The notes under the pieces: generated by a model
Database searches by the model: none
Told to the model about the DNA's origin: nothing
What the model saw: only the letters and a program-made list of their open reading frames with translations
Source of the DNA: a virus
Lineage: Duplodnaviria; Heunggongvirae; Uroviricota; Caudoviricetes
Virus record (IMG/VR): IMGVR_UViG_2877948078_000003
DNA: 64,000 nt
Strand: one strand, 5' to 3'
Translations under genes and position numbers: made by a program
Part shown: one piece after another, positions 1 to 64,000 of the stretch
Layout of the letters: every line of letters begins with the position of its first letter
Position numbering within the stretch: position 1 is the stretch's first letter

Positions 1-156
1 TTGTCATAGCGTTCGCCTTACTTTGAGATGAACCTTTGCTGCATAGGAGATCAGCCCGTCAAGGCTCACCAGCACTAACTGACTACTCAAAGGCTCATTC
101 CAAAGGGTTTGGTTCGACGTGGTTGAGTGCGCTGCGATGCGCGGTGAAATACCTGT

Positions 157-185
157 ACAAAAATGCCCCGCATCTGCGAGGCATT
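157..185 (-). terminator. Rho-independent terminator downstream of Rz (hairpin reads as a terminator on both strands)
   Basis: GC-rich hairpin TGCCCCGCATCTGCGAGGCA flanked by A run and T run, about 40 bp past the Rz stop on the minus strand. Confidence 0.5.
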
Positions 186-224
186 TTCCTGAAAGTCACG
201 TATTAAATTTCAGTGAAATTAAAA

Positions 225-677
225 TTATTTTAAGCACTGCGTCCTGATGTACTCCTGCAGGTAGTTGACCTGCGCGGTTATCTTGTCGATTCCACTTCTG
301 AGACGGTAATAATTGAGTTCAGCATCTGCTGTAAGTCCTGGGCTTTCTCCATCGCCCATGCTGCTGGCTCCGGTCGTTGACTTTGCACAGGTGGCGGCGA
401 CTTGCAGGCGCTTACGCCCAGCAGAAACATCAGCACGGAGACTTTCGATAGTCGCGTTAGCATCAGCAAGCTCCTTTGTGTATCTGGCGTCAAGTTCTGC
501 TACATCACGTTGACGCTTCTGCATGTCAGCGATGATGTACCTGGCTTTATCGCGCTGTTCTTTATAGGTAATGGCGTTATCACGGTAATGATTAACAGCC
601 CATGACAGGCAGACGATGATGCAAATAACCAGAGCGGAGATAATCGCGGCTACTCTTCTCACTGATCTATCCCCCAA
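225..677 (-). CDS. Rz: i-spanin Rz (inner-membrane spanin subunit)
   Basis: 150 aa with N-terminal TM segment then coiled-coil-like region; overlaps the endolysin stop; last gene of the lysis cassette; lambda Rz-like. Confidence 0.8.
278..463 (-). CDS. Rz1: o-spanin Rz1 lipoprotein, embedded in Rz in another frame
   Basis: Embedded ORF with lipobox-like LLGVSAC followed by proline-rich CKSPPPV...PAAWAMEK, resembling lambda Rz1; start codon uncertain (Met at 463 or 430). Confidence 0.55.
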
Positions 678-1192
678 CAGGCTAATGCGCTTTCCTGGTC
701 ACGACGAATAACCTGTCCGTAGCAGTTATTTGAACGTGTGCGGCAATCACGCCCACCGTCCTTAATCCACCAGCGAATCGACTCACAGGCACCTTTACGA
801 TCACCGGCATTAAGCCGCTTATAAAACGTCGACGGGAAACACTTACCCGGGCCAATGTTGTAAGGACAGAATGACGCAATACCCGCTTTCTGGGGTTCAG
901 TCAGTGGCACTTTGATGTTTTTCGCCACCCATGCCAGCGCCTTATCACGCTCAATGGCGTTAACCCGGTCGCATTTCCCCTTCGACAGCTTCATGCCAGG
1001 AATAACAGGCTTGCCATCCACCATGATGGCACCTCGGCAGATGGTCCAGATACCCGCACCATCACGGTATGCCGTGGTGTGGTTGCCTTCCTTTTCATCC
1101 AGAAACTGGTCGAGGATTTCAGGCGCAGAAGCACCTGCGGCAATCAGCGCCAGAACGGCAGCCGATAAACCATAGCGGAGTTTCCTGCTCAT
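659..1192 (-). CDS. R: SAR endolysin, phage lysozyme (GH24, R21/P1 Lyz type)
   Basis: 177 aa; N-terminal signal-anchor-release-like hydrophobic segment; catalytic E-x8-D-x5-T pattern in [24 protein letters not shown]; sits between holin and Rz. Confidence 0.85.
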
Positions 1193-1196
1193 CAGC

Positions 1197-1412
1197 TTAC
1201 TCTCCCCGTGCCGCCTTACGCCGGTCCTCTCTGATTTTGAAATACAGGTTCGTCAGGTACGTCAGCAGACCAAACAGCAGACTCCCCAGCACGCCTATTG
1301 CCGCCCACTGAGACGGGGAAACCCTGTCCAGCAACTGCAGGAACCAGTAGCCCGTTCCCACCGCTGACGTGGTGTATGACACACCTGTTGTGATTTTTTC
1401 CATCTGGTACAT
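1197..1412 (-). CDS. S: Pinholin / antiholin with dual start (phage 21 S21-like)
   Basis: 71 aa starting MYQMEK (Met1 and Met4 dual-start motif); two TM helices; C-terminus [20 protein letters not shown] as I recall for S21; RBS GGAG upstream. Confidence 0.85.
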
Positions 1413-1781
1413 ACCCCGTCTCCCGCAATCCGGAAGCTCACAACATGAAAAAGGCCGCCAGTGCTCCACTGACAGCCTCGTGTAGTTACTCTGAGTGCCC
1501 AACAATTCCCTGTCAAACGTGTTGACATTAAGAATCGCTTTTGTGTAGAAAAATTATGGCATGCATAACAATAAAACCTCACAGCCGTACTATTTCCACC
1601 AGAAGCATGACGCATTTCTCCCTGTGCTTACTGGTGGATTTTTTTTGCCCCGCAAATACCGCTGACACATATTGACAATAAGAATATTTTTCATTTAAAA
1701 ATATTCATGTACAAAAATGTTTCTCTGGAGTGTCCATAGAGCTCACCCGCCAGTCCATTCCGGTAACTGGCGGCTTTTTTA

Positions 1782-2244
1782 TCATGCCGCAGTGTCTGTG
1801 CTGTTCACTTCCACCGCAATGCTGTCAATCAGCAGCGTATACGTCGCCGATTTTGATATATCGGTCAGTTGCAGTTTGTCCACCGCCCCCGATGCCGGTG
1901 ACTTCACCAGTGTGAACGCCGCTCCCCGTTTCTCATCCAGTACTGGTGTCACCTGAATGCTGTTGTTTCCGGCAAACTCAAAAGCCAGCGTGTGCCATCC
2001 GTTATCAAAGACCCCGAATGTATCCAGCTTCGCATTCGGCTTCCTGTGATGCATCGCGTTCAGGTTCGTCGTATCCGTCTGCAGGAAGAAAGACATCAGC
2101 ATATCGTTACCTTCTCCTGACAGCGTCACCCCCTCCGGCAGGGACGACAACTGCCAGTAAATGCCCAGGGCAAACTGATTCGGCACCAGTGAACCCGGCA
2201 ACTTAAACCGTACGCTCACACGTCCGCCCTTCTTCAGTAACTCC
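1782..2244 (-). pseudogene. nanS-p: 3' (C-terminal) fragment of a nanS-p-type sialate O-acetylesterase gene, cut off by the Mu-like insertion
   Basis: Translation ELLKKGGRVSVRFKLPGSL...IDSIAVEV aligns to the C-terminal ~155 aa of the intact 680-aa paralogue at 36834-38876; homology stops exactly at the Mu-like left end. Confidence 0.8.
2240..2244. repeat. Left copy of the 5-bp target-site duplication ACTCC
   Basis: ACTCC directly outside the prophage left terminus; identical pentamer at 41125-41129; removing the element and one copy restores the nanS-p frame (GAELLKKGG). Confidence 0.6.
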
Positions 2245-2420
2245 TGTAACCAGGTGAATCATTTGATACCAACGAGGGTTTTAGTGAAAGGAGGTGAAAT
2301 CACCTGTAAGATACTGAAATAAAACAGGTGATGTCTGGATGAGCGCTTAAAGTCTATTTGATACCGATTGTGCAATAATTAATCGTTTATTCTAAAATCG
2401 GCAAAACTTTTGATACTGCG
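2245..2420 (+). repeat. Mu-like left end (attL) with repeated candidate transposase-binding motifs
   Basis: Begins 5'-TG; TTTGATACC at 2262-2270 and 2357-2365, TTTGATACT at 2408-2416; the reverse complement GGTATCAAA / AGTATCAAA recurs three times at the right end. Confidence 0.55.
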
Positions 2421-2494
2421 ATCTCAACTTTTTAAAGCGTTTAAAACTTCATTAAATCTATATGGCAACTAACATACGGGCCAGCCTCGCCAAA

Positions 2495-3025
2495 CTAACC
2501 CGCTTTAGATTCTACCGGATTTGATTGCCTACTTGTCTCGGTTTTTTCCAAAATCTCTCTGACGCAATCGTCTGGCATATCTACAATCATCAACGCAGCC
2601 AGGCGCTTCCTGCCTTCTAGTTGTAATAAATCCTGGTTTTCTTTATCCAGCAGTGTCAGAACCGTCTCTACACCTTTGCGAGCAAGGAGATTGGTTAACT
2701 GTTCTCGTTCGTCTTTCGTAAGGAATGAAAGCATCTGTGTAAGTTGATCTCCCTTATCACCAGAACGACCAAAATTACCACAAATACCAACATCGTTTGG
2801 TGATTCACCCTTGCCCTCTTTAAGCCACTCAAGACTAACTCCTTCACTTTCAGAAATTCGTATAAGGATACTTTCTCTGGGGGCTGGTTGTGTTTGTCCT
2901 CCCTTGAAATAGCTGTTTAATGTGTTGATATTGATTCCCCACGCTCTGGCAGCTGCACTTCTTGAAGGGTAGCGCTTTGTAAGCATTCCAATACGTTCAA
3001 TAACAGGTTCTTTTCCCTGCGACAT
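2495..3025 (-). CDS. c: Mu-type repressor (c / Repc-like)
   Basis: Leftward gene between attL and ner; N-terminal HTH-like region MSQGKEPVIERIGMLTKRYPSRSAAARAWGININTLNSYF; likely start at the internal Met (ORF extends to 3100). Confidence 0.7.
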   Translation of the reverse strand: MSQGKEPVIERIGMLTKRYPSRSAAARAWGININTLNSYFKGGQTQPAPRESILIRISESEGVSLEWLKEGKGESPNDVGICGNFGRSGDKGDQLTQMLSFLTKDEREQLTNLLARKGVETVLTLLDKENQDLLQLEGRKRLAALMIVDMPDDCVREILEKTETSRQSNPVESKAG

Positions 3026-3215
3026 AAAGATACCTCTTGGTGCTTTTCTAAGGAAAGGTTTCTTTCTATTTATCCAATTGAAAAATAAGGATAAAAGCAA
3101 AAAATAGCCAAAACACCAAAAATACCTTGATTTGGTATTTTTAGTGATGCATTATTTACCCGTGCAGATATCCGCACGAATATCCGCGCGGGTAACTTTT
3201 TAGAATAGAGGAAGT
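3026..3215. promoter_or_regulatory. Divergent repressor/early promoter and operator region (Mu O1-O3, Pe, Pc equivalent)
   Basis: AT-rich intergenic region between divergent repressor and ner genes; assigned by position only. Confidence 0.4.
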
Positions 3216-3464
3216 ATGAGTAGAAGAGAAGTTTCAGATCACGATTGGCCGCCTGAAATCATCAAGGCGCGCTTACACATGGCTGGCTTATCACTGCGCT
3301 CTTTATCTTTAAAGGCTGGTTACAGCAGGGATTCGCTGAAAAGCGTATTACGTACTCCTTGCCGACCGTATCAGCAAATAATTGCTGATGCTCTTGGGGT
3401 ATCGCCTGAAGAAATCTGGCCCAGTAGATACCAGGTTAAGAGCTATATGAGAAAGGCGTCATGA
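3216..3464 (+). CDS. ner: Ner-like DNA-binding protein (negative regulator of early transcription)
   Basis: 82 aa; motif GLSLRSLSLKAGYSRDSLKSVL...IIADALGVSPEEIWPSRY resembles Mu Ner; directly upstream of the transposase. Confidence 0.8.
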   Translation: MSRREVSDHDWPPEIIKARLHMAGLSLRSLSLKAGYSRDSLKSVLRTPCRPYQQIIADALGVSPEEIWPSRYQVKSYMRKAS

Positions 3465-3465
3465 T

Positions 3466-5556
3466 ATGTATGTCATTGCAAAAGAACTGATTGGCGCGCC
3501 CGGAATGCCTGCTACAACAAAAGGTATTCGCCAGGCATTACAACGTTACGTACAAGGGAAAAGCTGTTGTTCCCGTCGTCGCTCAGGCTCTAAAGCAACT
3601 GAATACAGCATCGACTGTTTACCTGAAGTGACGCAGCAGGCATTACGTGAACGTTATGCCCTGCAACTGATGACGCAAAAAGCCGATGAATCACCGGCTC
3701 CGGTGGTGACAAAGGCCAGACGCTCATCTGACGTGGTTGATGCGGTGGAGGCATATCGCGGATCACCACAACTGATGGTCGAACGCCTCAATGCCCTGAC
3801 TGAAAACCAGCGCCAGGTGGCTGATGCACGAATCGCGATCGTCAGCGAAGTGATGAAAGTCGCGCAACAACCCGGTTTCAGCTGCGCGAAGGCTATCCGG
3901 TTTATCGTTGACAACCTGGCACGTTCACAGCTGGACGAGCGCATTGTGGCAATGGTTGAGACGGCGAACGCCAAAAAGGGAAACAGCCGTGCGTTGAGTG
4001 AAATCACGCTGAAGCGATGGATTGCGGCCTTTAACAAGGCACAGAACGCCGCTGAACGCCTGCTTTTACTGGCACCGGGTAAACGCCAGGAAATAAAAGC
4101 CGAAGATATTAACTGGCTGCCCGAATTTCTGGCGCAGTATCGCCAGTCAAACGGCCGACCAATGACCGAGGCTTACGAGGATTTTGTTGCTGAATGGCAG
4201 CACCGGCACGCTGATGAGCCTTATATGCTCGATATCATGCCCTCTTATGACACCATTCGCCGCGCAATGAAGAAACTGCCGGAAGTGGTGAAACAAAAAG
4301 GCCGGGTGACAGGCAGTGAATACCGTCAGCTTGAGGGATTCACGCGCCGCGACTGGTCCAGAATGCCGGTGAATTATGTCTGGATTGGTGACGGTCACGG
4401 CATGAAGATGAAATGCAGGCACCCGGTTCACGGGCGGCCATTTGCACCGGAAGTGACCTTTGTTATCGACGGTGGCACGCGCTTTGTGGTGGGCTGGAGC
4501 CTTGACCTGGCTGAAAATGTTTTCGCCGTAGCCGGTGCCATACAGCACGGTATTCGCCATCACGGCAAACCGTTTCTGTATTACTCGGATAACGGTTCGG
4601 GGGAAACCGCCGACATCCTGGATAAGGAGGTTGTGGGGATCCTGCCGCGCCTGGGGATTAATCACCCGACAGGGATTGCCGGTAATCCGCAGGGGCGAGG
4701 CATTATCGAACGGCTTAACCGCACATTACCGATGCGCATAGCCCGTAAATACCGCACCTATTTCGGGAAAGGTGCAGATCGCGAGACGTTACGCAAAACC
4801 AACCGCGATTTACGCTCGGCATTCACTGCCCTGCAACAGGACAAACGGCTGAACGCCCGGCAGCAGTCAGCGATGCGTGATTTACCGTCCTGGCCTGAAC
4901 TGATTGATGCCATCCGTGATGGTGTCGAGTGGTACAACAACCGGCCGCACAGCGGATTGCCGGTGAAACCGAACGGTAAGCATTACAGCCCGGCGGAATA
5001 CAGGAAAAAACGCCTGGCAGAAGAGGACACGGAAATTGAATGGCTGTCCGATGTTGAGCTGCGGGATATGTTCCGGCCGATGGTGGAACGCCCGGTAAGA
5101 CGCTGTGAAATACGCTGGCTGAATAATATTTACTACGCGCCCGAGCTGCGTGATGAGCATGGCCGTAAGGTGCTTATCAGCTATGACATTCATGATGCCG
5201 AACGAATTACCGTGCGTCGCCTGGATGGCAGCGTGATTTGCGAGGCGGTATGGGACGGCAATAAACGCGAAGCCTTCCCGGTCAGCGCGGAATACTACAA
5301 ACAGCAGCAACGCCTTAAAGGCATGCGTAAACGCGCAGAGGAAAAAATCCGTGATGCCGAGGATGAGGTGGTCAACGTGCTGGAGCACAAGCCGCAAGAG
5401 CCCTGGCTGGAAAACATCTATCGCCCGGTAGGTAATACGGTGGCCGTTCAGCAACCTGCCGTTGATGATGAGCCTGATGAAGAATACGAGCGTAATTTCC
5501 AGCGGGGATTGCAGTTGCTCGAAGCGAAATTAAAAGAAAATGACCCGCTGGCCTGA
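3466..5556 (+). CDS. A: Mu-type DDE transposase A
   Basis: 696 aa (MuA is ~663 aa); internal DDE-like region (VWIGDGHG ... YYSDNGSGE ... IERLNRTL); position after ner. Confidence 0.9.
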   Translation: MYVIAKELIGAPGMPATTKGIRQALQRYVQGKSCCSRRRSGSKATEYSIDCLPEVTQQALRERYALQLMTQKADESPAPVVTKARRSSDVVDAVEAYRGSPQLMVERLNALTENQRQVADARIAIVSEVMKVAQQPGFSCAKAIRFIVDNLARSQLDERIVAMVETANAKKGNSRALSEITLKRWIAAFNKAQNAAERLLLLAPGKRQEIKAEDINWLPEFLAQYRQSNGRPMTEAYEDFVAEWQHRHADEPYMLDIMPSYDTIRRAMKKLPEVVKQKGRVTGSEYRQLEGFTRRDWSRMPVNYVWIGDGHGMKMKCRHPVHGRPFAPEVTFVIDGGTRFVVGWSLDLAENVFAVAGAIQHGIRHHGKPFLYYSDNGSGETADILDKEVVGILPRLGINHPTGIAGNPQGRGIIERLNRTLPMRIARKYRTYFGKGADRETLRKTNRDLRSAFTALQQDKRLNARQQSAMRDLPSWPELIDAIRDGVEWYNNRPHSGLPVKPNGKHYSPAEYRKKRLAEEDTEIEWLSDVELRDMFRPMVERPVRRCEIRWLNNIYYAPELRDEHGRKVLISYDIHDAERITVRRLDGSVICEAVWDGNKREAFPVSAEYYKQQQRLKGMRKRAEEKIRDAEDEVVNVLEHKPQEPWLENIYRPVGNTVAVQQPAVDDEPDEEYERNFQRGLQLLEAKLKENDPLA

Positions 5557-5627
5557 AATAAAAAAATAACCCGAGCGGCGACTCAGGTTATTTGATTAAA
5601 CAAGGTATCAAATGAGAGGTTAATAAT

Positions 5628-6560
5628 ATGACTGATATTAACGATGTAATCAAGACCATTGATGAACTTATTGATGGCGGCGTACTGACGCAGTATGCCA
5701 TCGCCAGAGAGGCGGGAATTTCCGACGGCACATTATCGGCTTTCCGTAAGGGAAAATATAAAGGCGATAACGCTGCTGTGGCTGCTTCCCTGCGCTCCTG
5801 GTATGAGAACTGGAATAAACAAAGCGCACTGCCGGAACCGCCGCAGTTTGTGGAAACGCAGACAGTCCAGGAGCTGCGCGCACTGTTTCAGGCGGTTCGT
5901 CTGATGGGCTGTATTAACGTTATTGTGGGCGTACCGGGTGTGGGTAAAACGGCCACCGCCCGTAATTACTGCCAGGAGCAACCAAACACCTGGATGATCA
6001 CCCTGTCTCCCGCGCATTCCAGCGTCACGGAGTGTCTGCTGGAGCTGGCCGATGCGCTGGGGATTGATTACACCCGCGCGAACAAAGGGGCATTATCCCG
6101 CGCCATCCGCCGTCGCCTGATGGGAACGCGCGGACTGGTGATTGTGGATGAGGCGGATCATCTTGGTATTGACGGTCTGGAGCAACTCCGGGCAATTCAG
6201 GACGCCACGGGGATCGGGATGGTGCTTATTGGTAACCCGCGCGGACTGTTTAAAGGTGGACGCCGCGCCTTTGATGATTTATCGCGCCTGTTCAGCCGTC
6301 TTGCCCGTACAAAACAACTTCGCAGGGCTAAAAAGGCGGATGTGCTGGCTATTGCCAGGGCATGGGGTATCAGTGGTGAGGCCGAGCTGGCTGTCATGCA
6401 GGCTATTGCTGAAAAACCGGGAGCATTACGTGTTCTGACACATACGCTTAACCAGGCGTGGCTCACAGCCAGCGGTGAAGGCGCGGCGCTGACAGAAAAA
6501 CATATTAATGCGGCCTTTAAAGAGGTTTACACCAACCCTGAATTACTCTCGCAGGTGTGA
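5628..6560 (+). CDS. B: Mu B-type ATPase (transposition target-DNA activator)
   Basis: 310 aa; N-terminal HTH; Walker A GVPGVGKT and Walker B VIVDEADHL; follows A. Confidence 0.85.
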   Translation: MTDINDVIKTIDELIDGGVLTQYAIAREAGISDGTLSAFRKGKYKGDNAAVAASLRSWYENWNKQSALPEPPQFVETQTVQELRALFQAVRLMGCINVIVGVPGVGKTATARNYCQEQPNTWMITLSPAHSSVTECLLELADALGIDYTRANKGALSRAIRRRLMGTRGLVIVDEADHLGIDGLEQLRAIQDATGIGMVLIGNPRGLFKGGRRAFDDLSRLFSRLARTKQLRRAKKADVLAIARAWGISGEAELAVMQAIAEKPGALRVLTHTLNQAWLTASGEGAALTEKHINAAFKEVYTNPELLSQV

Positions 6561-6784
6561 TTATGGCTGTATTTAATATTCCTGATATTTACGGACGCTT
6601 TTACCTGGTGAATTTCGATAACGTCAAAGCAGTCTCCATGTCTGACAGTGAAGAATGTGGCGATTTACTCTTTGAATTTAATGATCGCACCCGAATGGCA
6701 ATATCGGCAGGACTTGATCGTGAAGGTGCGAAAGAAGCTTACAGCAATATTTGTCGCTTTATCGGTGCAAGACGGGTTAGTTAA
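6557..6784 (+). CDS. Small early protein in the Mu kil position
   Basis: 75-aa ORF with GTG start overlapping the B stop (GTGA); named by position only. Confidence 0.45.
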   Translation: MIMAVFNIPDIYGRFYLVNFDNVKAVSMSDSEECGDLLFEFNDRTRMAISAGLDREGAKEAYSNICRFIGARRVS

Positions 6785-6796
6785 ACGAGAGGTTAT

Positions 6797-7216
6797 ATGA
6801 AAATGCAGATACAGCAGGAAATCAATGTTCTCCACAGCTTTCGAGAGTTTAACGTCGATGACGGGGAGGTTTGTGATTATATCTATGAATTGATGGACGG
6901 TGATGGTGTGTGTTTTCTGTATATAGACCTGTATCAGTGGTATGCAGACATGCAACTTGATTCCATCAGACGCCGTTTTAATCATGAATGCTTTGATGTG
7001 GATGTATGGGAAAGCCTGTGCTTTGGTTTTCTGATTATGGATGATTATCGCCAGGGGTGGCGACACGGTTACTCCATTCTTCGTGCAATCATGCGTGGCG
7101 AAACCCGAAAAATGCCGGGGATGGGTAAAGTTAATCGAGGCTTCCTGTCAGAGCTGGCTGCATTGCGCATGAATCCATTACTGATACAACCGGAGTTCAC
7201 TTATGAATTTGTTTGA
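6797..7216 (+). CDS. Hypothetical early protein (acidic, 139 aa)
   Basis: ORF with RBS GAGAGG upstream; early semi-essential region. Confidence 0.5.
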   Translation: MKMQIQQEINVLHSFREFNVDDGEVCDYIYELMDGDGVCFLYIDLYQWYADMQLDSIRRRFNHECFDVDVWESLCFGFLIMDDYRQGWRHGYSILRAIMRGETRKMPGMGKVNRGFLSELAALRMNPLLIQPEFTYEFV

Positions 7217-7433
7217 TTCACTGAATAACGCCCGTCGCCTGACCGAGCTTGCCGGTGCGGTACTGGAACGCAGTAAGCGCTATCCGCAACGCTTTGCACT
7301 GAAAACCACGCCGCCGGTAGGTGAGGTTCAGGGGAGTGGTGAGGAAATTGAAATCACCGTTAAGACCAACGGCCTGCGCCGCCGTGTGAAAGCCACCCGC
7401 ATAAGCGGATGCACGGTTTACTGGGAAGTATGA
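7203..7433 (+). CDS. Hypothetical early protein (76 aa)
   Basis: ORF overlapping the preceding stop; operon context. Confidence 0.4.
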   Translation: MNLFDSLNNARRLTELAGAVLERSKRYPQRFALKTTPPVGEVQGSGEEIEITVKTNGLRRRVKATRISGCTVYWEV

Positions 7434-7507
7434 AGTTGCTTCATGGTTCGGCTCTGTCATCAGGTCAGATGCCGGGTCAGTTATCCGAACAAAACGAGAG
7501 CCAGAGG

Positions 7508-7780
7508 ATGAGTAAAGTCGTACGCATTATTTTCGAATACAAGGAAGATGTTATCTGCAAAAACTCTGATGGCAGCACGCACAGAGGGGTAAGTCTGGAT
7601 ATACGTTCAACCGGAATAAAGAAGAAAGATAATGGACCCGCCATGATTTTTGGGGTGGTTATGCTGGCAGAAAGCAGAAACTTCGCAGAGCTTGTGGCAA
7701 TGAAAGCCAGTGCATTCATGAAAGACAGGGGTATGGCTTCCGGGGTTATTAACGGTAATGAATTTAATCAGCAGGGGTAA
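7508..7780 (+). CDS. Hypothetical early protein, tandem paralogue 1
   Basis: Starts MSKVVRIIFEYKED; the next gene starts MSKVRVIFEFEH, indicating a tandem duplication. Confidence 0.45.
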   Translation: MSKVVRIIFEYKEDVICKNSDGSTHRGVSLDIRSTGIKKKDNGPAMIFGVVMLAESRNFAELVAMKASAFMKDRGMASGVINGNEFNQQG

Positions 7781-7784
7781 TTCC

Positions 7785-8078
7785 ATGAGCAAAGTACGCG
7801 TTATTTTTGAATTTGAGCATGTTTCGCATGACGAAAAGCTGGCAGGCAATGACTGTGTTGAAGTGCATGAAAAGATTGGAGTGAATGTGAAAACAGAACG
7901 TGATACGGAGAACAGCCCGACGTCACTCTGTGATGTTTATGCAAGTATTCTCCAGTATCACAGTCCTGCAATTATTCAGCTTCTCTCAGCGGAATTTCAG
8001 GCATCTGTACAGGCTTTTGGGGCGGATGCCATCATTAAACGCCACCGTGTGCATAAAGCATCAGGCACGCTGCAATAA
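7785..8078 (+). CDS. Hypothetical early protein, tandem paralogue 2
   Basis: Starts MSKVRVIFEFEH; same operon and strand as paralogue 1. Confidence 0.45.
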   Translation: MSKVRVIFEFEHVSHDEKLAGNDCVEVHEKIGVNVKTERDTENSPTSLCDVYASILQYHSPAIIQLLSAEFQASVQAFGADAIIKRHRVHKASGTLQ

Positions 8079-8088
8079 GGAAAACAAA

Positions 8089-8619
8089 ATGGTTAAACGT
8101 GTTACAAAATTAAAGGCCGCAGCCGAGGCCGCACCACAGACCCGCGAAGAAGTCAGCCGCGATATCCGCACTCTGGGCGATATTCAGCGAGAGGCGCTGC
8201 GCCTGGAAACGGCAATGAATGATGAAGTGGCAGAAATCACCGCCCGTTATACGCCGCAGATTGAAAACCTTAAAAAAGAAATCAAAGTGCTTTTTAAAGG
8301 GATTCATGACTGGTGTAAAACCAACCGCAATGAGCTGACGAACGGCGGCGAAACCAAAACTGCCAATCTGACCACCGGAACGGTGTCATGGCGGCTGGGA
8401 AATCCATCATGCAGCGTCAGTCGTGATGTGGAAGGTGTGATTGAAATGCTGCGTCGTATGGGGCTTGAGCGCTTCATCCGCACGAAAGAGGAAGTGAATA
8501 AGCAAGCTGTCCTGGCGGAGCCGGATGCGGTGAAAGGGATTGCTGGTATTAAGGTGAATAAAGGCGCTGAAAGTTTTCATGTCGAGCCTTTTGAACAGGA
8601 CGCCGGACTGAATAAATAA
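8089..8619 (+). CDS. gam: Gam-like protein (Ku-like host-nuclease inhibitor / DNA-end binding)
   Basis: 176 aa; LGDIQREALRLETAMNDEVAEIT ... ELTNGGETKTANLTTGTVSWR ... RFIRTKEEVNK closely resembles Mu Gam as recalled. Confidence 0.8.
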   Translation: MVKRVTKLKAAAEAAPQTREEVSRDIRTLGDIQREALRLETAMNDEVAEITARYTPQIENLKKEIKVLFKGIHDWCKTNRNELTNGGETKTANLTTGTVSWRLGNPSCSVSRDVEGVIEMLRRMGLERFIRTKEEVNKQAVLAEPDAVKGIAGIKVNKGAESFHVEPFEQDAGLNK

Positions 8620-8703
8620 CACCGCATTAAATCTTTAAATATCACATCGTTTTAATTATGGCGCTTGCGTCAGGGGACTGCTCGCGCCTGAATGAGGCAT
8701 ATC

Positions 8704-9282
8704 ATGAGTATAAAATATCGTTATTTTAAAATGAATGAGCGCGATTCCCGTCATTATCACAGGGAATGGCTTGATTGCGCTGGCAGGGAGCGCAAGAAAT
8801 TGATTGATGATTTTCTCAGTAATCATAGAGCTAAAGGATACCTTTACTTCTGGTGTTATGGGCATATTTTTGTCACATCAATACTGGTTCATGAGGATGT
8901 TGATGTCGGAAGAAATAAGCGGGTGCTGTCTGATAAATTTGATGAAGATGGCCGCGTTTTATTTTCAGTTAAGCCCGACCGCAGATTCCGAGAGGGAAAA
9001 AAACTGAACAAAGCACTGAATATCTTAAACGAGAAGTTAAAACAGCTTCCGTCATTCAGTACCTGGATGGTTAATAAACTGGACTGCTATTTTGAGGTTT
9101 TTGGTGTCAGCAACGGCCGCACAGTTATGGCGTGCTCTTCTGCCGGGTTCTATGGCGACAAAGGGGCTGTTGTGGTTCGTATTCCTGTCGGTGAATCAGA
9201 TAATGCCTTTTCCCCTGAAAAGCTGCATCCGTCATTGATGGCAATCAAGCATTCCGAATTCATCGCAATAACGGAGGAATAA
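8704..9282 (+). CDS. Hypothetical protein, AT-rich cargo gene in the early region
   Basis: 193-aa ORF with RBS GAGG; local AT content clearly higher than flanking Mu-like genes; no recognisable motif. Confidence 0.5.
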   Translation: MSIKYRYFKMNERDSRHYHREWLDCAGRERKKLIDDFLSNHRAKGYLYFWCYGHIFVTSILVHEDVDVGRNKRVLSDKFDEDGRVLFSVKPDRRFREGKKLNKALNILNEKLKQLPSFSTWMVNKLDCYFEVFGVSNGRTVMACSSAGFYGDKGAVVVRIPVGESDNAFSPEKLHPSLMAIKHSEFIAITEE

Positions 9283-9285
9283 TTC

Positions 9286-9819
9286 ATGATTGATGCAAAA
9301 GTGCTTGAAGGGGTTAAAAACTGGCTGAGTATTTACGGGCGTCTGACTTGCGGTGTTCTGGCTGAAAAAATGAATATGCCGCCATCCTCGATGGTTTATT
9401 TTCTGCGTGATGCGGTTGATGCAGGCGTGCTGACGGAACGTAACGGTTTTTATGATATTCCGCGTCCCCGCCCGGTGCAGCCGGTTCGTCGCAAATGCAG
9501 CCAGGAATGTGCGGCTGATGATGTTCAGTGGTGCAGCTTCAGAAAGTCCCTGCCGTGGATTGAGGGGCATGATATTCCGTCGATGGCGTGGGAATTTGCT
9601 CAGGGCGTTCTGACCTGTGAAACCGTTTATGTGGTGGCTGAAGTTGATGAGCAGGCCATGAAAGAAGGCGTGCCCCAGTTTGTGATGGCGTATATCGACA
9701 TTCGCCTGGGTGTCATCATCTGCGGTTTAAGCGGCTGGAATATCACCGCGCGTGTTCTGCGCTACCTGATTGTTGACCGGACAGCAGCGCCTGCCGGGAT
9801 ATCTGCGGAGGTGGCGTAA
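9286..9819 (+). CDS. Hypothetical early protein (177 aa)
   Basis: ORF immediately downstream of the previous stop; operon context. Confidence 0.5.
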   Translation: MIDAKVLEGVKNWLSIYGRLTCGVLAEKMNMPPSSMVYFLRDAVDAGVLTERNGFYDIPRPRPVQPVRRKCSQECAADDVQWCSFRKSLPWIEGHDIPSMAWEFAQGVLTCETVYVVAEVDEQAMKEGVPQFVMAYIDIRLGVIICGLSGWNITARVLRYLIVDRTAAPAGISAEVA

Positions 9820-10334
9820 TGTTCTTTAAAACATCAAACCCTTCCGCGCTGGCTGCGTGGCAAAAATACCAGCAGGACTGCCAGAAAGTTAAGGATGAGG
9901 CAAAGCGCCTTGAGGCTGTGCTGAATGTTGCGTGCCGGTCGGTATTTGAATTCAGTATCAGTGGCTTTTGTTTTAAGGGGCTGCGTTTTACGGATGACAA
10001 ATATCCTTTTCATCGTGATTTATGGCGAAAACCAACTGCGTCGAATGGCTGGAGCTGCACACCGCGCACATCACGTATTCCCAAAGCCCTGCGCGTTGCC
10101 TCTGACGAACTTAACAGTCTGTGGCGTGAATATTCGCCCGTCACGTATGCCAGAACCGATGCCCTGTTGTTCTGGCTGGGCATTGATTTCTCGGCAATCC
10201 TGTTTGGCCCTGTGGAGTGGTTCTGCGTTGACGATGTGATTTACCTTCAGTGCGGCGTAAAACCCGCAAAACAGAAAATGACCGAAATTCTGTCTGATGA
10301 GTTTTATGCTGCTGAAAAGCGAGTCAGGGGGTGA
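9819..10334 (+). CDS. Hypothetical early protein (171 aa)
   Basis: ORF start overlaps the preceding stop; operon context. Confidence 0.5.
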   Translation: MFFKTSNPSALAAWQKYQQDCQKVKDEAKRLEAVLNVACRSVFEFSISGFCFKGLRFTDDKYPFHRDLWRKPTASNGWSCTPRTSRIPKALRVASDELNSLWREYSPVTYARTDALLFWLGIDFSAILFGPVEWFCVDDVIYLQCGVKPAKQKMTEILSDEFYAAEKRVRG

Positions 10335-10337
10335 TGC

Positions 10338-10889
10338 ATGATGATATTACAACCCATGGGGCGAAAAGGCCGTGCACCCGCTCATGTTCGCGCATGGACA
10401 CCTGAAGAAGATGCGCTGCTGATTGCGCTTTATCCATCCACCCCGGTTAAGGATATTGCTGTCAGGATAAAAAGAAGTTTCTGGGGTGTACATAACCGGA
10501 TTGTTTTATTACGCGGTACTTACCCGGAGTTGCTCAAATGCAAACGTCCAAGATTTAAACATGATGAAGATAAATTTATCCGAAAAAATGCCAGAACGAT
10601 GACCGGTAAGCAAATAGGAGAATATCTGGGGCGAGACCGGGATTCTGTCCACAATCGGGCGCGATATATTGGCGTAAGCATGAAAAAATACGGAGAATTG
10701 CTGCCCTTCACCCGTATACCTGACGATGATGTTCATCTTATTCGTGAATTACGGGATGCTGAATCACCACGACGTCTTACCTTCCGGGAAATAGGCGAGA
10801 AATTTGAATTATCCGAGAGTACGGTGAATTTTATTTATCACCATCGCCGGACTGCCGAGGACGCTGTATTACGGGAGTTAACGCCATGA
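10338..10889 (+). CDS. Hypothetical protein with repeated HTH-like segments (possible DNA-binding)
   Basis: 183 aa; three spaced helix-turn-helix-like stretches (WTPEEDALLIALY, GKQIGEYLGRDRDSVHNRARYIG, LTFREIGEKFELSESTV). Confidence 0.5.
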   Translation: MMILQPMGRKGRAPAHVRAWTPEEDALLIALYPSTPVKDIAVRIKRSFWGVHNRIVLLRGTYPELLKCKRPRFKHDEDKFIRKNARTMTGKQIGEYLGRDRDSVHNRARYIGVSMKKYGELLPFTRIPDDDVHLIRELRDAESPRRLTFREIGEKFELSESTVNFIYHHRRTAEDAVLRELTP

Positions 10890-11071
10890 TAAAGAGACTT
10901 GTATTTTTCGCAATTTTCGTTCCGGTGTTGGGGGTTGGTTTTATATTTGCGATTACAGGAAACCTGTCCATGATGCCAGATATTTGGTTCTTTATCAGGA
11001 TGTCGCTCTTCCTGTTTATTATGAATCTTCTTATCGACATATATATCCGTATTACTGGAAAACATAAATGA
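10886..11071 (+). CDS. Small membrane protein (2 predicted TM helices)
   Basis: 61 aa, strongly hydrophobic; first gene of an AT-rich sub-cluster. Confidence 0.45.
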   Translation: MIKRLVFFAIFVPVLGVGFIFAITGNLSMMPDIWFFIRMSLFLFIMNLLIDIYIRITGKHK

Positions 11072-11442
11072 GAAAAATCACGTCCTTGTCAGAGTTACAG
11101 GAGATGAATATGAGTATTGAATTAAGATCGTCTTATGAGTATCGCAAATTTCTTATCGCCGGAGGCATGAAACCGGAAGATGTGGAAAAAATCGTTTCTT
11201 TTATGGATAAGGAATGTGACAAGCGGGATGTGTCAGAAATTATTATGGATGACATGATTCTGGATTCAGTCGTGGCGTTAAGTCCGTTATGGATTGTGCA
11301 TTCTCTTGCGGAAATTGCCAAAGGCACCGATAAACAGGCAGCTGTTGCTGCCCTTCAGACGCTTAATGAAATGCGTATATCTCCACGCCCGACATTAATA
11401 CAGATGATTTTGTCCAGTATGGAGGATAAAGCAAATGAATAG
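11068..11442 (+). CDS. Hypothetical protein (124 aa)
   Basis: ORF overlapping neighbours by 4 bp; AT-rich sub-cluster. Confidence 0.45.
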   Translation: MRKITSLSELQEMNMSIELRSSYEYRKFLIAGGMKPEDVEKIVSFMDKECDKRDVSEIIMDDMILDSVVALSPLWIVHSLAEIAKGTDKQAAVAALQTLNEMRISPRPTLIQMILSSMEDKANE

Positions 11443-11632
11443 TCTACCCGCTGGATGGGCGCGCCCTCTGATGGCTAAGAAGTATCATTTTTTTAAAACT
11501 GGCGATAATATCAGTATATGTAGGCGGTGGTTATATCTGGCTCATAATCGCGAGCCGGATACATTTGAAAGCCCTGATGACTGTGCCGAATGTCGCAGAA
11601 GACTGAATAAGGAGAAAGATAATGGACAGTAG
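11435..11632 (+). CDS. Hypothetical small protein (65 aa)
   Basis: ORF overlapping neighbours; AT-rich sub-cluster. Confidence 0.4.
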   Translation: MNSLPAGWARPLMAKKYHFFKTGDNISICRRWLYLAHNREPDTFESPDDCAECRRRLNKEKDNGQ

Positions 11633-11918
11633 TTCGCAGTTGTTCTGGTGTTTATATATCACATCGTTTTTCGGTGCATTCGTCATTACACGATGGCTGT
11701 GCCGGAAAGTTATCAGTATTTTTCATAAAAAATACCTGATTGGGCTGGCGGCGACTTCTCTGATTAATGCACTTGCCAGATATCATAAGGGGGAATACTA
11801 CTCAAGAATAAAAACTGATGATGGTTTTAATATTTTTGTGATTCCTCCGGAGTATCGGGTTCAGCTCGATCGGGAAAGTAATATCTATCATATCAGCAGG
11901 AGTGTTGATACAGCATGA
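11622..11918 (+). CDS. Hypothetical membrane protein (98 aa)
   Basis: N-terminal hydrophobic helices; AT-rich sub-cluster; ends overlapping the gemA start. Confidence 0.45.
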   Translation: MDSSSQLFWCLYITSFFGAFVITRWLCRKVISIFHKKYLIGLAATSLINALARYHKGEYYSRIKTDDGFNIFVIPPEYRVQLDRESNIYHISRSVDTA

Positions 11919-12424
11919 GAGGGAAACTGATATCCGCTATTCATGTGGCAAAGCGCGAGCTTGCCCTGGATGATGAGACCTACACATTCGTACTACTGGC
12001 AGCCACCGGCAAAACCAGTTGCCGGGATATGTCACCCGGTGAGTTATCCCGCGTGCTGGATGTTTTCAAAAAACGCGGTTTTAAAGTGCGTCAGAAACCG
12101 GTTAACCGGGCCTTAAAACCGGGTACGGTGACCGCCAAAATTCGCGCCATCTGGAAAGTGATGCACCGGCAGGGCTTTATCTCTGATGGTGCGGAAACCG
12201 CTCTTAACCGCTGGGTGAAATCGCAGACGGCCGCGCAGAACGGCGGCGAAGGTGTGGCAAACTGGCAGTGGCTGGAGCAACACCCCGCCCTGGCCTCAGA
12301 TGTGCTGGAGCGTCTCAAGCGATGGCACCGCCGCAAAATGCTGGCCGCGATGGGAATGCCCGAACGCACGCTGATGGGGTATGACGCCGTTTGCAGGCAG
12401 TATGAAAAATCACTTCCCCGTTAA
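11915..12424 (+). CDS. gemA: GemA-like regulatory protein (Mu gp16 family)
   Basis: 169 aa; position directly upstream of mor; sequence character consistent with the Mu GemA family. Confidence 0.65.
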   Translation: MRGKLISAIHVAKRELALDDETYTFVLLAATGKTSCRDMSPGELSRVLDVFKKRGFKVRQKPVNRALKPGTVTAKIRAIWKVMHRQGFISDGAETALNRWVKSQTAAQNGGEGVANWQWLEQHPALASDVLERLKRWHRRKMLAAMGMPERTLMGYDAVCRQYEKSLPR

Positions 12425-12493
12425 CCCCAAATCCCGCCACAACGCGGGATTTTTATTTTAAACTTACCGGGAACGCGAGAACCGGAGGCTGAT

Positions 12494-12919
12494 ATGGCAG
12501 AAACTCAGATGAGCATGTTTGGTGGTGACAGTGAGCAACTGCACGCCCTTATCGACCGCCTTGATGACATCCCTGATGATGTTCTCAAAAAGAACTGGCC
12601 GCGGACCCTGTCAGAACTGGTTGAAGTCACCGGCGCAGAACTTCAGCGTCAGGGGATTGAGCCGGTACTGGCCGGTAAACTGGCACGCAAGGTGGCTGCG
12701 GCTCAGGCAGCCTATATGGGCGGACGGGGTTATTACCTGCCGGTCGGGGAATCTCTCTTTGCCGAGCTGCGAAACAATGAGATATTTTCGCGCTGGGACC
12801 GGGGCGAGAAGATTGAATCCCTTCGCCGCCATTACCGGATGTCAGAAACCCAGATTTATACCGTCATACGTGAACAGCGCCGTCTGCATCTGGCAAGAAC
12901 GCAACCGCCACTTTTCTGA
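12494..12919 (+). CDS. mor: Mor/C-family transcriptional activator (middle/late operon regulator)
   Basis: 141 aa; C-terminal HTH (RRHYRMSETQIYTVIREQRR); position between gemA and the lysis genes. Confidence 0.75.
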   Translation: MAETQMSMFGGDSEQLHALIDRLDDIPDDVLKKNWPRTLSELVEVTGAELQRQGIEPVLAGKLARKVAAAQAAYMGGRGYYLPVGESLFAELRNNEIFSRWDRGEKIESLRRHYRMSETQIYTVIREQRRLHLARTQPPLF

Positions 12920-12990
12920 TATTCCGCAAAGCCTGCCGCCTCTCCTTCACCGTTACGCTGACTCAGAGAACATCATGAGACAGCGTAACA

Positions 12991-13491
12991 ATGCCAAAAC
13001 TCCCCGCACCACTGCGTAAAAAGCTGATTGCCCTTGTTCTGGCCGGTGCCGGGACGTTCACGATTGCCACGCATTACACCGGTTACTGGGAAGGGAAAGA
13101 AAACTCCACGTATATCGATCCCACCGGTACACCCACCATCTGTTACGGCCATACCGGCCCGGATGTGAAACCGGGTATGACCCTGACAGATGAAGAATGC
13201 CTGGAACTACTGGAAAAGGACATGAAATGGGCCTTTGCGGCCATTGATCGGCGTGTTCAGGTGCCGCTTACCCGTGGTCAGACGGTGGCGCTGGCTTCGT
13301 GGATCTTCTGGGCCGGTGAAACGAACTTTCGCAACTCCACGCTTCTGCGCCTGATCAATGCCGGGCAGATGCCCGCGTCCTGTAAGCAGTATATCCGCTG
13401 GATTTATTCAAAGGGGGTGAAACTTCCCGGCCTTGAGGCCCGCCGTTCGGCGGATGAATGGTTATGTCGCTACGACTTGCCGAAAGTCTGA
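12991..13491 (+). CDS. lys: Mu-type endolysin (lysozyme with N-terminal signal-anchor)
   Basis: 166 aa; hydrophobic N-terminus; catalytic pattern WEGKENSTYIDPTGTPTICYGHTG (E...D...T). Confidence 0.8.
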   Translation: MPKLPAPLRKKLIALVLAGAGTFTIATHYTGYWEGKENSTYIDPTGTPTICYGHTGPDVKPGMTLTDEECLELLEKDMKWAFAAIDRRVQVPLTRGQTVALASWIFWAGETNFRNSTLLRLINAGQMPASCKQYIRWIYSKGVKLPGLEARRSADEWLCRYDLPKV

Positions 13492-13564
13492 ACCGCTTCT
13501 GGCGACCGCTCATGATAGCGCTGCTGTGTGCGGTACTGCTGTTACGGGGTGTCCTGTGGCTGCG

Positions 13565-13954
13565 GTGAATAACGCCTTACCGGCCCTGATTGCCGGGGCG
13601 TGCATGGCGGCGCTGGGGACTATCGCTGTACTGGTTGCCGCGATATGGGGAATGCACCAGAAGACGCAGCGCCTTGAAGACAATAATCAGGTGCTTGTGC
13701 GTGAGCGGGATGAGGCGCGTCAGGTGCTGGCAAATCAGCAGCACACCCTGCAACTCATTTCACAAATCAGTGAGGCGGCCACGAATGAAAAGCAACAGAA
13801 CATTCAGCACAGCGAGGAGCAGCAGAGCGTTGTCCGCCGGTCGCTGGCAGCAGTGCCTGCGGCCTCTGTCCCTGTTCCTGATGATGTGGCTGACCGGGTG
13901 CGCCGGGCCGTCTGTGAAATACGTGCCTGTGAAGCCGGTGCCGATCCCCGCTGA
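13565..13954 (+). CDS. Rz-like i-spanin of the Mu-like lysis module
   Basis: TM helix (LPALIAGACMAALGTIAVLVAAIWG) then coiled-coil-like region; GTG start inferred, upstream part of the longer ORF disregarded. Confidence 0.5.
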   Translation: MNNALPALIAGACMAALGTIAVLVAAIWGMHQKTQRLEDNNQVLVRERDEARQVLANQQHTLQLISQISEAATNEKQQNIQHSEEQQSVVRRSLAAVPAASVPVPDDVADRVRRAVCEIRACEAGADPR

Positions 13955-14156
13955 ATGGCTGGCTGACTGCCTGGTCCCTCCTGCGCCGGAGCCGTTCACG
14001 TTTGGGGCATCGGTCACTTACAACCTGCAACTGCTGGCGGTGATCAAGAACTGCAACGTGGATAAGGCCAGTATTCGTCGTCTGGAGGCGCGGCGACAAC
14101 ATGAATTTACTGATATGGCCGGAACGCCTGCTGTTCCGGCAGGAAAGACGAAGTAA
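13785..14156 (+). CDS. Rz1-like o-spanin lipoprotein, overlapping Rz in another frame
   Basis: Lipobox LTGCAGPS after a hydrophobic stretch, proline-rich mature part; start codon uncertain. Confidence 0.45.
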   Translation: MKSNRTFSTARSSRALSAGRWQQCLRPLSLFLMMWLTGCAGPSVKYVPVKPVPIPAEWLADCLVPPAPEPFTFGASVTYNLQLLAVIKNCNVDKASIRRLEARRQHEFTDMAGTPAVPAGKTK

Positions 14157-14166
14157 GGAAAAAGGT

Positions 14167-14394
14167 ATGGATGATTCAGATCGTGCTCAGGCTGTGATGG
14201 AGCGGGGATCAGAACGCGCCCTTTGTAACCGGCTGACACGTAAGCGCCAGGCAGTGGATACGCCGGGCAGACGTGTCTGCGCGGACTGTGGCGGAGAGAT
14301 CCCCGCCGCACGTCTTGTTGCTGTGCCGGATGCCATCCGTTGTGTGAACTGCCAGAACATCATGGAGGCCCGTCATGTGGGTCAGCATCGTTAA
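14167..14394 (+). CDS. TraR/DksA-family C4 zinc-finger protein
   Basis: 75 aa from the internal Met; CADCGGEIPAARLVAVPDAIRCVNC matches the C4-type CxxC-x17-CxxC motif. Confidence 0.6.
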   Translation: MDDSDRAQAVMERGSERALCNRLTRKRQAVDTPGRRVCADCGGEIPAARLVAVPDAIRCVNCQNIMEARHVGQHR

Positions 14395-14683
14395 AGATTA
14401 TGTTGTGCCGATCCTTTCGGCGACGGCAACCGCTGGCGGGATATTCATGGCGCTGATGCGCAAAACGTTTGTCCCCCGCGAGGCCTTTGAAAAACTCTCC
14501 GACCGCGTTGAGAAGGTGGAAACCCGTCTGTCGTCACTGCCGACAGAAGCCGAGGTCAACCGTCTGAATGTGGAAATCGTGACCCTGCGGGGTGAACTGA
14601 AAACCACGAACGCCACGCTCCGCTCTGTCTCCTATCAGAACGAACTGCTGCTGGAGCAGGCTGTAAGGAAAAAAACGCAATGA
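14375..14683 (+). CDS. Membrane/coiled-coil protein (Mu gp25 position)
   Basis: 102 aa; N-terminal TM helix then coiled coil. Confidence 0.5.
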   Translation: MWVSIVKDYVVPILSATATAGGIFMALMRKTFVPREAFEKLSDRVEKVETRLSSLPTEAEVNRLNVEIVTLRGELKTTNATLRSVSYQNELLLEQAVRKKTQ

Positions 14684-14970
14684 GTGATTTCATTACTGAA
14701 GATCAGCGTCTGGTCATTCTGCGGTCGCTGGCAGATTACAACGGTGAACTGGGTGAATCCGTGCTCCAGGACTGTCTGGATGATTACGGCCACCGCGTGT
14801 CCCGCGACACCGTTCACACCCACATTGCCTGGCTTGCCGAGCAGGGACTGGTGCGCAAACGTGTTCTGATTAACGGTTATTTCATCGCAGAGCTGACCGG
14901 CCGGGGGCAGGATGTGGCGGAAGGCCGCGCCAGTGTTCCGGGTGTGAAGAAACCACGCGCAAGGGGGTAA
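14680..14970 (+). CDS. Mu gp26-position protein
   Basis: 96-aa ORF, overlapping stop/start with neighbours. Confidence 0.5.
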   Translation: MSDFITEDQRLVILRSLADYNGELGESVLQDCLDDYGHRVSRDTVHTHIAWLAEQGLVRKRVLINGYFIAELTGRGQDVAEGRASVPGVKKPRARG

Positions 14971-14972
14971 CG

Positions 14973-15554
14973 ATGGACAAGCCGACGCGTGGTCGTGTAC
15001 GCAAGGTGGATTTGCTCCCCGACAGTATCCGTAAGCCGCTGCTGGAAATGCTGCGTGAAAAACGTCTGACGCAGGTCCAGATCCGCGAGGAAATCAACCG
15101 TCTGATCCGTGAGGCGGGCCTGCCGGAAGAGCAGCAGCTTTCACCGGCGGCCATCAGCCGGGAAGCCTCCCGTAATGAGCTGATTGCCCGTAACCTGCGT
15201 GATTTACGCGAGCAGACAAAAGCCATGATGGCCGAACTGGGGGACAAGCCGACCGGTGAAACCACTGCACTGATTCTGGAGATGTCCCGCGCCCTGATGT
15301 ACCGCCGTCTGCGTGCCGCCACCGAATCCCTGAACAGCGACAGCGACGTGGATATGCGTCTTATTAAGGACATCCTCCTGTCAGCACAGCGTGCGGAAAG
15401 TGCCGCCGAGCGCAGCATTAAGCGTGAAAAAGAAATCCGGGCTGCATTTGCTGAAGAGATGGCAAACGCCGTCACCGACGAGCTGCGCGGCGTGGACGGG
15501 ATGAGTGAACAGCTTGAGTCCCGTATTAAGGGGATTCTGTTGGGTAAAGCCTGA
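14973..15554 (+). CDS. Mu gp27-like protein (putative small terminase / DNA-binding)
   Basis: 193 aa, immediately upstream of the large terminase; N-terminal HTH-like segment. Confidence 0.6.
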   Translation: MDKPTRGRVRKVDLLPDSIRKPLLEMLREKRLTQVQIREEINRLIREAGLPEEQQLSPAAISREASRNELIARNLRDLREQTKAMMAELGDKPTGETTALILEMSRALMYRRLRAATESLNSDSDVDMRLIKDILLSAQRAESAAERSIKREKEIRAAFAEEMANAVTDELRGVDGMSEQLESRIKGILLGKA

Positions 15555-17218
15555 TGAATAACGCCGAAGAACGCTCACCCTTACTGACGAATACCGTCTC
15601 CACCCGCAAAATTGATCTGGCCGGTGAAAAAGCCCTGCTGGGCGTGGATGTGCCGGACAGCCTTGATTTGCCCGGTGATATGCCGGTGTTTCTGGATTAT
15701 CAGGCCCGCTGGTTTGAGGATGAAAGCGAGGTCTGCATCGCGGAAAAATCCCGCCGCACCGGGCTTACCTGGGCGGAAGCCGGGCGTAACGTCATTACCG
15801 CTGCAAAACCGAAGCGGCGTGGTGGCCGCAATGTGTTTTATGTGGGGTCAAAGCAGGAGATGGCGCTGGAATATATTTCTGCCTGTGCATTGTTCTCCCG
15901 TGCCTTTAACCAGCTGGCCGATGCTGATGTGTATGAGCAGACCTTCTGGGATCGGGATAAAAAAGAAGAAATTCTGACCTACATGATCCGCTTTCCGAAC
16001 AGTGGATTCAAAATTCAGGCGCTGTCTTCCCGTCCGTCAAACCTGCGCGGCCTTCAGGGGGATGTGGTGATTGATGAAGCCGCGTTCCACGAGTCGCTGG
16101 ATGAACTTCTCAAGGCGGCAATGGCGCTTACCATGTGGGGCGCGCGCGTGCGTATTATCTCCACGCATAACGGCGTCGATAATCTGTTTAATCAGTACAT
16201 TCAGGAAGCCCGCGAGGGGCGCAAGGATTACAGCGTCCACCGCATTACCCTGGATGATGCCATTACGGACGGGTTGTACCGTCGTATCTGTTATGTCACC
16301 GGCCGCGAATGGTCACCGGAAAGCGAGCAGAAGTGGCGTGATGATCTCTACAAAAACGCCCCGACCCGTGAGGATGCCGACGAGGAATACGGCTGTATCC
16401 CGAAAAAATCCGGCGGTGCCTATATTCCTCACGCACTTATTGAAATGGCGATGATCCGCGACATCCCGATTCTGACGTTTGAAGCCCCGGACGACTTCAT
16501 CAGCCGTGCCGCATGGCTGCGTGAATCGGAAGTTTTAACCTGGTGTGAAGAACATTTAAAACCGCTTTTAGAGGCGTTAAATCCCCGTTCCCGCTTCAGC
16601 TTCGGGGAAGACTTTGCCCGCACCGGTGACCTGTCCTGCTTTGTGCTGCTGGAAATCACTGAATCCCTGGCAAAACGCGAGGTGTTTCGCGTGGAGCTGC
16701 GCAACCTGCCGTATGCCCAGCAGGAGCAGGTGATGATGTACATCCTGACCCGCGTTCCGGCGCTGGTCGGTGCGGCGTTCGACGCCACCGGTAACGGCGA
16801 CTATCTGGCCGAAGCCGCGCTGCTGGCCTTTGGCCCGGACATCATCGACTGCGTGATGTTATCGCCGAAGTGGTACGGCGAGTGGATGCCAAAACTGAAG
16901 GCCGAGTTTGAAGATCAGAATATCCTCGTCGCCCGCCATCAGACCACGCTTGATGATTTGCGCCATGTGAAGATGGTGAACGGTATCCCGCAAATCGACA
17001 AGGGGCGCACGAAGGACCAGAACGCAACGGCTGTGAACGCCCGCCGCCATGGCGATTTTGCCGTGGCGCTCTGTATGGCAAACCGGGCGTCATACATGGA
17101 GGGCTTCATCCTGGATGAATCAGCCTGTCAGGCGCTGCCGGAGCGGTCGCGGGCAATGGAGGGCGGTTATCGTGATGACGATGAGGCATATCATGAATTT
17201 GATCGGGGGTGCTGGTAG
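15554..17218 (+). CDS. Terminase large subunit (Mu gp28-like)
   Basis: 554 aa; position and size match Mu gp28; ATPase/nuclease-type acidic motifs. Confidence 0.85.
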   Translation: MNNAEERSPLLTNTVSTRKIDLAGEKALLGVDVPDSLDLPGDMPVFLDYQARWFEDESEVCIAEKSRRTGLTWAEAGRNVITAAKPKRRGGRNVFYVGSKQEMALEYISACALFSRAFNQLADADVYEQTFWDRDKKEEILTYMIRFPNSGFKIQALSSRPSNLRGLQGDVVIDEAAFHESLDELLKAAMALTMWGARVRIISTHNGVDNLFNQYIQEAREGRKDYSVHRITLDDAITDGLYRRICYVTGREWSPESEQKWRDDLYKNAPTREDADEEYGCIPKKSGGAYIPHALIEMAMIRDIPILTFEAPDDFISRAAWLRESEVLTWCEEHLKPLLEALNPRSRFSFGEDFARTGDLSCFVLLEITESLAKREVFRVELRNLPYAQQEQVMMYILTRVPALVGAAFDATGNGDYLAEAALLAFGPDIIDCVMLSPKWYGEWMPKLKAEFEDQNILVARHQTTLDDLRHVKMVNGIPQIDKGRTKDQNATAVNARRHGDFAVALCMANRASYMEGFILDESACQALPERSRAMEGGYRDDDEAYHEFDRGCW

Positions 17219-18807
17219 TGGGACGCATAATTGATCTTGACGGAAAACCTTTCTCCTTTGACCCGGAGATGCAGAGTGCCGTGCTGGATATTCCGCAGAT
17301 TGCCAGCCGTTATATTGAGCATCCGGCCTCGGGTATCACCCCGAACCGGGCGGCACAGTGCCTTCGCGGGGCTGAACGTGGCGATCTGATTGCCCAGTCC
17401 GATCTGGCCGCTGACATTGAAGAAAAGGATACCCATCTTTTTGCAGAGCTGGGCAAGCGACGTCTTGCCATTCAGGGGGTGCCCTGGAGTATTGAGCCGC
17501 CCCCGAACGCCAGCGCGAATGAGAAAAAGGACGCGGAAATGCTCGACGAATACCTGCATTCCGCCGACTGGTTTGATGCCATGCTGTTTGATGCCACCGA
17601 TGCCATCCTGAAAGGCTATTCCTGCATGGAGATTGAGCACGGGATGCTCGGTAAAATGCACATCATCCGCGCCATCCGCTGGCGTGACAGCGGGCATTTC
17701 TGCCTTAACCCGGATGATTTGAGCGAACTGCGGCTGCGTGACGGCAGCCATGCCGGGGTGGCGTTTCAGCCCTTTGGCTGGATAGTGCATCAGTCACGTT
17801 CACGCACCGGTTACGGCGGCGCAACAGGGCTTGTCAGAACGCTTATCTGGCCGTTCATTTTCAAAAACTATTCCGTGCGCGATCTGGCTGAATTTCTGGA
17901 GGTGTACGGCCTGCCGATGAAGGTCGGTAAATACCCGTCCGGGGCAACACCGGAGCAGAAAAGCGCCCTGATGCGGGCGGTGATGGATATCGGGCGACGT
18001 ACAGGCGGGATCATCCCGGCCGGGATGTCGCTGGAGTTTCAGGCAGCCGCGAACGGTCAGGCCGATCCGTTTGAAACCATGATTTCGTGGGGGGAGCGTT
18101 CCATCTCCAAAGCAATACTCGGCGGCACGCTGACCACGGAAGCCGGAGACAAAGGCGCGCGCTCGCTGGGTGAAGTGCATAACGAGGTGCGCCGGGAAAT
18201 CAGGGATTCTGATTTACGCCAGCTGGCCGCCACGCTGAACCGCGATCTGGTGTATCCGCTGTATGCCCTGAACACCGCCCACGCCATTGATATCCGTCGC
18301 CTGCCGCGTATCTGTTTCCAGACAAAAGAGCCGGGGGATATCACCAAAATCACCAGTGCGGTGATGCAGCTCAGTACGGGGATGGATATTTCTGATCCCT
18401 GGATAAGGGAGCAGACCGGTATTCCGCAGCCCACGCCCGGTGAAGCCATCTTCCGTGTCCGTCAGAGTGGCAATGAACCTGCTCAGACAGACAAAGAGAT
18501 GCCACCGGAAAAACAGGAGAAGACAGAGCAGACAGCGCTGGCTGCCAGACTGCCGGAAGCGAAAAGCAGCCCCCGTGATGAACTGGACGACATGGGGGAT
18601 GCGGTGCCTGCCCGCCGGTTACAGGAGGCCATCGACCCGGTACTGGAGCCGGTCATTGATGCCATCAGAACGCGGGGGCTGGCGGAGGCACTGGCAGACC
18701 TGCCCGCCCTTTACCGTGAAATGGATGATTCCCGCCTGATGACGCTGCTCAGTGATGCCATGTTTGCTGCGGAAATGAAGGGGATGCTGGATGGCACAGG
18801 GGATTGA
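17209..18807 (+). CDS. Portal protein (Mu gp29 / H-like)
   Basis: 532 aa following the terminase; Mu-like portal size and order. Confidence 0.85.
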   Translation: MLVVGRIIDLDGKPFSFDPEMQSAVLDIPQIASRYIEHPASGITPNRAAQCLRGAERGDLIAQSDLAADIEEKDTHLFAELGKRRLAIQGVPWSIEPPPNASANEKKDAEMLDEYLHSADWFDAMLFDATDAILKGYSCMEIEHGMLGKMHIIRAIRWRDSGHFCLNPDDLSELRLRDGSHAGVAFQPFGWIVHQSRSRTGYGGATGLVRTLIWPFIFKNYSVRDLAEFLEVYGLPMKVGKYPSGATPEQKSALMRAVMDIGRRTGGIIPAGMSLEFQAAANGQADPFETMISWGERSISKAILGGTLTTEAGDKGARSLGEVHNEVRREIRDSDLRQLAATLNRDLVYPLYALNTAHAIDIRRLPRICFQTKEPGDITKITSAVMQLSTGMDISDPWIREQTGIPQPTPGEAIFRVRQSGNEPAQTDKEMPPEKQEKTEQTALAARLPEAKSSPRDELDDMGDAVPARRLQEAIDPVLEPVIDAIRTRGLAEALADLPALYREMDDSRLMTLLSDAMFAAEMKGMLDGTGD

Positions 18808-20122
18808 TTTAGGTTATGCCGCCACCCTTCCCTCAAAAGAGGCGGTGGCATACTTCCGCGCCAAAGGGGAGCATATCAGCTGGAACTGGTTCGAAACAGA
18901 CGCGGATGTTCATGCCCGTTCATTCACGGCGGCAAGAGTGGCACGCCTGGACGTACTGACCACACTACAGGCGGAAGTGCAGCGTGCTGTTGATGAGGGG
19001 ATTTCACAGAAAGCATTTATCAGCACGCTGACACCCCGCCTGCAAAAGCTGGGATGGTGGGGAAAACAGATTGTGGTGGACAGCGCCGGTAACGCAGAAG
19101 AAGTGCAGCTGGGCAGTCCCCGCCGTCTGGCGCTGATTTACAACGTGAACACCCGTGTGGCTTACAATGCCGGGCGTTACACGCAGATGATGAACAACAC
19201 GGACACGCATCCGTTCTGGCAGTATGTGGCGGTGATGGACAGCCGCACCCGCCCGGCGCATTCCGCTCTTAACGGTCTGGTATTCCGCTATGACGATCCG
19301 TTCTGGAATACACACTACCCACCCAATGGCTGGAACTGTCGCTGCCGTGTCCGGCCATTGTCTCAGGCCCGTCTGGATGCAATGGGGTTATCCGTTTCAT
19401 CCGGTCAGGATCATCTCTCCACCCGCAATGTTGAGGCTGGCGTGGATAAGCAGACCGGGGAAGTCAGAGAAATGCCGGTGACCACATATTCAGATGGCAC
19501 CAGAACCATGACACCGGATGTGGGCTGGTCATATAACCCCGGTTCGGCGGCGTTCGGCACAGACCAGGCGCTGATCCGTAAACTGATCGAGGTGAAAAGC
19601 CCGGCGCTGCGGGAAATGGTGGTTCAGGAGATGAACAACAGCCCGGAGCGGCAACTGGCGTTCCGCATCTGGGCAAAAAACATCATGAAAACCCGGCGAG
19701 GCGGTAACGATATCCGCACGCTGGGCTTTATGACCGAAAGCATTGCGCAGGCGGTGGAAAGCCGGACGGGAACGCCACCAGCCCGCCTGCTGGCGATGAG
19801 CGGTAAAAATGTGCTCCATGCGGACAGCATGAAACATCAGAATGACGGTATCGCCCTGACGCCGGAGGATTTCGGGCGCTTACCGGCAATGCTGGCAAGG
19901 CCAAAAGCGGTACTGTGGGACAAACGGCACAACAATCTGATGTATATCGTGGAAAATCAGGATGGCAGTGTGCAGATTGCCGTTAATGCACCGTACAGCC
20001 TGAAGCGTCAGCCGGATAAACTGGATGTGATTGTTAATGCTTACCGGGTTATCAATATGGATAAGCTGAAATCGGATGTCCGGGGCGGAATGCTTGAGGT
20101 ACTGGAAGGAGATATTGATTAA
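18791..20122 (+). CDS. Mu F-like head morphogenesis protein (gp30)
   Basis: 443 aa; follows portal; typical Mu F family features (NGWNCRCR motif). Confidence 0.8.
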   Translation: MAQGIDLGYAATLPSKEAVAYFRAKGEHISWNWFETDADVHARSFTAARVARLDVLTTLQAEVQRAVDEGISQKAFISTLTPRLQKLGWWGKQIVVDSAGNAEEVQLGSPRRLALIYNVNTRVAYNAGRYTQMMNNTDTHPFWQYVAVMDSRTRPAHSALNGLVFRYDDPFWNTHYPPNGWNCRCRVRPLSQARLDAMGLSVSSGQDHLSTRNVEAGVDKQTGEVREMPVTTYSDGTRTMTPDVGWSYNPGSAAFGTDQALIRKLIEVKSPALREMVVQEMNNSPERQLAFRIWAKNIMKTRRGGNDIRTLGFMTESIAQAVESRTGTPPARLLAMSGKNVLHADSMKHQNDGIALTPEDFGRLPAMLARPKAVLWDKRHNNLMYIVENQDGSVQIAVNAPYSLKRQPDKLDVIVNAYRVINMDKLKSDVRGGMLEVLEGDID

Positions 20123-20207
20123 CGGTCAGTGGCGGGGGTCGAACCCGCATACATGATCCACCCGGAGGCAGGCACCGACTTTACCAGTTAAGCGTACACT
20201 GACCGCC
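20123..20207. other. Structured inverted-repeat element between F and G (tRNA T-arm-like hairpin inside a 9-bp stem; possible terminator)
   Basis: CGGTCAGTG ... CACTGACCG encloses GCGGGGGTCGAACCCGC and is followed by a T-rich run; does not fold into a full tRNA cloverleaf. Confidence 0.3.
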
Positions 20208-20243
20208 TGTTTATTTTATATTCATCCTTTATGCGGAGGCAAT

Positions 20244-20717
20244 ATGTCATCCATTGATGCCGCTGTCGTTGTTGACGTTACGCGTCTCCAGCGGGTCTTT
20301 GCCCGGCTTCAGTTTGTGGGTGGTGGAAAAGACCTGACCCGCAGTGTGGCGTCCAGCCTTCTGTCATCGTCAGAAATGGCGTTTGAACAGGAAAAAGAGC
20401 CGGACGGCGAACGCTGGCATGACTGGTCAGATCCTTACCGCAAGTGGCGTACCCGTAAGGGATACATGCCCGGCAAAATCCTGACGCTGAACGGCGATCT
20501 GGCCCGACGCCTGACCACGGATTATGGCGATACCTGGGCGCTGATTGGATCAAATGAGCCTTATGCGGCCATTCATCAGTGGGGGGGCCTGCCAGGTATG
20601 CCGCCTGGACCGGCGGCCATTGGTGCACGTCCGTATATGGGCTTTGATCAGGTGGCAGAGCAGGAGATCATGGACGAAATCAGAAAACGCTTTAAAAAGG
20701 CCACAGAAACGCCTTAA
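20244..20717 (+). CDS. Mu G-like virion morphogenesis protein (gp31)
   Basis: 157 aa; position between F and I; size matches Mu G. Confidence 0.7.
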   Translation: MSSIDAAVVVDVTRLQRVFARLQFVGGGKDLTRSVASSLLSSSEMAFEQEKEPDGERWHDWSDPYRKWRTRKGYMPGKILTLNGDLARRLTTDYGDTWALIGSNEPYAAIHQWGGLPGMPPGPAAIGARPYMGFDQVAEQEIMDEIRKRFKKATETP

Positions 20718-20892
20718 TTGTTTAAGGTATGCAAATGCATTACCTTACCCCCTTCAGGCGCGTGTCGTGATTTTCTAACCTGTATTTAACGGGCTTTAAA
20801 ATCTGCGTGAAGCGCCTTTGCATTTTTTCCTGAAAGCACTTCCTGAAATCCCGCAAAACCCGCCCTGAAAATTCCCGGCCTATGCTGCCGGA

Positions 20893-22017
20893 ATGAAGAC
20901 GAAAAACACGCCCAAACTTGCTTATGCCATTCTGAATGCCATCAGCCTGTCCGCAGACGGGGACGGTGACTGGTGTCAGATCATGCCAGCCGGTCGGGTA
21001 AAGGCCCGTGACGGTCGCCCGGAAAAACCGGCCGAGGGCTGGCTGATCAACCATGCAGCCGTTGAGCGCATGGTCTCCCGTGTTGTGGCGCTCAATCAGC
21101 CGGTGAAAATTGACTACAACCACCAGACCCTGATTGAGGGACATCCGGCACCGGCTGCCGGTTTTGTGATGGCCTCACCGGAGAATTTTCGCTTCAGTGA
21201 AGAGCGAGGTTTCGAGGTGCGCCCGAAGTGGAACCCTCCGGCCCTTGAACATCTGCGTAATAACGAATTCCCCTGGTTTTCACCGGTGATTGGCTATGAC
21301 GAGAGCACCGGCGAACCTGTCGAACTTCGGATGCTGGCTATTACCGGTGACCCCGGTCTGACCGGCATGAATCCTGTCGCCGCACTGTCGGCGGATGACC
21401 TTTATAACGCCTTAAACCCTCCTTTAAAGGATACCTCCATGAATGAGCAATTACGCCAGTTGCTGACGGCGCTCGGTCTGACCGTGGCTGACGGTGACGA
21501 ATTTACGCCGGAGCTGGGCACGGCAGCGCTGTCTGCCCTCACCGGGATCAAAACCCGTGCGGATGCACACGACAACCTGAAAACACAGGTCGCCAGTCTG
21601 TCGGCAGAGCTGGAAACTGCAAAAGGCACACCGGCTGGCGGCAGTATTGACCTGACGAAATACGTGCCCGTTGAAACGTATAACGCCCTGCGTACCGAAT
21701 ACGTTGCGCTGTCGGCGCAGCACGGCAGCACCACGCTGGAGCAGTTGCTGGACAAGGCCGAGTCCGAAGGACGCATCTTCAAAAGTGAACGCGGCTATCT
21801 GGAACAACTGGGCGGGCAGATTGGCGTGGCGGCACTTTCTGCACAGCTTGACGCCCGCCAGCCGGTTGCGGCCCTGACCGGCCTTCAGACCGACACCGTG
21901 ACCGTGCCGGATAAAAAGACTGCCACCGCTGTGCTGTCGGCTGAAGATATCGCGGCCGCCAAACTGCTGGGTAAAACCGAAGCCGAGTTCCTGAAAATGA
22001 AAGAGGAAATGCAATAA
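20893..22017 (+). CDS. Mu I-like head protease / scaffold (gp32)
   Basis: 374 aa immediately upstream of the major head protein; C-terminal coiled-coil scaffold-like region. Confidence 0.75.
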   Translation: MKTKNTPKLAYAILNAISLSADGDGDWCQIMPAGRVKARDGRPEKPAEGWLINHAAVERMVSRVVALNQPVKIDYNHQTLIEGHPAPAAGFVMASPENFRFSEERGFEVRPKWNPPALEHLRNNEFPWFSPVIGYDESTGEPVELRMLAITGDPGLTGMNPVAALSADDLYNALNPPLKDTSMNEQLRQLLTALGLTVADGDEFTPELGTAALSALTGIKTRADAHDNLKTQVASLSAELETAKGTPAGGSIDLTKYVPVETYNALRTEYVALSAQHGSTTLEQLLDKAESEGRIFKSERGYLEQLGGQIGVAALSAQLDARQPVAALTGLQTDTVTVPDKKTATAVLSAEDIAAAKLLGKTEAEFLKMKEEMQ

Positions 22018-22964
22018 TGCCTACCCCGATTACACCGGCGATGATCACCGCCCTGATGACGGGCTACCGTTCTGATTTTCAGGCCGGGATGTCCATGGCC
22101 CCGTCGCAGTACAAAAAAATTGCGATGACCGTGCCCTCCACATCGAAATCCAACACCTACGGCTGGCTGGGGCAGTTCCCGCAGTTCCGTGAGTGGATCG
22201 GCTCCCGCGTCATCGAGAAGATGAAGGCCTATGGCTATGCCATCGTGAACAAAACCTTTGAAGGCACCGTCGCCATTAACCGCGATGACTTCGAAGACGA
22301 TAACCTCGGTATTTATTCCCCGTTGTTCCAGGAGATGGGGCGCGCTGCGGCGGTACAACCGGATGAGCTGGTCTTTGCTGCCCTGCGTGACGGGATCAGT
22401 GCGGCCTGCTATGACGGTCAGAACTTCTTTGATACCGAACATCCGGTTTACCCCAAAGTGGATGGCTCCGGGGATGCGCAGATGGTCAGCAATATGTTTG
22501 TGGCAAAAACCGGCTCTGTCGGCGCACAGGCTGATTACAGCGGTCCGGCCTGGTATCTGCTTGACTGCTCCCGCGCGGTAAAACCGCTGATTTATCAGGA
22601 TCGCCGTAAGGCTGAACTGGTTGCCCAGACCAAAGTCGATGAAGGTCGCGCATTCACCGATAACGAATTTGTGTTTGGTGCATCCGCCCGTCGCAATGTG
22701 GGCTACGGCTTCTGGCAGATGGCCTACATGATGCAGTCACCGCTGACGCTGGATGCACTGTGGCACGGCTGGTCAGCCATGCGCGAATTTACCGCTGACG
22801 GTGGCCGCAAACTCGGCATTAAACCCACCCATATTGTTGTCCCCACCTCGCTGGAAAAACAGGCGGTGCAGCTGCTGGAGCGTGAACTGTTCGCAGACGG
22901 AAACGCAACCGTCTCTAACGAGATGAAGGGCAAGCTGGAGCTGGTTGTCGCGGATTATCTGTAA
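22017..22964 (+). CDS. Major head subunit (Mu T / gp34-like)
   Basis: 315 aa; position and size as for Mu T. Confidence 0.85.
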   Translation: MPTPITPAMITALMTGYRSDFQAGMSMAPSQYKKIAMTVPSTSKSNTYGWLGQFPQFREWIGSRVIEKMKAYGYAIVNKTFEGTVAINRDDFEDDNLGIYSPLFQEMGRAAAVQPDELVFAALRDGISAACYDGQNFFDTEHPVYPKVDGSGDAQMVSNMFVAKTGSVGAQADYSGPAWYLLDCSRAVKPLIYQDRRKAELVAQTKVDEGRAFTDNEFVFGASARRNVGYGFWQMAYMMQSPLTLDALWHGWSAMREFTADGGRKLGIKPTHIVVPTSLEKQAVQLLERELFADGNATVSNEMKGKLELVVADYL

Positions 22965-23007
22965 ACGGTGAGCCGGGCTTACGGCCCGGCCCCTGCGGAG
23001 GGCAAAT

Positions 23008-23361
23008 ATGAATGAACATCACACTGTGGCAGCAACAGATGATTCAGGTCTTCAGGTCAGTGGTGACAATTCTGTCACGGTGCTGGCAGAAGTGCGTTGC
23101 AGTCGTTCGGCGTTTCGTCGTGCGGGGTTCCTGTTCACGCGTGGACGTCAGCAGGTTGAGGTCACCCCGGAGCAGCTTGCCCGACTGGAGGCGGAGCCAT
23201 GCCTCACTGTGCGAATACTACAGACGCCTGCTGATGATGCGGGGAGCGTGGCGGGTGTGGTTCATGCAGTGGCCGGTACAGATTTAGCCGAAGCCGGACA
23301 GGATACTCCCCGGAAAAAGACCGGTAACAAAGCGAAACAGGCGAAAAAGGCCCGCGCATGA
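23008..23361 (+). CDS. Hypothetical head-region protein (Mu gp35 position)
   Basis: 117-aa ORF; basic C-terminal tail. Confidence 0.5.
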   Translation: MNEHHTVAATDDSGLQVSGDNSVTVLAEVRCSRSAFRRAGFLFTRGRQQVEVTPEQLARLEAEPCLTVRILQTPADDAGSVAGVVHAVAGTDLAEAGQDTPRKKTGNKAKQAKKARA

Positions 23362-23777
23362 ATTACGCCACTGAAACCGATATGCGGGCGCGTTACCGCG
23401 AGGATTTGCTCAGGCCGTTACTGGCTGTGCCCCGTTCGGATGAGCCGGACACGCGCAAGCTGAACCGGGCGCTGACAGATGCGTCGGCGCTTATCGACAG
23501 CTATCTGTCCGCCCGTTACACGCTGCCGCTGGAGGTTATCCCGGCAGTTCTTGTTCAGCACTGTTGCGCGATTGCCTTTTATTACCTGTGCGATCAGCGA
23601 GCCTCCGATCAGGCGCGTGACCGTTACCGTGAAGCGCTGGCCTGGCTGAAAGATGTCATGAACGGCAATGTGCCGGTAGGTGTGGATACGAACGGTGCGG
23701 CCCCTGAATCCGGGGATTTACCGCAGGTTCAGTCTGATGCAGCGGTATTCGGGCGCAACCAGAAGGGCTTCATATGA
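23358..23777 (+). CDS. Mu gp36-like protein (head-tail joining region)
   Basis: 139-aa ORF with overlapping start; Mu order. Confidence 0.55.
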   Translation: MNYATETDMRARYREDLLRPLLAVPRSDEPDTRKLNRALTDASALIDSYLSARYTLPLEVIPAVLVQHCCAIAFYYLCDQRASDQARDRYREALAWLKDVMNGNVPVGVDTNGAAPESGDLPQVQSDAAVFGRNQKGFI

Positions 23778-24337
23778 TTACGGAAACCGAACAGGCATAC
23801 ATCGCCCGTATCCGTGAGTATTTCGGGAATGAACTGGTGTCTGTTGACACGCATCCCGGCGACTGGAGCGACAGCGTACTGCGCACCATGCTGATTAACG
23901 CCCCGGCGATCTACGTTGCCTGGCTGGGTGCCGGTGAAGGCCGTACCCGTGGTCGCCTGGTCAGTCACTGGGTGTTCTACGTCATCGGCGACATGCTCAA
24001 CGGGCGTGAGGCCAGCCGTCCCGGACTGTATCAGATTGTGGCCCGGCTGATTGCCGTGCTTAACGGCTTCAGAACCGAAAAAACTTCACCGCTTTACTTT
24101 GAAAAGGCGGTCAACGGTTACACCGAAACCCAGGCGGACAGTGGTGCGGTGATGTATGCGCTTTATTTCTCCTGCGAGGAAATGATCGCACCGCTGACCG
24201 ATATCAGCTCGCTGGACGACTTCCTGCGTCATTACGAAACCTTCACCGAACCGGAAGGTACACCGGCATTTGAGGCACACATCAGCCTGCCTGGTGCAAC
24301 CGCCGCCGGTGAAAAAGCCGGACCGTCAGAGGAATAA
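23774..24337 (+). CDS. Mu gp37-like protein
   Basis: 187-aa ORF with overlapping start; Mu order. Confidence 0.55.
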   Translation: MITETEQAYIARIREYFGNELVSVDTHPGDWSDSVLRTMLINAPAIYVAWLGAGEGRTRGRLVSHWVFYVIGDMLNGREASRPGLYQIVARLIAVLNGFRTEKTSPLYFEKAVNGYTETQADSGAVMYALYFSCEEMIAPLTDISSLDDFLRHYETFTEPEGTPAFEAHISLPGATAAGEKAGPSEE

Positions 24338-24340
24338 CAG

Positions 24341-24571
24341 ATGACAACCATTTTTATCAAACCCGCGCCGGGATGCCTGATTCGTGATCCCGACACAATG
24401 CGCCCGCTGGCACAGGAGGGGGAAGAAAAACCCTTCACACCGTTCTGGTGTCGGCGTCTTGATGACGGCGATGTGATTGAGATTGAAAAAACAGCCGGTT
24501 CTGCGGATGCACCGGCAGAAAAACCCGCAGCGACTGTAAAACCCGTGGCATCTGACAAGGAGGCTTCCTGA
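24341..24571 (+). CDS. Mu gp38-like small protein
   Basis: 76-aa ORF directly upstream of the tail sheath gene. Confidence 0.5.
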   Translation: MTTIFIKPAPGCLIRDPDTMRPLAQEGEEKPFTPFWCRRLDDGDVIEIEKTAGSADAPAEKPAATVKPVASDKEAS

Positions 24572-26052
24572 TGATCAACTTTGATTCCATCAGTAATACA
24601 AACCGTATTCCGCTTTTTCAGGCGGAATTCAATAACTCCATGGCGGTAACCGGTACTCCGCCGCAGCGTCAGTGTGTCCTGTTGTTCGGACAGAGAAGTT
24701 CTTCTGTTGGTGGTGTTATTAACGTTCCGTACCGTATCACAAGGGCAGAACAGGCCGCCGAGCGCTGGGGAAGAGGCTCCATGATTGCCCGCATGGTGGC
24801 TGAATTTATTGCCATCAATCCTGATACAGAACTGTATGCCATCGCACAGGATAACGGGACAGGCAAAAACGACGCCGGAACGATTACGATGAGCGGAACA
24901 TCCGTTGTTGACGGTGTGCTCAGTATTTATATCGCCGGTAAGGGGTATCCGGTGGCTGTCAGCAAAGGAGAAAAAGCGGCGGATGTTGCCGGAAAACTGG
25001 CTCTGCTCATAAATCAGGATCTGGATGCGCCTGTTGCTGCTGTGGCAAACGCCCCGTCAGACAATAGTGATGCCACAAAAAAAGTCATCGCACTGTCAGC
25101 AAAGTTCGTCAGCGAGTGTGACCATGATGTCCGGCTGAATTACTACCCGGAGGATGTTGCTCCGCTGGGGATTACCGTGATCATCTCCGGTCGCTCAGCC
25201 GTCCCCAAAAACCCGGATATCACCCGCAGCGTGGCTGCGATGGGGGATCGGCAGTACAACTATATCGTCATGCCGTATAAAGATGCAGCCAATCTGAAGA
25301 TTCTGGCGAACGAACTGCTGACGCGCTGGGGACCGGAAAAAATGAATGATGGTATGGTCTGGATGGCGCATACCGGTACGTTTGGTAATGTGTCCAGCTT
25401 CGGGGAGTCCAGAAATGATTTTCTGTTTACCTGTACCGCGATCCCAAAAGCACCGGAGCCGGATTATATCTGGGCAGCCACCCTGTGCGCCACCTGTGCG
25501 CCGTCTTTATCAGTCGATCCGGCGCGACCTCTGCAATCTCTGGCATTGCCTTCCCGACTGGCTCCGGCATTGTCTGCCCGCCTTACAAATGAGGAACGAA
25601 ACAGTCTGTTGTATACGGGGATTTCCACAGTAACGGTGGGAGCCGGTGATGTGATGCAGATTGAGCGTCAGGTGACCATGTATCGCCAGAACGCATACGG
25701 CGAAAGCGATCCCAGCTATCTGGATGTGGAAACCATCTACACCCTGTCATATCTGCGTTACTCCCTGCGGGTATTCATTACACAGCGTTTCCCCCGCCAT
25801 AAGCTGGCAGATGACGGAACGCCTGTTGGTCCCGGACAGTTCATTGTGACACCGCAGATCATGAAGCTCCAGTTGATTGCTCTGGGTGAAGAGTGGATTG
25901 AACAGGGGCTGGTCGAGAATATGGAGGTATTTAAAAACAATCTGCTTGTGGAGCGTAACGCAACCGATCGTAACCGTCTGGATGTGATGTGTACACCGGA
26001 CCTGGTTAACCAGTTCCGCTTCATGGCAGCGCAGATCCGTTTCATTTTGTGA
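24571..26052 (+). CDS. Contractile tail sheath protein (Mu L / gp39-like)
   Basis: 493 aa (Mu L ~495 aa); followed by the tube gene. Confidence 0.85.
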   Translation: MINFDSISNTNRIPLFQAEFNNSMAVTGTPPQRQCVLLFGQRSSSVGGVINVPYRITRAEQAAERWGRGSMIARMVAEFIAINPDTELYAIAQDNGTGKNDAGTITMSGTSVVDGVLSIYIAGKGYPVAVSKGEKAADVAGKLALLINQDLDAPVAAVANAPSDNSDATKKVIALSAKFVSECDHDVRLNYYPEDVAPLGITVIISGRSAVPKNPDITRSVAAMGDRQYNYIVMPYKDAANLKILANELLTRWGPEKMNDGMVWMAHTGTFGNVSSFGESRNDFLFTCTAIPKAPEPDYIWAATLCATCAPSLSVDPARPLQSLALPSRLAPALSARLTNEERNSLLYTGISTVTVGAGDVMQIERQVTMYRQNAYGESDPSYLDVETIYTLSYLRYSLRVFITQRFPRHKLADDGTPVGPGQFIVTPQIMKLQLIALGEEWIEQGLVENMEVFKNNLLVERNATDRNRLDVMCTPDLVNQFRFMAAQIRFIL

Positions 26053-26060
26053 GGTAAGGC

Positions 26061-26426
26061 ATGAGCGGAAAACAGTATCAGGGCACGGCCACTATCCGTG
26101 TGAACGGTCAGGAATACTCCACCCTTGAGGGGGCCACGTTCTCCCCGTCCGGCTTTGAGCGTGAAGTGGTGAAAGGCGCAAAAGTCTATGGCTATCGCGA
26201 GAAACCACGTGAAGCGACGCTGGACTGCAAATTTCCGGCAGGCGGAGACGGTTCACCGGCTGCTGATGAAATCAACACCTGGACTGCGGTCACCATCGAG
26301 TTTGTGGCGGACACCGGCGAAGTCCACATGATGACGAAGGCCTGGAGCAGTGAACCGGCCTCACTTGACGGTGGCGGGGAGATCTCCGCGAAGTTCGCCA
26401 GTGCCACCAGTACCCGTGTCCAGTAA
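26061..26426 (+). CDS. Tail tube protein (Mu M / gp40-like)
   Basis: 121 aa directly after sheath. Confidence 0.75.
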   Translation: MSGKQYQGTATIRVNGQEYSTLEGATFSPSGFEREVVKGAKVYGYREKPREATLDCKFPAGGDGSPAADEINTWTAVTIEFVADTGEVHMMTKAWSSEPASLDGGGEISAKFASATSTRVQ

Positions 26427-26440
26427 TCAGGAAAAATAAA

Positions 26441-26917
26441 ATGACCACACGTAAGAAAAAAACAGCGGTTTCTGACGAAGCCGTTATTGAGGCTATCCGT
26501 GATGCACTTGAGGACGGCGATCCACGCACCGCCGGTCTGGCTGAACAACTGGCGAAAGGCTATGTGGATCTGCTTGATGGTCTGCCATTCGGTGAGTCCC
26601 GTGAATACCGCGTCACCTTCCGTGAACTGACGGCGAAAGACAGCATTGATGCGGAAACCGATGCTGAACGTCTTATGGAAACCCGAAATGGCCCGGTTCT
26701 GGTGGCATCACCGGCCCTGCGCGGTATTGCGCTGCTGCGTCGCCAGATTGCCGCTGTCGGTGACATTCAGGGGCCGTTGTCACAACGCCAGATTGGACAG
26801 TTAAGCGAGCGCGATCTCTCCCGTCTGATGGCAGCGGTCAGCCTGCTGGATACAGCGCTTGCCGGAAAGCTGGCGGCTGATCGGGGGCGAGCAGGCGCAG
26901 TGTCGGGCGCAGATTGA
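26441..26917 (+). CDS. Tail assembly chaperone (Mu gp41-like)
   Basis: 158 aa between tube and tape measure. Confidence 0.55.
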   Translation: MTTRKKKTAVSDEAVIEAIRDALEDGDPRTAGLAEQLAKGYVDLLDGLPFGESREYRVTFRELTAKDSIDAETDAERLMETRNGPVLVASPALRGIALLRRQIAAVGDIQGPLSQRQIGQLSERDLSRLMAAVSLLDTALAGKLAADRGRAGAVSGAD

Positions 26918-27041
26918 AGAAGCGGCAATAGTGCTGGGGATGGTGACCAGAAGCGGCCCGGAATGGGCACTTAACCTCCCCTTATCGCAACTTTACCGGC
27001 ACTGCCAACAAACGGAAAAAATTCTCAGAACGAAGCAGTAA
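26859..27041 (+). CDS. Possible frameshift extension of the tail chaperone (overlapping ORF ending just before the tape-measure gene)
   Basis: 60-codon ORF in the +1 (equivalent to -2) frame overlapping the last 59 nt of the chaperone gene and stopping 3 nt before the tape-measure start; analogous to conserved tail-chaperone frameshifts. Confidence 0.35.
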   Translation: MPESWRLIGGEQAQCRAQIEEAAIVLGMVTRSGPEWALNLPLSQLYRHCQQTEKILRTKQ

Positions 27042-27044
27042 TCC

Positions 27045-29099
27045 ATGGCAAAAAACCTGAAAGCCTCCCTGATTGTCGATTTACTCGGCAATGTTTCCGC
27101 CAAATCCCGCCAGTGGTCACAGGAGCTGGGAGCGTTCTCCCGCGTCGGCAGGACGGGGCTGGGTGGTATTGGAAATGCAGCCCGCCGTGCCGGTCAGGAG
27201 ACAGAGCTTGTCGGCTCCCGTATGCAGCGTACGCTTGCCGGTGTCCGTGGCAGTATCCGCACGGTAACGTCGGATTTTGACCGTCTTCAGGGCAGTATTA
27301 CCGGCACACTGGGACGTCTCAGCAACCTTTACGGGATGCTGGCAGGAGGGGCTGCGGTCTACGGTTTTAATAAAGCCTTTATCCGCCCGGCCGCAGAGAT
27401 GGAGAACTATATTCTGCGTCTCAATGCCATTAATCATGGCGATACGGCAAAAACGGAAGCAGTGAAAGCCTGGGCGGTACAGAACGCAAAGGAAACCACC
27501 TGGGGGCTGGCGGGGGTTATGCAGGAATACGCCTCCAGTCGCGGGTTCGGTATGAGTGACAGGGAAGCCCGCCGCTTTATTACCATGCTTCAGGATCAGG
27601 GCGGCTATCACGGCTGGTCACTGTCAGATGCACAGGGTGCGTCCCTGCAACTCAAACAGATGTTTGCCCGCCAGAGTATCCAGGCCGCGGACGCCAGTAT
27701 CCTGACCGGATACGGGATAAACGTTTACCAGTTGCTGGCCGATAAACTGGGTGTAAACCAGAAGACCATCCGTGAGAAAGGCGAGAAAGGAAAACTGGGA
27801 CCGGACAGCATTCGGCTGTTATTTCAGGTGATGGCCGAACAGGCAAAAGGTGCCCAGAAAAACGCCATGAACTCATGGACAGGGATGACATCCATGATGG
27901 GCGACGTCTGGGACGGATTTGCCCGTGAAGTAATGGCAAAAGGGCCATTTGACAGCCTGAAAAAGAGCCTGAAAGGCTTCCTGGATTATGCCGATGCGGC
28001 ACAGAAAAGCGGCTTACAGGACAAGCTGGCCACACAAACAGCCTCAGCCCTGAATCAGGGGTTTGAGTATGCCAGAGACGCAGCGACGGGTTTTTACCGG
28101 GCCATTCAGAAAGTCAGGGAAACGCTTCAGGCATTGCGTGACGCTGGTTATGGCGATGCGCTGAATCGCATTGGTCAGGGCGCACAGACCGCCGCGAAAT
28201 ATCTCCTGTATATGTATCTCGCCACCCGTGCGCTGAAGGCTGTCCGCGCCATAGGTCTTGGGGCACTGCGACCGGGGGCGGCATTGTTGGGGTACGGGTT
28301 ATCCACGGCCGCTGTGCTGACCTCGCCTTTTCGTAAACCGCAGACCACCGTTCCGGGCACGCAGCCAGGACGTGGCCAGCGTTTTATGAACTTTCTTACC
28401 GGGGTAAATCCTGCTGCCGTTCAGCCCGTACTGGTCACCAACTGGCCTGCGGGTGGTCTGGCATCAGGTGGCGGGGATGTGGTGGTCAGCGGTGACGGCA
28501 AAACCGTGCGCGGTCGTAAAAAACGCGGCCCCGGACGTGGGCGGGGTGTTTCGACCGTTGTGACCGCAGGCGAACAACTGGCAGAGAGTGCCGGTAAACA
28601 GGGCTTCTTCGGTCGAATGATGAGCCGTGCCGGTGGTCTGCTTTCGGCTGCCGGAAACCGCATGGGACTGGGGCGTTTTGCCGGGCTTTTCCGTGGTGCT
28701 GGTCGGCTGGGTGGTGGTGCCCTGTGGGCCGGTGCCATGGCGGCTCCTGTACTGCTGGACAGCAGTGCCAGTGCCGTTGATAAAGCCGGTGCCGTGGGTT
28801 CCCTTGCCGGAAGTATCGCCGGTGGTGCGCTGGGGGCTGCCGCCGGTCCGGTCGGGGTTGCCATTGGTTCCACGGTGGGCAGTTATCTCGGTGATTATCT
28901 GGGGGGATGGCTGACCGAAGCCTGGCAGAAATTACGGGGCAGTGATGAAAATGGCGGACAGGCCACCGCGAAAACCGCCGCACGGGTGGAGCTTGTGGCC
29001 CCTGAAGGCTGGCGGGCACGCAGTATTGATGTGGATGATACCGTACAGCATGGCCTGGATGTGAACGTCTGGAACGGAGGGAACTATGGCCTCTACTGA
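27045..29099 (+). CDS. Tail tape measure protein (Mu gp42-like)
   Basis: 684 aa, Gly/Ala-rich with predicted TM-like stretches; position. Confidence 0.8.
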   Translation: MAKNLKASLIVDLLGNVSAKSRQWSQELGAFSRVGRTGLGGIGNAARRAGQETELVGSRMQRTLAGVRGSIRTVTSDFDRLQGSITGTLGRLSNLYGMLAGGAAVYGFNKAFIRPAAEMENYILRLNAINHGDTAKTEAVKAWAVQNAKETTWGLAGVMQEYASSRGFGMSDREARRFITMLQDQGGYHGWSLSDAQGASLQLKQMFARQSIQAADASILTGYGINVYQLLADKLGVNQKTIREKGEKGKLGPDSIRLLFQVMAEQAKGAQKNAMNSWTGMTSMMGDVWDGFAREVMAKGPFDSLKKSLKGFLDYADAAQKSGLQDKLATQTASALNQGFEYARDAATGFYRAIQKVRETLQALRDAGYGDALNRIGQGAQTAAKYLLYMYLATRALKAVRAIGLGALRPGAALLGYGLSTAAVLTSPFRKPQTTVPGTQPGRGQRFMNFLTGVNPAAVQPVLVTNWPAGGLASGGGDVVVSGDGKTVRGRKKRGPGRGRGVSTVVTAGEQLAESAGKQGFFGRMMSRAGGLLSAAGNRMGLGRFAGLFRGAGRLGGGALWAGAMAAPVLLDSSASAVDKAGAVGSLAGSIAGGALGAAAGPVGVAIGSTVGSYLGDYLGGWLTEAWQKLRGSDENGGQATAKTAARVELVAPEGWRARSIDVDDTVQHGLDVNVWNGGNYGLY

Positions 29100-30444
29100 C
29101 ACGCCGGGGCGTGGCTCCTTTCGTGGTGTACCGTTTCTGGTTTATCAGGAACAACGGGAACGGGGCGGACGTAACATTGTACGCCGTGAATATCCTCTGC
29201 GGGAAAGCGGCGGCGCGGATGATTTGGGGCCAAAACTCCCGGAGTTTACATTCACGGCTCTTGTGATCGGCGATGATCTTCAGACGCAGCGAAGCCGCCT
29301 GCGGGATGCGCTGCGGGCACCCGGTGCCGGTGAACTGATGCACCCGGATTACGGCACCTTAAACGTGCTGATAAACAGCTTTGAAAGCCGTTATAACGCC
29401 AGCGAACAGGGAACGGTTGAGTTCACAATCAACGTGATCCCCGCCTGTGATGATACCGCACCGGCGGTGGCTGAAGACACGGCTGCCGTTCTGGAGCAGA
29501 AAAGCGGTTCAGCAATGAATCAGTTGTTTAACACGCTTTCAGACGGCTGGACAGTGATTTCAGACGGCCTGCATGATGTGCAGGCCATGACCGACACCAT
29601 CAGCGATAAAATTGATGCGCTGGAGAATGCCGTTTCGGGAATGGGGATTGTGCAGGATATCAGTGCCTTTACGGCCAGTTTCACTGCCCTGAAAGGGAAT
29701 GCTGCCGCCCTGATTAATTCGCCCCGTCGCATGGCTGAATCTCTGGCCGGAATGTTTGCGGTGCTGACGGGACTGCCCGGCGATCCTTCCCTGTCACTGA
29801 CCGGGAAGGCCGCAACGCCGTCCGGCAGCCTGACCACAAACCGTGACAGCATGACAGAGCAGGCAATGCCGCAACTGTACCGCACACTTTCTTCCCTGCG
29901 TTATACCCTCAGCGGGCAGGATGATCCGCAGATCCTGATTGGTCTGACGCCTGCGGCACAGAAAAATATCTGTCTTCTGCGGACAGTCATGCAGAGCGCA
30001 ACCCTGGTGTCACAGGCGCAGACGGTAGGAAAACTGCTGGATCAGGTCGTCCGGCAGAGTGCGACGCACGTTCAGGATACTGACCGGGAGGGCGGACTGG
30101 CCTGGCTGGAAAGTTCTGCCGATGTGCAGCGGCTCAACCGGGATTTGAGTGATGCCCTGGAACAACAGGTGCTGGATTTGTCCGCACAGGGCCATACCGG
30201 AACCGCCCTTGCATTACGTGATGCCAGGCTTGCGCTGACAGAGGATTTAACAACGCGTAGCGTGCATCTTCCCGGCGCTTCTCAGGTCATGGTGCGAACC
30301 ACCGAACCGGCACTGGTCACGCTGTACCGTGCCACCGGCAACAGCCGTCGCTGGCAGTATTTTGTCCGCAGGAACAACATCCCTGATCCGGTTTTTGTTC
30401 CTGGTGGTCGCAGTGTGGAGGTGATCAGTGAGCAGCATGATTGA
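29086..30444 (+). CDS. Mu N-like DNA circularisation / tail protein (gp43)
   Basis: 452 aa; order after tape measure. Confidence 0.7.
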   Translation: MASTDTPGRGSFRGVPFLVYQEQRERGGRNIVRREYPLRESGGADDLGPKLPEFTFTALVIGDDLQTQRSRLRDALRAPGAGELMHPDYGTLNVLINSFESRYNASEQGTVEFTINVIPACDDTAPAVAEDTAAVLEQKSGSAMNQLFNTLSDGWTVISDGLHDVQAMTDTISDKIDALENAVSGMGIVQDISAFTASFTALKGNAAALINSPRRMAESLAGMFAVLTGLPGDPSLSLTGKAATPSGSLTTNRDSMTEQAMPQLYRTLSSLRYTLSGQDDPQILIGLTPAAQKNICLLRTVMQSATLVSQAQTVGKLLDQVVRQSATHVQDTDREGGLAWLESSADVQRLNRDLSDALEQQVLDLSAQGHTGTALALRDARLALTEDLTTRSVHLPGASQVMVRTTEPALVTLYRATGNSRRWQYFVRRNNIPDPVFVPGGRSVEVISEQHD

Positions 30445-31555
30445 GCTGTATATTGGTGGCAGTATTTTTTCCGGCTGGCTGACAGTAAGCGTCCGTCGTT
30501 CTCTGGAGCATCTGGCCGGGTCGTTTGAACTGGGGCTGATGCTGCCCGGTGAGCGCATCCCCTCAGCCCTGCGGACCGGTCAGTCCCTGACGCTCAGAAT
30601 TAACGGGCAGACGGTCATCAGTGGCTGGCTGGATCAGGTCAGTCAGCGGATCAGTGCAACCCGTCATCAGATCAGCATCAGCGGTCGGGATAAAACCGGC
30701 GACCTGGTGGACTGTGCCGCCATCCATCCCGGCAGTCAGTGGCGAAACCGGACGCTGGCACAGATTGCCGCAGATTTATGTGCGCCCTTCGGAATAGCCG
30801 TGCGCTGGCAGGTTAACGACGACACGGCTGCACGCCCCTTCAGCTCTTTTACCCTGGAAAACTCAGAAACCGTGGCGGATGCGCTGACCCGTGCGGCCCG
30901 GCATCGTGGGGTGCTGGTGACCAGTAATGCTGACGGCGATCTGGTGTTCACCCAGGCAGGAAATCAGCAGACGGACAGACTGGTGCTGGGGGAAAACCTG
31001 CTTGATGCCGATTACAACACGGACTGGCGCGGACGATACAGCGAATACCGTGTCCGGGGGCATGGACGCGGTGGTGGCAAACGGGGAGACAGCGAATCCG
31101 CCGCCCGGCTGGCGGCCCCTGTGGGTGTCATCAGTGATGATCAGATCGGTCGCTACCGGCCGAAAATCATCCTCGCCGATCAGCAGACAGACACCACCGG
31201 TGCACGGCAGCGCGCCCTGCGGGAGATGCGCCGTGCGGTTGCCCGTTCAGAGCGGTTTTCCGCCACCGTGCGTGGCTGGTTCCGGGATGATGGCCGGTTA
31301 TGGGATGTCAATCTGCTGACCGGTGTTTCGGCCCTGCGTTTCGGTATCGAACAGACTGAGCTGCTGGTCTGCCAGGTGGAGTTTTTACTGGATGAACAGA
31401 ACGGGGAAGTCACCCGGCTGGTCCTGGCACCGCGTGACGGCTTTATCGTTCCGGCAGAGCCGGACAGCAAAGGCCGTGGCGGTGGTTACGGTGACGATGT
31501 TGATGCCTTTATTCGCCAGCAGATGAAAAAACAGGGGATCAGCTTTGATGAATGA
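30428..31555 (+). CDS. Mu P-like tail/baseplate hub protein (gp44)
   Basis: 375 aa (Mu P ~379 aa); order. Confidence 0.75.
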   Translation: MSSMIELYIGGSIFSGWLTVSVRRSLEHLAGSFELGLMLPGERIPSALRTGQSLTLRINGQTVISGWLDQVSQRISATRHQISISGRDKTGDLVDCAAIHPGSQWRNRTLAQIAADLCAPFGIAVRWQVNDDTAARPFSSFTLENSETVADALTRAARHRGVLVTSNADGDLVFTQAGNQQTDRLVLGENLLDADYNTDWRGRYSEYRVRGHGRGGGKRGDSESAARLAAPVGVISDDQIGRYRPKIILADQQTDTTGARQRALREMRRAVARSERFSATVRGWFRDDGRLWDVNLLTGVSALRFGIEQTELLVCQVEFLLDEQNGEVTRLVLAPRDGFIVPAEPDSKGRGGGYGDDVDAFIRQQMKKQGISFDE

Positions 31556-32159
31556 TGAAGTGTTCAGCCGCCTGATTGCCCCGGTAACGCGCGGCATTCG
31601 CCTGTTGTTTGGCCGGGGCGTTCTGACCGGCACACATGACGAACTGAAAATGCAGAATGTGCAGCTCACCGGCATGGACGGCGAAACCTTTGATGATGTG
31701 GAGCGTCCCCAGCAGTACGGGCAGATCAGCGTTCCCCTGCCGGGTGCGGAAACCTTTTTTGCCTGTCTGGGCGGGCAGCGTGATCAGACCGTGGTGCTTG
31801 TGGTGGAAGACCGCCGCAGTCGCCCGACCGGACTCACTGCCGGAGATACCGGCGTGTATCACCATGAGGGACACCGTATACGTCTTACCCGCGACGGGAG
31901 GATCATCGTGACCTGTAAGACGCTGGAGATTTACGCCGATGAAGGTGTTCAGGTGGATACACCGGAAGCCACTTTTACGGGCAATGTCACGGTGGATAAA
32001 AACCTGCATATCAAAGGTAATCTGACCATTGACGGCACAGGAAAATCACAGGGTACGTTCACGATGTCCGAGGCTGTTATTGCCGGAATCACCTATTCCG
32101 GCCATGTACATCATGATAACGGTGAAGGCAGTAAGACAGGAGCGCCGGAGAATGGCTGA
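31545..32159 (+). CDS. Baseplate assembly protein V / spike (Mu gp45-like)
   Basis: 204 aa; order and size. Confidence 0.7.
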   Translation: MMNDEVFSRLIAPVTRGIRLLFGRGVLTGTHDELKMQNVQLTGMDGETFDDVERPQQYGQISVPLPGAETFFACLGGQRDQTVVLVVEDRRSRPTGLTAGDTGVYHHEGHRIRLTRDGRIIVTCKTLEIYADEGVQVDTPEATFTGNVTVDKNLHIKGNLTIDGTGKSQGTFTMSEAVIAGITYSGHVHHDNGEGSKTGAPENG

Positions 32160-32589
32160 TATTGCAATTGTGTGGGATAAGGGATGCGGTTCGCTGCAAC
32201 TGAACGGTGCAGACCTGCTGACAGATGACAGCCTGATGACAGCGGTTCTGATTTCACTGTTCACTGACCGCCGGGCACTGACGTCGGATGAAATCCCTGA
32301 TGGCACTCGTGACCGCCGGGGATGGTGGGGAGACAGCTTTCGCCAGCGTCCCATTGGCTCCCGTCTGTGGCTTCTCAGCCGGGAAAAAACGCTGGCCTCT
32401 GTGATAAGCCGTGCCCGTGCCTACGCGGATGAGGCGCTGGGCTGGCTCAGTCAGGATGGCGTGGCGTCATCCGTGGTCTGTCATGCAGAACGTGTGGGGC
32501 ACGCGCGGCTGGCGCTTTCGGTGCGCATAACCCTGCCTGATGGTTCGGTAAGACCCATGATTTTTTATGCTGATCTTAAGGGGGAGTAA
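32152..32589 (+). CDS. Baseplate protein (Mu gp46 / W-like)
   Basis: 145 aa from ATG at 32152 (longer upstream ORF disregarded); order and size match Mu gp46. Confidence 0.7.
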   Translation: MADIAIVWDKGCGSLQLNGADLLTDDSLMTAVLISLFTDRRALTSDEIPDGTRDRRGWWGDSFRQRPIGSRLWLLSREKTLASVISRARAYADEALGWLSQDGVASSVVCHAERVGHARLALSVRITLPDGSVRPMIFYADLKGE

Positions 32590-33671
32590 TGCCTTATCAG
32601 CCTTTACCGCTGGCACAGTTAATCACGCAGACACAGCAGGATATCAGCCAGCGTCTTCCCGGTTCGCAGCCGGGCGTGAATGAAACCACCCTGAATGCCA
32701 TTGCGTATGCTCAGGCAGGATTGTCTGCACAGGAGCATGAACATCTGGCCTGGATTGCACGTCAGATCATCCCGACAGAAGCCGATGAAGCCGAGTTGCT
32801 GAAGCACTGCGCTTTCTGGGGTGTCATGCGTAAACCCGCCTCACGGGGTGACGGGCCGGTTCAGCTGATGCTGACCACGGATGCGGGGATCACGGAAGGT
32901 GTGCTTCTCCAGCGCAGTGACGGCGTGGTTTACCGCATCACCTCCTCACTGACCGGTAAAGCCGGTACGCTGAATGTCAGTGTGGAGGCCGAAAGTGCCG
33001 GTCGTGCGGGAAATGCCCCGGCAGGGACGAAACTGACGTTTGTCACTCCGCAGGCGGGGATCAACCAGACGGCCACGGTGACCGGAACAGGGATCACCGG
33101 TGGTGCGGATGTGGAAACGGTGCCGGAGCTGCTTTCCCGTCTGGTTTTCCGGGTGCAGAATCCGCCGTCCGGCGGTACACAGTACGATTTTGAACGCTGG
33201 GCGCGTGAAGTGCCGGGGGTGACGCGGGCATGGTGCCGCCCGGAATGGCCGCAGGCGGGCTGCGTGGGGGTGACGTTCGTTCAGGACAACAACCCGGACA
33301 TTTTTCCCGGTGAAGGTGATGTGAAACGTGTGGCGGATTATATCCGCAGTCATGATGATCCGGCGACCGGTCAGCCTGTCGGTCAGCCGCTGGGGCCGAC
33401 GGTGACCGTGTTTAAACTGACCAATAAGCCAGTGCCCTTCAGTATCAGGATCATCCCGAAAACACCGGAGAATCAGGCGGCAGTAAAACAGGCACTGACC
33501 GACCTGTTATACAACGAATCCCGCCCCGGCGGTCTGGTTCTGGCGTCGTCTTTCTGGCGTGCCGTGGCGGGGGTGAAAAATCTGGAGGATTTTGAAGTGC
33601 GCAGCCCGCTGACGTCGGTTCAGGCGGGAGACAGCGAGCTGCTGACAGTGGGGGAAATCACATGGCTGTAA
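32589..33671 (+). CDS. Baseplate J-like protein (Mu gp47)
   Basis: 360 aa; order and size. Confidence 0.8.
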   Translation: MPYQPLPLAQLITQTQQDISQRLPGSQPGVNETTLNAIAYAQAGLSAQEHEHLAWIARQIIPTEADEAELLKHCAFWGVMRKPASRGDGPVQLMLTTDAGITEGVLLQRSDGVVYRITSSLTGKAGTLNVSVEAESAGRAGNAPAGTKLTFVTPQAGINQTATVTGTGITGGADVETVPELLSRLVFRVQNPPSGGTQYDFERWAREVPGVTRAWCRPEWPQAGCVGVTFVQDNNPDIFPGEGDVKRVADYIRSHDDPATGQPVGQPLGPTVTVFKLTNKPVPFSIRIIPKTPENQAAVKQALTDLLYNESRPGGLVLASSFWRAVAGVKNLEDFEVRSPLTSVQAGDSELLTVGEITWL

Positions 33672-34222
33672 CCCTCACTCCGCATCAGCGCGCCCTGTTG
33701 CAGTTGCTGCCTGACGGACTGGCCTGGGACAAGCGGCCGTCATCCGTACTGGCTGCGTTATGCCTTGGCCTCAGCCATTCCACCGAACGTGTTGCATGGA
33801 CGGGAAAACAACTGCTGGCAGAACGTTTCCCTGACAGTTCCCGTCTGCTTCTGGAAGACTGGGAGCGTTATCTCGGCCTTCCCGAGTGTGATATGGCCGG
33901 AGCCACCATCACAGAACGACAGCGTTATGCCGGGAATAAATACCGGATGAAACCTTCGCTGAACCGTGAATTTTATATCCGGTTTGCGGCAGAGTTTGGT
34001 TATGAAATAGATATTCAGCCATCACCGTATTCACAGTGGGTCAGTATTGTCACGATAAACAGTGAAACCGGCTACCGGAATATGAATGTGCTGGATGATA
34101 TTCTCACCCCGCTGCGTATTTATGAGGGCGGTGCGCTGGAATGTATTCTGAACCGTTATAAGCCTGCATGGCAGACGTTTATTTACGTGTATGCAAACAG
34201 TCACGAGGAGGAGAATATTTAA
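33662..34222 (+). CDS. Tail protein (Mu gp48-like)
   Basis: 186 aa; directly upstream of the tail fibre gene. Confidence 0.65.
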
Positions 34223-35082
34223 TGTTTCATGTTGATAATAATTCCGGCGTGGCGAATATGCCTGCGCTGGCACCGGCGCAGAGTAATACCACCGCCTGGT
34301 TTACCGAAGGTGACGGACAAAAAGGTATCAGCTGGATTGGTCAGGACTGGCTGAATATTCTCCAGGCCGAACTGCTGAATATTCTGGCTGAAGCCAGTAT
34401 TCAGCCGGATAAGGCGCAGTTAAACCAGCTTACGCTGTCTATTAAAGCCATTATCGCTGCGAATGCTTTTTCCCGGAAAAATAACCTGAAAGAAATTGCT
34501 GATGCCGGTGCGGATGCTCAGCGTCTGGCCCGTGGTTATCTTGGTCTGGGGACGCTTGCCACAAAAAACAGTCTTGGTCCCGGTGACGTTAATGCCCTGG
34601 CGAAGGTTCAGAATCTCGCCGACCTGGAGAATAAGGGAACCGCCCGTAATAATCTGGATGTTTACAGCAAGAGCGAAGGTGATAACCGTTACCTGCGCAG
34701 GGAGCAGCACGGCGCAGACATTCCGAATAAAGGGGCTTTTATCGATAACCTCGGTTTACGGGATACGGTAAACAGGGCTGCGAATGCCCTGCCATCAAAC
34801 GGTACGGCTGTTGCAGCAAGCAGGCTGGCAAATACCCGCAGAATCAATGGTGTCGCCTTTGACGGGACGCAGGATATAAACATCACATCCGGCATAACTC
34901 AGAGGGATGCTGATGCCCGATATGTTCAGAACGTAATGCTGGGTGCAAGTGCGCGGACAGAGACAACAGCACCAGCTGGATGTGTTGTAACATTTGTGGA
35001 TGGTGGCAGTAAAATGGAGTTTATAATGTATAAGCCTGTTCAAATATATATCGGGGGAGCATGGAGAACAATCTCTGGCTGA
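34222..35082 (+). CDS. S: Tail fibre protein S (constant part plus variable tip in the current orientation)
   Basis: 287 aa from ATG 34222; the gix crossover site lies inside the gene at 34739-34764; C-terminal [17 protein letters not shown] tip. Confidence 0.7.
34739..34764. promoter_or_regulatory. gix-L recombination site (Gin/Hin-type 12-2-12 crossover site)
   Basis: TTATCGATAACC-TC-GGTTTACGGGAT resembles the Mu gix / Hin hix consensus; inverted copy at 36094-36119. Confidence 0.65.
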
Positions 35083-35168
35083 TTTTTATTTATTCTGCGA
35101 AGCATCAGTAATACCCGCAGACAAAAAAATATATCATCGGCGGGGTTTATATAAAATACAGGTGAAAA

Positions 35169-35690
35169 ATGGAACTAATCAACGTTAAGCGATATAACCC
35201 GGAACACAAACCCTATGGTGAGAATGTTCAGTATTTCCAGAGTGAGGACGGAAGGGATTTTTATGAATCTATCCCGCTTTTCACAAAGAAATACAAACTC
35301 TGTATTTCGCCTGTAACGGGTATTATCTGCTCTGTTGCTGAAGATGTCTCTGCTTTATATCCGGCAGGTTTTACTGTTGTTGAAGTGGACGAACTGCCGG
35401 AAGGTGTGAATATTGACGGTAACTGGCAGTTTTCTGATGGCCTGATATCAAAGGTGCCGGTAAACTGGAAGACGGTTGCTGAAAATCGCCGCTCATCGCT
35501 GCTCCAGGAGGCCAACGGAACCGTGGATGACTGGAAAACAGAATTAAAACTGGACATGATTAGCGATGAAAATAAATTAAAGCTGACGCGCTGGATGGCG
35601 TATATCCGACAGCTTAAAGAAATGCACTTTAATGATATTGCCAGTGAGGGGCATTACCAGGCGATTCCCTGGCCGGAAAAACCGGAATAA
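35169..35690 (+). CDS. U: Tail fibre assembly protein (U / Tfa-like)
   Basis: 173 aa immediately after S; Tfa-like N-terminus. Confidence 0.7.
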   Translation: MELINVKRYNPEHKPYGENVQYFQSEDGRDFYESIPLFTKKYKLCISPVTGIICSVAEDVSALYPAGFTVVEVDELPEGVNIDGNWQFSDGLISKVPVNWKTVAENRRSSLLQEANGTVDDWKTELKLDMISDENKLKLTRWMAYIRQLKEMHFNDIASEGHYQAIPWPEKPE

Positions 35691-35724
35691 TTCAGAGGGT
35701 GCATTCAGCACCCTTTTCTGTGGT

Positions 35725-36105
35725 TTACACTGAACTCACCGTTCTCCAGGCATTATTAATATAAATCTGAACCGGGCGATAATAGACCCCACCGATATTA
35801 TCCGCAGACCGGGAGCCGGTATCCTGTACATGAATACCGGAAAGCATACAACCTGCTGGTGTTTTATAATCCCAGGTGACTTCATTACCCGCAGGAGAGT
35901 GGCGGCTCTGAGCACCAAGTTGCACATTACGAACATATCTGCCGTCTGCTGTAGCCTGGGTCATACCGGATGTAATAGTGATGTCTTTTGTGCCATCGAA
36001 CGCAACACCATTAATTTTACGTGCCGCAGACAGCTTGTTTGCCGCTACGGCTGTACCATTCGATGGCAGGGCATTTGCAGCCCTGTTTACCGTTTCCCGT
36101 AAACC
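35725..36105 (-). CDS. Alternative tail-fibre C-terminal segment S' (expressed only after inversion; no own start codon)
   Basis: Minus-strand frame open from gix-R down to the stop at 35725; after inversion it fuses in frame to the S constant part; ends YRPVQIYINNAWRTVSSV, paralogous to the S tip. Confidence 0.55.
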   Translation of the reverse strand, partial: GLRETVNRAANALPSNGTAVAANKLSAARKINGVAFDGTKDITITSGMTQATADGRYVRNVQLGAQSRHSPAGNEVTWDYKTPAGCMLSGIHVQDTGSRSADNIGGVYYRPVQIYINNAWRTVSSV

Positions 36106-36119
36106 GAGGTTTCAGGGAT
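36094..36119. promoter_or_regulatory. gix-R recombination site
   Basis: TTCCCGTAAACC-GA-GGTTTCAGGGAT, inverted relative to gix-L. Confidence 0.65.
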
Positions 36120-36173
36120 GCCGTATATCTGCTTTAAAAGGCCTTTCCACCTCTTTTTAAGGAAGGTAAATAC

Positions 36174-36734
36174 ATGCTGATTGGCTATATACGCGTATCA
36201 ACAAATGACCAGAACACAGGTTTACAAAGAAATGCGCTGGAATGTGCAGGATGTGAGCAGATTTTTGAAGATAAAATGAGCGGAAACACAACGCAGCGAC
36301 CGGGACTGAAGCGGGCACTGAAGAAACTAAAACCCGGTGACACACTGATGGTCTGGAAACTGGACAGGCTGGGGCGCAGTATGCGCCACCTTGTTGCGCT
36401 GACAGATGAATTACAGCAACAGGGGATAAATTTTCGTAGTCTTACTGACAACATTGATACGTCAACCCCCATGGGGCGCTTCTTTTTTCACATAATGGGT
36501 GCGCTGGCAGAAATGGAGCGTGAATTAATTGTCGAACGGACACGGGCTGGTCTTGCAGCTGCCCGTGAAAGGGGACGAACCGGCGGCAGACCCCGCCGTC
36601 TCACGCAGGAACAATACGAGCAGGTTGGGCGTTTACTGGCCGGGGGTGTCAGTCGAAGACAGGTGGCACTTATTTTTGATATCGGCCTTTCAACCCTTTA
36701 TCGTTATTATCCTGCGAGCGTTTCGGAAAAATAA
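36174..36734 (+). CDS. gin: Serine DNA invertase (Gin/Hin/Pin family)
   Basis: 186 aa; N-terminal MLIGYIRVSTNDQ catalytic-serine motif; C-terminal HTH; adjacent to gix-R. Confidence 0.9.
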   Translation: MLIGYIRVSTNDQNTGLQRNALECAGCEQIFEDKMSGNTTQRPGLKRALKKLKPGDTLMVWKLDRLGRSMRHLVALTDELQQQGINFRSLTDNIDTSTPMGRFFFHIMGALAEMERELIVERTRAGLAAARERGRTGGRPRRLTQEQYEQVGRLLAGGVSRRQVALIFDIGLSTLYRYYPASVSEK

Positions 36735-36833
36735 GACGCTCCCTTTGTTGGGCCTTTACTGAATTAACGCAAAATGGCGTTTATCGGTCTGTGGATATGA
36801 TAATTCTGTTTATTCAGGAACAGGCTGATTATT

Positions 36834-38876
36834 ATGACGTCCAAATGGGTTCAACTATCATCAATGCCCGGAAACTTTACCGTTAAAGTTTCCGGTGGTA
36901 CAGCGGCATTTCTTGAGGCTCCCTTTCCTCCGGCTGAAGCGAAAGGAGGAATGACATTTGCTGACTGTCTCATCAGTTTTAATACACGGGATTGCCTGTG
37001 GGTAAGACCAGTATCCGGTGATCCGAGTGTGGAAATTACCGGAGCGGGTATTGGTGCGGTCATTCCGTTAAGTGCTGATGTTGCCGGTACTGCTGAACCG
37101 TCAGACTGGGATAATGCTGAAACACATACCCGTCCGTCAGGAAATGAAACGGCTTCCAGCTCCCCTTCCTGGTATTACGTGGTGGTTCTTGCTGGTCAGT
37201 CAAACGGTATGGCTTACGGTGAAGGTCTGCCACTGCCGGAGACATATGACCGCCCCGAACCGCGTATTATGCAGTTAGCCCGTCGCAGTACAGTCACGCC
37301 GGGAGGTAAAGCCTGTCAGTATAACGACATCATTCTGGCCGACCACTGTCTGCATGATGTGCAGGATATGAGTGGAAAAAATCACCCGAAAGCGGATGTG
37401 GCTAAAGGGCAATATGGCACCGTGAGTCAGGGGCTTCACATTGCCAAAAAACTGCTGCCGTTTATTCCGGCAGATGCGGGGATTCTGCTGGTTCCCTGCT
37501 GTCGTGGCGGTTCTGCATTCACGGCGGGTGCTGACGGCACGTACAGTGACAGCACGGGTGCTTCAGAGGACTCAGCCCGCTGGGGTGTGGATAAGCCGCT
37601 GTATAAGGACTTAATCAGCCGGACAAAAGCGGCACTGGCGAAGAACCCGAAAAACCGCCTGCTTGCTGTGGTGTGGATGCAGGGCGAGTTTGATATTGAT
37701 GCGAAGCCGACGGAGCATTCTGCGCTGTTTCTGGCGATGGTGGAAAAATTCCGCACAGACCTGGCTGAAAAAGCGGAGCAGTGTATTGGTGGCCGGACTG
37801 AAACTGTGCCGTGGATTTGTGGCGATACCACGTATTTCTGGAAAAAGAAAAATGAACCGGCATATCAGGCAATCTATGGCGGCTACAAAAACAAAACAGA
37901 TAAAAACATTCATTTCGTCCCATTAATGACAGATGAAAATGGCGCGAATGTACCCACCAACAATCCGACAGAAGACCCGGATATTGAATCCATTGGTTAT
38001 TACGGCTCAACGTGGCGTAACAGTGCTGCCACCTGGACATCTGCGGACCGGGCCAGCCATTTCAGTGCCTGGGCGCGCCGGGGAATTATTTCCGACCGTC
38101 TGGCCACGGCTGTTCTGACTCACGCAGGGCGAACCACAGTAAAAGCCGATGTTCCATCTTCTGAAACTGATGCGCCAACGCCGTCACCTTCAGAAGCTGA
38201 AACAGTAACCACAACAACACTGCTGTCTTACCGTGCCAGTGAGTCTGAAGGGAAGCTGACCGAACAGGGCTGGAGTGCAGGTGGAGGTAAAGCGGAAATT
38301 GTTGCCGATGAAGGTGCAACAGGTGGTACCGCGATGAAGCTGAGCAAGGAGACAGGAGTGGGGTCATGGTATCTGGAGCATGATGCCGGCACTGGCGCTG
38401 AACTGCTGAAAAATGGCGGTTTAATCAGCTGCCGCTTTAAGGCATCCGGTGAACTGGTAGCAAATCAGTATGTCATTGCTCTTTACTGGCCGGTTTCCTC
38501 TCTGCCGCAGGGTGTCACCCTGACAGGGGATGCAGGGAATAATCTGCTGGCAGCGTTTTACATCCAGACAGATGCAAAAGACCTGAATGTGATGTACCAC
38601 AATGCGAAGGTGGCGACAAACAACCTGAAACTGGGAAGCTTTGGCGCATTTGATAACGAATGGCATACGCTGGCCTTCCGCTTTGCCGGGAATAACAGCC
38701 TTCAGGTGACGCCGGTTATTGATGGTCAGGATGGCACACCGTTCACGCTGACGCAGTCACCGGTCAGTGCCTTTGCGACGGATAAACTGCATGTGACAGA
38801 CATTACCAAAAATGCGACTTACCCCGTGCTGATTGACAGCATTGTGGTGGAAGTGAAAAAAGCGGTAACAGAATAA
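36834..38876 (+). CDS. nanS-p: NanS-p-type sialate O-acetylesterase (SGNH/DUF303 esterase with C-terminal lectin-like domain), cargo inside the Mu-like prophage
   Basis: 680 aa; central block VVVLAGQSNGMAYGEG ... VVWMQGEFD typical of the NanS family; ~75-85% identical over most of its length to the split host-prophage copy but with a different N-terminal ~130 aa. Confidence 0.8.
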   Translation: MTSKWVQLSSMPGNFTVKVSGGTAAFLEAPFPPAEAKGGMTFADCLISFNTRDCLWVRPVSGDPSVEITGAGIGAVIPLSADVAGTAEPSDWDNAETHTRPSGNETASSSPSWYYVVVLAGQSNGMAYGEGLPLPETYDRPEPRIMQLARRSTVTPGGKACQYNDIILADHCLHDVQDMSGKNHPKADVAKGQYGTVSQGLHIAKKLLPFIPADAGILLVPCCRGGSAFTAGADGTYSDSTGASEDSARWGVDKPLYKDLISRTKAALAKNPKNRLLAVVWMQGEFDIDAKPTEHSALFLAMVEKFRTDLAEKAEQCIGGRTETVPWICGDTTYFWKKKNEPAYQAIYGGYKNKTDKNIHFVPLMTDENGANVPTNNPTEDPDIESIGYYGSTWRNSAATWTSADRASHFSAWARRGIISDRLATAVLTHAGRTTVKADVPSSETDAPTPSPSEAETVTTTTLLSYRASESEGKLTEQGWSAGGGKAEIVADEGATGGTAMKLSKETGVGSWYLEHDAGTGAELLKNGGLISCRFKASGELVANQYVIALYWPVSSLPQGVTLTGDAGNNLLAAFYIQTDAKDLNVMYHNAKVATNNLKLGSFGAFDNEWHTLAFRFAGNNSLQVTPVIDGQDGTPFTLTQSPVSAFATDKLHVTDITKNATYPVLIDSIVVEVKKAVTE

Positions 38877-39025
38877 AAAAAATCCCGCCGGTCATGATAT
38901 GGCTGGCGGGAGCTACCTAACCCATAAAGGAAAATAAAAATACTCCCGAAGGAGTAGTTATCAGTCACTTCGTCATGTTTTTACCCGATAACGAATTATG
39001 TAGTCAATATCAAAGGTAAGGTTAT

Positions 39026-39208
39026 ATGACATTCGTTCATACAATGCTGCTTTATTTCTGCGCTGTGGTCAGTGCGTTATATCTGGTGAGCGGCGGTTAT
39101 AAGGTCATCAGAAATTATATTCGCCGTAAAATTGATGATGCGGCAGCTGAAAAACTCAGTAAAACAGCACAGGCACCGTCATCCCCAAACGACCCGCCCC
39201 CGCTCTGA
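39026..39208 (+). CDS. Hypothetical small membrane protein
   Basis: 60 aa with one TM helix; RBS AAGG upstream; downstream of the esterase. Confidence 0.4.
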   Translation: MTFVHTMLLYFCAVVSALYLVSGGYKVIRNYIRRKIDDAAAEKLSKTAQAPSSPNDPPPL

Positions 39209-39243
39209 TAACGGGGCAATATACCTGCAAAAGGAGAATATTC

Positions 39244-39489
39244 ATGCCAGAGATTAAAGGCACGGTTACTGAAGAGCTTGTCAAACAGGCACTTTATTCT
39301 GAAGAAGTGAACCGCGTGCTGAAGGCGCAGGTTCGCAAGGATTTTGAGGCACAAATCGACGCATATGTTGATGAAGTGCTGGCCCGAATGGTTGGCCGTT
39401 CTCCGGCTGAAAACAGCACGGAAAATGAGCCTCAACCCGTAGAGCAACCAGAGCCGGTTCAGCCCGGAACTGACGGTACTATGATGTAA
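39244..39489 (+). CDS. Hypothetical small acidic protein
   Basis: 81 aa; RBS AAGGAG 6 nt upstream of ATG. Confidence 0.45.
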   Translation: MPEIKGTVTEELVKQALYSEEVNRVLKAQVRKDFEAQIDAYVDEVLARMVGRSPAENSTENEPQPVEQPEPVQPGTDGTMM

Positions 39490-39796
39490 CAATACCGACC
39501 GGCAGGTTTCCCTGCCGGGTGAATTTGTTAATGCACGTTTTGTGTATTTTCCCTCCGGGGAGAACAGGCAGGACATATCAGCATCCTGAAACAGGAAGCA
39601 TTTTTTGGTTTGTATGTCTTGCCATTTTGAGATCGAGAACGGCGATAGATGAGCTGTAAGGGAGTCTTACAGGCAGGGCAAACAGGCTCTTTATCCATGA
39701 TAAAGATCTCCTTTTTATGCATCTCTGCTTTACAGGAGACCGGGGAATATCATAGGATACGACACGAGCTCGAAGTAAAGCATTGATGCAAGTTTT

Positions 39797-39835
39797 TACA
39801 GATTGACCCAGCATAGTTCCAGCTATGCTGGGTTT
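39797..39835 (+). terminator. Rho-independent terminator
   Basis: Hairpin CCCAGCATAG-TTCCAG-CTATGCTGGG followed by TTTCCCTTTTAT. Confidence 0.5.
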
Positions 39836-39989
39836 CCCTTTTATGTAGTATCCTGTTGATTTGAAACATACTACATATACGCGCGATCCTACCTTCACTG
39901 TATAAAAAGTCAATAAAATGATCATTTTATGATCGTTTTCACCACCTAACTCTTCGTTTTCTTTAAGTAAATAATCACCGCCCTGAATC

Positions 39990-40100
39990 ATTGTTGATGA
40001 CTTTTCAATCTATTTGTTGTATCAATTAAACAAATCGAATCGATCGTTTTTGTCGATCGATTGCATGAGAAAGGCATCAACAACAAAGCAGGAGGTTATG
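39990..40100 (+). promoter_or_regulatory. Putative com-mom promoter region with clustered GATC (Dam) sites
   Basis: AT-rich region with GATC-containing repeats (AATCGATCG, GTCGATCGATT) just upstream of com, as in Mu where Dam methylation and C control Pmom. Confidence 0.4.
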
Positions 40101-40105
40101 CGGCC

Positions 40106-40306
40106 ATGTATCGAAACATACGGTGCCGACACTGCAATAAGCTACTGGCACGGGCCAGTTTCAGTTATCTGGAAGTAAAATGTCCGCGCTGTAAAACCCT
40201 CAATCAAATCACATCTCCGAGCGCCACAGAGCACCCCACATACACAAGGAAATCCTGTCGTGGGGAACAGAAAGCAAGTCACATCCCGAATCATCAGCAC
40301 GCCTGA
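40106..40306 (+). CDS. com: Com-like zinc-finger translational activator of mom
   Basis: [31 protein letters not shown] (CxxC ... CxxC) resembles Mu Com; RBS AGGAGG upstream; overlaps the mom start. Confidence 0.7.
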
Positions 40307-40997
40307 ACTTATTCGCTATAACGACAATATCGTTGGTTATGGCTCCCGTGAGTTGCGGGTTGAGACAATAAGTTGCTGGCTGGCCAGACTGGTCATCGTC
40401 AATAAACATTACAGCCACCGTTTCGTAAATAACTCCTACCTTCATCTGGGCATATTTTCAGAACGGGAACTTGTTGGCGTAATGCAATGGGGTTACGCCC
40501 TTAACCCAAACAGTGGTGCACACGTCGTAACGGGTACGCAGAACCGAGAATATATGGAGCTTAACCGGCTATGGCTGCATGACTGTATGCCGAGAAACTC
40601 CGAATCAAGGGCAATCAGTTACGCGCTCAAGCTAATCAGACAGCTTTATCCGCAGGTACAGTGGGTTCAGTCGTTTGCAGATGAGCGTTGTGGCTGTCTT
40701 GGTGTCGTGTATCAGGCAAGCAATTTTGATTATGTAGGCAGCCATGAATCAACATTCTATGAACTTGATGGCGAGTGGTATCACGAGATTTGCAGGAATG
40801 CCATTAAACGAGGCGGACAACGAGGTGAACATCTGAGGGCTAATATCGACAGAGCCAGTGTTCATAAGTTCCGACAGTTTCGTTACATCCGGTTTCTGAA
40901 CAAGAGGGCCAGAAAACGCCTCAACACAAAGCTATTCAAAGTCCAGCCTTACCCAAAACCACAAACTGTTAAAACCGGTTTGAAAGAGATTGGGTGA
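40260..40997 (+). CDS. mom: Mom-like DNA modification protein (anti-restriction adenine modification)
   Basis: 245 aa starting at GTG inside the com 3' end as in Mu; last gene before the right end. Confidence 0.7.
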
Positions 40998-41039
40998 GTG
41001 CTTAAAAACTCATTCTAAAACGCAAAGGAAAAGCGCCGA

Positions 41040-41124
41040 TTTAGTATCAAATAAGTTGCGTATCGGCGTTTTTCAGCGGTATCAAATGAAATGCAAATCG
41101 GTATCAAAAAAATCGCCGCGCTAT
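41040..41124 (+). repeat. Mu-like right end (attR) with inverted candidate transposase-binding motifs
   Basis: AGTATCAAA at 41043-41051, GGTATCAAA at 41078-41086 and 41100-41108: reverse complements of the left-end motifs; terminus reads ...CGCGCTAT rather than the canonical CA. Confidence 0.55.
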
Positions 41125-41129
41125 ACTCC
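41125..41129. repeat. Right copy of the 5-bp target-site duplication ACTCC
   Basis: Identical to 2240-2244. Confidence 0.6.
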
Positions 41130-42631
41130 GCACCCTGTCCGGCTGCATCATGCTCCAGAAACCAGATGTGGTTTTCCGGTTTGTTCAGTTGCAGAGCCTT
41201 ACCTCCCGTAGCCCCCGCATCACTGACCACCGCTTCAGCAATGTTTTTGTTAACACTGTCTCCGCCCGCCGGTTTGTGATAATAGCGCCAGCCCTGTGAT
41301 GCCAGGTCTTCGCCGGATGCCAGCAGACTCATCAGGGTTCGGTTACTGACCGGGGCTTCCGCCTCTCTCTCCGGACCTTCACCGGAAGGTACGGTGGGCT
41401 TCACCATATCAGGCTGTTTTCCGGTAATGAATTCAGCGGTTCTCCCGGCGTGCACCAGAATCGCCGTTGCCAGACGGTCGGAAATAATCCCCCGGCGTGC
41501 CCAGGTGCTGAAATGGCTCGCCCTGTCCTGTGACGTCCAGGTGGCTGAGCTGTCACGCCATTTCGAACCGTAATACCCGATACCCGGAATGTCCGGGTCT
41601 TCTTCCGGTTTGTTCGTCGGCACATTCACCCCGTTCTCATCCGTCATGAACGGTACGAAATGGATATTCTTTTCCGTTTTGTTTTTATAGCTGCCGTACA
41701 CCGTCTGGTACGTGGATTCGTTCTTCTGCTTCCAGAAATACGTCGTGTCCCCGCATATCCAGGGAACACTGCCAGCAGAGCCACTGACGCACTGGCCTGC
41801 CATATCCGCCAGGTCTGCACGGAATTTATCAACCAGCGCACCAAACTGTGCTGCGTGATTTCCGGGCGTGCCGTCAAAATCAAATTCCCCCTGCATCCAC
41901 ACCACGGCAAACAGCACATTTTTCGGGTTCTTCTTCAGTGCTGCTTTTGTTCGACCGATAAGGTCCTTATACAGCGGCTTGTCCACACCCCAGCGCGCTG
42001 AATTCTCCGAGGCACCGCCAGCGTCACTGTATGTGCCATCAGCTCCGGTGGTGAACGCTGAACCACCACGACAGCACGGAACCAGCAGAATACCCGCATT
42101 CGCCGGTATAAACGGCAGCTGTTTTTTGGCGATATGCAGCCCCTGCCCCACGGTACCGTACTGCCCCTTTGACAGGTCCGCTTTCGGATGGTTAAGGCGG
42201 CTCATGTCCTGCACATCATGCAGACAATGGTCCGCCGGAATGATGTCGTTATATTTGCATGCTGCACCGCCCGGTGTCACCGTACTGCGGCGCGCCAGCT
42301 GCTTAATGCGCGGGTCCGGACGGTCATATGTCTCCGGCAGCGGAAGACCTTCACCATACGACATGCCATTTGACTGCCCTGCCAGAACCACAACAAAGTA
42401 ATACTCCGGGTCGCTGGTGGCACTGACAGCCACCACCTTACCCTCATTACCGGTCACCGCCACTGGTGTGGTGACATCACCTTCCGCCGCAATGGCCTGC
42501 ATCAGGGTATAAGGCGTGATGGCCACCGGACTGCCAAATGGCTGCCAGCCCTCCTTCAGTTTTTGTGTCAGTCGTTCAGCAAGGTCTGACGGCGATGCCG
42601 CCCTGACCACATCGTAGTGTTTAAATGCCAT
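41125..42631 (-). pseudogene. nanS-p: 5' (N-terminal) part of the nanS-p-type esterase gene interrupted by the Mu-like prophage
   Basis: Minus-strand translation from ATG 42631 through ...FLEHDAAGQGAE is NanS-like; beyond 41125 the frame reads through Mu-like end sequence to a fortuitous stop at 41015. Confidence 0.8.
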
Positions 42632-42699
42632 GAATCCTCCCGGCCGGGATAATGTTCTGAGTCAGAGAAGGCACGGGCTGACCTCCGGAAACACAAAAG

Positions 42700-42858
42700 T
42701 CACACAGAAAAACAGCCCGCAAAAAAGAAATACGCCCTTACAGTTGCGCAAGGTGATTACTCTAAGGTATTATTAGGGTGCTGAATAAATTACTTCACGT
42801 TTTGTTATTTATTCCTTGCTTCCTTGCCAACCGCTCTTCCCAGGAGCGGTTTTTTTTT
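42700..42858 (+). ncRNA. Candidate small RNA / conserved promoter-terminator module (copy 1)
   Basis: TTGCGC-18 bp-TATTAT promoter-like pair followed ~75 nt later by hairpin CCGCTCTTCCCAGGAGCGG plus T9; a second diverged copy at 45455-45590 keeps the same signals. Confidence 0.3.
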
Positions 42859-42859
42859 A

Positions 42860-43890
42860 CATGTAAAAAGGCTCCTGCGATGAGGAGCCTGGATGTATGC
42901 CTAATCTCTGTATACTGCATGGTGCCGGGTGCCTCCCGGTGAACAAATGTCCGTGATATCAGTCGGCCACACAGGAAATGATACGATATCACCCCTCCGC
43001 ACAGGGGGATTCACCATGCCCGTTTTTTTTAACAAACTCCTCATCAATCAGACAATCATCAACCTCATGAATTGTGAGGAATTTAACATTTCACAACACA
43101 GCCTTTTCCCTGCATAAAAAAGCCCCTCCGGAGAGGGGCTTCGCTACGTGTCTGTTAACCATATGCATGATGCCGGGTGCCTCCCGGTGAGTTCAGTATC
43201 AGCACCTGAACCCGCACAGAAAGGATAGAGTAGAAACACCTGCGCTGATATGCCCCTCCGCTCAGGGGGATTCACCATGCAGAACTTTTTTAACAACTCC
43301 CCGTAAGACAGGCAAGCATCAACCATCTGAACTGTGAGGAATTTAACATTTCACAACACAGCGTTTTTCCTGCATAAAAAAGCCCCTCAGGAGAGGGGCT
43401 GACACTGCGTATCTGTATCATCATGAACATGGTGCCGGGTGCCTCCCGGTGAGTCCAGTCTGGTGTCCCTGAACCCGCGTTTGCATTGCCTACAACAGAA
43501 AAGATGCAAATCACACCAGTCGCCCCTCCGCACAGGGGGATTCACCATGCAGAACTTTTTTAACAACTCCCCCTCAGACAGGCAAGCATCAACCATCTGA
43601 ACTGTGAGGAATTTAACACTTAACAACACAGCCTTTTCCCGCACAAAAAAAGCCCCTCCGGAGAGGGGCCGATCGCTATGTATACACCATAAGCAGCATA
43701 GTGCCGGGTGCCTCCCGGTAGATTCAGCCTGACTACTGAATCTGCGTATTGTGACCATCGCTATGGAGACCATGTCAGACGCCCCTCCGCACAGGGGGAT
43801 TCACTATGCTGGCTCGTTTTTACAAGACTTCCATCGATCAGACAATAGCCCATCAACCGAATTGTGAGTCATTTAACATTTCCATGAGGT
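42860..43890. repeat. Tandem array of four ~250-270-bp non-coding direct repeats with conserved hairpins and a variable core
   Basis: Each unit carries GGTGCCGGGTGCCTCCCGGTGA, CCCCTCCGCACAGGGGGATTCACCATGC, a variable ~40-bp segment, TGTGAGGAATTTAACATTTCACAACACAG and terminator-like AAAAAGCCCCTCCGGAGAGGGGCT; no ORF conserved between units. Confidence 0.7.
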
Positions 43891-44127
43891 AACTGATATC
43901 CAGCTAACAATCATCTACAATGGACGAAGCCAGTTCCAGAACTTGCCCACGGTACAGCAACAACCACTGCATACACATAATTACCACCGGACTCTCTGAA
44001 CCTGCCTACTGGCTAACCCCAGATACAACACCACCAGTCACAAAAGCATCTTATTCTGAAGTACAACTGCCGTGCGGCAGATACTAAAAGCGCCTGTATG
44101 TAACAACATAAATATACAGGATATGTT

Positions 44128-44406
44128 TTATCCACGGGATATAATTTTGATTTCATCAAAACCGTTACTACCTGCAATTCTGTTGTACTCCTGAACAAGA
44201 CTCAGTAACTCCGAATTAGCCGCGGTGAACTCCTCACAGACGTTCCGAAGTGCATCTACATCCAGAAGAACCATCTCCTGACCTGAACGTCGATCAGGGG
44301 TACAAAATAAAACTGTCAGACGACTGAAGACCTTTGTTCGTTCCACATTGACGGCTTCAATACGCTGTAACAGTTGGCTACATCTGATTTTCTCATCAAT
44401 ATTCAC
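44128..44406 (-). CDS. Hypothetical protein (92 aa) downstream of the AraC-family regulator
   Basis: ORF on the cargo strand, AT-rich. Confidence 0.45.
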   Translation of the reverse strand: MNIDEKIRCSQLLQRIEAVNVERTKVFSRLTVLFCTPDRRSGQEMVLLDVDALRNVCEEFTAANSELLSLVQEYNRIAGSNGFDEIKIISRG

Positions 44407-44495
44407 GCAAACACCAAATGATTATAACTTTTTATGCTGAACACATTCAGACTATATCTAATACAGTCAATCAATATATGCCTGATGAAAAAACA

Positions 44496-45221
44496 TCAGA
44501 TAACGTCTGCTTTCTGCAAATATGCATAGCTCTCAGGTGGTGCACCATAATACTGGTGAAATACAGAAATGAAGTAGGACTTACTTGAGTAACCACATTT
44601 TTCCGCTATCGCTTGTCCACACTCTCGCTGGAAACATACAAGATTAACAGCAACACGCATTCGCTCCTCCAGCAACAACCGACTAAAGCTATAACCTTCA
44701 TCCTTAAGTTTTCGCTTCAACAAGCTTTCGCTCATATGCAATTGTAATGCAATCACACCAAGCATCCAGCCTGCCGATATGTCGGTCTGAATTATAGCCC
44801 TTACTTTACAGCTGATATTATTTACAGCACCGGACAAAAATAATGGCAGACGTCTGTCTGTTGCAAATAAGGAGATACATGAAAATGCGGTTATAACAGA
44901 GAAATCCTTCAAAGTATCACTGGATTCACTATGCTGGGTTATTAAAGCCTCCGCCAGTTCCGTATTGTAAATATCAGACATCAAATAAAGAGGCATTTTT
45001 GTCGGTGTATACTCCGTCATTTCACACTCCCTTTCCAGATACTGATTGACGACGCTGTTACTTATATCTGCCATTTTCACTCTGTCGGCATAAGCACAGA
45101 AAAGCCCTCTTATATTTCTGGCAACAAGCATAACACTTCCGGCATCGAGTGAAACTTTTTCTTTTTCAAGAAAAATATCTATCGGATAGCGAATCAGGAC
45201 CACAGAGCAGGCAACATCCAT
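44496..45221 (-). CDS. AraC/XylS-family transcriptional regulator (prophage-encoded, PatE/GadX-like class)
   Basis: 241 aa; C-terminal double HTH of the AraC family (KCGYSSKSYFISVFHQYYGAPPESY); AT-rich. Confidence 0.8.
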   Translation of the reverse strand: MDVACSVVLIRYPIDIFLEKEKVSLDAGSVMLVARNIRGLFCAYADRVKMADISNSVVNQYLERECEMTEYTPTKMPLYLMSDIYNTELAEALITQHSESSDTLKDFSVITAFSCISLFATDRRLPLFLSGAVNNISCKVRAIIQTDISAGWMLGVIALQLHMSESLLKRKLKDEGYSFSRLLLEERMRVAVNLVCFQRECGQAIAEKCGYSSKSYFISVFHQYYGAPPESYAYLQKADVI

Positions 45222-45304
45222 TTTGAATTAACCTGAGCAAAAAGACTTAATACCAGTATATTCCAAAAATGGCATTTTGGGAGATTACTTCTGCAAACCG
45301 CTCC

Positions 45305-45448
45305 CGCTAAATACATCCCTGATTTCCTGCGCAGTCTGTTCAAAACGCCCGGTATCCAGCTCAACGCCAGTTGCACGACGCCCCAGCGCCATCGCTGCTT
45401 TAACTGCCGAACCCTACCCCATGAAGAAATCTGCAACCAGGACACCCG
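45305..45448 (-). pseudogene. 3' remnant of a second N6-adenine methyltransferase gene
   Basis: ~140 bp near-identical to the 3' end of the methyltransferase gene at 46829-46990; homology breaks sharply at 45448/45449 where the promoter-terminator module begins. Confidence 0.55.
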
Positions 45449-45454
45449 GCAGAA

Positions 45455-45590
45455 GGGAGACTACAGCCCGCAATTCGAAAAAGGCCACGCTATTGCGCAG
45501 AGTGATTACTGTCGGGTATTATTCGCCAGTTGAAGTATTACTTCACGTTTTATTGTTTATTCCTTGCCGCCCGCGTCTCCCAGCGCGGGC
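45455..45590 (+). ncRNA. Candidate small RNA / conserved promoter-terminator module (copy 2)
   Basis: Same TTGCGC / TATTAT signals and terminator hairpin GCCCGCGTCTCCCAGCGCGGGC + T7 as copy 1. Confidence 0.3.
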
Positions 45591-45596
45591 TTTTTT

Positions 45597-45860
45597 TGTC
45601 CATAAGAAAGCCCCTCCGGAGAGGGGCTGAAGCCGCATTTCTGTATCACCATGAGCATGGTGCCGGGTGCCTCCCGGTGAGTTCAGCCCGGTGACACCAA
45701 ACCCGCGTATTCTCGCTTACGATCATCAAAGAGATCATACCGTTCACCAGTCGCCCCTCCGCACAGGGGGATTCACCATGCGAAATTTTTTTAACAAATG
45801 CTCAGTCTGACAGGCAACTGTCAACTTACTGAATTGTGAGGGATTTAACACTTCACAGAA
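45597..45860. repeat. Solo fifth copy of the ~260-bp repeat unit
   Basis: Contains all conserved blocks of the array units with its own variable core. Confidence 0.65.
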
Positions 45861-45916
45861 CAATATCTTTCCAGCGCCCCAAAATCATCAGGACAGGAGA
45901 AAATCTTCTCCCCCTG

Positions 45917-46345
45917 TCAGAGTTTAAAATCCAGCACGCCATTTCTAAATGCTTTATATACTCCTGAAGACGGTGGTGATGGTATATCAGCATTCTTTAC
46001 TGCATTCATCGCTTCACGACATAAATCGGGATCACCGCTTTCTCTTTTAACCTGTAGCAGAAGACCATTCGGGGCCATATACATTCTCAGTGAACACTCT
46101 TTTCCTGAATACTTACTCGCATCCTTTAACTGTTCTTCTATGGCTTTCCTGACCTGAATGGCATACTGCCGGATTTCTTCACTGGCATCAGGGGTACGTT
46201 CCGATGAGCTCAAATTTTGCGACTTTATTAATTTATCTGAGTGATACAGAGAAGCATCATGATTATTTGTCGATACATCTTTTGTGCAGCCAGTTGTCAG
46301 ACTGGCTAATATCAAAACAAGAACAGGTACAGCACGGCAATACAT
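45917..46345 (-). CDS. Lipoprotein of unknown function
   Basis: 142 aa; signal peptide with lipobox LTTGC. Confidence 0.6.
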   Translation of the reverse strand: MYCRAVPVLVLILASLTTGCTKDVSTNNHDASLYHSDKLIKSQNLSSSERTPDASEEIRQYAIQVRKAIEEQLKDASKYSGKECSLRMYMAPNGLLLQVKRESGDPDLCREAMNAVKNADIPSPPSSGVYKAFRNGVLDFKL

Positions 46346-46623
46346 TTATCCATCTCCATATTAACAAGAACAATTATCTATAAAATATAGTAAATATGCG
46401 GGATCCGGGAGGACTTGTAACTATCATCTCCGGATCAGCATGTAGTTTTTATTTTTCCGGATGATATATGCCGCAATAATACCCCTGCATACAGATGCCT
46501 GCAAATATCTACGAAGCATCCGGCGAGAATAAACAAGGAAGTCTGAGGCTATCTTATATGATAGCCTGTTGCTCAAAAGACAATGATTCACTCATCAGAA
46601 CCAACAACGCATAATGCAGATAA

Positions 46624-46700
46624 TGGACCGCCATCGAGGACTCGAACCCCGCGCAGCCAGCTTCGAAGGCTGGCGCTCTATCCCGATGAGCTAATGGCGG
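46624..46700 (-). tRNA. tRNA-Arg (anticodon UCG)
   Basis: Cloverleaf folded by hand: acceptor CCGCCAT/ATGGCGG, D stem GCTC/GAGC, anticodon stem CCAGC/GCTGG with loop CTTCGAA, T loop TTCGAGT, encoded CCA. Confidence 0.85.
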
Positions 46701-46709
46701 TATGTGATA

Positions 46710-46785
46710 TGGTGGCCCTTGCTGGATTTGAACCAGCGACCTGGCGATTATGAGTCGCTCGCTCTCACCACTGAGCTAAAGGGCC
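46710..46785 (-). tRNA. tRNA-Ile2 (anticodon CAU, ileX/ileZ-like); tRNA-Met not excluded
   Basis: GGCCCTTTAGCTCAGTGGTGAGAGC...CTCATAA...GGTTCAAATCC...GGGCCACCA closely resembles E. coli ileX as recalled; anticodon loop CTCATAA. Confidence 0.85.
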
Positions 46786-46825
46786 GGGCGCAGGATAATA
46801 ACGGTACGTAACTAATCCTGCAATA

Positions 46826-47884
46826 TCATCCATTCTGACTGACTAAATCCTGTACTTCCCTGACCGTCTGCTCAAAACGTTCAGTCTCCAGCTCAACGCC
46901 AGTTGCACGACGCCCCAGCGCCATCGCGGCTTTGACTGTCGAACCCGACCCCATGAAGAAATCTGCAACCAGGTCCCCCGGACGACTGCTCGCGCTGATT
47001 ATCTGCTGCAGCATTTCTGCCGGTTTTTCGCACGGATGTTTCCCGGGATAGTACTGCACCGGTTTATGCGTCCACACATCCGTGTACGGCACCTGCGCCG
47101 TCACGCCAAAATACCGCCGCAGATGCTTATATTCACTCTGCAGTTCCGCATACTGCCGGTTCAGTGAAGTATACGTCTCCAGCAGCTGGTGGTGGGGCTT
47201 TTCCAGTTCACCGCGCTGATGCTTCTCTTCTGCCACCCGGGCAAACAGCGCCTGTAATTTCAGATAATCACTTTCGTTCGGTAGCTGCCACTGACTGGCA
47301 CTGAACCAGTGCGACACCATGTTTTTCTTTCCTGTGGCATCCACTATCTGTTTTGCCGTTATCCCCAGGGCAGCACGCGCATCACGAAAGTAAGCAATCA
47401 GCGGAGCCATCACATGCTGTTTCAGTGCCCTGCCCTTCGCCTCATACCCGGCATCTTTCGGACGATACGGCCCCTGATAATGTTCCGCGAACAGAATGCG
47501 CTCTGTGGCGGGGAAATACGCCCTCAGGCTTTCCTTGTTGCACCCGTTCCAGCGTCCGGACGGCTTCGCCCAGATAATATGGTTCAGCACACTGAAGCGT
47601 TCACGCATCATGATTTCGATATCAGATGCCAGGCGATGGCCACAGAACAGGTAAAGACTTCCGGCAGGTTTCAGCACCCGCCAGAACTGCGCCAGACACT
47701 GGTCCAGCCATTTCAGGTAATCCTCATCACCCGTCCACTGGTTATCCCAGCCCTCAGGCTTCACTTTAAAGTACGGCGGGTCCGTGACTATCAGGTCAAC
47801 AGAATTTTCGGGTAACGACCGGATAAATTCCAGGCAGTCGGCGTTGATTAACTCACAACTGGATATTTTTACAGTATTAAACAT
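46826..47884 (-). CDS. DNA N6-adenine (or N4-cytosine) methyltransferase, orphan
   Basis: 352 aa; DPPY motif (IVTDPPYF) near the N-terminus and FxGxG (FFMGSGST) near the C-terminus; no adjacent restriction endonuclease. Confidence 0.85.
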   Translation of the reverse strand: MFNTVKISSCELINADCLEFIRSLPENSVDLIVTDPPYFKVKPEGWDNQWTGDEDYLKWLDQCLAQFWRVLKPAGSLYLFCGHRLASDIEIMMRERFSVLNHIIWAKPSGRWNGCNKESLRAYFPATERILFAEHYQGPYRPKDAGYEAKGRALKQHVMAPLIAYFRDARAALGITAKQIVDATGKKNMVSHWFSASQWQLPNESDYLKLQALFARVAEEKHQRGELEKPHHQLLETYTSLNRQYAELQSEYKHLRRYFGVTAQVPYTDVWTHKPVQYYPGKHPCEKPAEMLQQIISASSRPGDLVADFFMGSGSTVKAAMALGRRATGVELETERFEQTVREVQDLVSQNG

Positions 47885-48035
47885 GGATCATTAAGCCTGT
47901 CTCTGATAAGCTCATACCGCTTTTGCGCAAAGCAGATGGGCCTGAGGTTTGCTTGTGACCCCAACGCATGAGCAGATGGCTGGTGAGTGCCCCTAACACC
48001 CACCAGCCGCCCATTTACCACAAATAAAAAAGCCT

Positions 48036-48233
48036 TCAGGACTGAAGGCGTCTGTAACAACCAAACTGATAGTCTGCCAGACCCGCCATAACAAGCTGGG
48101 TCAGTATTAGCTGGCAGCGTTCGCGTGAAAGGTACGTATTCTGTGCAATCTCCCCGACTGTCGCCGGTTCGGTGGCACTTAATTCATTAAAAACTGCTCT
48201 GGCGGTTTCTGTCATATCCTGCTGTTTCAGCAT
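48036..48233 (-). CDS. Small HTH/winged-helix-like protein
   Basis: ~65 aa from the internal Met (ORF extends to 48269); TVGEIAQNTYLSRERCQLILTQLVMAGL resembles a DNA-binding helix pair. Confidence 0.4.
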   Translation of the reverse strand: MLKQQDMTETARAVFNELSATEPATVGEIAQNTYLSRERCQLILTQLVMAGLADYQFGCYRRLQS

Positions 48234-48406
48234 GTCTTTTTCCCTTTTCCGGTTAACGTGACACACCAATAACTCTTGTCAAAAAAGCCAGCAAGCTGAA
48301 AGACCGGTATTAATAACCACCTGCACATTTTATGTACTGCACCATTTTTCTGGCATAAAAAAACCGCTCAATGCCGGGCAGTAAAATCTTTATTACTCAG
48401 GAAATT

Positions 48407-49120
48407 TTAACGTACTCTGACAGTATTAATTTCAAAATCATTAATATTTCCGCTATTAAATATAACGAATTTCTTACCCCCACTCCTGTATGATTTCGAT
48501 AACACCAGACGATCATCATAGCGCGCAATAATGTAATACCATACATTCTCATAGTGGACCGCCTGATATTCCCTCTTAAACTGTGGTTTGTACCAACCGG
48601 CAATAAGAGAGAATGCCCAGAAATAAATCATAAACCCAGCCATCATGAACTCAATTCGGTGATGGCGAATAATAGACATTTCCGAAAAACATTTGACTGA
48701 AACAAGTCTTCTTCCAGACCTGACAAAAAGCGTGATTGCAAAGGCAGCAAGAACGCAGAAAATCAGTACATCTGGCTCAACATGCTGATGAATTACAGAA
48801 AACTCCAGAACAGGTGGAATAAAAAGCAGCAATATCGCGAGAAAAAGCCGGATAAAACTCAAATTTTGTATATTGCGCTTTTGTTTTATGCCCAAAAAGA
48901 AAACAATACCAACTCCCCATCCAATAAGGAATATAACAATAACTGTCACAGCATAAAACAAACTTCGTGCTACATCATCGACACCAGCCCCGACAACCCA
49001 CCATGGAAAGCCATAGTAAAATGAAGTACCCCACCCATAGAAATAAGCGCTCCCCCATCCGAGACAGCCCATATAAGCAACAAAAAGTGAAGAGTTTCTG
49101 AGCAGAGCACTGTCATCCAT
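48407..49120 (-). CDS. Multi-pass integral membrane protein, AT-rich cargo gene directly downstream of Q
   Basis: 237 aa; ~5 predicted TM helices in the N-terminal 160 aa plus a soluble C-terminal ~70 aa; local GC far below the prophage average. Confidence 0.6.
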   Translation of the reverse strand: MDDSALLRNSSLFVAYMGCLGWGSAYFYGWGTSFYYGFPWWVVGAGVDDVARSLFYAVTVIVIFLIGWGVGIVFFLGIKQKRNIQNLSFIRLFLAILLLFIPPVLEFSVIHQHVEPDVLIFCVLAAFAITLFVRSGRRLVSVKCFSEMSIIRHHRIEFMMAGFMIYFWAFSLIAGWYKPQFKREYQAVHYENVWYYIIARYDDRLVLSKSYRSGGKKFVIFNSGNINDFEINTVRVR

Positions 49121-49372
49121 AGTAACACCATTAACAACTCAAAAATATCAACACACATTACATAACAAATTGGATTCCATGCAGTCAAGGGGCGTCATTG
49201 ATGGAGAAAGTATTGGCACAATCGTCATCACGTTTAATGTCTATGCCATTTTTTGGGGGGTAAAAACCCGCTCGGTCACGGGTTTTAGTGGCTTTGCCAT
49301 CACGTATAATAACGGCAAAATATCAGATTTACACGAAATATATGCCTTTTTATCTACTTTTGCAATACTTTG
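49121..49372 (-). promoter_or_regulatory. Putative Q-dependent late promoter region (pR'/tR'-like)
   Basis: Intergenic region immediately downstream of the Q-like gene with hairpin AAAACCCGTGACCGAGCGGGTTTTT on the transcribed strand; by analogy with lambdoid pR'-qut-tR'. Confidence 0.35.
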
Positions 49373-50044
49373 CTATGAAAATGCCGCCTTTTGTTTTGAA
49401 CGTGTTCCCTCCACCAACAATAAAGCTTCACTATCCAGCCGATGAAAAATGTGTTTCATTGCAACCCAGTGACCAGTAAATGTCTTGGACCAGTTTTTGG
49501 TTGTTACTCCCACCAGTAACGCCAGTTCCTGGTATTCGTAACCTTCCCCACCAAAAAGCTCAGCTTTTACCGCCTGCGCCGCCAACCAGATCAACGTCTT
49601 CAGGCGCACCAGAGTTTTTCCTGCAATTTTTCTGGTACCGGATTGAGCATTAAATTCAGTCCACGCCCACTGCGTTATCGCGATCTGATGCTCCCAGCAA
49701 ATGCTACCGCTGTAACACCACAGCAGCCAGGCTTTATGATGTTCTTCAAGAGACAGAACGGCGCGTCGCCATGATGATGTCGAAAACTCAACCGGACTGA
49801 CCAGGGCAATTGATGAGCCTTTCGCCAGTGATTGTTTACCCGGGATCGGGGGATTATCCCGCGTGATCATTTTTCCGGTTACCTCATCGCGGTAACGAAT
49901 TTTTTTGCGTCTGTAACGCCCTGTATCGAACAGGGCATTTTCCTGCCAGACTTCCAGCTGGCCTTTTGTCGACCCACTAAGATCCGCAGTGGCAATCATG
50001 AGTTGCTCACGAACAAACTGTAAATACTGGTTATTCATGCACAC
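49373..50044 (-). CDS. Putative antitermination protein Q (long Q family)
   Basis: 223 aa located directly after rusA as in DLP12/Qin-type prophages; assignment rests mainly on position. Confidence 0.55.
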   Translation of the reverse strand: MCMNNQYLQFVREQLMIATADLSGSTKGQLEVWQENALFDTGRYRRKKIRYRDEVTGKMITRDNPPIPGKQSLAKGSSIALVSPVEFSTSSWRRAVLSLEEHHKAWLLWCYSGSICWEHQIAITQWAWTEFNAQSGTRKIAGKTLVRLKTLIWLAAQAVKAELFGGEGYEYQELALLVGVTTKNWSKTFTGHWVAMKHIFHRLDSEALLLVEGTRSKQKAAFS

Positions 50045-50393
50045 CCACCTCTGTAATTCTTATCTCCAGCCGTCCACCAGATACTGGCTTGCCACGTACA
50101 ATATTGATTTCATCAAACTGCTCATCGTCCATTAACAACCCCGCGTGCGTCAGCGCATCCAGCGGTGCTTTCAGAATATTGTCCAGGTCACGGCGGCGCT
50201 TATCCGGTGGCTCTGCAATAATTTTTATTGCCAGCCGTCCGGACAGGCTTAATTTCAGTCGCTGCTGGCGAACAATAAGCGCCACTGCCCGGCGATAACG
50301 CTCCCCGGCTTTTGATACAAAATATGTGCTGCCACGGCGTCGCCAGTAAGTGTTCACCGTCGGCGGGTAAGGTAAAACCAAATCTATGAGCAT
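50031..50393 (-). CDS. rusA: RusA Holliday-junction resolvase
   Basis: 120 aa; YPPTVNTYWRRRG ... RRDLDNILKAPLDALTHAG matches the RusA family. Confidence 0.85.
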   Translation of the reverse strand: MLIDLVLPYPPTVNTYWRRRGSTYFVSKAGERYRRAVALIVRQQRLKLSLSGRLAIKIIAEPPDKRRRDLDNILKAPLDALTHAGLLMDDEQFDEINIVRGKPVSGGRLEIRITEVGVHE

Positions 50394-50405
50394 CAGTCAC
50401 CTCTT

Positions 50406-51455
50406 TTACCCGAGCACGCCAGTCGCAAAGGCGTGATCAAGAAAACGAAAAATTAACTCAATCTGAGAGCCGTACTTTTTCTCAAACTTCAGCGGGTCTG
50501 CATGAAGTTCGTTGTGGTGCTCCCGGCACAACGGTAGCGTGAAAATATCGTGGGCCTTTGTTCCCACTCCCCCCTGACCATGACCAATCAGGTGATGCGG
50601 ATCGTCAGCTGGCTTACCACAACACGCACACGGCTGTGTCTTTACCCAGCGCGTGTATTTCTCATTAACCCAACGGCGACGTTTAGGCCGCCTCATGAAC
50701 GATTCAGGAGACTCCGGATCAACGGCGATACTGACAACCGTTTTTTTCTGTGGTGGATTTTGTTGCTGGTGGACGTGAAGTGGCAGCGCAATATTTTTTG
50801 TGCGCTGCTTCAGTATGCTGATGGCTGTCTGTTCTCCCGGTACGATGTCACTCTCACGGTATACGGAGCGGATTTTTTCCGCTGGTAATCCCAGCGAACG
50901 ACGCGCTACTGCCTCAGGTAGTGCATCCACCACCTGATTGCAGGCCGCCCACCAGGATAATTCGGCCAGCGATAACTCCCTCTCCTGCGTACCGCTTATT
51001 GCGTGACGGATGACATCAATCATCCAGGCAACCAGATTCTGCTGAGCAAGTTGATCGAGTGATTCTGATGTCTGGTCGCGCAGCTGGTTGTCACAGTGCC
51101 AGCACAACACCATCGCGCCGGTACCATAACGGTGAATGACTGTTTCGCTGTGATGATAATCGCCGTGTGGCCACTGGCAGGATTTCACGTGACGTAATAA
51201 CCAGTCAGACAGTGCACCTGCACCACCTGCTGCACGAATAACCCGCTCATCGCTGAAAAATGGCAGTAATGTTTTATCCTCTGCCAGCGGCTGGCGAACG
51301 GCAGGAACGACTCCGGACGGCAGACCGCGCATGTTTTTCGGTTCCGGCTTCACCAATATTCTGCCGTTATGGAATACTGACATTGATTCACGGCCTGGCT
51401 TAACGATAACCAGACCGAGTTCCGGTACCAGAACAGGTCGAAGTAATACCCGCAC
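50406..51455 (-). CDS. DUF968 / YdfU-like prophage protein
   Basis: 349 aa; C-terminal Cys/His-rich motif CACCGKPADDPHHLIGHGQGG ... CREHHNELH; position between hok and rusA as in Qin. Confidence 0.65.
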   Translation of the reverse strand: MRVLLRPVLVPELGLVIVKPGRESMSVFHNGRILVKPEPKNMRGLPSGVVPAVRQPLAEDKTLLPFFSDERVIRAAGGAGALSDWLLRHVKSCQWPHGDYHHSETVIHRYGTGAMVLCWHCDNQLRDQTSESLDQLAQQNLVAWMIDVIRHAISGTQERELSLAELSWWAACNQVVDALPEAVARRSLGLPAEKIRSVYRESDIVPGEQTAISILKQRTKNIALPLHVHQQQNPPQKKTVVSIAVDPESPESFMRRPKRRRWVNEKYTRWVKTQPCACCGKPADDPHHLIGHGQGGVGTKAHDIFTLPLCREHHNELHADPLKFEKKYGSQIELIFRFLDHAFATGVLG

Positions 51456-51456
51456 G

Positions 51457-51735
51457 TTACCTCCAGATGCGCTGCTGGAATGTGCGGGACGGACGCGGTG
51501 GGCGTTCGGAATAAGGGAGCCTGACGGAGATTATCCAGTGACGACGATCGAAGCTGAGATCTTTCTGAAACTCGTAACCACGTCTGCGGTAGCACTGAAT
51601 CAGCCATTCGGCCTGTTCTTCAGTGCATGGGTCATGCTGGAACCAGTCAGATTTGAATGCATGAGAACACCGCCCGTGCCTGCTGGCAAAGACGGCTGAA
51701 TTATCAGAATTGTTAAGTTTCTTGTAATGCACCAC
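51457..51735 (-). CDS. Hypothetical protein (92 aa)
   Basis: ORF whose stop overlaps the DUF968 gene start. Confidence 0.4.
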   Translation of the reverse strand: MVHYKKLNNSDNSAVFASRHGRCSHAFKSDWFQHDPCTEEQAEWLIQCYRRRGYEFQKDLSFDRRHWIISVRLPYSERPPRPSRTFQQRIWR

Positions 51736-51800
51736 TACTATCCTCGTAATGGTGCGACAGACGCCAGTTGTTCAGGCTGGCTTTACTACAGCATTATAAT

Positions 51801-51995
51801 CTAGTCTCTTTTAATGCTGAAGTAACTGACCGAATCCGCATGCGATTCTTTGCTGATCAGAATAACATCAGATGGCAATGGCATTACGATAAACTCACCA
51901 TTCCCAAGAACTATTACTTCATAATTACCTGGTATAGAAAGCGCAGCAATTAATTCCTTATCGTTCATAACAAAAATCCCATGAACTATAAACAC
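51801..51995 (-). CDS. Hypothetical small protein (64 aa)
   Basis: ORF between hok and the DUF968-region genes. Confidence 0.35.
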   Translation of the reverse strand: MFIVHGIFVMNDKELIAALSIPGNYEVIVLGNGEFIVMPLPSDVILISKESHADSVSYFSIKRD

Positions 51996-52248
51996 CTCCC
52001 CTTATGGGGGCCATCCCTCTTATCCCTGCGCGCTACTTAAGAGCCTCGATTCTAGCCGTGAAGACATGCCAATCAACAGCAATAAACCACCTGAATAACA
52101 GAATCAGCCAGCCACATCGGTACAACCAGATGCATCACGCTCACCGAAAATAAACAACAAAAAACCGCCGAAGCGAGTTAAGTGGGGTGCGTTGAGGATG
52201 CCTGACACATCAGAGGTGGCGAGGGATTTCTCCCTCGCCTGGTCACTC

Positions 52249-52404
52249 TTACTTCTCAGATTCGTAGTCTACGAAGACAGCAACCTCCGTCTGGCCGGTT
52301 CGGATTCGTACCTCGCAGAGGTCTTTCCTCGTTACCAGTGCCGTCACTATGACGGTTAAACAGATGACGATCAGGGCGATTAACATCGCCTTTTGCTGCT
52401 TCAT
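52249..52404 (-). CDS. hok: Hok/Gef-family type I toxin
   Basis: 51 aa MKQQKAMLIALIVICLTVIVTALVTRKDLCEVRIRTGQTEVAVFVDYESEK, near-identical to Hok/Gef toxins as recalled; the frame is also open upstream (70 codons in total). Confidence 0.85.
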   Translation of the reverse strand: MKQQKAMLIALIVICLTVIVTALVTRKDLCEVRIRTGQTEVAVFVDYESEK

Positions 52405-52700
52405 AGCCTGCTTCTCCTTGCCTTTCGGCACGTAAGAGGCTAACCTACGTTTGTGAAGCATAGATTGGGCCTCAGATTAATGTTAAGTGTCCTGCAAGAC
52501 GCGTAATGTTAACTGGGGCTTTTCTCTGTCTGCCTTACGGCGGCATGCCCGAGGCAAACAGCCTCAAGCACCCGCAGCAATTCTACTTAACTCTCCTTTT
52601 CCCGCAAACCGTTTTTATCCCCAGCGGCAAATCGAATACACCACCAGCGCCACCGCCAGTGCGATTCCTACCGTTGTGAATGCTTCAGACCAGGTCATCG
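52405..52700 (-). promoter_or_regulatory. hok mRNA leader region, expected to carry the mok-overlap and sok-like antisense RNA
   Basis: Inferred from the conserved organisation of hok/sok loci; GC-rich structured leader upstream of hok. Confidence 0.35.
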
Positions 52701-53039
52701 TAAAATATCCTCCACGCTTATCAGTCCGTTCCGCTCCAGATAACTCATCGCCTTATCCGGTAATTTGCAGTCTGGCTTCGCTTTCCTCAGTTGCCAGGTT
52801 AACTGCTTTACCAGCATGGTTAACTCATCGACCAGACGCTGATATCCCACTGGTTTGTATTCATGCAATTTACCGGCTGGCTCTGCTGCCAGCGATACCA
52901 GTGCGATTTCCAGAACAGCAATATCCATCTTATATGTGCGGATGATGTCATGGTCGATTGTGCCCGGTATGCACAGTCTCTGTGCTTCAATAGTCTCCTC
53001 TGCGTGAGCTATTAACTGCTCCCTGGTAAAAGTCGTCAT
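52695..53039 (-). CDS. Hypothetical nin-region protein (114 aa), tandem paralogue
   Basis: Starts MTTFTREQL and contains [10 protein letters not shown]; the upstream neighbour starts MTTITKERI and contains [10 protein letters not shown]. Confidence 0.5.
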
Positions 53040-53203
53040 GCCGTAGCCCCTTCTTGATATTTTTCAAACCAGAACACAACCGGCTCTGCTTCCAGCGATG
53101 CCAGCGCAATCCGTGCCAGTTCCATTTGTTCACCACGGGTAAGCCCGTTTTCAAGCGGGTTTTTAATGAACAATTCAATACGTTCTTTGGTAATAGTGGT
53201 CAT
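53036..53203 (-). CDS. Hypothetical small protein (55 aa), tandem paralogue of the downstream gene
   Basis: Hand-translated [58 protein letters not shown]; ATGA overlap with the next gene; below the 60-aa cut-off of the ORF track. Confidence 0.45.
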
Positions 53204-53213
53204 GTGTTACTCC

Positions 53214-53477
53214 TTAACCCGTAGTGCTTTCAACTGATGAGGGGAACAAAATCTTTTCATCAAACCCTGCATTCATATCATGAACAGCAACACACCAATC
53301 CATCGACGAACGATTATCAAGAGCCTCCATGATTTCATCCATGCGGCGTAGGTCATACAGGTAAATGCTTTTATCGCCAATGGTGTAAAAGCCAATTTTT
53401 TTCGGTGATGGACAGCGATCAAGAACTTCCTGTAATTCGTTCAACCATGCCCGTTCTTTTTTTGTCAAAGTTGCCAT
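53214..53477 (-). CDS. Hypothetical protein (87 aa)
   Basis: Start at the internal ATG with RBS AAGGAA upstream. Confidence 0.45.
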   Translation of the reverse strand: MATLTKKERAWLNELQEVLDRCPSPKKIGFYTIGDKSIYLYDLRRMDEIMEALDNRSSMDWCVAVHDMNAGFDEKILFPSSVESTTG

Positions 53478-53478
53478 A

Positions 53479-53697
53479 TCAGTTTTCCTTATACGGATTA
53501 ATTTTATTGTGCAGTGTGTTGAACGACGCCCATACAACGTCGGTATACAATTCAGTAACTGGCTCAATTATTTTCCCGATTGCCCAGACAAAAATTAGAG
53601 GGGATATCGGTATCATCAATACGATAAACAGAATGTGAAACAAAAATTCTGTCGCCCTACTTTTTTGCGGATATTCTTTTCTGAATAATGTAGTCAT
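53479..53697 (-). CDS. Small membrane protein (72 aa)
   Basis: One strongly hydrophobic helix (FLFHILFIVLMIPISPLIFVWAIG). Confidence 0.4.
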   Translation of the reverse strand: MTTLFRKEYPQKSRATEFLFHILFIVLMIPISPLIFVWAIGKIIEPVTELYTDVVWASFNTLHNKINPYKEN

Positions 53698-53729
53698 TTC
53701 TTACCGCCCTTTCGGGCGGCCTCCCGACA

Positions 53730-53942
53730 TTAATCGTTGTGGTAACTCATGGCTTCATTTGCAGCATCAACCGGATCAACCTCCCACCAGCAATAATTTG
53801 GTGCGTTTCCTTCAGGTGTCCACGGTTCTAATTCATTTTTTGCCACATTCTCGTCGCCAGTAATTTTAAAAATCTGCTCAGAGAATTTTTTCACCCACTC
53901 GTTATATTTTTCAGTGTTAATAATTTTCTGTGTATTTGACAT
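53730..53942 (-). CDS. Hypothetical protein (70 aa)
   Basis: ORF with RBS GGAGG upstream. Confidence 0.45.
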   Translation of the reverse strand: MSNTQKIINTEKYNEWVKKFSEQIFKITGDENVAKNELEPWTPEGNAPNYCWWEVDPVDAANEAMSYHND

Positions 53943-54047
53943 AGATATACCTCCAGTTAAGGATTGAATTTTATTTACAGTGCTGAACTTAATTATTCAG
54001 ATTTGGATTATGCTTTCTCTTCACGAAGTTCCGATTGTTAATTTGGC

Positions 54048-54455
54048 TCACAACAGCACCTTCTGAAAATTCCCCTGATAGAAAGCCAGCACACGCTGCA
54101 TAACTTCGCTCTGGCGGCACTCACGACAAATTATGTTCTGCCGTCTGTTGTAACGACGTATTTCTCCGTCAGGTAACTTTCGAATCAGTGTCGGGTCAGC
54201 AGCCTTCTCCGGTGTCTTACGCCATACGCGATACGCCTGCTCTGATGGAAATACCCCGCAATCAGAGAGCCAGACATCACCACTGGCCGCAAGCGCACCA
54301 GATAAACGACGAATAGCGGTCTTACTGACACCCGTGTTATCTGCCAGTTGTCGAAAAGTTTCTCGTCCGCTCAGGCGCACGAATTCCACAATGCGCGCCT
54401 TCACTTCTTCCCGCTCTTCTGGTGTAAATACTTTTGCCATAAGCGCCTCCGGCAA
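54048..54455 (-). CDS. HTH-containing hypothetical protein (135 aa)
   Basis: HTH-like segment ETFRQLADNTGVSKTAIRRLSG; Cys pair near the C-terminus. Confidence 0.5.
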   Translation of the reverse strand: MPEALMAKVFTPEEREEVKARIVEFVRLSGRETFRQLADNTGVSKTAIRRLSGALAASGDVWLSDCGVFPSEQAYRVWRKTPEKAADPTLIRKLPDGEIRRYNRRQNIICRECRQSEVMQRVLAFYQGNFQKVLL

Positions 54456-55226
54456 TCACTTTTCCGATACAACACGGCGGGAAGAATCAGTAATCTGTCG
54501 AACAATATCCCGGTGCTTGTTCAGCTCCCGCAGCGCGGCGCAGACTCGCTCCCACTTCTGAACATCACTTTTCGCCCTGCGCAGCGCCAGGTTTGCCCTG
54601 CGCAGGGACGGAAAAATCAGCTCATCTGCTTGCGTTTTGGTAAACGATGGCAACGACTGCACAATGTCCGCCACAGTTTCTGTTTTAATTTCTTCCTGTG
54701 TTGCGGCTTCCCGGACTGGTAACGCAGCACCTGCTGGCTGAGGAAAGGCCTTACCATCATTTTCCGTTACCGGCGCGGCTTTCGGATCTGCTGGTAAATT
54801 ACCCCCCGGCATGCAGTAACGAAATTTACCGTTCTGATTAACGCGTGCCAGCCGCCCCGTTGCGGTTACCACCGCCAGCGTGGAGGCAACCTTGCGAGTA
54901 CTGACGCCGAACTTACCCGCCAGTTCCTCACACGTTTTAGCACCATCCTGACCGATAAACTCAATCATCATGTCTGCGGTAACTTTTTGTTCGACCTCCC
55001 CGGTCAGCATATCCTGTGCTTCAGATTTTACTGGCCGCTCTTCGGTTACCCGGGATTCACCTTCGCCAGCCAGAAACCAGGTGTGACCCGTTTTATCAAC
55101 AACGCCATTTTTTTTGAGTTCCCACAGTTCGTTGAGAACTTCTTCACGGCTGATATCAAGCCGCGCCGCCAGTTCAACAGAATTGGCTTTACCCATCGCT
55201 TTCAGTGCATGCAATACGGTTTCCAT
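54456..55226 (-). CDS. Hypothetical replication-region protein with two winged-helix-like segments
   Basis: 256 aa directly downstream of the DnaC-like gene. Confidence 0.5.
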   Translation of the reverse strand: METVLHALKAMGKANSVELAARLDISREEVLNELWELKKNGVVDKTGHTWFLAGEGESRVTEERPVKSEAQDMLTGEVEQKVTADMMIEFIGQDGAKTCEELAGKFGVSTRKVASTLAVVTATGRLARVNQNGKFRYCMPGGNLPADPKAAPVTENDGKAFPQPAGAALPVREAATQEEIKTETVADIVQSLPSFTKTQADELIFPSLRRANLALRRAKSDVQKWERVCAALRELNKHRDIVRQITDSSRRVVSEK

Positions 55227-55255
55227 TAAAACTTCCTCCGGATAAAAATTACTTC

Positions 55256-55996
55256 TCAGTTCCTGTGCTGGCTGACGTTCGGACGCCAGCTCTCCCAGTT
55301 AAACGTCACCCAGCGACCACCGTTCATGGACATGCGGTCCATCACCCGCTCGCCGAGAAGTGTATTCATCGCTGCATGGTTAAGATTTGTCAGCATCCCC
55401 ACACTGAGTAACGATGCCGTTCTGCGGTCAACAATCTGATTCAGCGTGACCTGCTCATTACGCGTATCCCGTTGCATGCCAATTTCATCCAGTACCAGCA
55501 GGTCAACGCCACACAATCCCTGCAAAAATTTTTCGCCCGAGTTTTTGTTGTCGTAGCTGCCATGTAACGCCAGCATCACATCCGCCACTGTTATCACAAT
55601 CACACTGCGACCTTTCGCCAGAAGGTGGTTGCCAATAGCCGCCGCCAGGTGGTTTTTTCCTGTGCCAGGCCTGCCACTGAAAACAAAATTCGTACAGCCG
55701 CCTTCCAGCTCTGCCGCAATGGATTTCGCCTGACTCAGGGCATGGCGCTGACCATCGTTCTGCACCCGGTAGTTACCGAACGTACACTTCCGGTGAAGCG
55801 GCTGGATACCGGAGCGGTTAATGATTTTTTCAACCCGCGTCTGATGATTCAGACGATTAACCTCCTCGCTTCGCTTACGCCCTTCAGCAAGCTGCCATTC
55901 CCGCCACTCCGCCACCCTACGGTACGGAGGGATTGCATCCTGCGGCACAAATCTGCTGACTCTTGCCAGAACACCACCTGACGTAATGTTTTTCAT
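55256..55996 (-). CDS. DnaC/IstB-like replication ATPase (helicase-loader homologue)
   Basis: 246 aa; Walker A GRPGTGKNHLAAAIG and Walker B LLVLDEIG. Confidence 0.8.
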   Translation of the reverse strand: MKNITSGGVLARVSRFVPQDAIPPYRRVAEWREWQLAEGRKRSEEVNRLNHQTRVEKIINRSGIQPLHRKCTFGNYRVQNDGQRHALSQAKSIAAELEGGCTNFVFSGRPGTGKNHLAAAIGNHLLAKGRSVIVITVADVMLALHGSYDNKNSGEKFLQGLCGVDLLVLDEIGMQRDTRNEQVTLNQIVDRRTASLLSVGMLTNLNHAAMNTLLGERVMDRMSMNGGRWVTFNWESWRPNVSQHRN

Positions 55997-56002
55997 GGTG
56001 CG

Positions 56003-56971
56003 CTACCCCCTGAAACCAGGCGGAATTTCGGTATCCGGTTCAGAAATATGATTCACGCAACGCTGCGCGGGCGAACGCCCCAGGCGAATAACCAGTTCAT
56101 CCCATTTTTCCCGGAGTTTTGCCGGACTCATGATGTTTTTTACCCAGAACGAATCCCGCTGAACACGCCCAAACATTTCACAAATCTGTCGGTGACTACG
56201 TCCATCCAGCATACGCATCATGCGCACATCATTCGCCCAGGTCGTCCAGTTAGGCTCTCTGGGGCGTGATACCTCCCCATCATCACTGGCGGCCTGTTCA
56301 TACAACGCAACAACCCGTCCCCAGATCCACTGTGCACACGTCAAATCCTCCCGGGTTCCCCACTGTCGCTTCGGGACATTCCAGGTATGCGCATCCGGGT
56401 GTTTCTCCAGAAATCGCTCAACCGGTGATGATTGTTTTTCGTCCGGCAGTGAAACGTCCGGACAAGAAGATCTTTTATCTGACGGTTCAGGTTTTAATAC
56501 TGACGGATCGGGGTCAATCATCGCCCCCCTAATCGGCAGTTTTTTATCAACAGTTGATCCATCAAAATTTGACGGGCCAACCGTTGAGGGGTCAATATTT
56601 GACGGGTCATTTTTTGCCAGGCTAATTTTTCTTTTTGGTTTATATGCCTCACGCGCCGCCGCTGCAGCTGCTTCAAGTTTTTCCACATTAAGCCGATAGA
56701 TATTGCTTACGTTACGCCCACCGACCTTACGCTCTTCCTTCGTCAGCCAGCCCTCTTTCGCCAGTTCTGCAATAGCAGATTTAACGGTGGATTCACTTCT
56801 TGCACCGATCTGACGCCGGATAGTTTCAATAGCAGGCCATGACACGCCCTCGTCATTGCTGTAGTCTGCAAGACGGGCCATAACTGCCACCCTGGATAAG
56901 ATCATGCCGGTGAAGGCGCACCCTTCCCAGACAAGACCATGAAGCTTGCTGCTCATAACCCCCCCGAACAC
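56003..56971 (-). CDS. Replication initiation protein (O-like, N-terminal HTH)
   Basis: 322 aa; N-terminal winged-helix (WPAIETIRRQIGARSESTVKSAIAELAKEGWL); position upstream of the DnaC-like gene. Confidence 0.65.
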   Translation of the reverse strand: MFGGVMSSKLHGLVWEGCAFTGMILSRVAVMARLADYSNDEGVSWPAIETIRRQIGARSESTVKSAIAELAKEGWLTKEERKVGGRNVSNIYRLNVEKLEAAAAAAREAYKPKRKISLAKNDPSNIDPSTVGPSNFDGSTVDKKLPIRGAMIDPDPSVLKPEPSDKRSSCPDVSLPDEKQSSPVERFLEKHPDAHTWNVPKRQWGTREDLTCAQWIWGRVVALYEQAASDDGEVSRPREPNWTTWANDVRMMRMLDGRSHRQICEMFGRVQRDSFWVKNIMSPAKLREKWDELVIRLGRSPAQRCVNHISEPDTEIPPGFRG

Positions 56972-56978
56972 CGTGCTT

Positions 56979-57404
56979 TTAGTGCATCACCACAGCATTC
57001 CCTGCCGGGCCGCCGCGATTTATCTGGTCATATAAAACGACCGCTGACGCAACAAAATCATCGACATCCTTCACCAGCCGATCTCGCCGTTCGACAATCT
57101 CCCGGTAATACTCAGAACTGTGACTGCGCATACGGGCCACCAGCAAAGGCGGCATCGCCTTTTCGATCGCCGGTAACAACGCCTGAATTTTTTCAATAGC
57201 ATCAGACGTGTCCTTCTCCACCCAGCGGAAAATTTTCTGGGTATTACGGGCCAGGGCTTCCGGATGGCTGTCGTCGTAAAGTTCCGGGAACGTCATCCCC
57301 AGTTCGAAATAAGCCCGAGCTATTTCAGCTGCAGGTACTTTCTCACCGTCCGGATACGCCCAAGCATTCATCGCCATGCGGATGTGTTCATGCTTGATTT
57401 TCAT
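56979..57404 (-). CDS. YdaT-like regulatory protein (cII position)
   Basis: 141 aa directly after the cro-like gene, as in Rac-type prophages. Confidence 0.5.
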   Translation of the reverse strand: MKIKHEHIRMAMNAWAYPDGEKVPAAEIARAYFELGMTFPELYDDSHPEALARNTQKIFRWVEKDTSDAIEKIQALLPAIEKAMPPLLVARMRSHSSEYYREIVERRDRLVKDVDDFVASAVVLYDQINRGGPAGNAVVMH

Positions 57405-57663
57405 GAATCAACTCCGGTGTATTTTGTGTGTTAGCCTTATCTCCAGCAGGCAACCCGTCGGTTGGATTCGGATATAAATCTGGTCGCAATTCATGAGGAG
57501 TCACCCCAGTTGCAATATAAATTTGACGAACCCGCTCCCCTGTCGGCACTCGACCATTGTATTCATTTGCCCATTTGTGTATTTGAGACGGCCAAGCCCC
57601 TATTGCACGCCCTAGCGGACGAATACCACCAGCAATCTTTATTGCCTTGTCCAATGCTGTCAT
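57388..57663 (-). CDS. Cro-like repressor (YdaS/DicC class)
   Basis: 91 aa; HTH-like segment; divergent from the CI-like repressor gene. Confidence 0.6.
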   Translation of the reverse strand: MTALDKAIKIAGGIRPLGRAIGAWPSQIHKWANEYNGRVPTGERVRQIYIATGVTPHELRPDLYPNPTDGLPAGDKANTQNTPELIHENQA

Positions 57664-57766
57664 ACAACCTCCAATTCAATCAGCCACAACAATTGTTCAC
57701 TTAAAGAGAACATAAGTCAACACTACGAGGAATTGTTAGTGTTCACTGAACGGTTATAATTGCTAA
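57664..57766. promoter_or_regulatory. Immunity-region operator/promoter interval (OR-like)
   Basis: Palindrome TGTTCACTTAAAGAGAACA at 57704-57722 and half-site GTGTTCACTGAACGG; a related palindrome TGTTCATTTGAAGAGAACA lies right of the repressor gene. Confidence 0.5.
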
Positions 57767-58156
57767 ATGGACATGAGAAAAAAGCAATACGACACCCCGC
57801 TGGCAGAAAGGTTAGATACGATCTCGCAACAGCATCATTTAAGCGGTTCAGATTTAGCGCGCATCGCTGGTGTAGGACGCTCATCAGTCAACGCCTGGAA
57901 AAAAAGAGGGACAATCAGTAAAGATTCCGCAGCCAAAATTGCAGAAGCGACAAATGTTTCCCTTTCCTGGCTACTGACAGGAAAAGAAGATACAAACAGA
58001 GAGGCGCTTGATGATGATGAGAAAGCCCTGCTTGATGTTTACAGAAACCTGCCACCTGTAGAGCGTAGAAATATGCTGGCAGCTTTTCAAATGCGCCTTC
58101 AAAAACTGACCGAATTTTACTCAGAATACGTTGACCCAATAACGCGACAAAAATAA
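57767..58156 (+). CDS. CI-like repressor of DicA/RacR type (HTH_XRE, no LexA-like protease domain)
   Basis: 129 aa; HTH LSGSDLARIAGVGRSSVNAWKKRG; divergent from the cro-like gene. Confidence 0.75.
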   Translation: MDMRKKQYDTPLAERLDTISQQHHLSGSDLARIAGVGRSSVNAWKKRGTISKDSAAKIAEATNVSLSWLLTGKEDTNREALDDDEKALLDVYRNLPPVERRNMLAAFQMRLQKLTEFYSEYVDPITRQK

Positions 58157-58175
58157 TTCTTTATTTTACAAAACA

Positions 58176-58202
58176 ATACCGCCGGAAGGCGGTTTTTTTT
58201 TG
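58176..58202 (+). terminator. Rho-independent terminator after the repressor gene
   Basis: Hairpin CGCCGGAAGGCGG followed by T9. Confidence 0.6.
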
Positions 58203-58204
58203 CC

Positions 58205-58250
58205 TCTTGCGCATTCACAATGTTGACATATGTTCATTTGAAGAGAACAA
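58205..58250 (+). promoter_or_regulatory. Putative pL-like promoter with operator palindrome
   Basis: TTGACA at 58221-58226 overlapping palindrome TGTTCATTTGAAGAGAACA (58229-58247). Confidence 0.45.
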
Positions 58251-58325
58251 TATATCCCATCAAAGCACAACGGTGCGACAGGTCTTAGTTCCGCCCCCCC
58301 GGCGTTAAGGGCAAATGAGGTCAAC

Positions 58326-58478
58326 ATGGATACGCTCAATCTTGGCAACAACGAATCTCTGGTATGCGGCGTGTTTCCCAACCAGGACGGCACGTTTACC
58401 GCGATGACGTATACCAGAAGCAAAACGTTTAAAACTGAAGCTGGCGCGCGTCGCTGGTTAGCAAGAAACTCTGACTAA
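58326..58478 (+). CDS. Small early-left protein (50 aa; ydfA/ydaF-like position)
   Basis: Hand-translated ORF MDTLNLGNNESLVCGVFPNQDGTFTAMTYTRSKTFKTEAGARRWLARNSD with RBS GAGG 6 nt upstream. Confidence 0.5.
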   Translation: MDTLNLGNNESLVCGVFPNQDGTFTAMTYTRSKTFKTEAGARRWLARNSD

Positions 58479-58591
58479 TGAAGTCTGGTAGTTAAGGAAT
58501 CCTCCACGGGGAGAACTGGTGCACACGCGCCGGACACAAGCAAGCATCCGGCATGCTCTTTAACAATCTGGATATCCATAACAGTAACAAT

Positions 58592-59149
58592 CTACAGATT
58601 GCCGTTCAGTTTTCTGGCCAACTCCTCAATAGATGGAGGCGATACATAATCCGGATTTTTATTCATAAGAAACTGATTTTCACAGTAGAGGCACCTGCTT
58701 TTATGAAAAAACTCATGTTCTCTAACCGGGAATGGTTGAAGTATCGATACTATCTTTTGTCCAAAACATTTTGGACAAAGATGCATGATTATGCTGCCGC
58801 CGTTCACGGTTACCTCCTTCGAGTACACAAAAGTTCCCGACTCAAGTTGGTTAAGGATATAACCTTCCGTCTGAGCCTCAAAGTTTTCAAATTCTGCAAT
58901 TTTAGCTTTGAGAGAAGCATTTATTTCTTGATAAGTGCTCACCAGCTCAACGAGAGACACGCATTCGTGCTGAATAGATGCAAGCTTTGAGTTCAGTTCA
59001 CCAATAGCCGCATTTACTTCAGCTTGAGTTTTTGCCTCGTTCATTAGTTTTGCAATCTGAGCGGTTTCACGAATAGCCGTCATTGCTGCCGTTAATTCAG
59101 CGATCACATTCAATACTCTTATTGTTGTTGGGGATATCCAGATTAACAA
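58592..59149 (-). CDS. Coiled-coil protein with C-terminal CxxC-x24-CxxC zinc-ribbon, oriented against the pL operon
   Basis: 185-aa ORF (TTG start; alternative ATG at 59083 gives 163 aa); ~100 aa heptad-like helix then CPKCFGQK ... CLYCENQ. Confidence 0.5.
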   Translation of the reverse strand: MLIWISPTTIRVLNVIAELTAAMTAIRETAQIAKLMNEAKTQAEVNAAIGELNSKLASIQHECVSLVELVSTYQEINASLKAKIAEFENFEAQTEGYILNQLESGTFVYSKEVTVNGGSIIMHLCPKCFGQKIVSILQPFPVREHEFFHKSRCLYCENQFLMNKNPDYVSPPSIEELARKLNGNL

Positions 59150-59635
59150 GATCCTTGTTGTTGGGGAATAACAGGTCCACCTCGCCTGACGTGGTTAAAA
59201 GCAGGCACACAACACGAAAGCGCTCGGCGAAGTTAGTCTCTCTGTATATGTCGTCGTTAAATGTAATTCGATCGTGCGCTTCCGGTTGTGGCAATCCGCG
59301 AAATGGCGCGGCGGTAAGTATGGCTGGGGCTTCCTCCATTGCTCCAGAAAATGCACCGGGTTGTCAGGTTGACCATACGCCTGAGTGACAACACCGCCAC
59401 AACAACCTCTGTTATCACTTTTCTGGTGATTCGGCGGAAATGGATATCCGCCATTTTTAAAGTGTATTTTGTGATGCGGTGAATGCGGCTAAGCGCACGC
59501 GGAACAGTTAAAACAAGCGGTCTTTTACTGGCGTAACAGACATCAACTAACAATCCGGCGTTAATTGTTAACTGGTTAACGTCACCTGGAGGCACCAGGC
59601 ACCACATCACAAAATTCATTGTTGAGGACGCGATA

Positions 59636-59824
59636 ATGGAAACGTCACTACCAAACGTTAATACATCTGAAGGGTGTTTTAATATTGGTATTCTGCTCAG
59701 TAACCGGGAGTTTACTGAGGACGCCATCAGGATGAGAAAATATGAGCCTTATCTTCTCAATGATAATTCCATACTCTCCAGAATTGCCCTTCTTGAACTT
59801 GGCATTTTCGGAGGGCAGCAGTGA
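59636..59824 (+). CDS. Hypothetical small protein (62 aa)
   Basis: RBS GAGGA 7 nt upstream of ATG; stop overlaps the next start. Confidence 0.4.
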   Translation: METSLPNVNTSEGCFNIGILLSNREFTEDAIRMRKYEPYLLNDNSILSRIALLELGIFGGQQ

Positions 59825-60009
59825 GTTCAGCGTTTGCACTGATGATGACGGTTTTTCTGATAACAGGTGAGCCACAGAATGTGATTACCGGAATTTATGC
59901 CAGTAAAGAATCCTGCCATCAGGCAAGAGACGAGCAAAAAATTTCCGGTGAATGTCTCCCGTTAAACAAAGTATCGCTGTACCTGAATAACGAAACACCG
60001 GCTGGATAA
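59821..60009 (+). CDS. Small signal-peptide/membrane protein (62 aa)
   Basis: GTG start overlapping the upstream stop; hydrophobic N-terminus SAFALMMTVFLITG. Confidence 0.4.
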   Translation: MSSAFALMMTVFLITGEPQNVITGIYASKESCHQARDEQKISGECLPLNKVSLYLNNETPAG

Positions 60010-60104
60010 CCCGCCAGCCATATTAACGCCATACCAACGGATTAAAAATGCCAGCAATGGCAGGGATTCGTTCACCCTGAAATCTGTAATGAGGTTTAAA
60101 CACA

Positions 60105-62576
60105 ATGAGTAAAATATTTATTTGCGCCGCCATTCCTGACGAACAGGCAATAAAAAACGAGGGCGCTGTTGCTGTGGCCACAGCCATTGAAGCCGGTGAT
60201 GAACGTCGCGCCCGCGCAAAATTTCACTGGCAATTCCTTGAACATTATCCGGCTGCTCAGGACTGCGCTTATAAATTTCTTGTCTGTGAGGATAAACCCG
60301 GTACACCCCGCCCAGCCCTCGACTCCTGGGATGCTGAATATATGCTGGAAAACCGCTGGGATGAGGCGTCTGCTTCCTTTGTCCCGGTTGAGACTGAATC
60401 AGATCCGATGAACGTCACTTTTGACAAGCTGTCCCCTGAAGTACAGAACGCTGTCATGGTTAAGTTCGACACATGTGAAAACATCACCGTTGATATGGTG
60501 ATTAGCGCACAGGAATTGTTGCAGGAAGACATGGCAACCTTCGACGGACATATCGTTGAAGCGTTGATGAAAATGCCAGAAGTTAACGCCATGTATCCGG
60601 AGATTAAACTGCATGCCATCGGGTGGGTTAAGCATAAATGTAAGCCTGGTGCCAAATGGCCAGAAATTCAGGCAGAGATGCGCATCTGGAAAAAACGTCG
60701 CGAAGGTGAACGCAAGAAAACCGGAAAATATACGTCTGTTGTTGATCTCGCACGCACCAGAGTTAACCAGCACCTCACCGAAAACTCAGCAGCAAAAATC
60801 AACCCTGTCACTACAGCCATTCGTCGCGAATACAGGCAGACATGGAAAACACTGGATAAAGAACTGGCCTGCGCCCTCTGGCCCGGGGATGTGGATGCAG
60901 GAAACATTGACGGTACCATCCATCGCTGGGCTAAAAATGAGGTTATCGACAAGGATCGCGAAGACTGGAAGCGTATCTCAGCATCAATGCGCAAACAGCC
61001 TGATGCGCTTCGCTATGACCGTCAGACTATTTTCGGCCTTGTTCGTGAGCGCCCGATCGACATTCACAAAGATCCCGTTGCACTGAACAAATACATCAGC
61101 GAATACCTGACGACAAAGGGCGTGTTTGAACATGAAGAAACAGACCAGAGCTCTGCTGATGCTATCCTGTCGTCAGCAGCACAAACTGATCCAGTGGAGA
61201 CGGCGGAATCCAATTCTCAAAAAAATGAAATCCTGGTGGAAGCTGAACCATCTGTAGAGCGTGAAGGACCGTTTTATTTCGTCTTTACCGATAAGGACGG
61301 GGAAAAATACGGCAGGGCAAACAAACTTTCTGGCCTGGACAAGGCGCTGGCTGCCGGTGGTACCGAAATCTCAAAAGAAGAATATTTTGCCCGAAAAAAT
61401 GGCACATATACGGGCTTACAGCAAAATACAGATACCGCAGAAGATTCAGAACAACCAGAGCCGGTAAAAGTTACCGCAGACGAAGTAAACAAAATTATGC
61501 AGGCAGCCAATATCAGCCAGCCTGACACCGATAAATTGCTTGCTGCATCACGTGGTGAATTTGTTGAAGGGATGAGCGACCCGAATAATCCGAAATGGGT
61601 TAAGGGGATTGAAACCCGCGATTCTGAGAACCAGAACCAGCCCGAATCGGAACAAAACGACCAGAAAGCGGAACATAACAGCCCAAATGCGTTACAAAAC
61701 GAGCCAGAAACGAAACAGCCTGAACCAGAAGAGCAACAAGAACCGGAAAAAGTCTGCACCGCCTGCGGTCAGATCGGCGGCGGCAACAGTCCTGACTGTG
61801 GCGCGGTGATGGGCGACGCAACATACCAGGAAACATTCGATGAAAAAAATCGGGCTGAAGTTCAGGAAGATGATCCGGAGGAAATGGAAGGCCCTGAACA
61901 TCCGAACAATGAGAATGCTGGTAACGATCAGCATCACACCAGCGATAGTGAAACTGGAGAGGCGGCAGATCCCTTAATTGCGGTGAACGGTCATCACGTT
62001 ATCACATCCACCAGCAGAGTGTGGATTCACCTGTCGGTCGACCTTGAAACGATGGGAACAAATCCTGATGCGCCAATCAACTCTATTGGCGGTAAATTTT
62101 TTGATCCGGCAACCGGAGAGATGGGGCCTGAATTCAGTAAAGCTATCGATCTGGAAACCTCCGGCGGAATCATCGACCGTAAAACAATAAAGTGGTGGGC
62201 GAAACGATCACGCGAAGCACAATCCGCTATTTTTACCGATGAAATCTCGTTAGATGTTGCTCTCCGGCTATTCATAGAATTTATCGAAAAAAACTCCGGC
62301 GGGCGTTTTGTCCAGGTATGGGGAAATGGAGCCAACTTCGACAACGTAATTTTACGCCGTTCATATGAACGGCAGGGGATCCCCTGCCCGTGGCTTTACT
62401 ACAACGATCGCGATGTACGCACAATCGTTGAACTGGGTAATGCCATTGGCTTTGATGTCAGAATGGCTATTCCATTCGAAGGCGTACCCCACAATGCGCT
62501 GGACGATGCCCGTCACCAGGCAAAACAAGTTTCAGCAATCTGGCAAAAACTGATCCCGAGTCAGGCTGATTTTTAA
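60105..62576 (+). CDS. Large prophage exonuclease with C-terminal DnaQ-like (DEDDh) 3'-5' exonuclease domain
   Basis: 823 aa; C-terminal motifs SVDLETMG (Exo I), NGANFDNVIL (Exo II), HNALDDARHQA (Exo III); acidic low-complexity linker; pL-operon position of exo/recE. Confidence 0.75.
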   Translation: MSKIFICAAIPDEQAIKNEGAVAVATAIEAGDERRARAKFHWQFLEHYPAAQDCAYKFLVCEDKPGTPRPALDSWDAEYMLENRWDEASASFVPVETESDPMNVTFDKLSPEVQNAVMVKFDTCENITVDMVISAQELLQEDMATFDGHIVEALMKMPEVNAMYPEIKLHAIGWVKHKCKPGAKWPEIQAEMRIWKKRREGERKKTGKYTSVVDLARTRVNQHLTENSAAKINPVTTAIRREYRQTWKTLDKELACALWPGDVDAGNIDGTIHRWAKNEVIDKDREDWKRISASMRKQPDALRYDRQTIFGLVRERPIDIHKDPVALNKYISEYLTTKGVFEHEETDQSSADAILSSAAQTDPVETAESNSQKNEILVEAEPSVEREGPFYFVFTDKDGEKYGRANKLSGLDKALAAGGTEISKEEYFARKNGTYTGLQQNTDTAEDSEQPEPVKVTADEVNKIMQAANISQPDTDKLLAASRGEFVEGMSDPNNPKWVKGIETRDSENQNQPESEQNDQKAEHNSPNALQNEPETKQPEPEEQQEPEKVCTACGQIGGGNSPDCGAVMGDATYQETFDEKNRAEVQEDDPEEMEGPEHPNNENAGNDQHHTSDSETGEAADPLIAVNGHHVITSTSRVWIHLSVDLETMGTNPDAPINSIGGKFFDPATGEMGPEFSKAIDLETSGGIIDRKTIKWWAKRSREAQSAIFTDEISLDVALRLFIEFIEKNSGGRFVQVWGNGANFDNVILRRSYERQGIPCPWLYYNDRDVRTIVELGNAIGFDVRMAIPFEGVPHNALDDARHQAKQVSAIWQKLIPSQADF

Positions 62577-62640
62577 TGTTCAACCCCGGTCGTCGTCCGC
62601 AAGCTATAGTGGCGGCGGCCATGATTAGCGAACAACGCTC

Positions 62641-62889
62641 ATGGCAAGACTTATTCTGCTCACTGAGTGGGCAAAAGAGGAATTCAGTGAACCGGTCCCT
62701 ACTCCGGGCACGTTAAGTAAATACGCTAAAGCCGGAATGATATTTCCTCTCCCCAAAAAAGTTGGAAGACACTGGCGAGTGGATCCTCGAGCTCGCTTTG
62801 TCGGAATGGTAAACAAGCCGGAAGTGATCGCCACAGATCACCCTGCGTTGAAGAGGATACTGGAAGATGGCGCGCCCACGAAAATATAA
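62641..62889 (+). CDS. xis: Excisionase (Xis-like)
   Basis: 82 aa immediately upstream of int with overlapping ends; lambda Xis-like size and basic character. Confidence 0.6.
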   Translation: MARLILLTEWAKEEFSEPVPTPGTLSKYAKAGMIFPLPKKVGRHWRVDPRARFVGMVNKPEVIATDHPALKRILEDGAPTKI

Positions 62890-64000
62890 AACTGAAGTTC
62901 CGGGATTATCTCCGTATTTTGACAAAAGAAATAACAAAGTTTACTGGCGTTACAGGCATCCCATAACAGGAAAAAATCACGGGCTCGGCAGTATTGACCA
63001 GAAACAGGCAGAAGCTATTGCAGCAGAAGCGAACAGCCGTCTTGCCAGGCAACAAATGGAACAAATGCTCACTCTGCAGGAGAAAATTATTCGTGATACC
63101 GGTGGTTCATCAACCGTTTCTGTTTTTCTGAATAGTTACCGAAAAATTCAACAGGAAAGATATGAAAACGGAGAGATCAAACTCAACACACTGAAACAGA
63201 AAGCATCCCCTCTCAGGGTATTTGATGAACGTTTTGGTACCAGACCATTAGATGCCATAACCGTAAAAGATGTGGTATCGGTGCTGGAAGATTATAAGGC
63301 AAAAGGACATAACAGAATGGGACAAATTTTCAGGAAAGTACTGATTGATGTTTTCCGGGAGGCCCAGCAAATGGGCGATGTCTCGCCAGGCTTTAACCCT
63401 GCAGAATCGGCAAAAAAACCACAGGTACGGATATCACGGCAACGACTGACCTTTGATGAGTGGATGATGATTTATAATGCAGCGGAAAAGGATGGTTACT
63501 TTTTACAGCGTGGTATGCTGCTGGCGCTGATGACAGGCCAGCGCCTTTCAGATATTTGCAAAATGAAATTTTCGGATATCAGGGATGGTTATCTTCATGT
63601 CGAACAGCAAAAAACAGGAACCCGGATTGCCATCCCTCTGGCTCTGCGTTGTGATAAATTAAATCTCACCCTGGATGATGTGGTGTCATCCTGTCGCGAT
63701 TGCGTTCTTAGTCCGTGGTTATTGCACCACCATCATGCTAAAGGGACAGCTAAGCGCGGCGGGATGGTTAAGCCAGCAACGTTAACCGTTGCATTTAAAA
63801 AAGCCCGGGATTCTGTGGATTACAACTGGCGTGCTAATGGCACCCCACCCTCTTTCCATGAGCAGAGATCTTTATCAGAACGATTGTTCAGAGAACAGGG
63901 AATTGATACCAAAATTTTGCTGGGCCATTCGAATCAAAAAATGACCGATATTTACAACGACGCACGCGGTAAGGAATGGAAAAAACTGGTCATTAGATGA
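62867..64000 (+). CDS. int: Tyrosine integrase (lambda Int family)
   Basis: 377 aa; C-terminal catalytic region with R ... HxxR ... Y pattern (LLGHSNQKMTDIY); stop codon is the last triplet of the window. Confidence 0.85.
   Translation: MARPRKYKTEVPGLSPYFDKRNNKVYWRYRHPITGKNHGLGSIDQKQAEAIAAEANSRLARQQMEQMLTLQEKIIRDTGGSSTVSVFLNSYRKIQQERYENGEIKLNTLKQKASPLRVFDERFGTRPLDAITVKDVVSVLEDYKAKGHNRMGQIFRKVLIDVFREAQQMGDVSPGFNPAESAKKPQVRISRQRLTFDEWMMIYNAAEKDGYFLQRGMLLALMTGQRLSDICKMKFSDIRDGYLHVEQQKTGTRIAIPLALRCDKLNLTLDDVVSSCRDCVLSPWLLHHHHAKGTAKRGGMVKPATLTVAFKKARDSVDYNWRANGTPPSFHEQRSLSERLFREQGIDTKILLGHSNQKMTDIYNDARGKEWKKLVIR

Follow-up and report, generated by a model that had tools for sequence, protein, structure and literature searches.

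We asked which genes this lambdoid prophage carries between its Q-side tRNAs and nanS-p, the slot where Stx phages carry stx, and whether these genes belong together. The slot lies within a stretch of 64,000 nucleotides that was analysed as a whole (the window; positions are counted from its first letter). A sequence-only reading had taken the block for a host-directed regulatory module made of an AraC-family regulator, an orphan lipoprotein and a 92-aa protein. From the anatomy, the homologies and the presence/absence variants of the island, all of them observed, we infer what each part may do. On balance we lean towards a layered patchwork of moron genes in the variable slot that extends from Q and the tRNAs to nanS-p and the lysis genes, the parts of which (among them a Psr-type regulator and a proposed decoy lipoprotein) most likely act separately.

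Layout of the island

The features that we refer to are the following, in order of position:

41125..42631, minus strand: nanS-p (sialate O-acetylesterase), N-terminal part; PF08410 and PF03629
42859-43048, 43110-43308, 43370-43579 and 43643-43838, minus strand: STnc100 copies 1-4, a tandem array; Rfam RF02076, 119-142 bits each
43970..45257, minus strand: cassette of 1.29 kb, AraC gene plus 92-aa gene, which occurs or is missing as a whole
44128..44406, minus strand: 92-aa ORF with a GTG start
44496..45221, minus strand: 241-aa Psr-type AraC/XylS regulator, intact; HTH_18 and HTH_AraC (Pfam)
45285..45449, minus strand: remnant (3' end) of a second DNA methyltransferase gene; matches the 3' end of the methylase at 88-91%
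45598..45810, minus strand: STnc100 copy 5; Rfam RF02076, 172 bits
45917..46345, minus strand: 142-aa TolA-domain-III lipoprotein; PF06519 and a predicted lipobox
46624..46700, minus strand: tRNA-Arg (TCG)
46710..46785, minus strand: tRNA with anticodon CAT; Met by ARAGORN, tRNA-Ile in RefSeq for the same gene
46826..47884, minus strand: N6/N4 DNA methyltransferase, intact; PF01555, E=6.9e-44
49373..50044, minus strand: late antiterminator Q; PF06323 (Phage_antiter_Q), E=1.3e-90

The three ORFs lie, as the earlier reading had it, on the late-operon strand, which they share with Q, the methylase, the tRNAs and nanS-p. They are not chance frames, because there are Pfam hits, an intact cluster of 241-aa proteins and, for the 92-aa ORF, a match to phrog_2873 with conserved length and motifs. 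Intact copies of all three are found, besides here, in about 80 complete genomes (identity 95% or more), and 79 of 5426 complete genomes contain at least 80% of window positions 43800-46650. No PADLOC model matches any of the three proteins (241, 142 and 92 aa). Note that Q defines the late operon and that its reading direction is towards the island.

The block had also been called AT-rich and flanked by repeat copies, and we find both. The GC content over the three genes is 0.37-0.44, as opposed to 0.52-0.59 in the methylase and nanS-p on either side; a local GC peak of 0.50-0.54 at 45250-45850 corresponds to the methylase remnant and an sRNA gene. The remnant is repeat D5, and it is annotated as a pseudogene in RefSeq for two related prophages (L001 and L022). 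The other repeats are five STnc100 sRNA genes, the matches of which span model positions 1-206 (gathering threshold, 47 bits). Four of them form the array at 42859..43838, with a period of 260-270 nt and repeat families D1-D3, while the fifth begins 106 nt past the stop codon of the TolA-like gene and has its own terminator hairpin (45628-45609). In Stx2 phages a copy of STnc100 is found 75 nt after stx2B (PMC12370729). Besides being sRNA genes, the STnc100 copies are probably also repeated homology at which cassettes get shuffled.

The prophage itself has been damaged. Its nanS-p is interrupted by a 38.9-kb Mu-like prophage, the alignment with the intact gene of strain 2013C-3181 ending at 41125, and this insertion cuts the late operon. 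Strain 2013C-3181 has this island too, there with an intact nanS-p and lysis cassette.

The regulator and the 92-aa protein

The 241-aa protein has the C-terminal double helix-turn-helix domain of AraC/XylS regulators (residues 158-232; PF12833, 47.5 bits with a cut-off of 33.6; PF00165, 41.4 bits with a cut-off of 26.6), and it matches phrog_1450 (E=8e-92). It is full-length and 99% identical to an intact cluster of 241-aa proteins with 204 members, so the gene is not a pseudogene. The start codon is confirmed by a conserved N-terminus, M-x-x-x-C-S-V. The gene is located in the late region of a lambdoid prophage both here and in IMG/VR prophage contigs, and its carriers are mainly non-O157 STEC (e.g. 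O22:H8, O43 and O174:H2 UC4224).

The earlier reading had suggested a search against PatE/PsrA/GadX-like prophage regulators, and sequence comparison does place the regulator in this prophage AraC group. It is 58% identical over 239 aa to EDL933_RS10010 (237 aa), the only AraC gene in CP-933O/OI-57 of EDL933, which its locus and prophage make our candidate for PsrB. The identity is 73% in the DNA-binding half and 46% in the N-terminal half; in the two helix-turn-helix stretches, 19 of 23 and 19 of 24 positions are identical. Full-length alignments give 37% for ECs_0287 of Sakai Sp1 (a PatE candidate, likewise labelled by locus and prophage), 35% for GadW and 31% for YdeO. PsrB is therefore probably the nearest characterised relative, by 58% against 37%, with the reservation that no identity threshold defines the Psr family. 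The regulator shares family and domain order with PatE (Z0321), GadW, GadX and YdeO. It scores below the NCBIfam equivalog cut-offs (120 vs 348 bits for YdeO, 93 vs 500 for GadX) and, judged by its sequence, is not an orthologue of PatE, GadW, GadX or YdeO.

With PsrA and PsrB of E. coli O157:H7 the regulator has in common a length of about 240 aa, the AraC/XylS C-terminal domain, the N-terminal motif and a gene on a lambdoid prophage, downstream of Q and near tRNAs. On the other hand, it forms a separate branch, whereas PsrA and PsrB share about 90% identity, and its gene lies after the tRNAs, behind the methylase remnant, and not before them. Members of the PsrA/PsrB family are encoded exclusively by prophages, are associated with lowered type III secretion and share their prophage with linked genes for type III effectors and Pch/PerC regulators; effector genes are usually located at the tail end of a prophage, which here falls beyond the window. 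According to a review (PMC10877973), PsrB binds the hdeA and gadE promoters, PsrA and PsrB raise GadE and YhiF, and PsrA is encoded in OI-50/CP-933N; we found no AraC gene at this place in Sakai Sp6 or EDL933 CP-933N, either in the annotation or by tblastn.

Since the regulator is full-length and belongs to the Psr/PatE prophage AraC group, a host-directed regulatory role is a reasonable inference, and this part of the earlier reading stands. By analogy with PsrA, PsrB and PatE, it may bind AT-rich promoters such as those of gadE and hdeA in the GAD acid-fitness island and thereby raise acid resistance in the lysogen. It would extend the Psr/PatE prophage group to non-O157 STEC serotypes, the likely payoff being acid resistance and not control of type III secretion.

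The 92-aa protein belongs to a conserved but mostly unannotated family. The ORF matches phrog_2873 (E=1e-46), and homologues down to 23-38% identity have the same length and keep the motifs R23, P37-D38, N64 and Y74-N75; we could therefore reject the idea that the ORF is spurious. A Pfam search with ten members of the family gave no match, and among the records listed no RefSeq annotation lies under the match. The AlphaFold2 model (mean pLDDT 89.9) consists of a helix, a beta-hairpin and a helix; we take the protein for a cytoplasmic coiled-coil hairpin. In a fold search against the PDB, the model had no match at E<=0.001, the best being prefoldin-beta (E=0.067) and TraM (E=0.33). In phage mEp460 and 359 complete genomes, homologues with 57% identity follow tRNAs and adjoin DUF3927 and TolA-like genes, and the neighbourhood contains no AraC gene.

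Could the 92-aa protein be a partner of the regulator, for example a TraM-like anti-activator, which would make the 1.29-kb cassette a two-component switch? Both genes are gained or lost as a single cassette and stay together even with an IS element between them, and the helical-hairpin model resembles TraM of the TraR-TraM complex (TM 0.71). However, the TraM match is not significant, helical hairpins are generic and prefoldin-beta is an equally weak match; moreover, the homologues in mEp460 and the 359 genomes do without an AraC gene nearby, and PsrB-type genes occur without a 92-aa-like neighbour. We consider such a partnership distinctly unlikely. Nor does the 92-aa gene fit the regulatory module to which it had been assigned, given that its homologues usually occur without an AraC gene, beside TolA-like genes and in Qin-like prophages.

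The TolA-like lipoprotein

Calling the lipoprotein an orphan was the only descriptive error of the earlier reading: its domain is a copy of TolA domain III (TolA_C, PF06519, E=5.7e-23). Because it also passes the cut-off of TIGR02794 (75.9 vs 59.45 bits), it goes by the misnomer 'tolA' in RefSeq. The domain takes up residues ~54-141 and aligns with K-12 TolA 336-420 without a gap and with 53% identity over the whole domain; both disulfide cysteines are kept and the beta3 strand, LDFK, is identical. The PDB matches are 1S62, 3QDP/3QDR, 2X9A and 1TOL (E~1e-25; ~2e-25 for 1S62 and 3QDP), of which 1S62, 3QDP and 1TOL represent TolA domain III. Nothing in the protein aligns with TolA 1-335. Unlike TolA, it thus has neither domain I, the N-terminal transmembrane part coupled to TolQ-TolR, nor the long, periplasm-spanning helical domain II rich in Ala, Lys and Glu (142 aa vs 421 in TolA), it carries a lipoprotein anchor instead, and it is encoded by a prophage; compared with the K-12 cluster, the gene lies outside tolQRA-tolB-pal, in the prophage late region.

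The signal peptide has R4, a hydrophobic stretch at residues 5-16 and the lipobox LTTG/C20 with Thr at +2. The Thr at the -3 position of the lipobox is atypical and belongs to this allele. G19-C20-T21 is invariant in 18 homologues, though their signal peptides otherwise differ (IIIGC, LTAGC). The lack of an Asp at +2 suggests sorting to the outer membrane. Between the lipobox and the TolAIII domain there is a linker of ~35 residues, rich in Ser, Thr, Asn and Asp and predicted to be disordered (pLDDT <50, residues 1-52). Since the AlphaFold2 model made from the 18-sequence alignment is poor (pLDDT 52.6), the fold assignment rests on sequence.

We compared the residues at the known TolA interfaces (PMC4339652 and PMC3365938). 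The beta3 residues that serve g3p, ColN and TolB, i.e. L417, D418, F419 and K420 of TolA, correspond to L138, D139, F140 and K141. The ColA-binding strand LLDIKP reads LLQVKR in the lipoprotein; K379 and K396 are kept. In contrast to TolA, K368 is replaced by Tyr, His or Asn across the TolA-like family. As this lysine makes an essential cation-pi contact with Tyr58 of ColA (same sources), ColA itself may not be bound.

The family is present in 897 of 5426 complete E. coli genomes (about 16%, or one in six), always within the prophage slot between Q and holin and on the late strand. It is retained in defective Qin-like prophage remnants, and some relatives have truncated genes or IS insertions. 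In a scan of one genome per species a close relative was found only in Shigella flexneri, so the family appears to be confined to Escherichia/Shigella prophages. A literature search, with subscription journals outside its scope, found no functional study of the prophage TolA-like protein.

A lipid anchor on a copy of TolA domain III points to an envelope-directed role, and the lipoprotein is better taken out of the regulatory block in which it had been placed. After export and lipidation at Cys20, the protein would end up on the inner face of the outer membrane and display there a copy of TolA domain III without a motor. We propose that such a copy would act as a decoy that captures the TolA-binding segments of group A colicins and of filamentous-phage g3p before they reach energised TolA, making the lysogen tolerant to these colicins and phages. 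The affinity of TolA for TolB is low (about 40 uM) and that for ColN higher (about 1 uM; PMC4339652 / PMC3365938), so a decoy would trap invaders in preference to the housekeeping partner; in large amounts it might also occupy the N-terminus of TolB and thus loosen Tol-Pal. In work by Levengood-Freyermuth et al., in J Bacteriol in 1993, export of TolA domain III to the periplasm of wild-type E. coli reportedly led to colicin tolerance and leakiness. We tentatively propose, as a possibility with somewhat less than even chances, that the 142-aa protein is the first natural 'translocon decoy', a C-terminal domain of host TolA that a prophage has captured and anchored at the outer membrane, where it soaks up TolA-dependent invaders.

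The alternative is that the lipoprotein serves the phage. As a late, Q-dependent product it would rival TolA in binding the N-terminus of TolB, switching Tol-Pal off and weakening the outer membrane in aid of lysis or vesicle release. In every case its gene is located on the late strand between Q and the holin/lysis genes, its beta3 strand, the one through which TolA binds TolB, is the same as in TolA, and altered TolB-TolA contacts could regulate vesicle production (Tol-Pal review, PMC7391070). Furthermore, the gene has no convincing promoter of its own: the candidate 5' of it (46505-46476) is a mere 9/12 match, and promoter-like sites in the island are no commoner than in shuffled sequence (7 found, 8.5 expected). 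Against this, the outer membrane at lysis is already handled by spanins (Rz is present in the prophage that carries the island), the low TolA-TolB affinity would call for high copy numbers, and the gene is kept in the defective Qin-like remnants and in the Mu-cut late operon studied here, which fits a benefit to the lysogen better. We hold such a service to the phage to be unlikely.

Small exported or lipid-anchored proteins by which a resident phage shuts an uptake pathway are known, such as Llp of T5 and Cor of phi80 and N15 (acting on FhuA) or g3p of the Ff phages (which occupies TolA). While these block a host receptor, the 142-aa protein is a copy of a host protein and would bait the invader; the likeness is expected to be one of concept and not of sequence. 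If the decoy reading is true, it would be a form of defence that is not known from nature so far, with a bait copied from the host's uptake protein; about 16% of complete E. coli genomes would then carry this bait, hidden as 'tolA', and belong to colicin- and phage-tolerant lysogens, with a bearing on the use of colicins against STEC in cattle.

Assembly of the island

Comparison with related prophages shows how the slot is filled. The TolA-like gene occupies the post-tRNA position of stxAB, as seen in phage phiSTEC1575-Stx2k. In EDL933 CP-933O and the Stx2k phage, Psr-type genes separate Q from the tRNAs, and in the latter phage stx2AB comes after the tRNAs; the methylase position (46826..47884) holds a psr gene in PsrB-type phages (contexts L006, L011 and L018). 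In prophage L029, which is without the insert, window position 45438 is joined directly to ~42690, and the methylase remnant is where the additional DNA of the island starts. Prophage L039 is an intermediate that lacks only 43970-45257: it aligns to window 48300-45252 and resumes at 43972, with a junction microhomology of 2-3 nt, and the prophages are otherwise 94-96% identical.

We therefore see nested variants, which suggest three layers. The backbone would consist of the methylase, the tRNAs, the TolA-like lipoprotein, one STnc100 sRNA gene and nanS-p. To this a second 'post-Q' segment from another phage was probably added later, starting inside the methylase 3' end and bringing the STnc100 array, and the 1.29-kb AraC/92-aa cassette would be the last addition.

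How does this bear on the idea of a single host-directed regulatory module, in which the AraC protein controls the lipoprotein and 92-aa genes together with chromosomal acid-resistance and virulence regulons? The three genes share one strand and a low GC content, the alleles of the AraC and 92-aa genes are never seen apart, and in another lineage (L016-L020) Psr-type and TolA-like genes flank the tRNAs as well. The last point is weakened by the fact that the psr-tRNA-tolA-like order of L018 is found in 0 of 5426 complete genomes. At least 8 window-type prophage contigs (L028, L029, L039 and related ones) and ~60 Qin-like loci have the TolA-like gene but neither of the other two, and in the island an sRNA gene, terminators and the methylase remnant separate it from the AraC gene. 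For these reasons we rejected one operon of three genes under AraC, and we find the single module very doubtful; of the earlier claim, the host-directed regulator survives and the module does not. It is even less probable, to the point of being highly improbable, that the three genes are decaying prophage junk with no current function. The Mu-like insertion that splits nanS-p, the methylase remnant inside the island and the IS insertions or truncated TolA-like genes of some relatives could be read in this way, but the ORFs are intact here and in the ~80 genomes mentioned above, each family holds its length and motifs across 23-67% identity, and the lipobox, cysteines and beta3 strand of the lipoprotein are conserved.

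The patchwork that we favour instead resembles stx and other post-Q morons in the order of the slot (Q, tRNAs, cargo, STnc100, nanS-p, lysis), in its low GC and in its presence/absence variation. With regard to the features of morons in general, composition is atypical, presence varies and terminators are present, while promoter-like sites do not exceed chance. The nested variants show the stx slot being rebuilt from cassettes, apparently joined at the repeated sRNA genes. Unlike in stx phages, the cargo here is a TolA mimic and a regulator cassette, with no toxin, and some STEC prophages have a TolA-like gene in the place that Shiga toxin genes take up in related phages.

Gene content, composition and repeats

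Three open reading frames lie between the tRNA genes and nanS-p of the lambdoid prophage, in what a sequence-only reading had described as an AT-rich regulatory island embedded between repeats. All three were found where that reading had placed them, on the - strand, and the order of transcription puts Q, the methylase and both tRNAs upstream of them.

Features of the window
49373-50044, - strand, Q (PF06323, E=1e-90)
46826-47884, - strand, DNA methylase
46710-46785, - strand, tRNA with anticodon CAT
46624-46700, - strand, tRNA-Arg
45917-46345, - strand, 142-aa lipoprotein ORF (TolA-like)
45598-45810, - strand, fifth STnc100 copy, starting 106 nt past the TolA-like stop codon
45285-45449, methylase remnant, 3' part of a second methylase gene
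44496-45221, - strand, 241-aa AraC-type ORF
44128-44406, - strand, 92-aa ORF with GTG start
42859-43838, - strand, four STnc100 copies, head-to-tail array, period 260-270 nt
start 42631, - strand, nanS-p, downstream of the three ORFs
40260-40997, Mom, in the Mu-like prophage
5628-6560, MuB, in the Mu-like prophage
3466-5556, MuA-like transposase, in the Mu-like prophage
659-1192, lysozyme, lysis gene
225-677, Rz, lysis gene

The block is indeed AT-rich, with a GC content of 0.37-0.44 across the three ORFs compared to 0.52-0.59 for the phage genes on either side; at 45250-45850 it contains a GC-rich spike. The repeats are real as well, and consist of five full-length matches to the Rfam family STnc100 within 3 kb (119-172 bits, threshold 47). 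Since copies of the related Pas sRNA families are reported to be dispersed and not tandem (2026 preprint), the tandem array may be unusual. One possibility for the fifth copy is a 3'-UTR-derived sRNA, comparable to the one found 75 nt past stx2B. In a promoter scan, promoter-like sites numbered 7, compared to 8.5 expected from shuffled sequence.

The tRNA with anticodon CAT is called Met by ARAGORN, and the identical gene is tRNA-Ile in RefSeq; presumably it is of the lysidine-modified Ile2 type, known from the ileZ-argN-argO set in Stx phages. The stretch 48407-49120 (-), located between the Q and methylase genes, encodes a 237-aa multi-pass membrane protein that had no Pfam match in our scan; a homologue is labelled PF27470 TfpB in precomputed tables, and the protein occupies the same position in prophages L016-L020.

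The regulator and the 92-aa protein

The 241-aa protein contains an AraC double helix-turn-helix above the Pfam cut-offs; among NCBIfam models, YdeO gives the best full-length match, at a score far under the equivalog cut-off. The gene is not a pseudogene, since a cluster of 204 sequences, intact at 241 aa, matches its product at 99% identity. Beyond this cluster, the nearest relatives are E. coli proteins of 237-240 aa with 56-62% identity.

The reference Psr and PatE genes were picked by locus (OI-57, Sakai Sp1). A review assigns PsrB (z2104) to OI-57 and PatE (z0321) to OI-8, and reports binding of PsrB to the promoters of gadE and hdeA (PMC10877973). In EDL933 CP-933O (OI-57), the sole AraC gene is EDL933_RS10010 (237 aa), located between the Q region and tRNA-Ile/tRNA-Arg; at the Sakai Sp1 end, the sole regulator is ECs_0287. 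PsrA was not found at the locus named in the review (OI-50/CP-933N), and the PsrB and PatE labels are therefore inferred ones.

The proposed membership in a group of prophage-borne AraC regulators is supported: the 241-aa protein is 58% identical to the PsrB candidate, 37% to the PatE candidate, 35% to GadW, 31% to YdeO and, in the C-terminal half only, 41% to GadX. Identity to the PsrB candidate is 46% in the N-terminal and 73% in the DNA-binding half, with 19/23 and 19/24 identical positions in the helix-turn-helix stretches. Phage phiSTEC1575-Stx2k carries a Psr-type gene (58.6% identity) immediately before the tRNAs and stx2k. From these comparisons we regard the protein as a probable, separate member of the Psr group, and it probably reads DNA sites similar to those of PsrB. 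By analogy, it would likely act on the GAD island in the manner of PsrB and PatE.

The 92-aa ORF lacks annotation among the RefSeq records listed. It matches phrog_2873 (E=1e-46), and its length, N-terminus and motifs are conserved in homologues down to 23-38% identity; judged by these homologues, it is a real gene. A confident AlphaFold2 model (pLDDT 89.9) shows a pair of long helices with a small beta-hairpin between them, and a PDB fold search with it gave insignificant matches only, to prefoldin-beta and TraM-like helical hairpins. The protein may be a partner of the AraC regulator, although support for this is poor. In some strains (draft and read-assembly contigs L104-L108), the 89 nt that separate the two genes are interrupted by an IS3-family element, right at the 92-aa start codon, and gene callers then lengthen the ORF to 119 aa.

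A TolA-domain lipoprotein

The sequence-only interpretation is partly supported: the regulator keeps its place in the named prophage AraC group, and the lipoprotein, described as an orphan, turns out to be a TolA-domain protein. We consider the lipoprotein the more interesting element of the two, and it suggests a testable mechanism. Residues 1-20 are a lipoprotein signal, and Gly19-Cys20-Thr21 are invariant across 18 homologues with otherwise variable signal peptides; residues 21-52 form a low-complexity linker, predicted to be disordered; and residues ~54-141 are the TolA C-terminal domain (PF06519, E=5.7e-23; NCBIfam TolA models match too). The alignment to K-12 TolA 336-420 is ungapped, with 53% identity and both disulfide cysteines retained, and matches at E~1e-25 were obtained to the solved TolAIII structures 1S62, 3QDP/3QDR, 2X9A and 1TOL. 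Unlike TolA, the protein has neither domain I nor domain II, and it is encoded outside the tol cluster; for these reasons we rejected its identification as TolA.

RefSeq (PGAP) nevertheless names it 'tolA', 'cell envelope integrity protein TolA' (records H1-H25, H58-H87), because the short protein passes the cut-off of the full-length model TIGR02794; therefore ~900 complete genomes seem to carry two tolA genes. The intact gene is flagged as a partial pseudogene in some genomes (E14). Of 5426 complete E. coli genomes, 897 carry family members, which also occur in phage mEp460_ev081 and in no fewer than 125 IMG/VR prophage contigs; a one-genome-per-species scan gave a close relative only in Shigella flexneri. 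The PHROGs entry is phrog_5772, function unknown, PADLOC has no model for the family, and a literature search on the prophage TolA-like protein returned no functional study. The family is widespread and mislabelled, and apparently unstudied.

The beta3 residues L417, D418, F419 and K420 of TolA, where g3p, colicin N and TolB dock by beta-strand addition (PMC4339652, PMC3365938, PMC7391070), are identical in the lipoprotein at 4/4 positions. At K368, which pairs with the essential Tyr58 of ColA (PMC4339652), the lipoprotein has a different residue. TolA K379 and K396 are retained, and LLQVKR stands in place of the colicin A strand 375-LLDIKP-380. ColN binds TolA ~40-fold tighter than TolB does (PMC3365938). 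Free periplasmic TolAIII reportedly caused colicin tolerance in the work of Levengood-Freyermuth in 1993. This tolerance and the tighter binding of ColN lend support to a tentative proposal, namely that the lipoprotein could be a motor-less TolAIII on an outer-membrane tether, intercepting TolA-binding colicins and phage g3p. The main rival, which we find rather unlikely, is a late-expressed antagonist of Tol-Pal that would aid lysis or vesicle release.

A second, highly divergent TolA-domain lipoprotein (~25% identity, lipobox VAGC) follows the first copy immediately, before the holin, in Qin-like prophages and mEp460 (5547-5921 in the E. coli E14 contig L021, 8113-8508 in the mEp460_ev081 contig L010); the window prophage is without it.

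Assembly of the island and the Mu-like insertion

We surveyed 80 prophage contigs with the TolA-like gene; those outside the five classes were too short to classify.

Arrangements around the TolA-like gene
34 loci: TolA-like, second TolA-like paralogue, holin
24 loci: 92-aa homologue, DUF3927, TolA-like (then paralogue and holin)
7 loci: window arrangement
5 loci: methylase, TolA-like, nanS-p, with nothing between
5 loci: TolA-like (94%), nanS-p, holin

In pairwise alignment with the window, prophage L029 joins 45438 straight to ~42690 and therefore lacks 2.75 kb; prophage L039 retains the sRNA array as well as the methylase remnant, and what it lacks is precisely 43970-45257, the span of the AraC and 92-aa genes, with a junction microhomology of only 2-3 nt. 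Because of these two alignments, the island is read as three layers: a TolA-like backbone, a second 'post-Q' segment of another phage and a 1.29-kb cassette of the AraC and 92-aa genes. Since the ~105 nt trailing an STnc100 copy are present twice (45493-45597 and 42744-42857), the sRNA repeats suggest themselves as recombination joints.

Of 5426 complete genomes, 79 carry the window-type island, and these are mainly from STEC isolates of bovine and human origin. The module that combines a 92-aa homologue and DUF3927 with an STnc100-like element and two TolA-like genes is present in 359 complete genomes. The psr-tRNA-TolA-like arrangement was found in draft and metagenome contigs, and in 0/5426 complete genomes.

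Strain 2013C-3181 has identical alleles, with nanS-p and lysis cassette intact. In the window, a Mu-like prophage of 38.9 kb (2245-41124) is inserted in nanS-p: the uninterrupted 2013C-3181 gene aligns to 42945-41125 and 2244-1161 with an overlap of 5 nt, which is a 5-bp target duplication. As a result, the lysis genes are 39 kb away from Q. Near its right end, the Mu-like prophage encodes a 680-aa protein (36834-38876, +) with a SASA esterase domain and DUF6645, the same pair as in the C-terminal part of nanS-p, which places a second nanS-like esterase just ~2 kb away from the interrupted gene.

Follow-up and report, generated by a model that had tools for sequence, protein, structure and literature searches.

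The 237-aa open reading frame that follows the Q antiterminator gene belongs to the TfpB/STM1630 family (PF27470) and is functional as a gene; it forms a self-contained accessory cassette, flanked by the late terminator tR' on one side and by the leader of the following late gene on the other. It was found in a 64,000-nt stretch of viral DNA (IMG/VR record IMGVR_UViG_2877948078_000003; hereafter the window), in a Stx-phage-like lambdoid prophage that carries no stx genes. We refer to the gene as tfpB and to its product as TfpB. The best explanation, to which we give somewhat less than even confidence, is that this autonomous cassette supplies a lysogenic-conversion or host-fitness factor acting at the inner membrane. 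TfpB is probably neither a lysis protein nor a member of a known defence system. The features of the region are given in Table 1.

Table 1. Features of the Q-to-methyltransferase region, in window coordinates.
Feature	Coordinates	Strand	Evidence or remark
Q antiterminator gene, phage-82 type	49373..50044	minus	PF06323, E 1.3e-90
pR'-like late promoter, TTGCAA-17 nt-TATATT (putative)	49337..49365	minus	consensus scan 9/12, sigma-70-like
tR'-like intrinsic terminator (AAAACCCG..CGGGTTTTT), hairpin and T-run	49262..49286	minus	fold -16.1 kcal/mol, z -2.0
Conserved leader element TTGACT-N14-TTTGTTATG, 41 nt 5' of the start codon	49161..49188	minus	possible own promoter
tfpB/STM1630-family gene	48407..49120	minus	237-aa inner-membrane protein, five TM helices and C-terminal beta domain (modelled)
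Degenerate second copy of the tR' hairpin	48357..48381	minus	3' boundary of the tfpB cassette
Leader of the winged-helix gene (TTGACA...TGTCACGTTAACC)	48251..48282	minus	paralogous to the tfpB leader (alignments)
65-aa winged-helix protein gene	48036..48233	minus	phrog_331, E 1e-37
Intrinsic terminator GCCTTCAG-TC-CTGAAGGC, then T6	48026..48049	minus	overlaps the end of the winged-helix gene
N6/N4 DNA methyltransferase gene	46826..47884	minus	PF01555, E 7e-44; PADLOC MTase_II, E 6e-163
Two phage tRNA genes (CAT anticodon, Met/Ile2; Arg-TCG)	46624..46785	minus

The initial annotation had described a 237-aa frame in DNA richer in AT than its neighbours, and base composition bears this out: tfpB has a GC content of 0.398 (GC3 0.37), compared with 0.49-0.54 in the adjoining genes (Q, 0.487; the small helix-turn-helix gene, 0.491; the methyltransferase gene, 0.536) and 0.513 in the whole window. 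Comparison with 13 alleles gave dN/dS values of 0.13-0.26 for the gene, which is therefore real and constrained, and of 0.04-0.09 for residues 1-78; purifying selection is uniform along tfpB and a hypervariable surface is absent. Numerous independent STEC genomes carry the frame intact and at least 99.7% identical. A tfpB-related sequence is present in about one in five complete E. coli genomes (~1197 of 5426), and of the 2202 genomes with a match to some part of the 1.5-kb region, 179 match it over its full length. Given that a 38.9-kb Mu-like insertion splits the prophage between the tfpB region and the lysis genes, and that many truncated family members are present in databases, tfpB could be regarded as a passenger in decay that no longer has a function in this strain. 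With its intact and widely shared frame and a dN/dS well below 1, this is a most improbable reading.

The protein had been taken for an orphan of no recognised family. Instead, its sequence assigns it to a family that is catalogued as Pfam PF27470 (TfpB), as the PGAP STM1630 family and as phrog_1521, all three of them uncharacterised. It matches phrog_1521 over residues 17-237 (E 2e-85), and PF27470 is carried by cluster representatives 95-97% identical to the window protein, through which this assignment is made. PGAP applies the label "STM1630 family protein" to an allele with 88.8% DNA identity, and BLASTP aligns the window protein with the Moraxella "protein tfpB" over 233 residues (E 8e-24). 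The HMM searches proposed as a check were productive in part, as phrog_1521 was recovered from PHROGs only and the local Pfam-A copy (which lacks PF27470), NCBIfam and PADLOC gave no match for the membrane protein. Literature searches for PF27470, phrog_1521 and accession numbers returned nothing, and most published uses of "TfpB" have nothing to do with this family, the term belonging there to chemistry, to anaesthesia or to a PilB-like ATPase. Members of the family occur in Moraxellaceae, Neisseriaceae, Pasteurellaceae and Enterobacteriaceae only, and a scan of genome contigs yielded no more than five loci.

Hydropathy analysis showed four clear transmembrane (TM) segments and an uncharged, aromatic/Gly-rich segment at residues 9-47. 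A first AlphaFold run with 30 close homologues reached a pLDDT of 61, and the addition of distant homologues improved the model (pLDDT 79, pTM 0.74). This second model resolves five helices (residues 10-36, 47-78, 89-111, 116-138 and 155-181) and a five-strand beta domain at residues 184-235, in agreement with the earlier description of about five TM helices and a short soluble tail. TfpB is thereby modelled as a polytopic inner-membrane protein ending in a beta domain of about 55 residues. Alignments and the model show the architecture of the family (about 240 aa, an N-terminal aromatic/Gly-rich helix and several TM helices), as well as its C-terminal beta domain with the xYYxLxxY..xIL motif, and the TM1-loop-TM2 region holds an invariant motif, GWGSAYFYGWG..GFPWW..DDxARSLF. 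The positive-inside rule and charge counting would place the N-terminus in the cytoplasm and both the TM1-loop-TM2 motif and the beta domain in the periplasm; the net charge of +5 on the C-terminal domain is unusual for a periplasmic domain and counts against this predicted topology. Structure prediction had been proposed together with a Foldseek search, and structure searches with the resulting five-helix model found no significant fold match. The best Foldseek matches, all non-significant, were MscS-type channels, and assignment of TfpB to the MscS family was rejected as it has neither a Pfam MS_channel domain match nor a significant fold match.

Upstream of tfpB, the arrangement agrees with the earlier proposal of a gene placed right after Q and a Q-dependent promoter. 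The Q gene, to which RefSeq gives the coordinates 49373-50038, encodes a protein that shares 77% identity with phage 434's Q82-like protein. A late-promoter function can be inferred for the TTGCAA-17-TATATT element, which is kept in phage 434 and L056, and both phage 434 and SfV have a terminator annotation at the homologous tR' hairpin; Rfam returned no family over the pR'-tR' short transcript. As tfpB lies 3' of this terminator, it is therefore also placed as the first gene of a Q-dependent late operon.

The leader element between the terminator and the start codon was found at 81 of 91 loci. Among 31 distinct upstream sequences its TTGAC and TTTGTTATG parts are invariant and the spacer variable, and the element persists on an ETEC plasmid from which Q is absent. 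It is possibly tfpB's own promoter, although its -10 hexamer is poor (TATGTA or TATGAG, with the T at position -7 missing). Since the winged-helix gene has a leader paralogous to this element, the conservation of the element could instead reflect a role in a shared late leader. Homology to the phage leader is absent from the promoter region of Salmonella STM1630.

The hairpin 3' of the tfpB stop codon was rejected as a terminator, since it folds no better than shuffled sequence (z -0.07). In alignments it corresponds to terminators that are intact in SfV, P27 and L056. On either side of the cassette lies a copy of the tR'/leader sequence, one of them intact and the other decayed, an arrangement that fits insertion by recombination within the shared leader. 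Beyond it, the small HTH-like frame and the methyltransferase noted previously were both recovered, the former as a 65-aa gene for which RefSeq uses the ATG at 48233 and not the TTG at 48269 (77 aa). The winged-helix protein has sub-threshold matches only in the Pfam scan (TrmB, HTH_24 and MarR_2; E 1e-3 to 1e-2). Its gene is present in 55 phage records, including phiP27 L23, SfV orf47 and Stx2a phages, and it occurs both without tfpB and without the methyltransferase gene (the latter in L046, L026 and L065); it is an independent cassette, separate from tfpB. The possibility of a restriction-modification controller (C) protein was dismissed, as such proteins are of Xre type whereas the matches here are sub-threshold ones of winged-helix TrmB/MarR type only, and a nuclease gene is not adjacent; no partner nuclease for the methyltransferase was found nearby. 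The terminator at the end of the winged-helix gene (-10.5 kcal/mol, z -2.45) is kept in the other phages.

Within lambdoid genomes, tfpB behaves as a movable unit with changing neighbours on both sides. A Q gene lies no more than 600 bp upstream in 66 of 80 IMG/VR loci, with three or more Q families represented (47 PF06323-type, 14 PF03589-type and 5 SfV-like). Downstream, the winged-helix gene, DUF3927, a holin, stx2A or the LT-II A chain may follow, with stx2AB or the LT-II A chain just 3' of tfpB in L057, L046 and L077. The gene is absent at the same junction in SfV, phiP27 and L056 despite homologous flanks. In phage 434B the whole Q-to-lysis region, including the tfpB homologue, has been replaced by DLP12 DNA, and the phage still plaques (PMC9119081). 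These observations sustain the idea of a cargo slot, in which tfpB is an optional, compositionally foreign occupant of the Q-to-lysis interval. The label moron, which the initial annotation had applied to this slot, holds in part: cargo status stands, and both the atypical base composition and the presence/absence polymorphism among otherwise homologous phages are those of a moron, but tfpB has no downstream terminator of its own, its 3' hairpin being a decayed tR' copy. Nor would it be simply a lysogen-expressed moron, the gene also standing first in the late operon.

The co-orientation of tfpB with the late operon, which is seen without exception, and its position directly 3' of tR' could also be understood as marks of a lytic-cycle accessory that tunes holin triggering, lysis timing, or toxin or virion release, and in many contigs (L016, L060-L064, L067, L079 and L082) the next gene is a class II holin. 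Such a role is quite improbable, given that homologues reside in non-phage chromosomes and on a plasmid with lysis genes not nearby, that 434B grows without its tfpB homologue and that the phages have their own full set of holin, endolysin and spanin. Holins and antiholins are taken here as proteins of fewer than about 150 aa with one to four TM helices and a charged C-terminus, encoded just 5' of the endolysin as the only holin. TfpB is unlike these, being 237 residues long with five TM helices and also a beta domain, and a separate class II holin adjoins the lysozyme gene in the same prophages; it was rejected as a holin or antiholin.

Superinfection exclusion or abortive infection, as proposed in the initial annotation, is a further alternative. 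According to this explanation, an own promoter would drive tfpB in the lysogen, and the protein would stop the DNA of incoming phages at the inner membrane or collapse the membrane upon infection. A single-gene, AT-rich and patchily distributed inner-membrane protein in a prophage cargo slot is what might be expected, as are a promoter-like element travelling with the gene, dispensability for growth (PMC9119081), the location of a Klebsiella subfamily member in the cargo end of a prophage and the resemblance, albeit non-significant, to MscS-type channels. None of the 5027 models of PADLOC-DB 2.0 matches TfpB at E <= 0.1, however, and PADLOC gave no defence family match for the Klebsiella subfamily member either. 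The lone homologues, such as those of Avibacterium and Neisseria, lie among housekeeping genes and not in defence islands; the Salmonella copy is kept in synteny across subspecies enterica, arizonae and diarizonae and shows virulence-type regulation; and the uniformly purifying selection, with no hypervariable surface, also speaks against exclusion. On this evidence we regard an exclusion or abortive-infection function as somewhat unlikely. A reverse transcriptase (RT) gene beside the Klebsiella homologue was tried as a mark of a defence island and set aside, as generic RT models match it best, homing-endonuclease models match it too, and it is likely a group II intron RT.

A connection to type IV pili or pseudopilins is invited by the name of the family, whose namesake lies between type IV pilin genes in Moraxella. 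The family would then act on pilin-like proteins, and the copies carried by phages would influence either type IV pili or type II secretion. The four bacterial families to which it is confined accord with this, and tfpB adjoins genes for LT, which is exported through the type II secretion system. This proximity to toxin genes arises because the Q-to-lysis slot is shared, and linkage to pilin genes is limited to the Moraxella copy, those of Neisseria and Avibacterium not being pilin-linked. The pilin accessory proteins TfpY and FimB have three N-terminal TM helices and a periplasmic mixed beta-sheet domain and are encoded beside the major pilin gene (PMC11841053); they differ from TfpB in helix number and in periplasmic fold. 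A direct link to TfpY/FimB was dropped, as TfpB has five TM helices and the window holds no pilin gene, the distinction being drawn from the described architecture. A pilus-related function is thus very improbable.

We return to the favoured explanation of a lysogenic-conversion or host-fitness factor. Salmonella STM1630 is transcribed from a promoter of its own, with induction in SPI-2 medium and inside macrophages; invasive ST313 has an inactivated form of this promoter, and S. Typhi lacks the gene (PMC6785131, Text S1). Mutants are reported to be attenuated in calves and chicks (PMC6785131, Text S1), although STM1630 and TfpB are only 47% identical, the phenotypes were obtained in screens, and replication in macrophages rose upon deletion instead of falling. 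By analogy, the colonisation and macrophage phenotypes suggest that TfpB may be a membrane factor for lysogenic conversion and host fitness. After induction, tfpB would head the late transcript that Q antiterminates, and in the lysogen weak transcription may arise from the promoter-like element that travels with it. The protein would be dispensable for phage growth and would work alone, most likely by binding or modifying some conserved component of the host on the periplasmic side of the inner membrane. Within this explanation, exclusion of superinfecting phages by blockage of an entry step at the inner membrane is retained as a live sub-hypothesis. Salmonella, Neisseria and Avibacterium stably keep single chromosomal orthologues, and these agree with an envelope role of benefit to the host no less well than with exclusion or abortive infection.

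It can further be speculated that TfpB proteins constitute a single-gene, periplasmic-face system that blocks phage DNA entry or acts on pilin-like substrates, serving as the default first late gene beside stx or LT, spread by lambdoid prophages and domesticated by mucosal pathogens (Salmonella, Neisseria, Pasteurellaceae and Moraxella); we hold this broader proposal to be unlikely. For the window itself the result is modest, as an annotated but uncharacterised family now has a clear structural context. The slot is nevertheless the most virulence-relevant cargo position of lambdoid prophages, lying in the Shiga toxin or LT-II transcript of relatives. The activity of TfpB, once worked out, would explain a very common companion of toxin genes, and its study could reveal a new mechanism of exclusion or envelope remodelling and would clarify the colonisation phenotypes of STM1630.

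Among the closest known systems we count the MscS-type mechanosensitive channels (YnaI, MscS and MSL10). The lambdoid morons and exclusion genes (bor, lom, sieB, rexB, cor and HK97 gp15) are likewise optional, single-gene temperate-phage envelope proteins of atypical composition, but no relationship to TfpB in sequence or fold was found; tfpB also departs from classical morons in lying inside the late operon, 3' of tR', with an own promoter that is putative. TfpB of Moraxella bovis/lacunata, the source of the PF27470 name, is 28% identical to the window protein and has the N-terminal aromatic/Gly motif and the C-terminal beta domain in common with it, whereas its gene lies in the pilin inversion region and not in a prophage. 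To our knowledge, the function of Moraxella tfpB has never been shown. Phage 434 encodes a "putative membrane protein", CPT_434_68, that is 56% identical and stands directly 3' of a Q82-type gene, promoter and terminator with the conserved leader element present; there the order continues with DUF3927/TciB, a 62-aa membrane protein and a SASA esterase in place of the winged-helix gene and methyltransferase. The CPT_434_68 type is also found in an O157:H7 prophage with LpxR-YlcG-Q82-like genes. Salmonella Typhimurium STM1630 differs from tfpB in that it is fixed in the chromosome, has an upstream region of unrelated sequence and a promoter of its own that is SPI-2/macrophage-induced, and lacks Q, terminator and conserved leader element. 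It nonetheless shares 47% identity over the full length, with equal length and architecture, and it is an AT-rich, H-NS-bound and horizontally acquired gene located beside virulence cargo, between steB and sseJ (PMC6785131, Text S1).

The membrane gene tfpB, which encodes a protein of 237 amino acids, lies among genes that are all on the minus strand and are listed in transcription order in the table. Many STEC chromosomes carry the same gene arrangement at 99.7-99.9% identity, and genes for a SASA (NanS-p-like) esterase, class II holin, lysozyme and spanin come next there; we therefore assign the locus to the Q-to-lysis interval of a lambdoid prophage that resembles Stx phages but has no stx genes. 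The position held by stx in related phages is filled here (44496-46345) by a TolA-C lipoprotein and an AraC-family regulator. A second copy of the methyltransferase 3' end (90.5% nucleotide identity) is annotated in RefSeq as a pseudogene fragment, and since the two copies flank both tRNA genes and the lipoprotein gene, they suggest a recombination joint of two methyltransferase-linked cassettes.

Features of the tfpB region and of other elements in the window
Feature	Position	Strand	Details
hok/sok: sok RNA	52399-52573	minus	RF01794, 116 bits
hok/sok: Hok-like ORF	52249-52461	minus	whole pair 52249-52573
DUF968 gene	50406-51455	minus
RusA gene	50031-50393	minus
Q antiterminator, phage-82 type	49373-50044	minus	PF06323, E 1e-90
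Q-tfpB intergenic region			252 bp
pR'-like promoter TTGCAA-17-TATATT	49365-49337	minus	just 3' of Q stop codon
tR'-like hairpin AAAACCCG..CGGGTTTTT	49286-49262	minus	-16.1 kcal/mol, z -2.0; ~50 nt past promoter
Leader element TTGACT-N14-TTTGTTATG	49188-49161	minus	41 nt 5' of tfpB start codon
237-aa ORF (tfpB)	48407-49120	minus
Decayed tR' hairpin copy	48381-48357	minus	3' of tfpB stop codon; z -0.07
Small ORF	48036-48233	minus	65 aa from ATG at 48233; RefSeq annotation
Intrinsic terminator at small ORF end	48049-48026	minus	z -2.45
N6/N4 DNA methyltransferase gene	46826-47884	minus
Methyltransferase 3'-end repeats	45297-45449; 46829-46981
Two tRNA genes	46624-46785	minus
TolA-C-domain lipoprotein gene	45917-46345	minus	PF06519, E 6e-23
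STnc100 copies	42859-43838; 45598-45810	minus	RF02076, 119-172 bits
AraC-family regulator gene	44496-45221	minus
Mu-like prophage	2245-41124		junctions 2240-2244, 41125-41129
MuA-like transposase	3466-5556
MuB-like gene	5628-6560
Gin-like invertase	36174-36734
SASA/DUF6645 fibre-like gene	36834-38876
Mom gene	40260-40997
Holin	1200-1412
Lysozyme	662-1192

A Mu-like transposable prophage of 38,880 bp, flanked by a 5-bp duplication (ACTCC), interrupts the lambdoid prophage in its NanS-p-like SASA esterase gene; the prophage of strain 2013C-3181 is without this insertion and otherwise 99.9% identical. The insertion parts Q, pR' and the tfpB locus from the holin and lysozyme, which has probably crippled the lambdoid late operon of the window's strain. 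The late region also contains the sRNA family STnc100 in five copies, of which four form a tandem array and the fifth lies further upstream, and the nin region contains a hok/sok-type toxin-antitoxin pair and a weak, sub-threshold isrK-like match (52159-52238).

The initial annotation recognised no family for the membrane protein, and our local Pfam, NCBIfam and PADLOC libraries gave no match. Nevertheless, tfpB is a member of an already catalogued, uncharacterised family: the protein belongs to phrog_1521 (E 2e-85), every homologue in a large protein collection carries the newer Pfam family PF27470 "TfpB", and PGAP gives the name "STM1630 family protein" to an allele that is 88.8% identical in DNA. 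Among isolated phages, 434 comes closest, with a homologue (56% identical) annotated "putative membrane protein", and Salmonella STM1630 shares 47% identity. A profile search of 1.8 billion representatives matched only 76 clusters, from Enterobacteriaceae, Neisseriaceae, Pasteurellaceae and Moraxella. STM1630 is bound by H-NS and expressed in SPI-2 medium and macrophages, its mutants were attenuated in calf and chick screens, its promoter is lost in invasive ST313 and the gene is absent from S. Typhi, and its deletion in strain 4/74 raised macrophage replication; this literature gives phenotypes and no mechanism (PMC6785131 Text S1). A motility phenotype came from a screen, some effects of which were possibly indirect according to the follow-up study (PMC4534456).

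The initial description of an AT-rich gene for a multi-spanning membrane protein, placed after Q and before the methyltransferase, was correct. The GC content of tfpB is 39.8% (GC3 37%), against 48.7% for Q, 49.1% for the small ORF, 53.6% for the methyltransferase and 51.3% for the whole window. Hydropathy gives four strong transmembrane segments and a charge-free, aromatic and Gly-rich stretch (residues 9-47), and an AlphaFold model with 52 diverse homologues as input (pLDDT 79, pTM 0.74) has five long helices (10-36, 47-78, 89-111, 116-138 and 155-181) and a five-strand beta domain (184-235). Positive charges concentrate in loops 79-91 and 134-155; by the positive-inside rule, the N-terminus would therefore be cytoplasmic and the TM1-TM2 loop, the 112-115 loop and the C-terminal domain periplasmic, although the net charge of +5 in that domain is a caveat on its placement. 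The gene is under purifying selection, with dN/dS of 0.13-0.26 against 13 alleles and 0.04-0.09 over residues 1-78, which contradicts functionless decay and makes it hardly credible.

Directly after Q, the promoter and hairpin can be read as the late promoter pR' and terminator tR', which agrees with the usual picture of pR' as a constitutive promoter whose transcripts end close by in lysogens (PMC7547250). Phage 434 keeps both, and its hairpin is annotated as a terminator. On that reading, the Q-dependent late operon starts with tfpB. The leader element was found at 81 of 91 loci; 31 distinct upstream sequences all have TTGAC and TTTGTTATG unchanged but differ in spacer and flanks, and the element accompanies tfpB behind different Q families and on a Q-less ETEC plasmid. 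It resembles a -35 box followed by an extended, though weak, -10 (TGT-TATGTA), which makes a candidate promoter of tfpB's own plausible. The leader next after the decayed hairpin is paralogous to that of tfpB, and in SfV, phiP27 and one further contig (L056) the small ORF is preceded by the intact terminator and this second leader, which come directly after Q or a different upstream gene. The simplest reading of these sequences would be insertion of the tfpB cassette by recombination within shared tR'/leader sequence.

Across 80 IMG/VR contigs, Q lies within 600 bp upstream of tfpB in 66 (47 PF06323-type, 14 PF03589 or lambda-Q-like, five SfV-like). Downstream, 40 contigs have the small winged-helix gene as neighbour, nine DUF3927/TciB and eight a holin, while stx2A (L057, with stx2AB) and an LT-II-like A chain (L077) are found in one each. 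Contig L046 has the order Q-tfpB-wHTH-AraC-like-stx2AB; its AraC-like gene, directly 5' of stx2AB, is 58% identical to the window's regulator. On ETEC plasmid NZ_CP122717 (2482-5209), eltAB (LT-I) has a divergently oriented tfpB homologue 867 bp upstream, among IS elements, and at another locus (L083) one lies 3' of genes 53-54% identical to reference stx2e genes.

In phage 434B, the whole Q-to-lysis segment including the tfpB homologue is replaced by DLP12 DNA and the phage still forms plaques (PMC9119081); tfpB is therefore dispensable for lytic growth. Avibacterium and Neisseria carry lone homologues among housekeeping genes, three Salmonella subspecies have their copy in synteny, and in Klebsiella a subfamily is part of a cargo region with the order SRAP-TfpB-umuDC-invertase-tail-fibre, so TfpB works alone and is kept by hosts without a phage. 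These contexts favour a cell-autonomous envelope function over a role in lysis; a lytic-cycle role, contradicted by both 434B and the non-phage homologues, is improbable. The Klebsiella proteins (L102-L104, around 5274-8517) are divergent (about 17-24% identity), and next to their conserved SRAP(YedK)-TfpB-umuC-umuD block are genes for a DNA invertase and for a tail fibre of SASA type; umuD of L102 adjoins a reverse transcriptase gene, likely of a group II intron.

We tentatively favour TfpB as an autonomous accessory inner-membrane protein acting on a conserved host envelope component, and thus as a lysogenic-conversion factor. The gene would be transcribed by Q read-through, possibly also from its own weak promoter, and the protein would act via the invariant periplasm-facing TM1-loop-TM2 motif and the beta domain. 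Superinfection exclusion or abortive infection, as initially proposed, would fit the style of the gene, but with neither a PADLOC match nor a defence-island context it seems rather unlikely. A link to type IV pilins or pseudopilins is decidedly improbable; its only support is the Moraxella context, where "protein tfpB" (JGI name; 28% identity over 233 residues, E 8e-24) is encoded between type IV pilin genes.

The small HTH-like ORF noted after the membrane gene is present (phrog_331, E 1e-37), while its winged-helix matches are all sub-threshold; in phiP27, RefSeq labels it a TrmB-family regulator. The ORF is present in 55 phage records, among them many Stx2a phages without tfpB. There it usually lies just 5' of the same methyltransferase, and at three loci (L046, L026 and L065) it is present without the methyltransferase; the small ORF is an independent cassette and was rejected as a partner of the membrane protein.

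Three points are new: tfpB is placed as a cassette that recurs in the first-late-gene position after Q genes of several families, next to stx and LT genes; its insertion has a paralogous-leader structure; and the winged-helix cassette is set apart from it. We contend that the TfpB family is common and in a good position to play a part in pathogen biology, with nothing surprising in kind. The pR'-like promoter and tR' hairpin (49262-49365, minus) also predict a short constitutive RNA of ~70 nt; no Rfam family matches it, and in Stx phages the StxS sRNA would be its formal analogue (PMC7547250).

Follow-up and report, generated by a model that had tools for sequence, protein, structure and literature searches.

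The primary study of Rip1 (ring interacting pore 1) is reportedly that of Patel et al. in Nature (651:1060, 2026). In a review of that study (PMC13434031), Rip1 is described as a single prophage-encoded protein, non-toxic alone, which protects lysogens from superinfecting phages; escape from it maps to portal mutations in Pseudomonas phages and to small-terminase mutations in E. coli phages. As a one-protein form of abortive infection, it assembles round phage rings of small terminase or portal protein to make a membrane pore. According to the same review, the solved complex has 12 copies of Rip1 round an 11-mer small-terminase ring, with the C-terminal half of the protein touching the ring and the N-terminal part made up of amphipathic helices, and the complex releases dye from liposomes, makes holes in cells and causes the death of the infected cell before phage maturation (PMC13434031). 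That Rip1 senses the small terminase is also stated in a conference report (PMC12908700) and in an independent paper (PMC13601566). The review locates the original Pseudomonas Rip1 between the genes for the small and the large terminase subunit (PMC13434031).

PDB entry 9oox is Rip1 of Escherichia phage HK446 (gp37), solved as a complex with the small terminase of T6. In Pseudomonas the protein gp30 of phage JBD30 has orthologues in the Mu-like P. aeruginosa phages DMS3, MP38 and D3112 (orf25), and JBD30 gp30 and these orthologues are probably the original Pseudomonas Rip1. A further related protein, HkaP, is encoded by phages HK620, HK629 and HK630; its only annotation, in the HK620 record, reads 'putative superinfection exclusion protein', and to our knowledge it is uncharacterised. 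The exclusion gene sieB of lambda and P22 occupies a comparable position in the early operon, and in P22 SieB is subject to control by Esc and the sas RNA (PMC12197685).

The locus described here is found at the right end of the window, by which is meant the whole 64,000-nucleotide stretch of viral DNA that was analysed (IMG/VR record IMGVR_UViG_2877948078_000003). This right end corresponds to the early region of a prophage of the lambdoid type that is integrated beside an ompW remnant, and it has 100% identity with E. coli 2013C-3181 and SI-NP020. The plus strand carries a DicA/CI-type repressor (57767-58156), ydfA/DUF1391 (58326-58478), dicB (59636-59824) and a 3'-5' exonuclease (60105-62576), as well as a DUF1482 gene, an excisionase and an integrase; cro, YdaT and the O and P-like genes are on the minus strand. 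The gene under study, the stop codon of which is at 58592-58594, is the sole minus-strand gene within the plus-strand early-left operon, with the repressor and ydfA/DUF1391 on one side and dicB, DUF1482 and the exonuclease on the other, and is therefore antisense to that operon. An earlier note on this DNA had placed an opposite-strand ORF between repressor and exonuclease, and the coordinates of the flanking genes bear this out. The region 58555-59214 is quite probably a self-contained defence cassette (a 'moron', or accessory gene unit of a prophage) encoding a protein of the Rip1 family, with a Rip1-type pore mechanism assigned by homology.

Several other features were seen in the surrounding sequence. 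A bidirectional terminator-like hairpin (58178-58193) directly follows the repressor gene, and upstream of ydfA there is a near-consensus promoter-like site on the plus strand (58223-58251, TTGACA-17-AACAAT), which is plausibly the early-left (dicB operon) promoter. Upstream of dicB, the plus strand carries TTTCTGGTGATTCGGCGGAAATGGATATCCGCCATTTTT (59420-59457), the 3' end of which forms a terminator-like hairpin (59433-59452). The start of this sequence resembles the DicF sRNA, and its site upstream of dicB is the place of DicF in Qin. DicF was not called by an Rfam scan at E <= 0.1, and an STnc100 match at 59451-59689 was sub-threshold (31.5 bits vs a gathering score of 47). The minus-strand ORFs 59097-59339 and 59257-59727 were rejected as genes, as they have neither a family match nor a PGAP annotation. 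At a distance from the early region, the plus strand of the window encodes Mu-type head and packaging proteins between 14973 and 22964, namely a gp27-like small terminase (14973-15554), a Mu portal (17209-18807), MuF, protease I and the major head protein gpT. The prophage pairs a lambdoid DicA/dicB-type early region with packaging genes of the Mu type, and this packaging type is also that of those JBD phages of Pseudomonas in which a homologue of Rip1 is found.

The coding sequence was assigned to 58592-59107 on the minus strand, giving a protein of 171 aa with a GTG start (WP_000559918.1, for which the RefSeq product name is "hypothetical"). The ORF had previously been given as 58592-59149; its stop end stands, and the TTG at 59149 only marks how far the open frame extends in the 5' direction. 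The shorter coding sequence was chosen because the GTG and the N-terminus that follows it are conserved, a weak ribosome-binding site precedes the GTG, in-frame stops lie shortly 5' of it in some homologues, and the PGAP call is the same (58592-59107, 171 aa). In homologues from about ten genera the protein begins MIAEL(S/T)AAM at a GTG, rarely at an ATG. The weak Shine-Dalgarno sequence AAGAG, read from the sequence at 59116-59120 (minus), is 8 nt upstream of the GTG and is kept as (A/T)GAG in homologues.

The protein belongs to PHROG 1244, a family annotated as of "unknown function", with an E value of 1e-57, and the same family also gives full-length matches to HK446 Rip1 (2e-53), HK620 HkaP (8e-51) and JBD30 gp30 (3e-61). 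When the sequences of the PDB were searched with phmmer, the sole specific match was 9oox, "ring interacting pore 1 (Rip1)", with an E value of 2e-7; a profile built from 22 sequences matched the same entry with an E value of 4e-17, profile positions 6-153 of 167 aligning to chain residues 16-160 of 164. The AF2 model of the monomer (pLDDT 87) also had two chains of this entry, 9oox_M and 9oox_L, as its top Foldseek matches (E 8e-7, probability 1.0, target-normalised TM 0.72), with the next-best match after them at an E value of 0.06. A Foldseek search against the BFVD viral models returned nothing significant, and scans of the ORF against Pfam, NCBIfam and PADLOC (2023) yielded nothing beyond sub-threshold coiled-coil noise. 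By tblastn the relatives were HkaP (about 30% identity, E 6e-14) and the proteins of JBD30, DMS3 and MP38 (about 30% identity, E 3e-12). At the level of E <= 1e-3 the family comprises 2325 cluster representatives, nearly all of 145-175 aa, and the gene itself is present in 648 of 5426 complete E. coli genomes (about 12%), including O157:H7 and other Shiga-toxin-producing strains.

The predicted fold has the features of the Rip1 family, with long N-terminal helices (residues 2-24 and 28-79), a C-terminal beta-rich domain (residues 84-150) and, within that domain, two CxxC knuckles. These are the cysteines of the CPKC-x24-CLYC motif (C111, C114, C139 and C142 in the 171-aa numbering), which are invariant in 22 homologues; together with Y83, V94, Y95, L123 and Q124 they are also invariant across the window protein, HkaP, HK446 Rip1 and JBD30 gp30. 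For residues 7-24 of the N-terminal helix the hydrophobic moment is 0.44, close to the 0.42 at the same position of HK446 Rip1, although this is a crude measure. The earlier note had thus described both the helical N-terminus and the zinc-ribbon motif correctly, and the remote-homology and structural search that it proposed has 9oox as its only specific match. Its remark that no family matched is out of date, given PHROG 1244 and the solved Rip1 structure. The window protein is a member of the Rip1 family, an assignment well supported by sequence, fold and context, and its identity to the characterised Rip1 proteins is low (25-30%).

Conservation is unevenly distributed along the protein. In the 22-sequence alignment column identity is 0.71-0.77 over residues 1-126, and there are two variable stretches, residues 127-138 (0.41) and residues 151-171 (0.32). 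The identities of residues 1-110 and of residues 111-171 are uncoupled between homologues, being 75% and 27% respectively in one homologue and 65% and 80% in another, which points to recombination between a conserved module for pore formation and oligomerisation and a variable module for ring recognition. The alignments therefore indicate that N- and C-terminal modules have been swapped within the family, and the exchangeable C-terminal part (residues 111-171) is likely to be the specificity module. In Trabulsiella odontotermitis (locus L015, 3698-3934, plus strand) there is in addition a 78-aa ORF which resembles the N-terminal helical half only of a Rip1-like protein, has its own copy of the sieB-type leader and directly precedes the full-length gene. 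This ORF may represent a truncated paralogue that modulates in an Esc-like manner, or else a remnant of recombination.

Across genera, the 105-nt leader preceding the GTG is more strongly conserved than the protein is, and it is common to HK446 rip1 and hkaP, despite their proteins being 25-30% identical to that of the window. A search with the leader matched lambda 34396-34481 and P22 29652-29736, each directly 5' of sieB, and within the P22 match the record annotates the sieB promoter (29690-29720) and the start of its RNA (29727). Alignment to the P22 and lambda sieB regions places a putative sieB-type promoter at 59134-59170 (minus), with a -35 of TATTCC (59165-59170, from the alignment to the P22 sieB promoter), a 17-nt spacer and a -10 of GTTAAT (59142-59147); transcription is predicted to start near 59134-59136, just ahead of the second CCCCAACAACAA repeat, so that the 5' UTR of about 27 nt would consist of that repeat and AAGAG. 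The predicted -35 is poor, and a simple consensus promoter scan did not call the site; the promoter call rests on homology because the site fails consensus thresholds. The suggestion that the gene has its own promoter in a sieB-like slot agrees with this homology. Since the upstream 105 nt are homologous to the sieB promoter region, the Rip1-like gene is likely to be expressed in the lysogen, and the weakness of both promoter and ribosome-binding site, together with the GTG start, would suit a protein that must stay scarce.

Further upstream is a conserved 31-nt element, TGCCTGCTTTTAACCACGTCAGGCGAGGTGG (59177-59207, minus), containing two overlapping inverted repeats (GCCTG/CAGGC and CCAC/GTGG), the centre of which is near -61.5 relative to the P22 start site by our own count. 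It is kept across about 10 genera, and in the form TGCCTGyCTTTTAACCACrTCAGGC...GGTGG it is common to lambda and P22 sieB, HK446 rip1, hkaP and the window gene. In other prophages of the dicB type, BL21-type ones among them, it is found ahead of small genes that occupy this slot but are unrelated, with copies in loci L009 and L010 (near 3070, minus) and L111 and L112 (near 1200-1235). In BL21/Rosetta only some 38 nt separate it from the ATG of a gene for 66 aa, a spacing that is hard to reconcile with an element lying purely upstream of a promoter. When the leader was folded as RNA, its minimum free energy was no better than that of shuffled sequences (z = -0.38). There is little sequence variation in the leader, and only the Enterobacter copy (L006) alters both sides of the CCAC/GTGG pairing. 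The leader additionally contains two 13-nt direct repeats, TCCCCAACAACAA, 33 nt apart at 59122-59167 (minus; repeat search family D3), one overlapping the -35 region and spacer and the other making up the 5' UTR. These repeats are kept in homologues; in the leaders of sieB and HK446 they take the form CCCCTACAG.

In all the contexts examined the Rip1-like gene is single, antisense to its prophage neighbours and without a conserved partner gene, the exception to the single-gene arrangement being the N-terminal-only paralogue of Trabulsiella. The gene adjoins the repressor in three cases (the window, phage PhiR49_1 and a prophage of Enterobacter), lies between cro and the pR (replication) genes in Salmonella, and lies between lysis and terminase genes in Arsenophonus (L007). 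HK446 rip1 and HK620 hkaP lie antisense within pL, flanked by N on one side and the ral/cIII genes on the other, which is the position of sieB in lambda and P22, and JBD30 gp30 is antisense between a small-terminase-like gene and TerL.

Downstream of the coding sequence, a comparison of 23 loci revealed a 3' flank, GGATATCCAGATTGTTAAAGAGC (58555-58577, minus), that is conserved in the majority of the homologue loci examined; in most other loci it is followed by an intrinsic terminator that is absent in the window. Homology ends at 58555, the boundary of the match to PhiR49_1. On the plus strand the flank contains an rrn-type boxA, TGCTCTTTAACAA (58554-58566), of which GCTCTTTA (58555-58562) forms part; it is an exact match to the reference sequence (PMC2724277, Table 1) and the sole occurrence in the 64-kb window. 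The boxA core GCTCTTTAA is retained in most of the homologue loci examined. The site is about 300 nt downstream of the promoter-like sequence at 58223-58251, where the transcript would enter the antisense gene, and it faces the incoming early-operon transcript in four of the five contexts studied in detail (the window, PhiR49_1, Salmonella and Enterobacter); the Arsenophonus copy is without boxA. The idea of a convergent promoter within this flank was abandoned, since a -35 is lacking and conservation does not extend to the upstream part.

The coding sequence is also bracketed by the arms of a 26-nt inverted repeat (repeat search pair I1). The left arm occupies 58565-58590; the right arm, at 59119-59144, overlaps the predicted start of transcription and the 5' UTR. 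Complementarity between the arms is 81% and is complete over a 13-nt core, AATCTGGATATCC, that is kept in other genera. The possibility of an invertible switch acting through this repeat was rejected, as a chimeric junction query found the inverted arrangement in none of 5426 E. coli genomes at the level of the assemblies.

A conserved boxA facing an incoming operon transcript may serve to suppress Rho-dependent polarity. We offer, as a tentative and rather doubtful suggestion, that the cassette has a plug-in architecture which would let it sit harmlessly antisense in an essential operon, its boxA loading antitermination factors of the NusB/NusE type. RNA polymerase so equipped would cross the untranslated antisense stretch of about 660 nt, and dicB, exo, xis and int would be spared polar effects of Rho. 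Antisense read-through upon induction of the prophage itself would at the same time silence the Rip1-like gene, and such silencing would explain self-tolerance. If this is true, the portable sieB-type promoter, the exchangeable C-terminal module and boxA would make up a general plug-in design for defence genes in lambdoid early operons, and a functional boxA would account for antisense morons escaping both polarity and self-killing.

The mechanism proposed for the protein is drawn from the Rip1 of Escherichia phage HK446 and that of the Pseudomonas aeruginosa prophage. In the lysogen the 171-aa protein would be made at a low level from the weak sieB-type promoter, the GTG and the weak ribosome-binding site, and would be harmless alone. 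Late in superinfection its C-terminal four-cysteine domain would bind a ring-shaped oligomer of small terminase or portal protein, and this ring of packaging protein would be the template for the assembly of about twelve copies. With their N-terminal amphipathic helices these copies would go on to perforate the inner membrane as a pore, killing or lysing the cell before progeny were complete, as in abortive infection. Defence activity, its trigger, pore formation and expression in the lysogen are features that we infer for the window protein by analogy with Rip1. A stand-alone exclusion or anti-phage factor had been suggested for this ORF, and the full-length homology to Rip1, the homology to the sieB-type promoter and the slot shared with HK446 rip1 and HK620 hkaP all argue in its favour. 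The resident prophage itself carries Mu-type small-terminase and portal genes, and self-tolerance must be assumed.

Other explanations of the locus were weighed against a Rip1-type defence function. A 145-aa plus-strand ORF, 58553-58990, overlaps the minus-strand one as its mirror frame, and the latter might be no gene but a shadow of this frame or of nothing. Substitutions relative to two homologues, however, gather at position 3 of the minus-frame codons (16 of 26 and 56 of 112), whereas in the plus-strand frame most of the codons that differ do so non-synonymously (18 of 23 and 37 of 54). The plus-strand frame also carries 4-7 stops in distant homologues and has its ATG at the edge of the conserved cassette, while the minus-frame protein has its 2325 cluster-level relatives and a solved homologue. 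Conservation of the plus-strand frame in relatives had been named in the earlier note as the thing to check, and the codon positions and the stops favour the minus frame; on these sequence patterns the antisense ORF is a real gene, and the chance that there is no gene here is negligible. The architecture of a coiled coil with a zinc ribbon is also that of a nucleic-acid-binding regulator, of the CT398/HP0958 kind, which would act on prophage or host genes; this reading appears very unlikely.

The protein might instead serve its own prophage, timing lysis or checking packaging by means of the prophage's own terminase or portal rings. The positions of the Arsenophonus homologue and of JBD30 gp30 at the lysis-terminase junction would suit such a role, as would the Mu-type small-terminase and portal genes of the resident prophage, which are of the same general kind as those of JBD30. 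However, lysogen protection and escape mutations in the portal or small terminase of the incoming phage are reported for Rip1 in the review (PMC13434031), and the window gene is outside the late operon: it follows a lysogenic promoter of the sieB type in the early region, close to immunity. A role of this kind is therefore improbable, if a little less so than that of the regulator. The slot and promoter could also be taken to indicate true superinfection exclusion, with a block to DNA entry or early development as the HK620 hkaP annotation would have it, or an action like that of SieB, in place of a pore that senses a late protein; the window gene shares the sieB promoter and, in lambdoid phages, its relatives share the slot of sieB. 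Homology between the proteins was nevertheless rejected, as hhalign gave a probability of 0.1% against lambda SieB, which belongs to PHROG 6399 and not to 1244. The window protein moreover has no evident transmembrane segment (maximum Kyte-Doolittle 19-residue mean 1.13), and the solved homologue 9oox binds a late protein, the small terminase. An early block or a SieB-like action is accordingly given as little weight as the regulator, and the late-sensing pore of the Rip1 type is preferred.

With its assignment to the Rip1 family, a widespread E. coli gene labelled "hypothetical protein" gains an identity. What is new here is a previously unannotated prophage member, the Rip1 family itself having already been described. 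If the protein does provide a Rip1-type defence, it predicts which phages would be aborted by carrier strains, namely those with small-terminase or portal rings that fit the sensor, and this bears on phage therapy and biocontrol of such strains, Shiga-toxin producers included. Because its C-terminal modules have been exchanged in nature, this divergent subfamily would also be material for mapping ring recognition by Rip1. On the same reading, the sieB slot and its promoter are a shared expression platform for unrelated abortive-infection genes, which include sieB, rip1, hkaP, the window gene and other small genes.

Compared with the known systems, the window gene shares with sieB of lambda and P22 a homologous promoter and leader and an antisense placement in an early operon, and the prophage-expressed, abortive-infection logic of SieB is a likeness to the role proposed here. 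The P22 sas promoter, by contrast, sits inside the sieB coding sequence; as that coding sequence has no counterpart in the window gene, control of the sas/Esc type cannot be assumed. A two-gene exclusion system of the RexAB type was rejected, the locus being a single gene on the strand opposite the repressor and not a co-transcribed pair of sensor and ion channel, with no PADLOC hits. Among named phage proteins, tblastn ranks HkaP nearest (30% identity, E 6e-14); it is like the window protein in belonging to PHROG 1244, in having a sieB-type promoter and in being encoded antisense in pL, but it represents a different sequence subfamily. JBD30 gp30, with 29% identity over 153 aa (E 3e-12), is likewise a PHROG 1244 protein encoded by an antisense single gene; it differs in lying in the late (terminase) region without a sieB-type leader upstream, whereas the window gene is in the immunity region. 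HK446 Rip1 is about 25-28% identical to the window protein and has a 10-residue N-terminal extension that the latter is without, while the window protein has an extra C-terminal tail, NPDYVSPPSIEELARKLNGNL, not found in HK446 Rip1. Unlike HK446 rip1, the window gene is in a DicA/dicB-type prophage, adjoins ydfA and has no N gene nearby, and the boxA-bearing 3' flank and inverted repeat of its cassette were not seen downstream of HK446 rip1. In Rip1 it is the C-terminal part that makes contact with the terminase ring, and this part is the counterpart of the variable module of the window protein.
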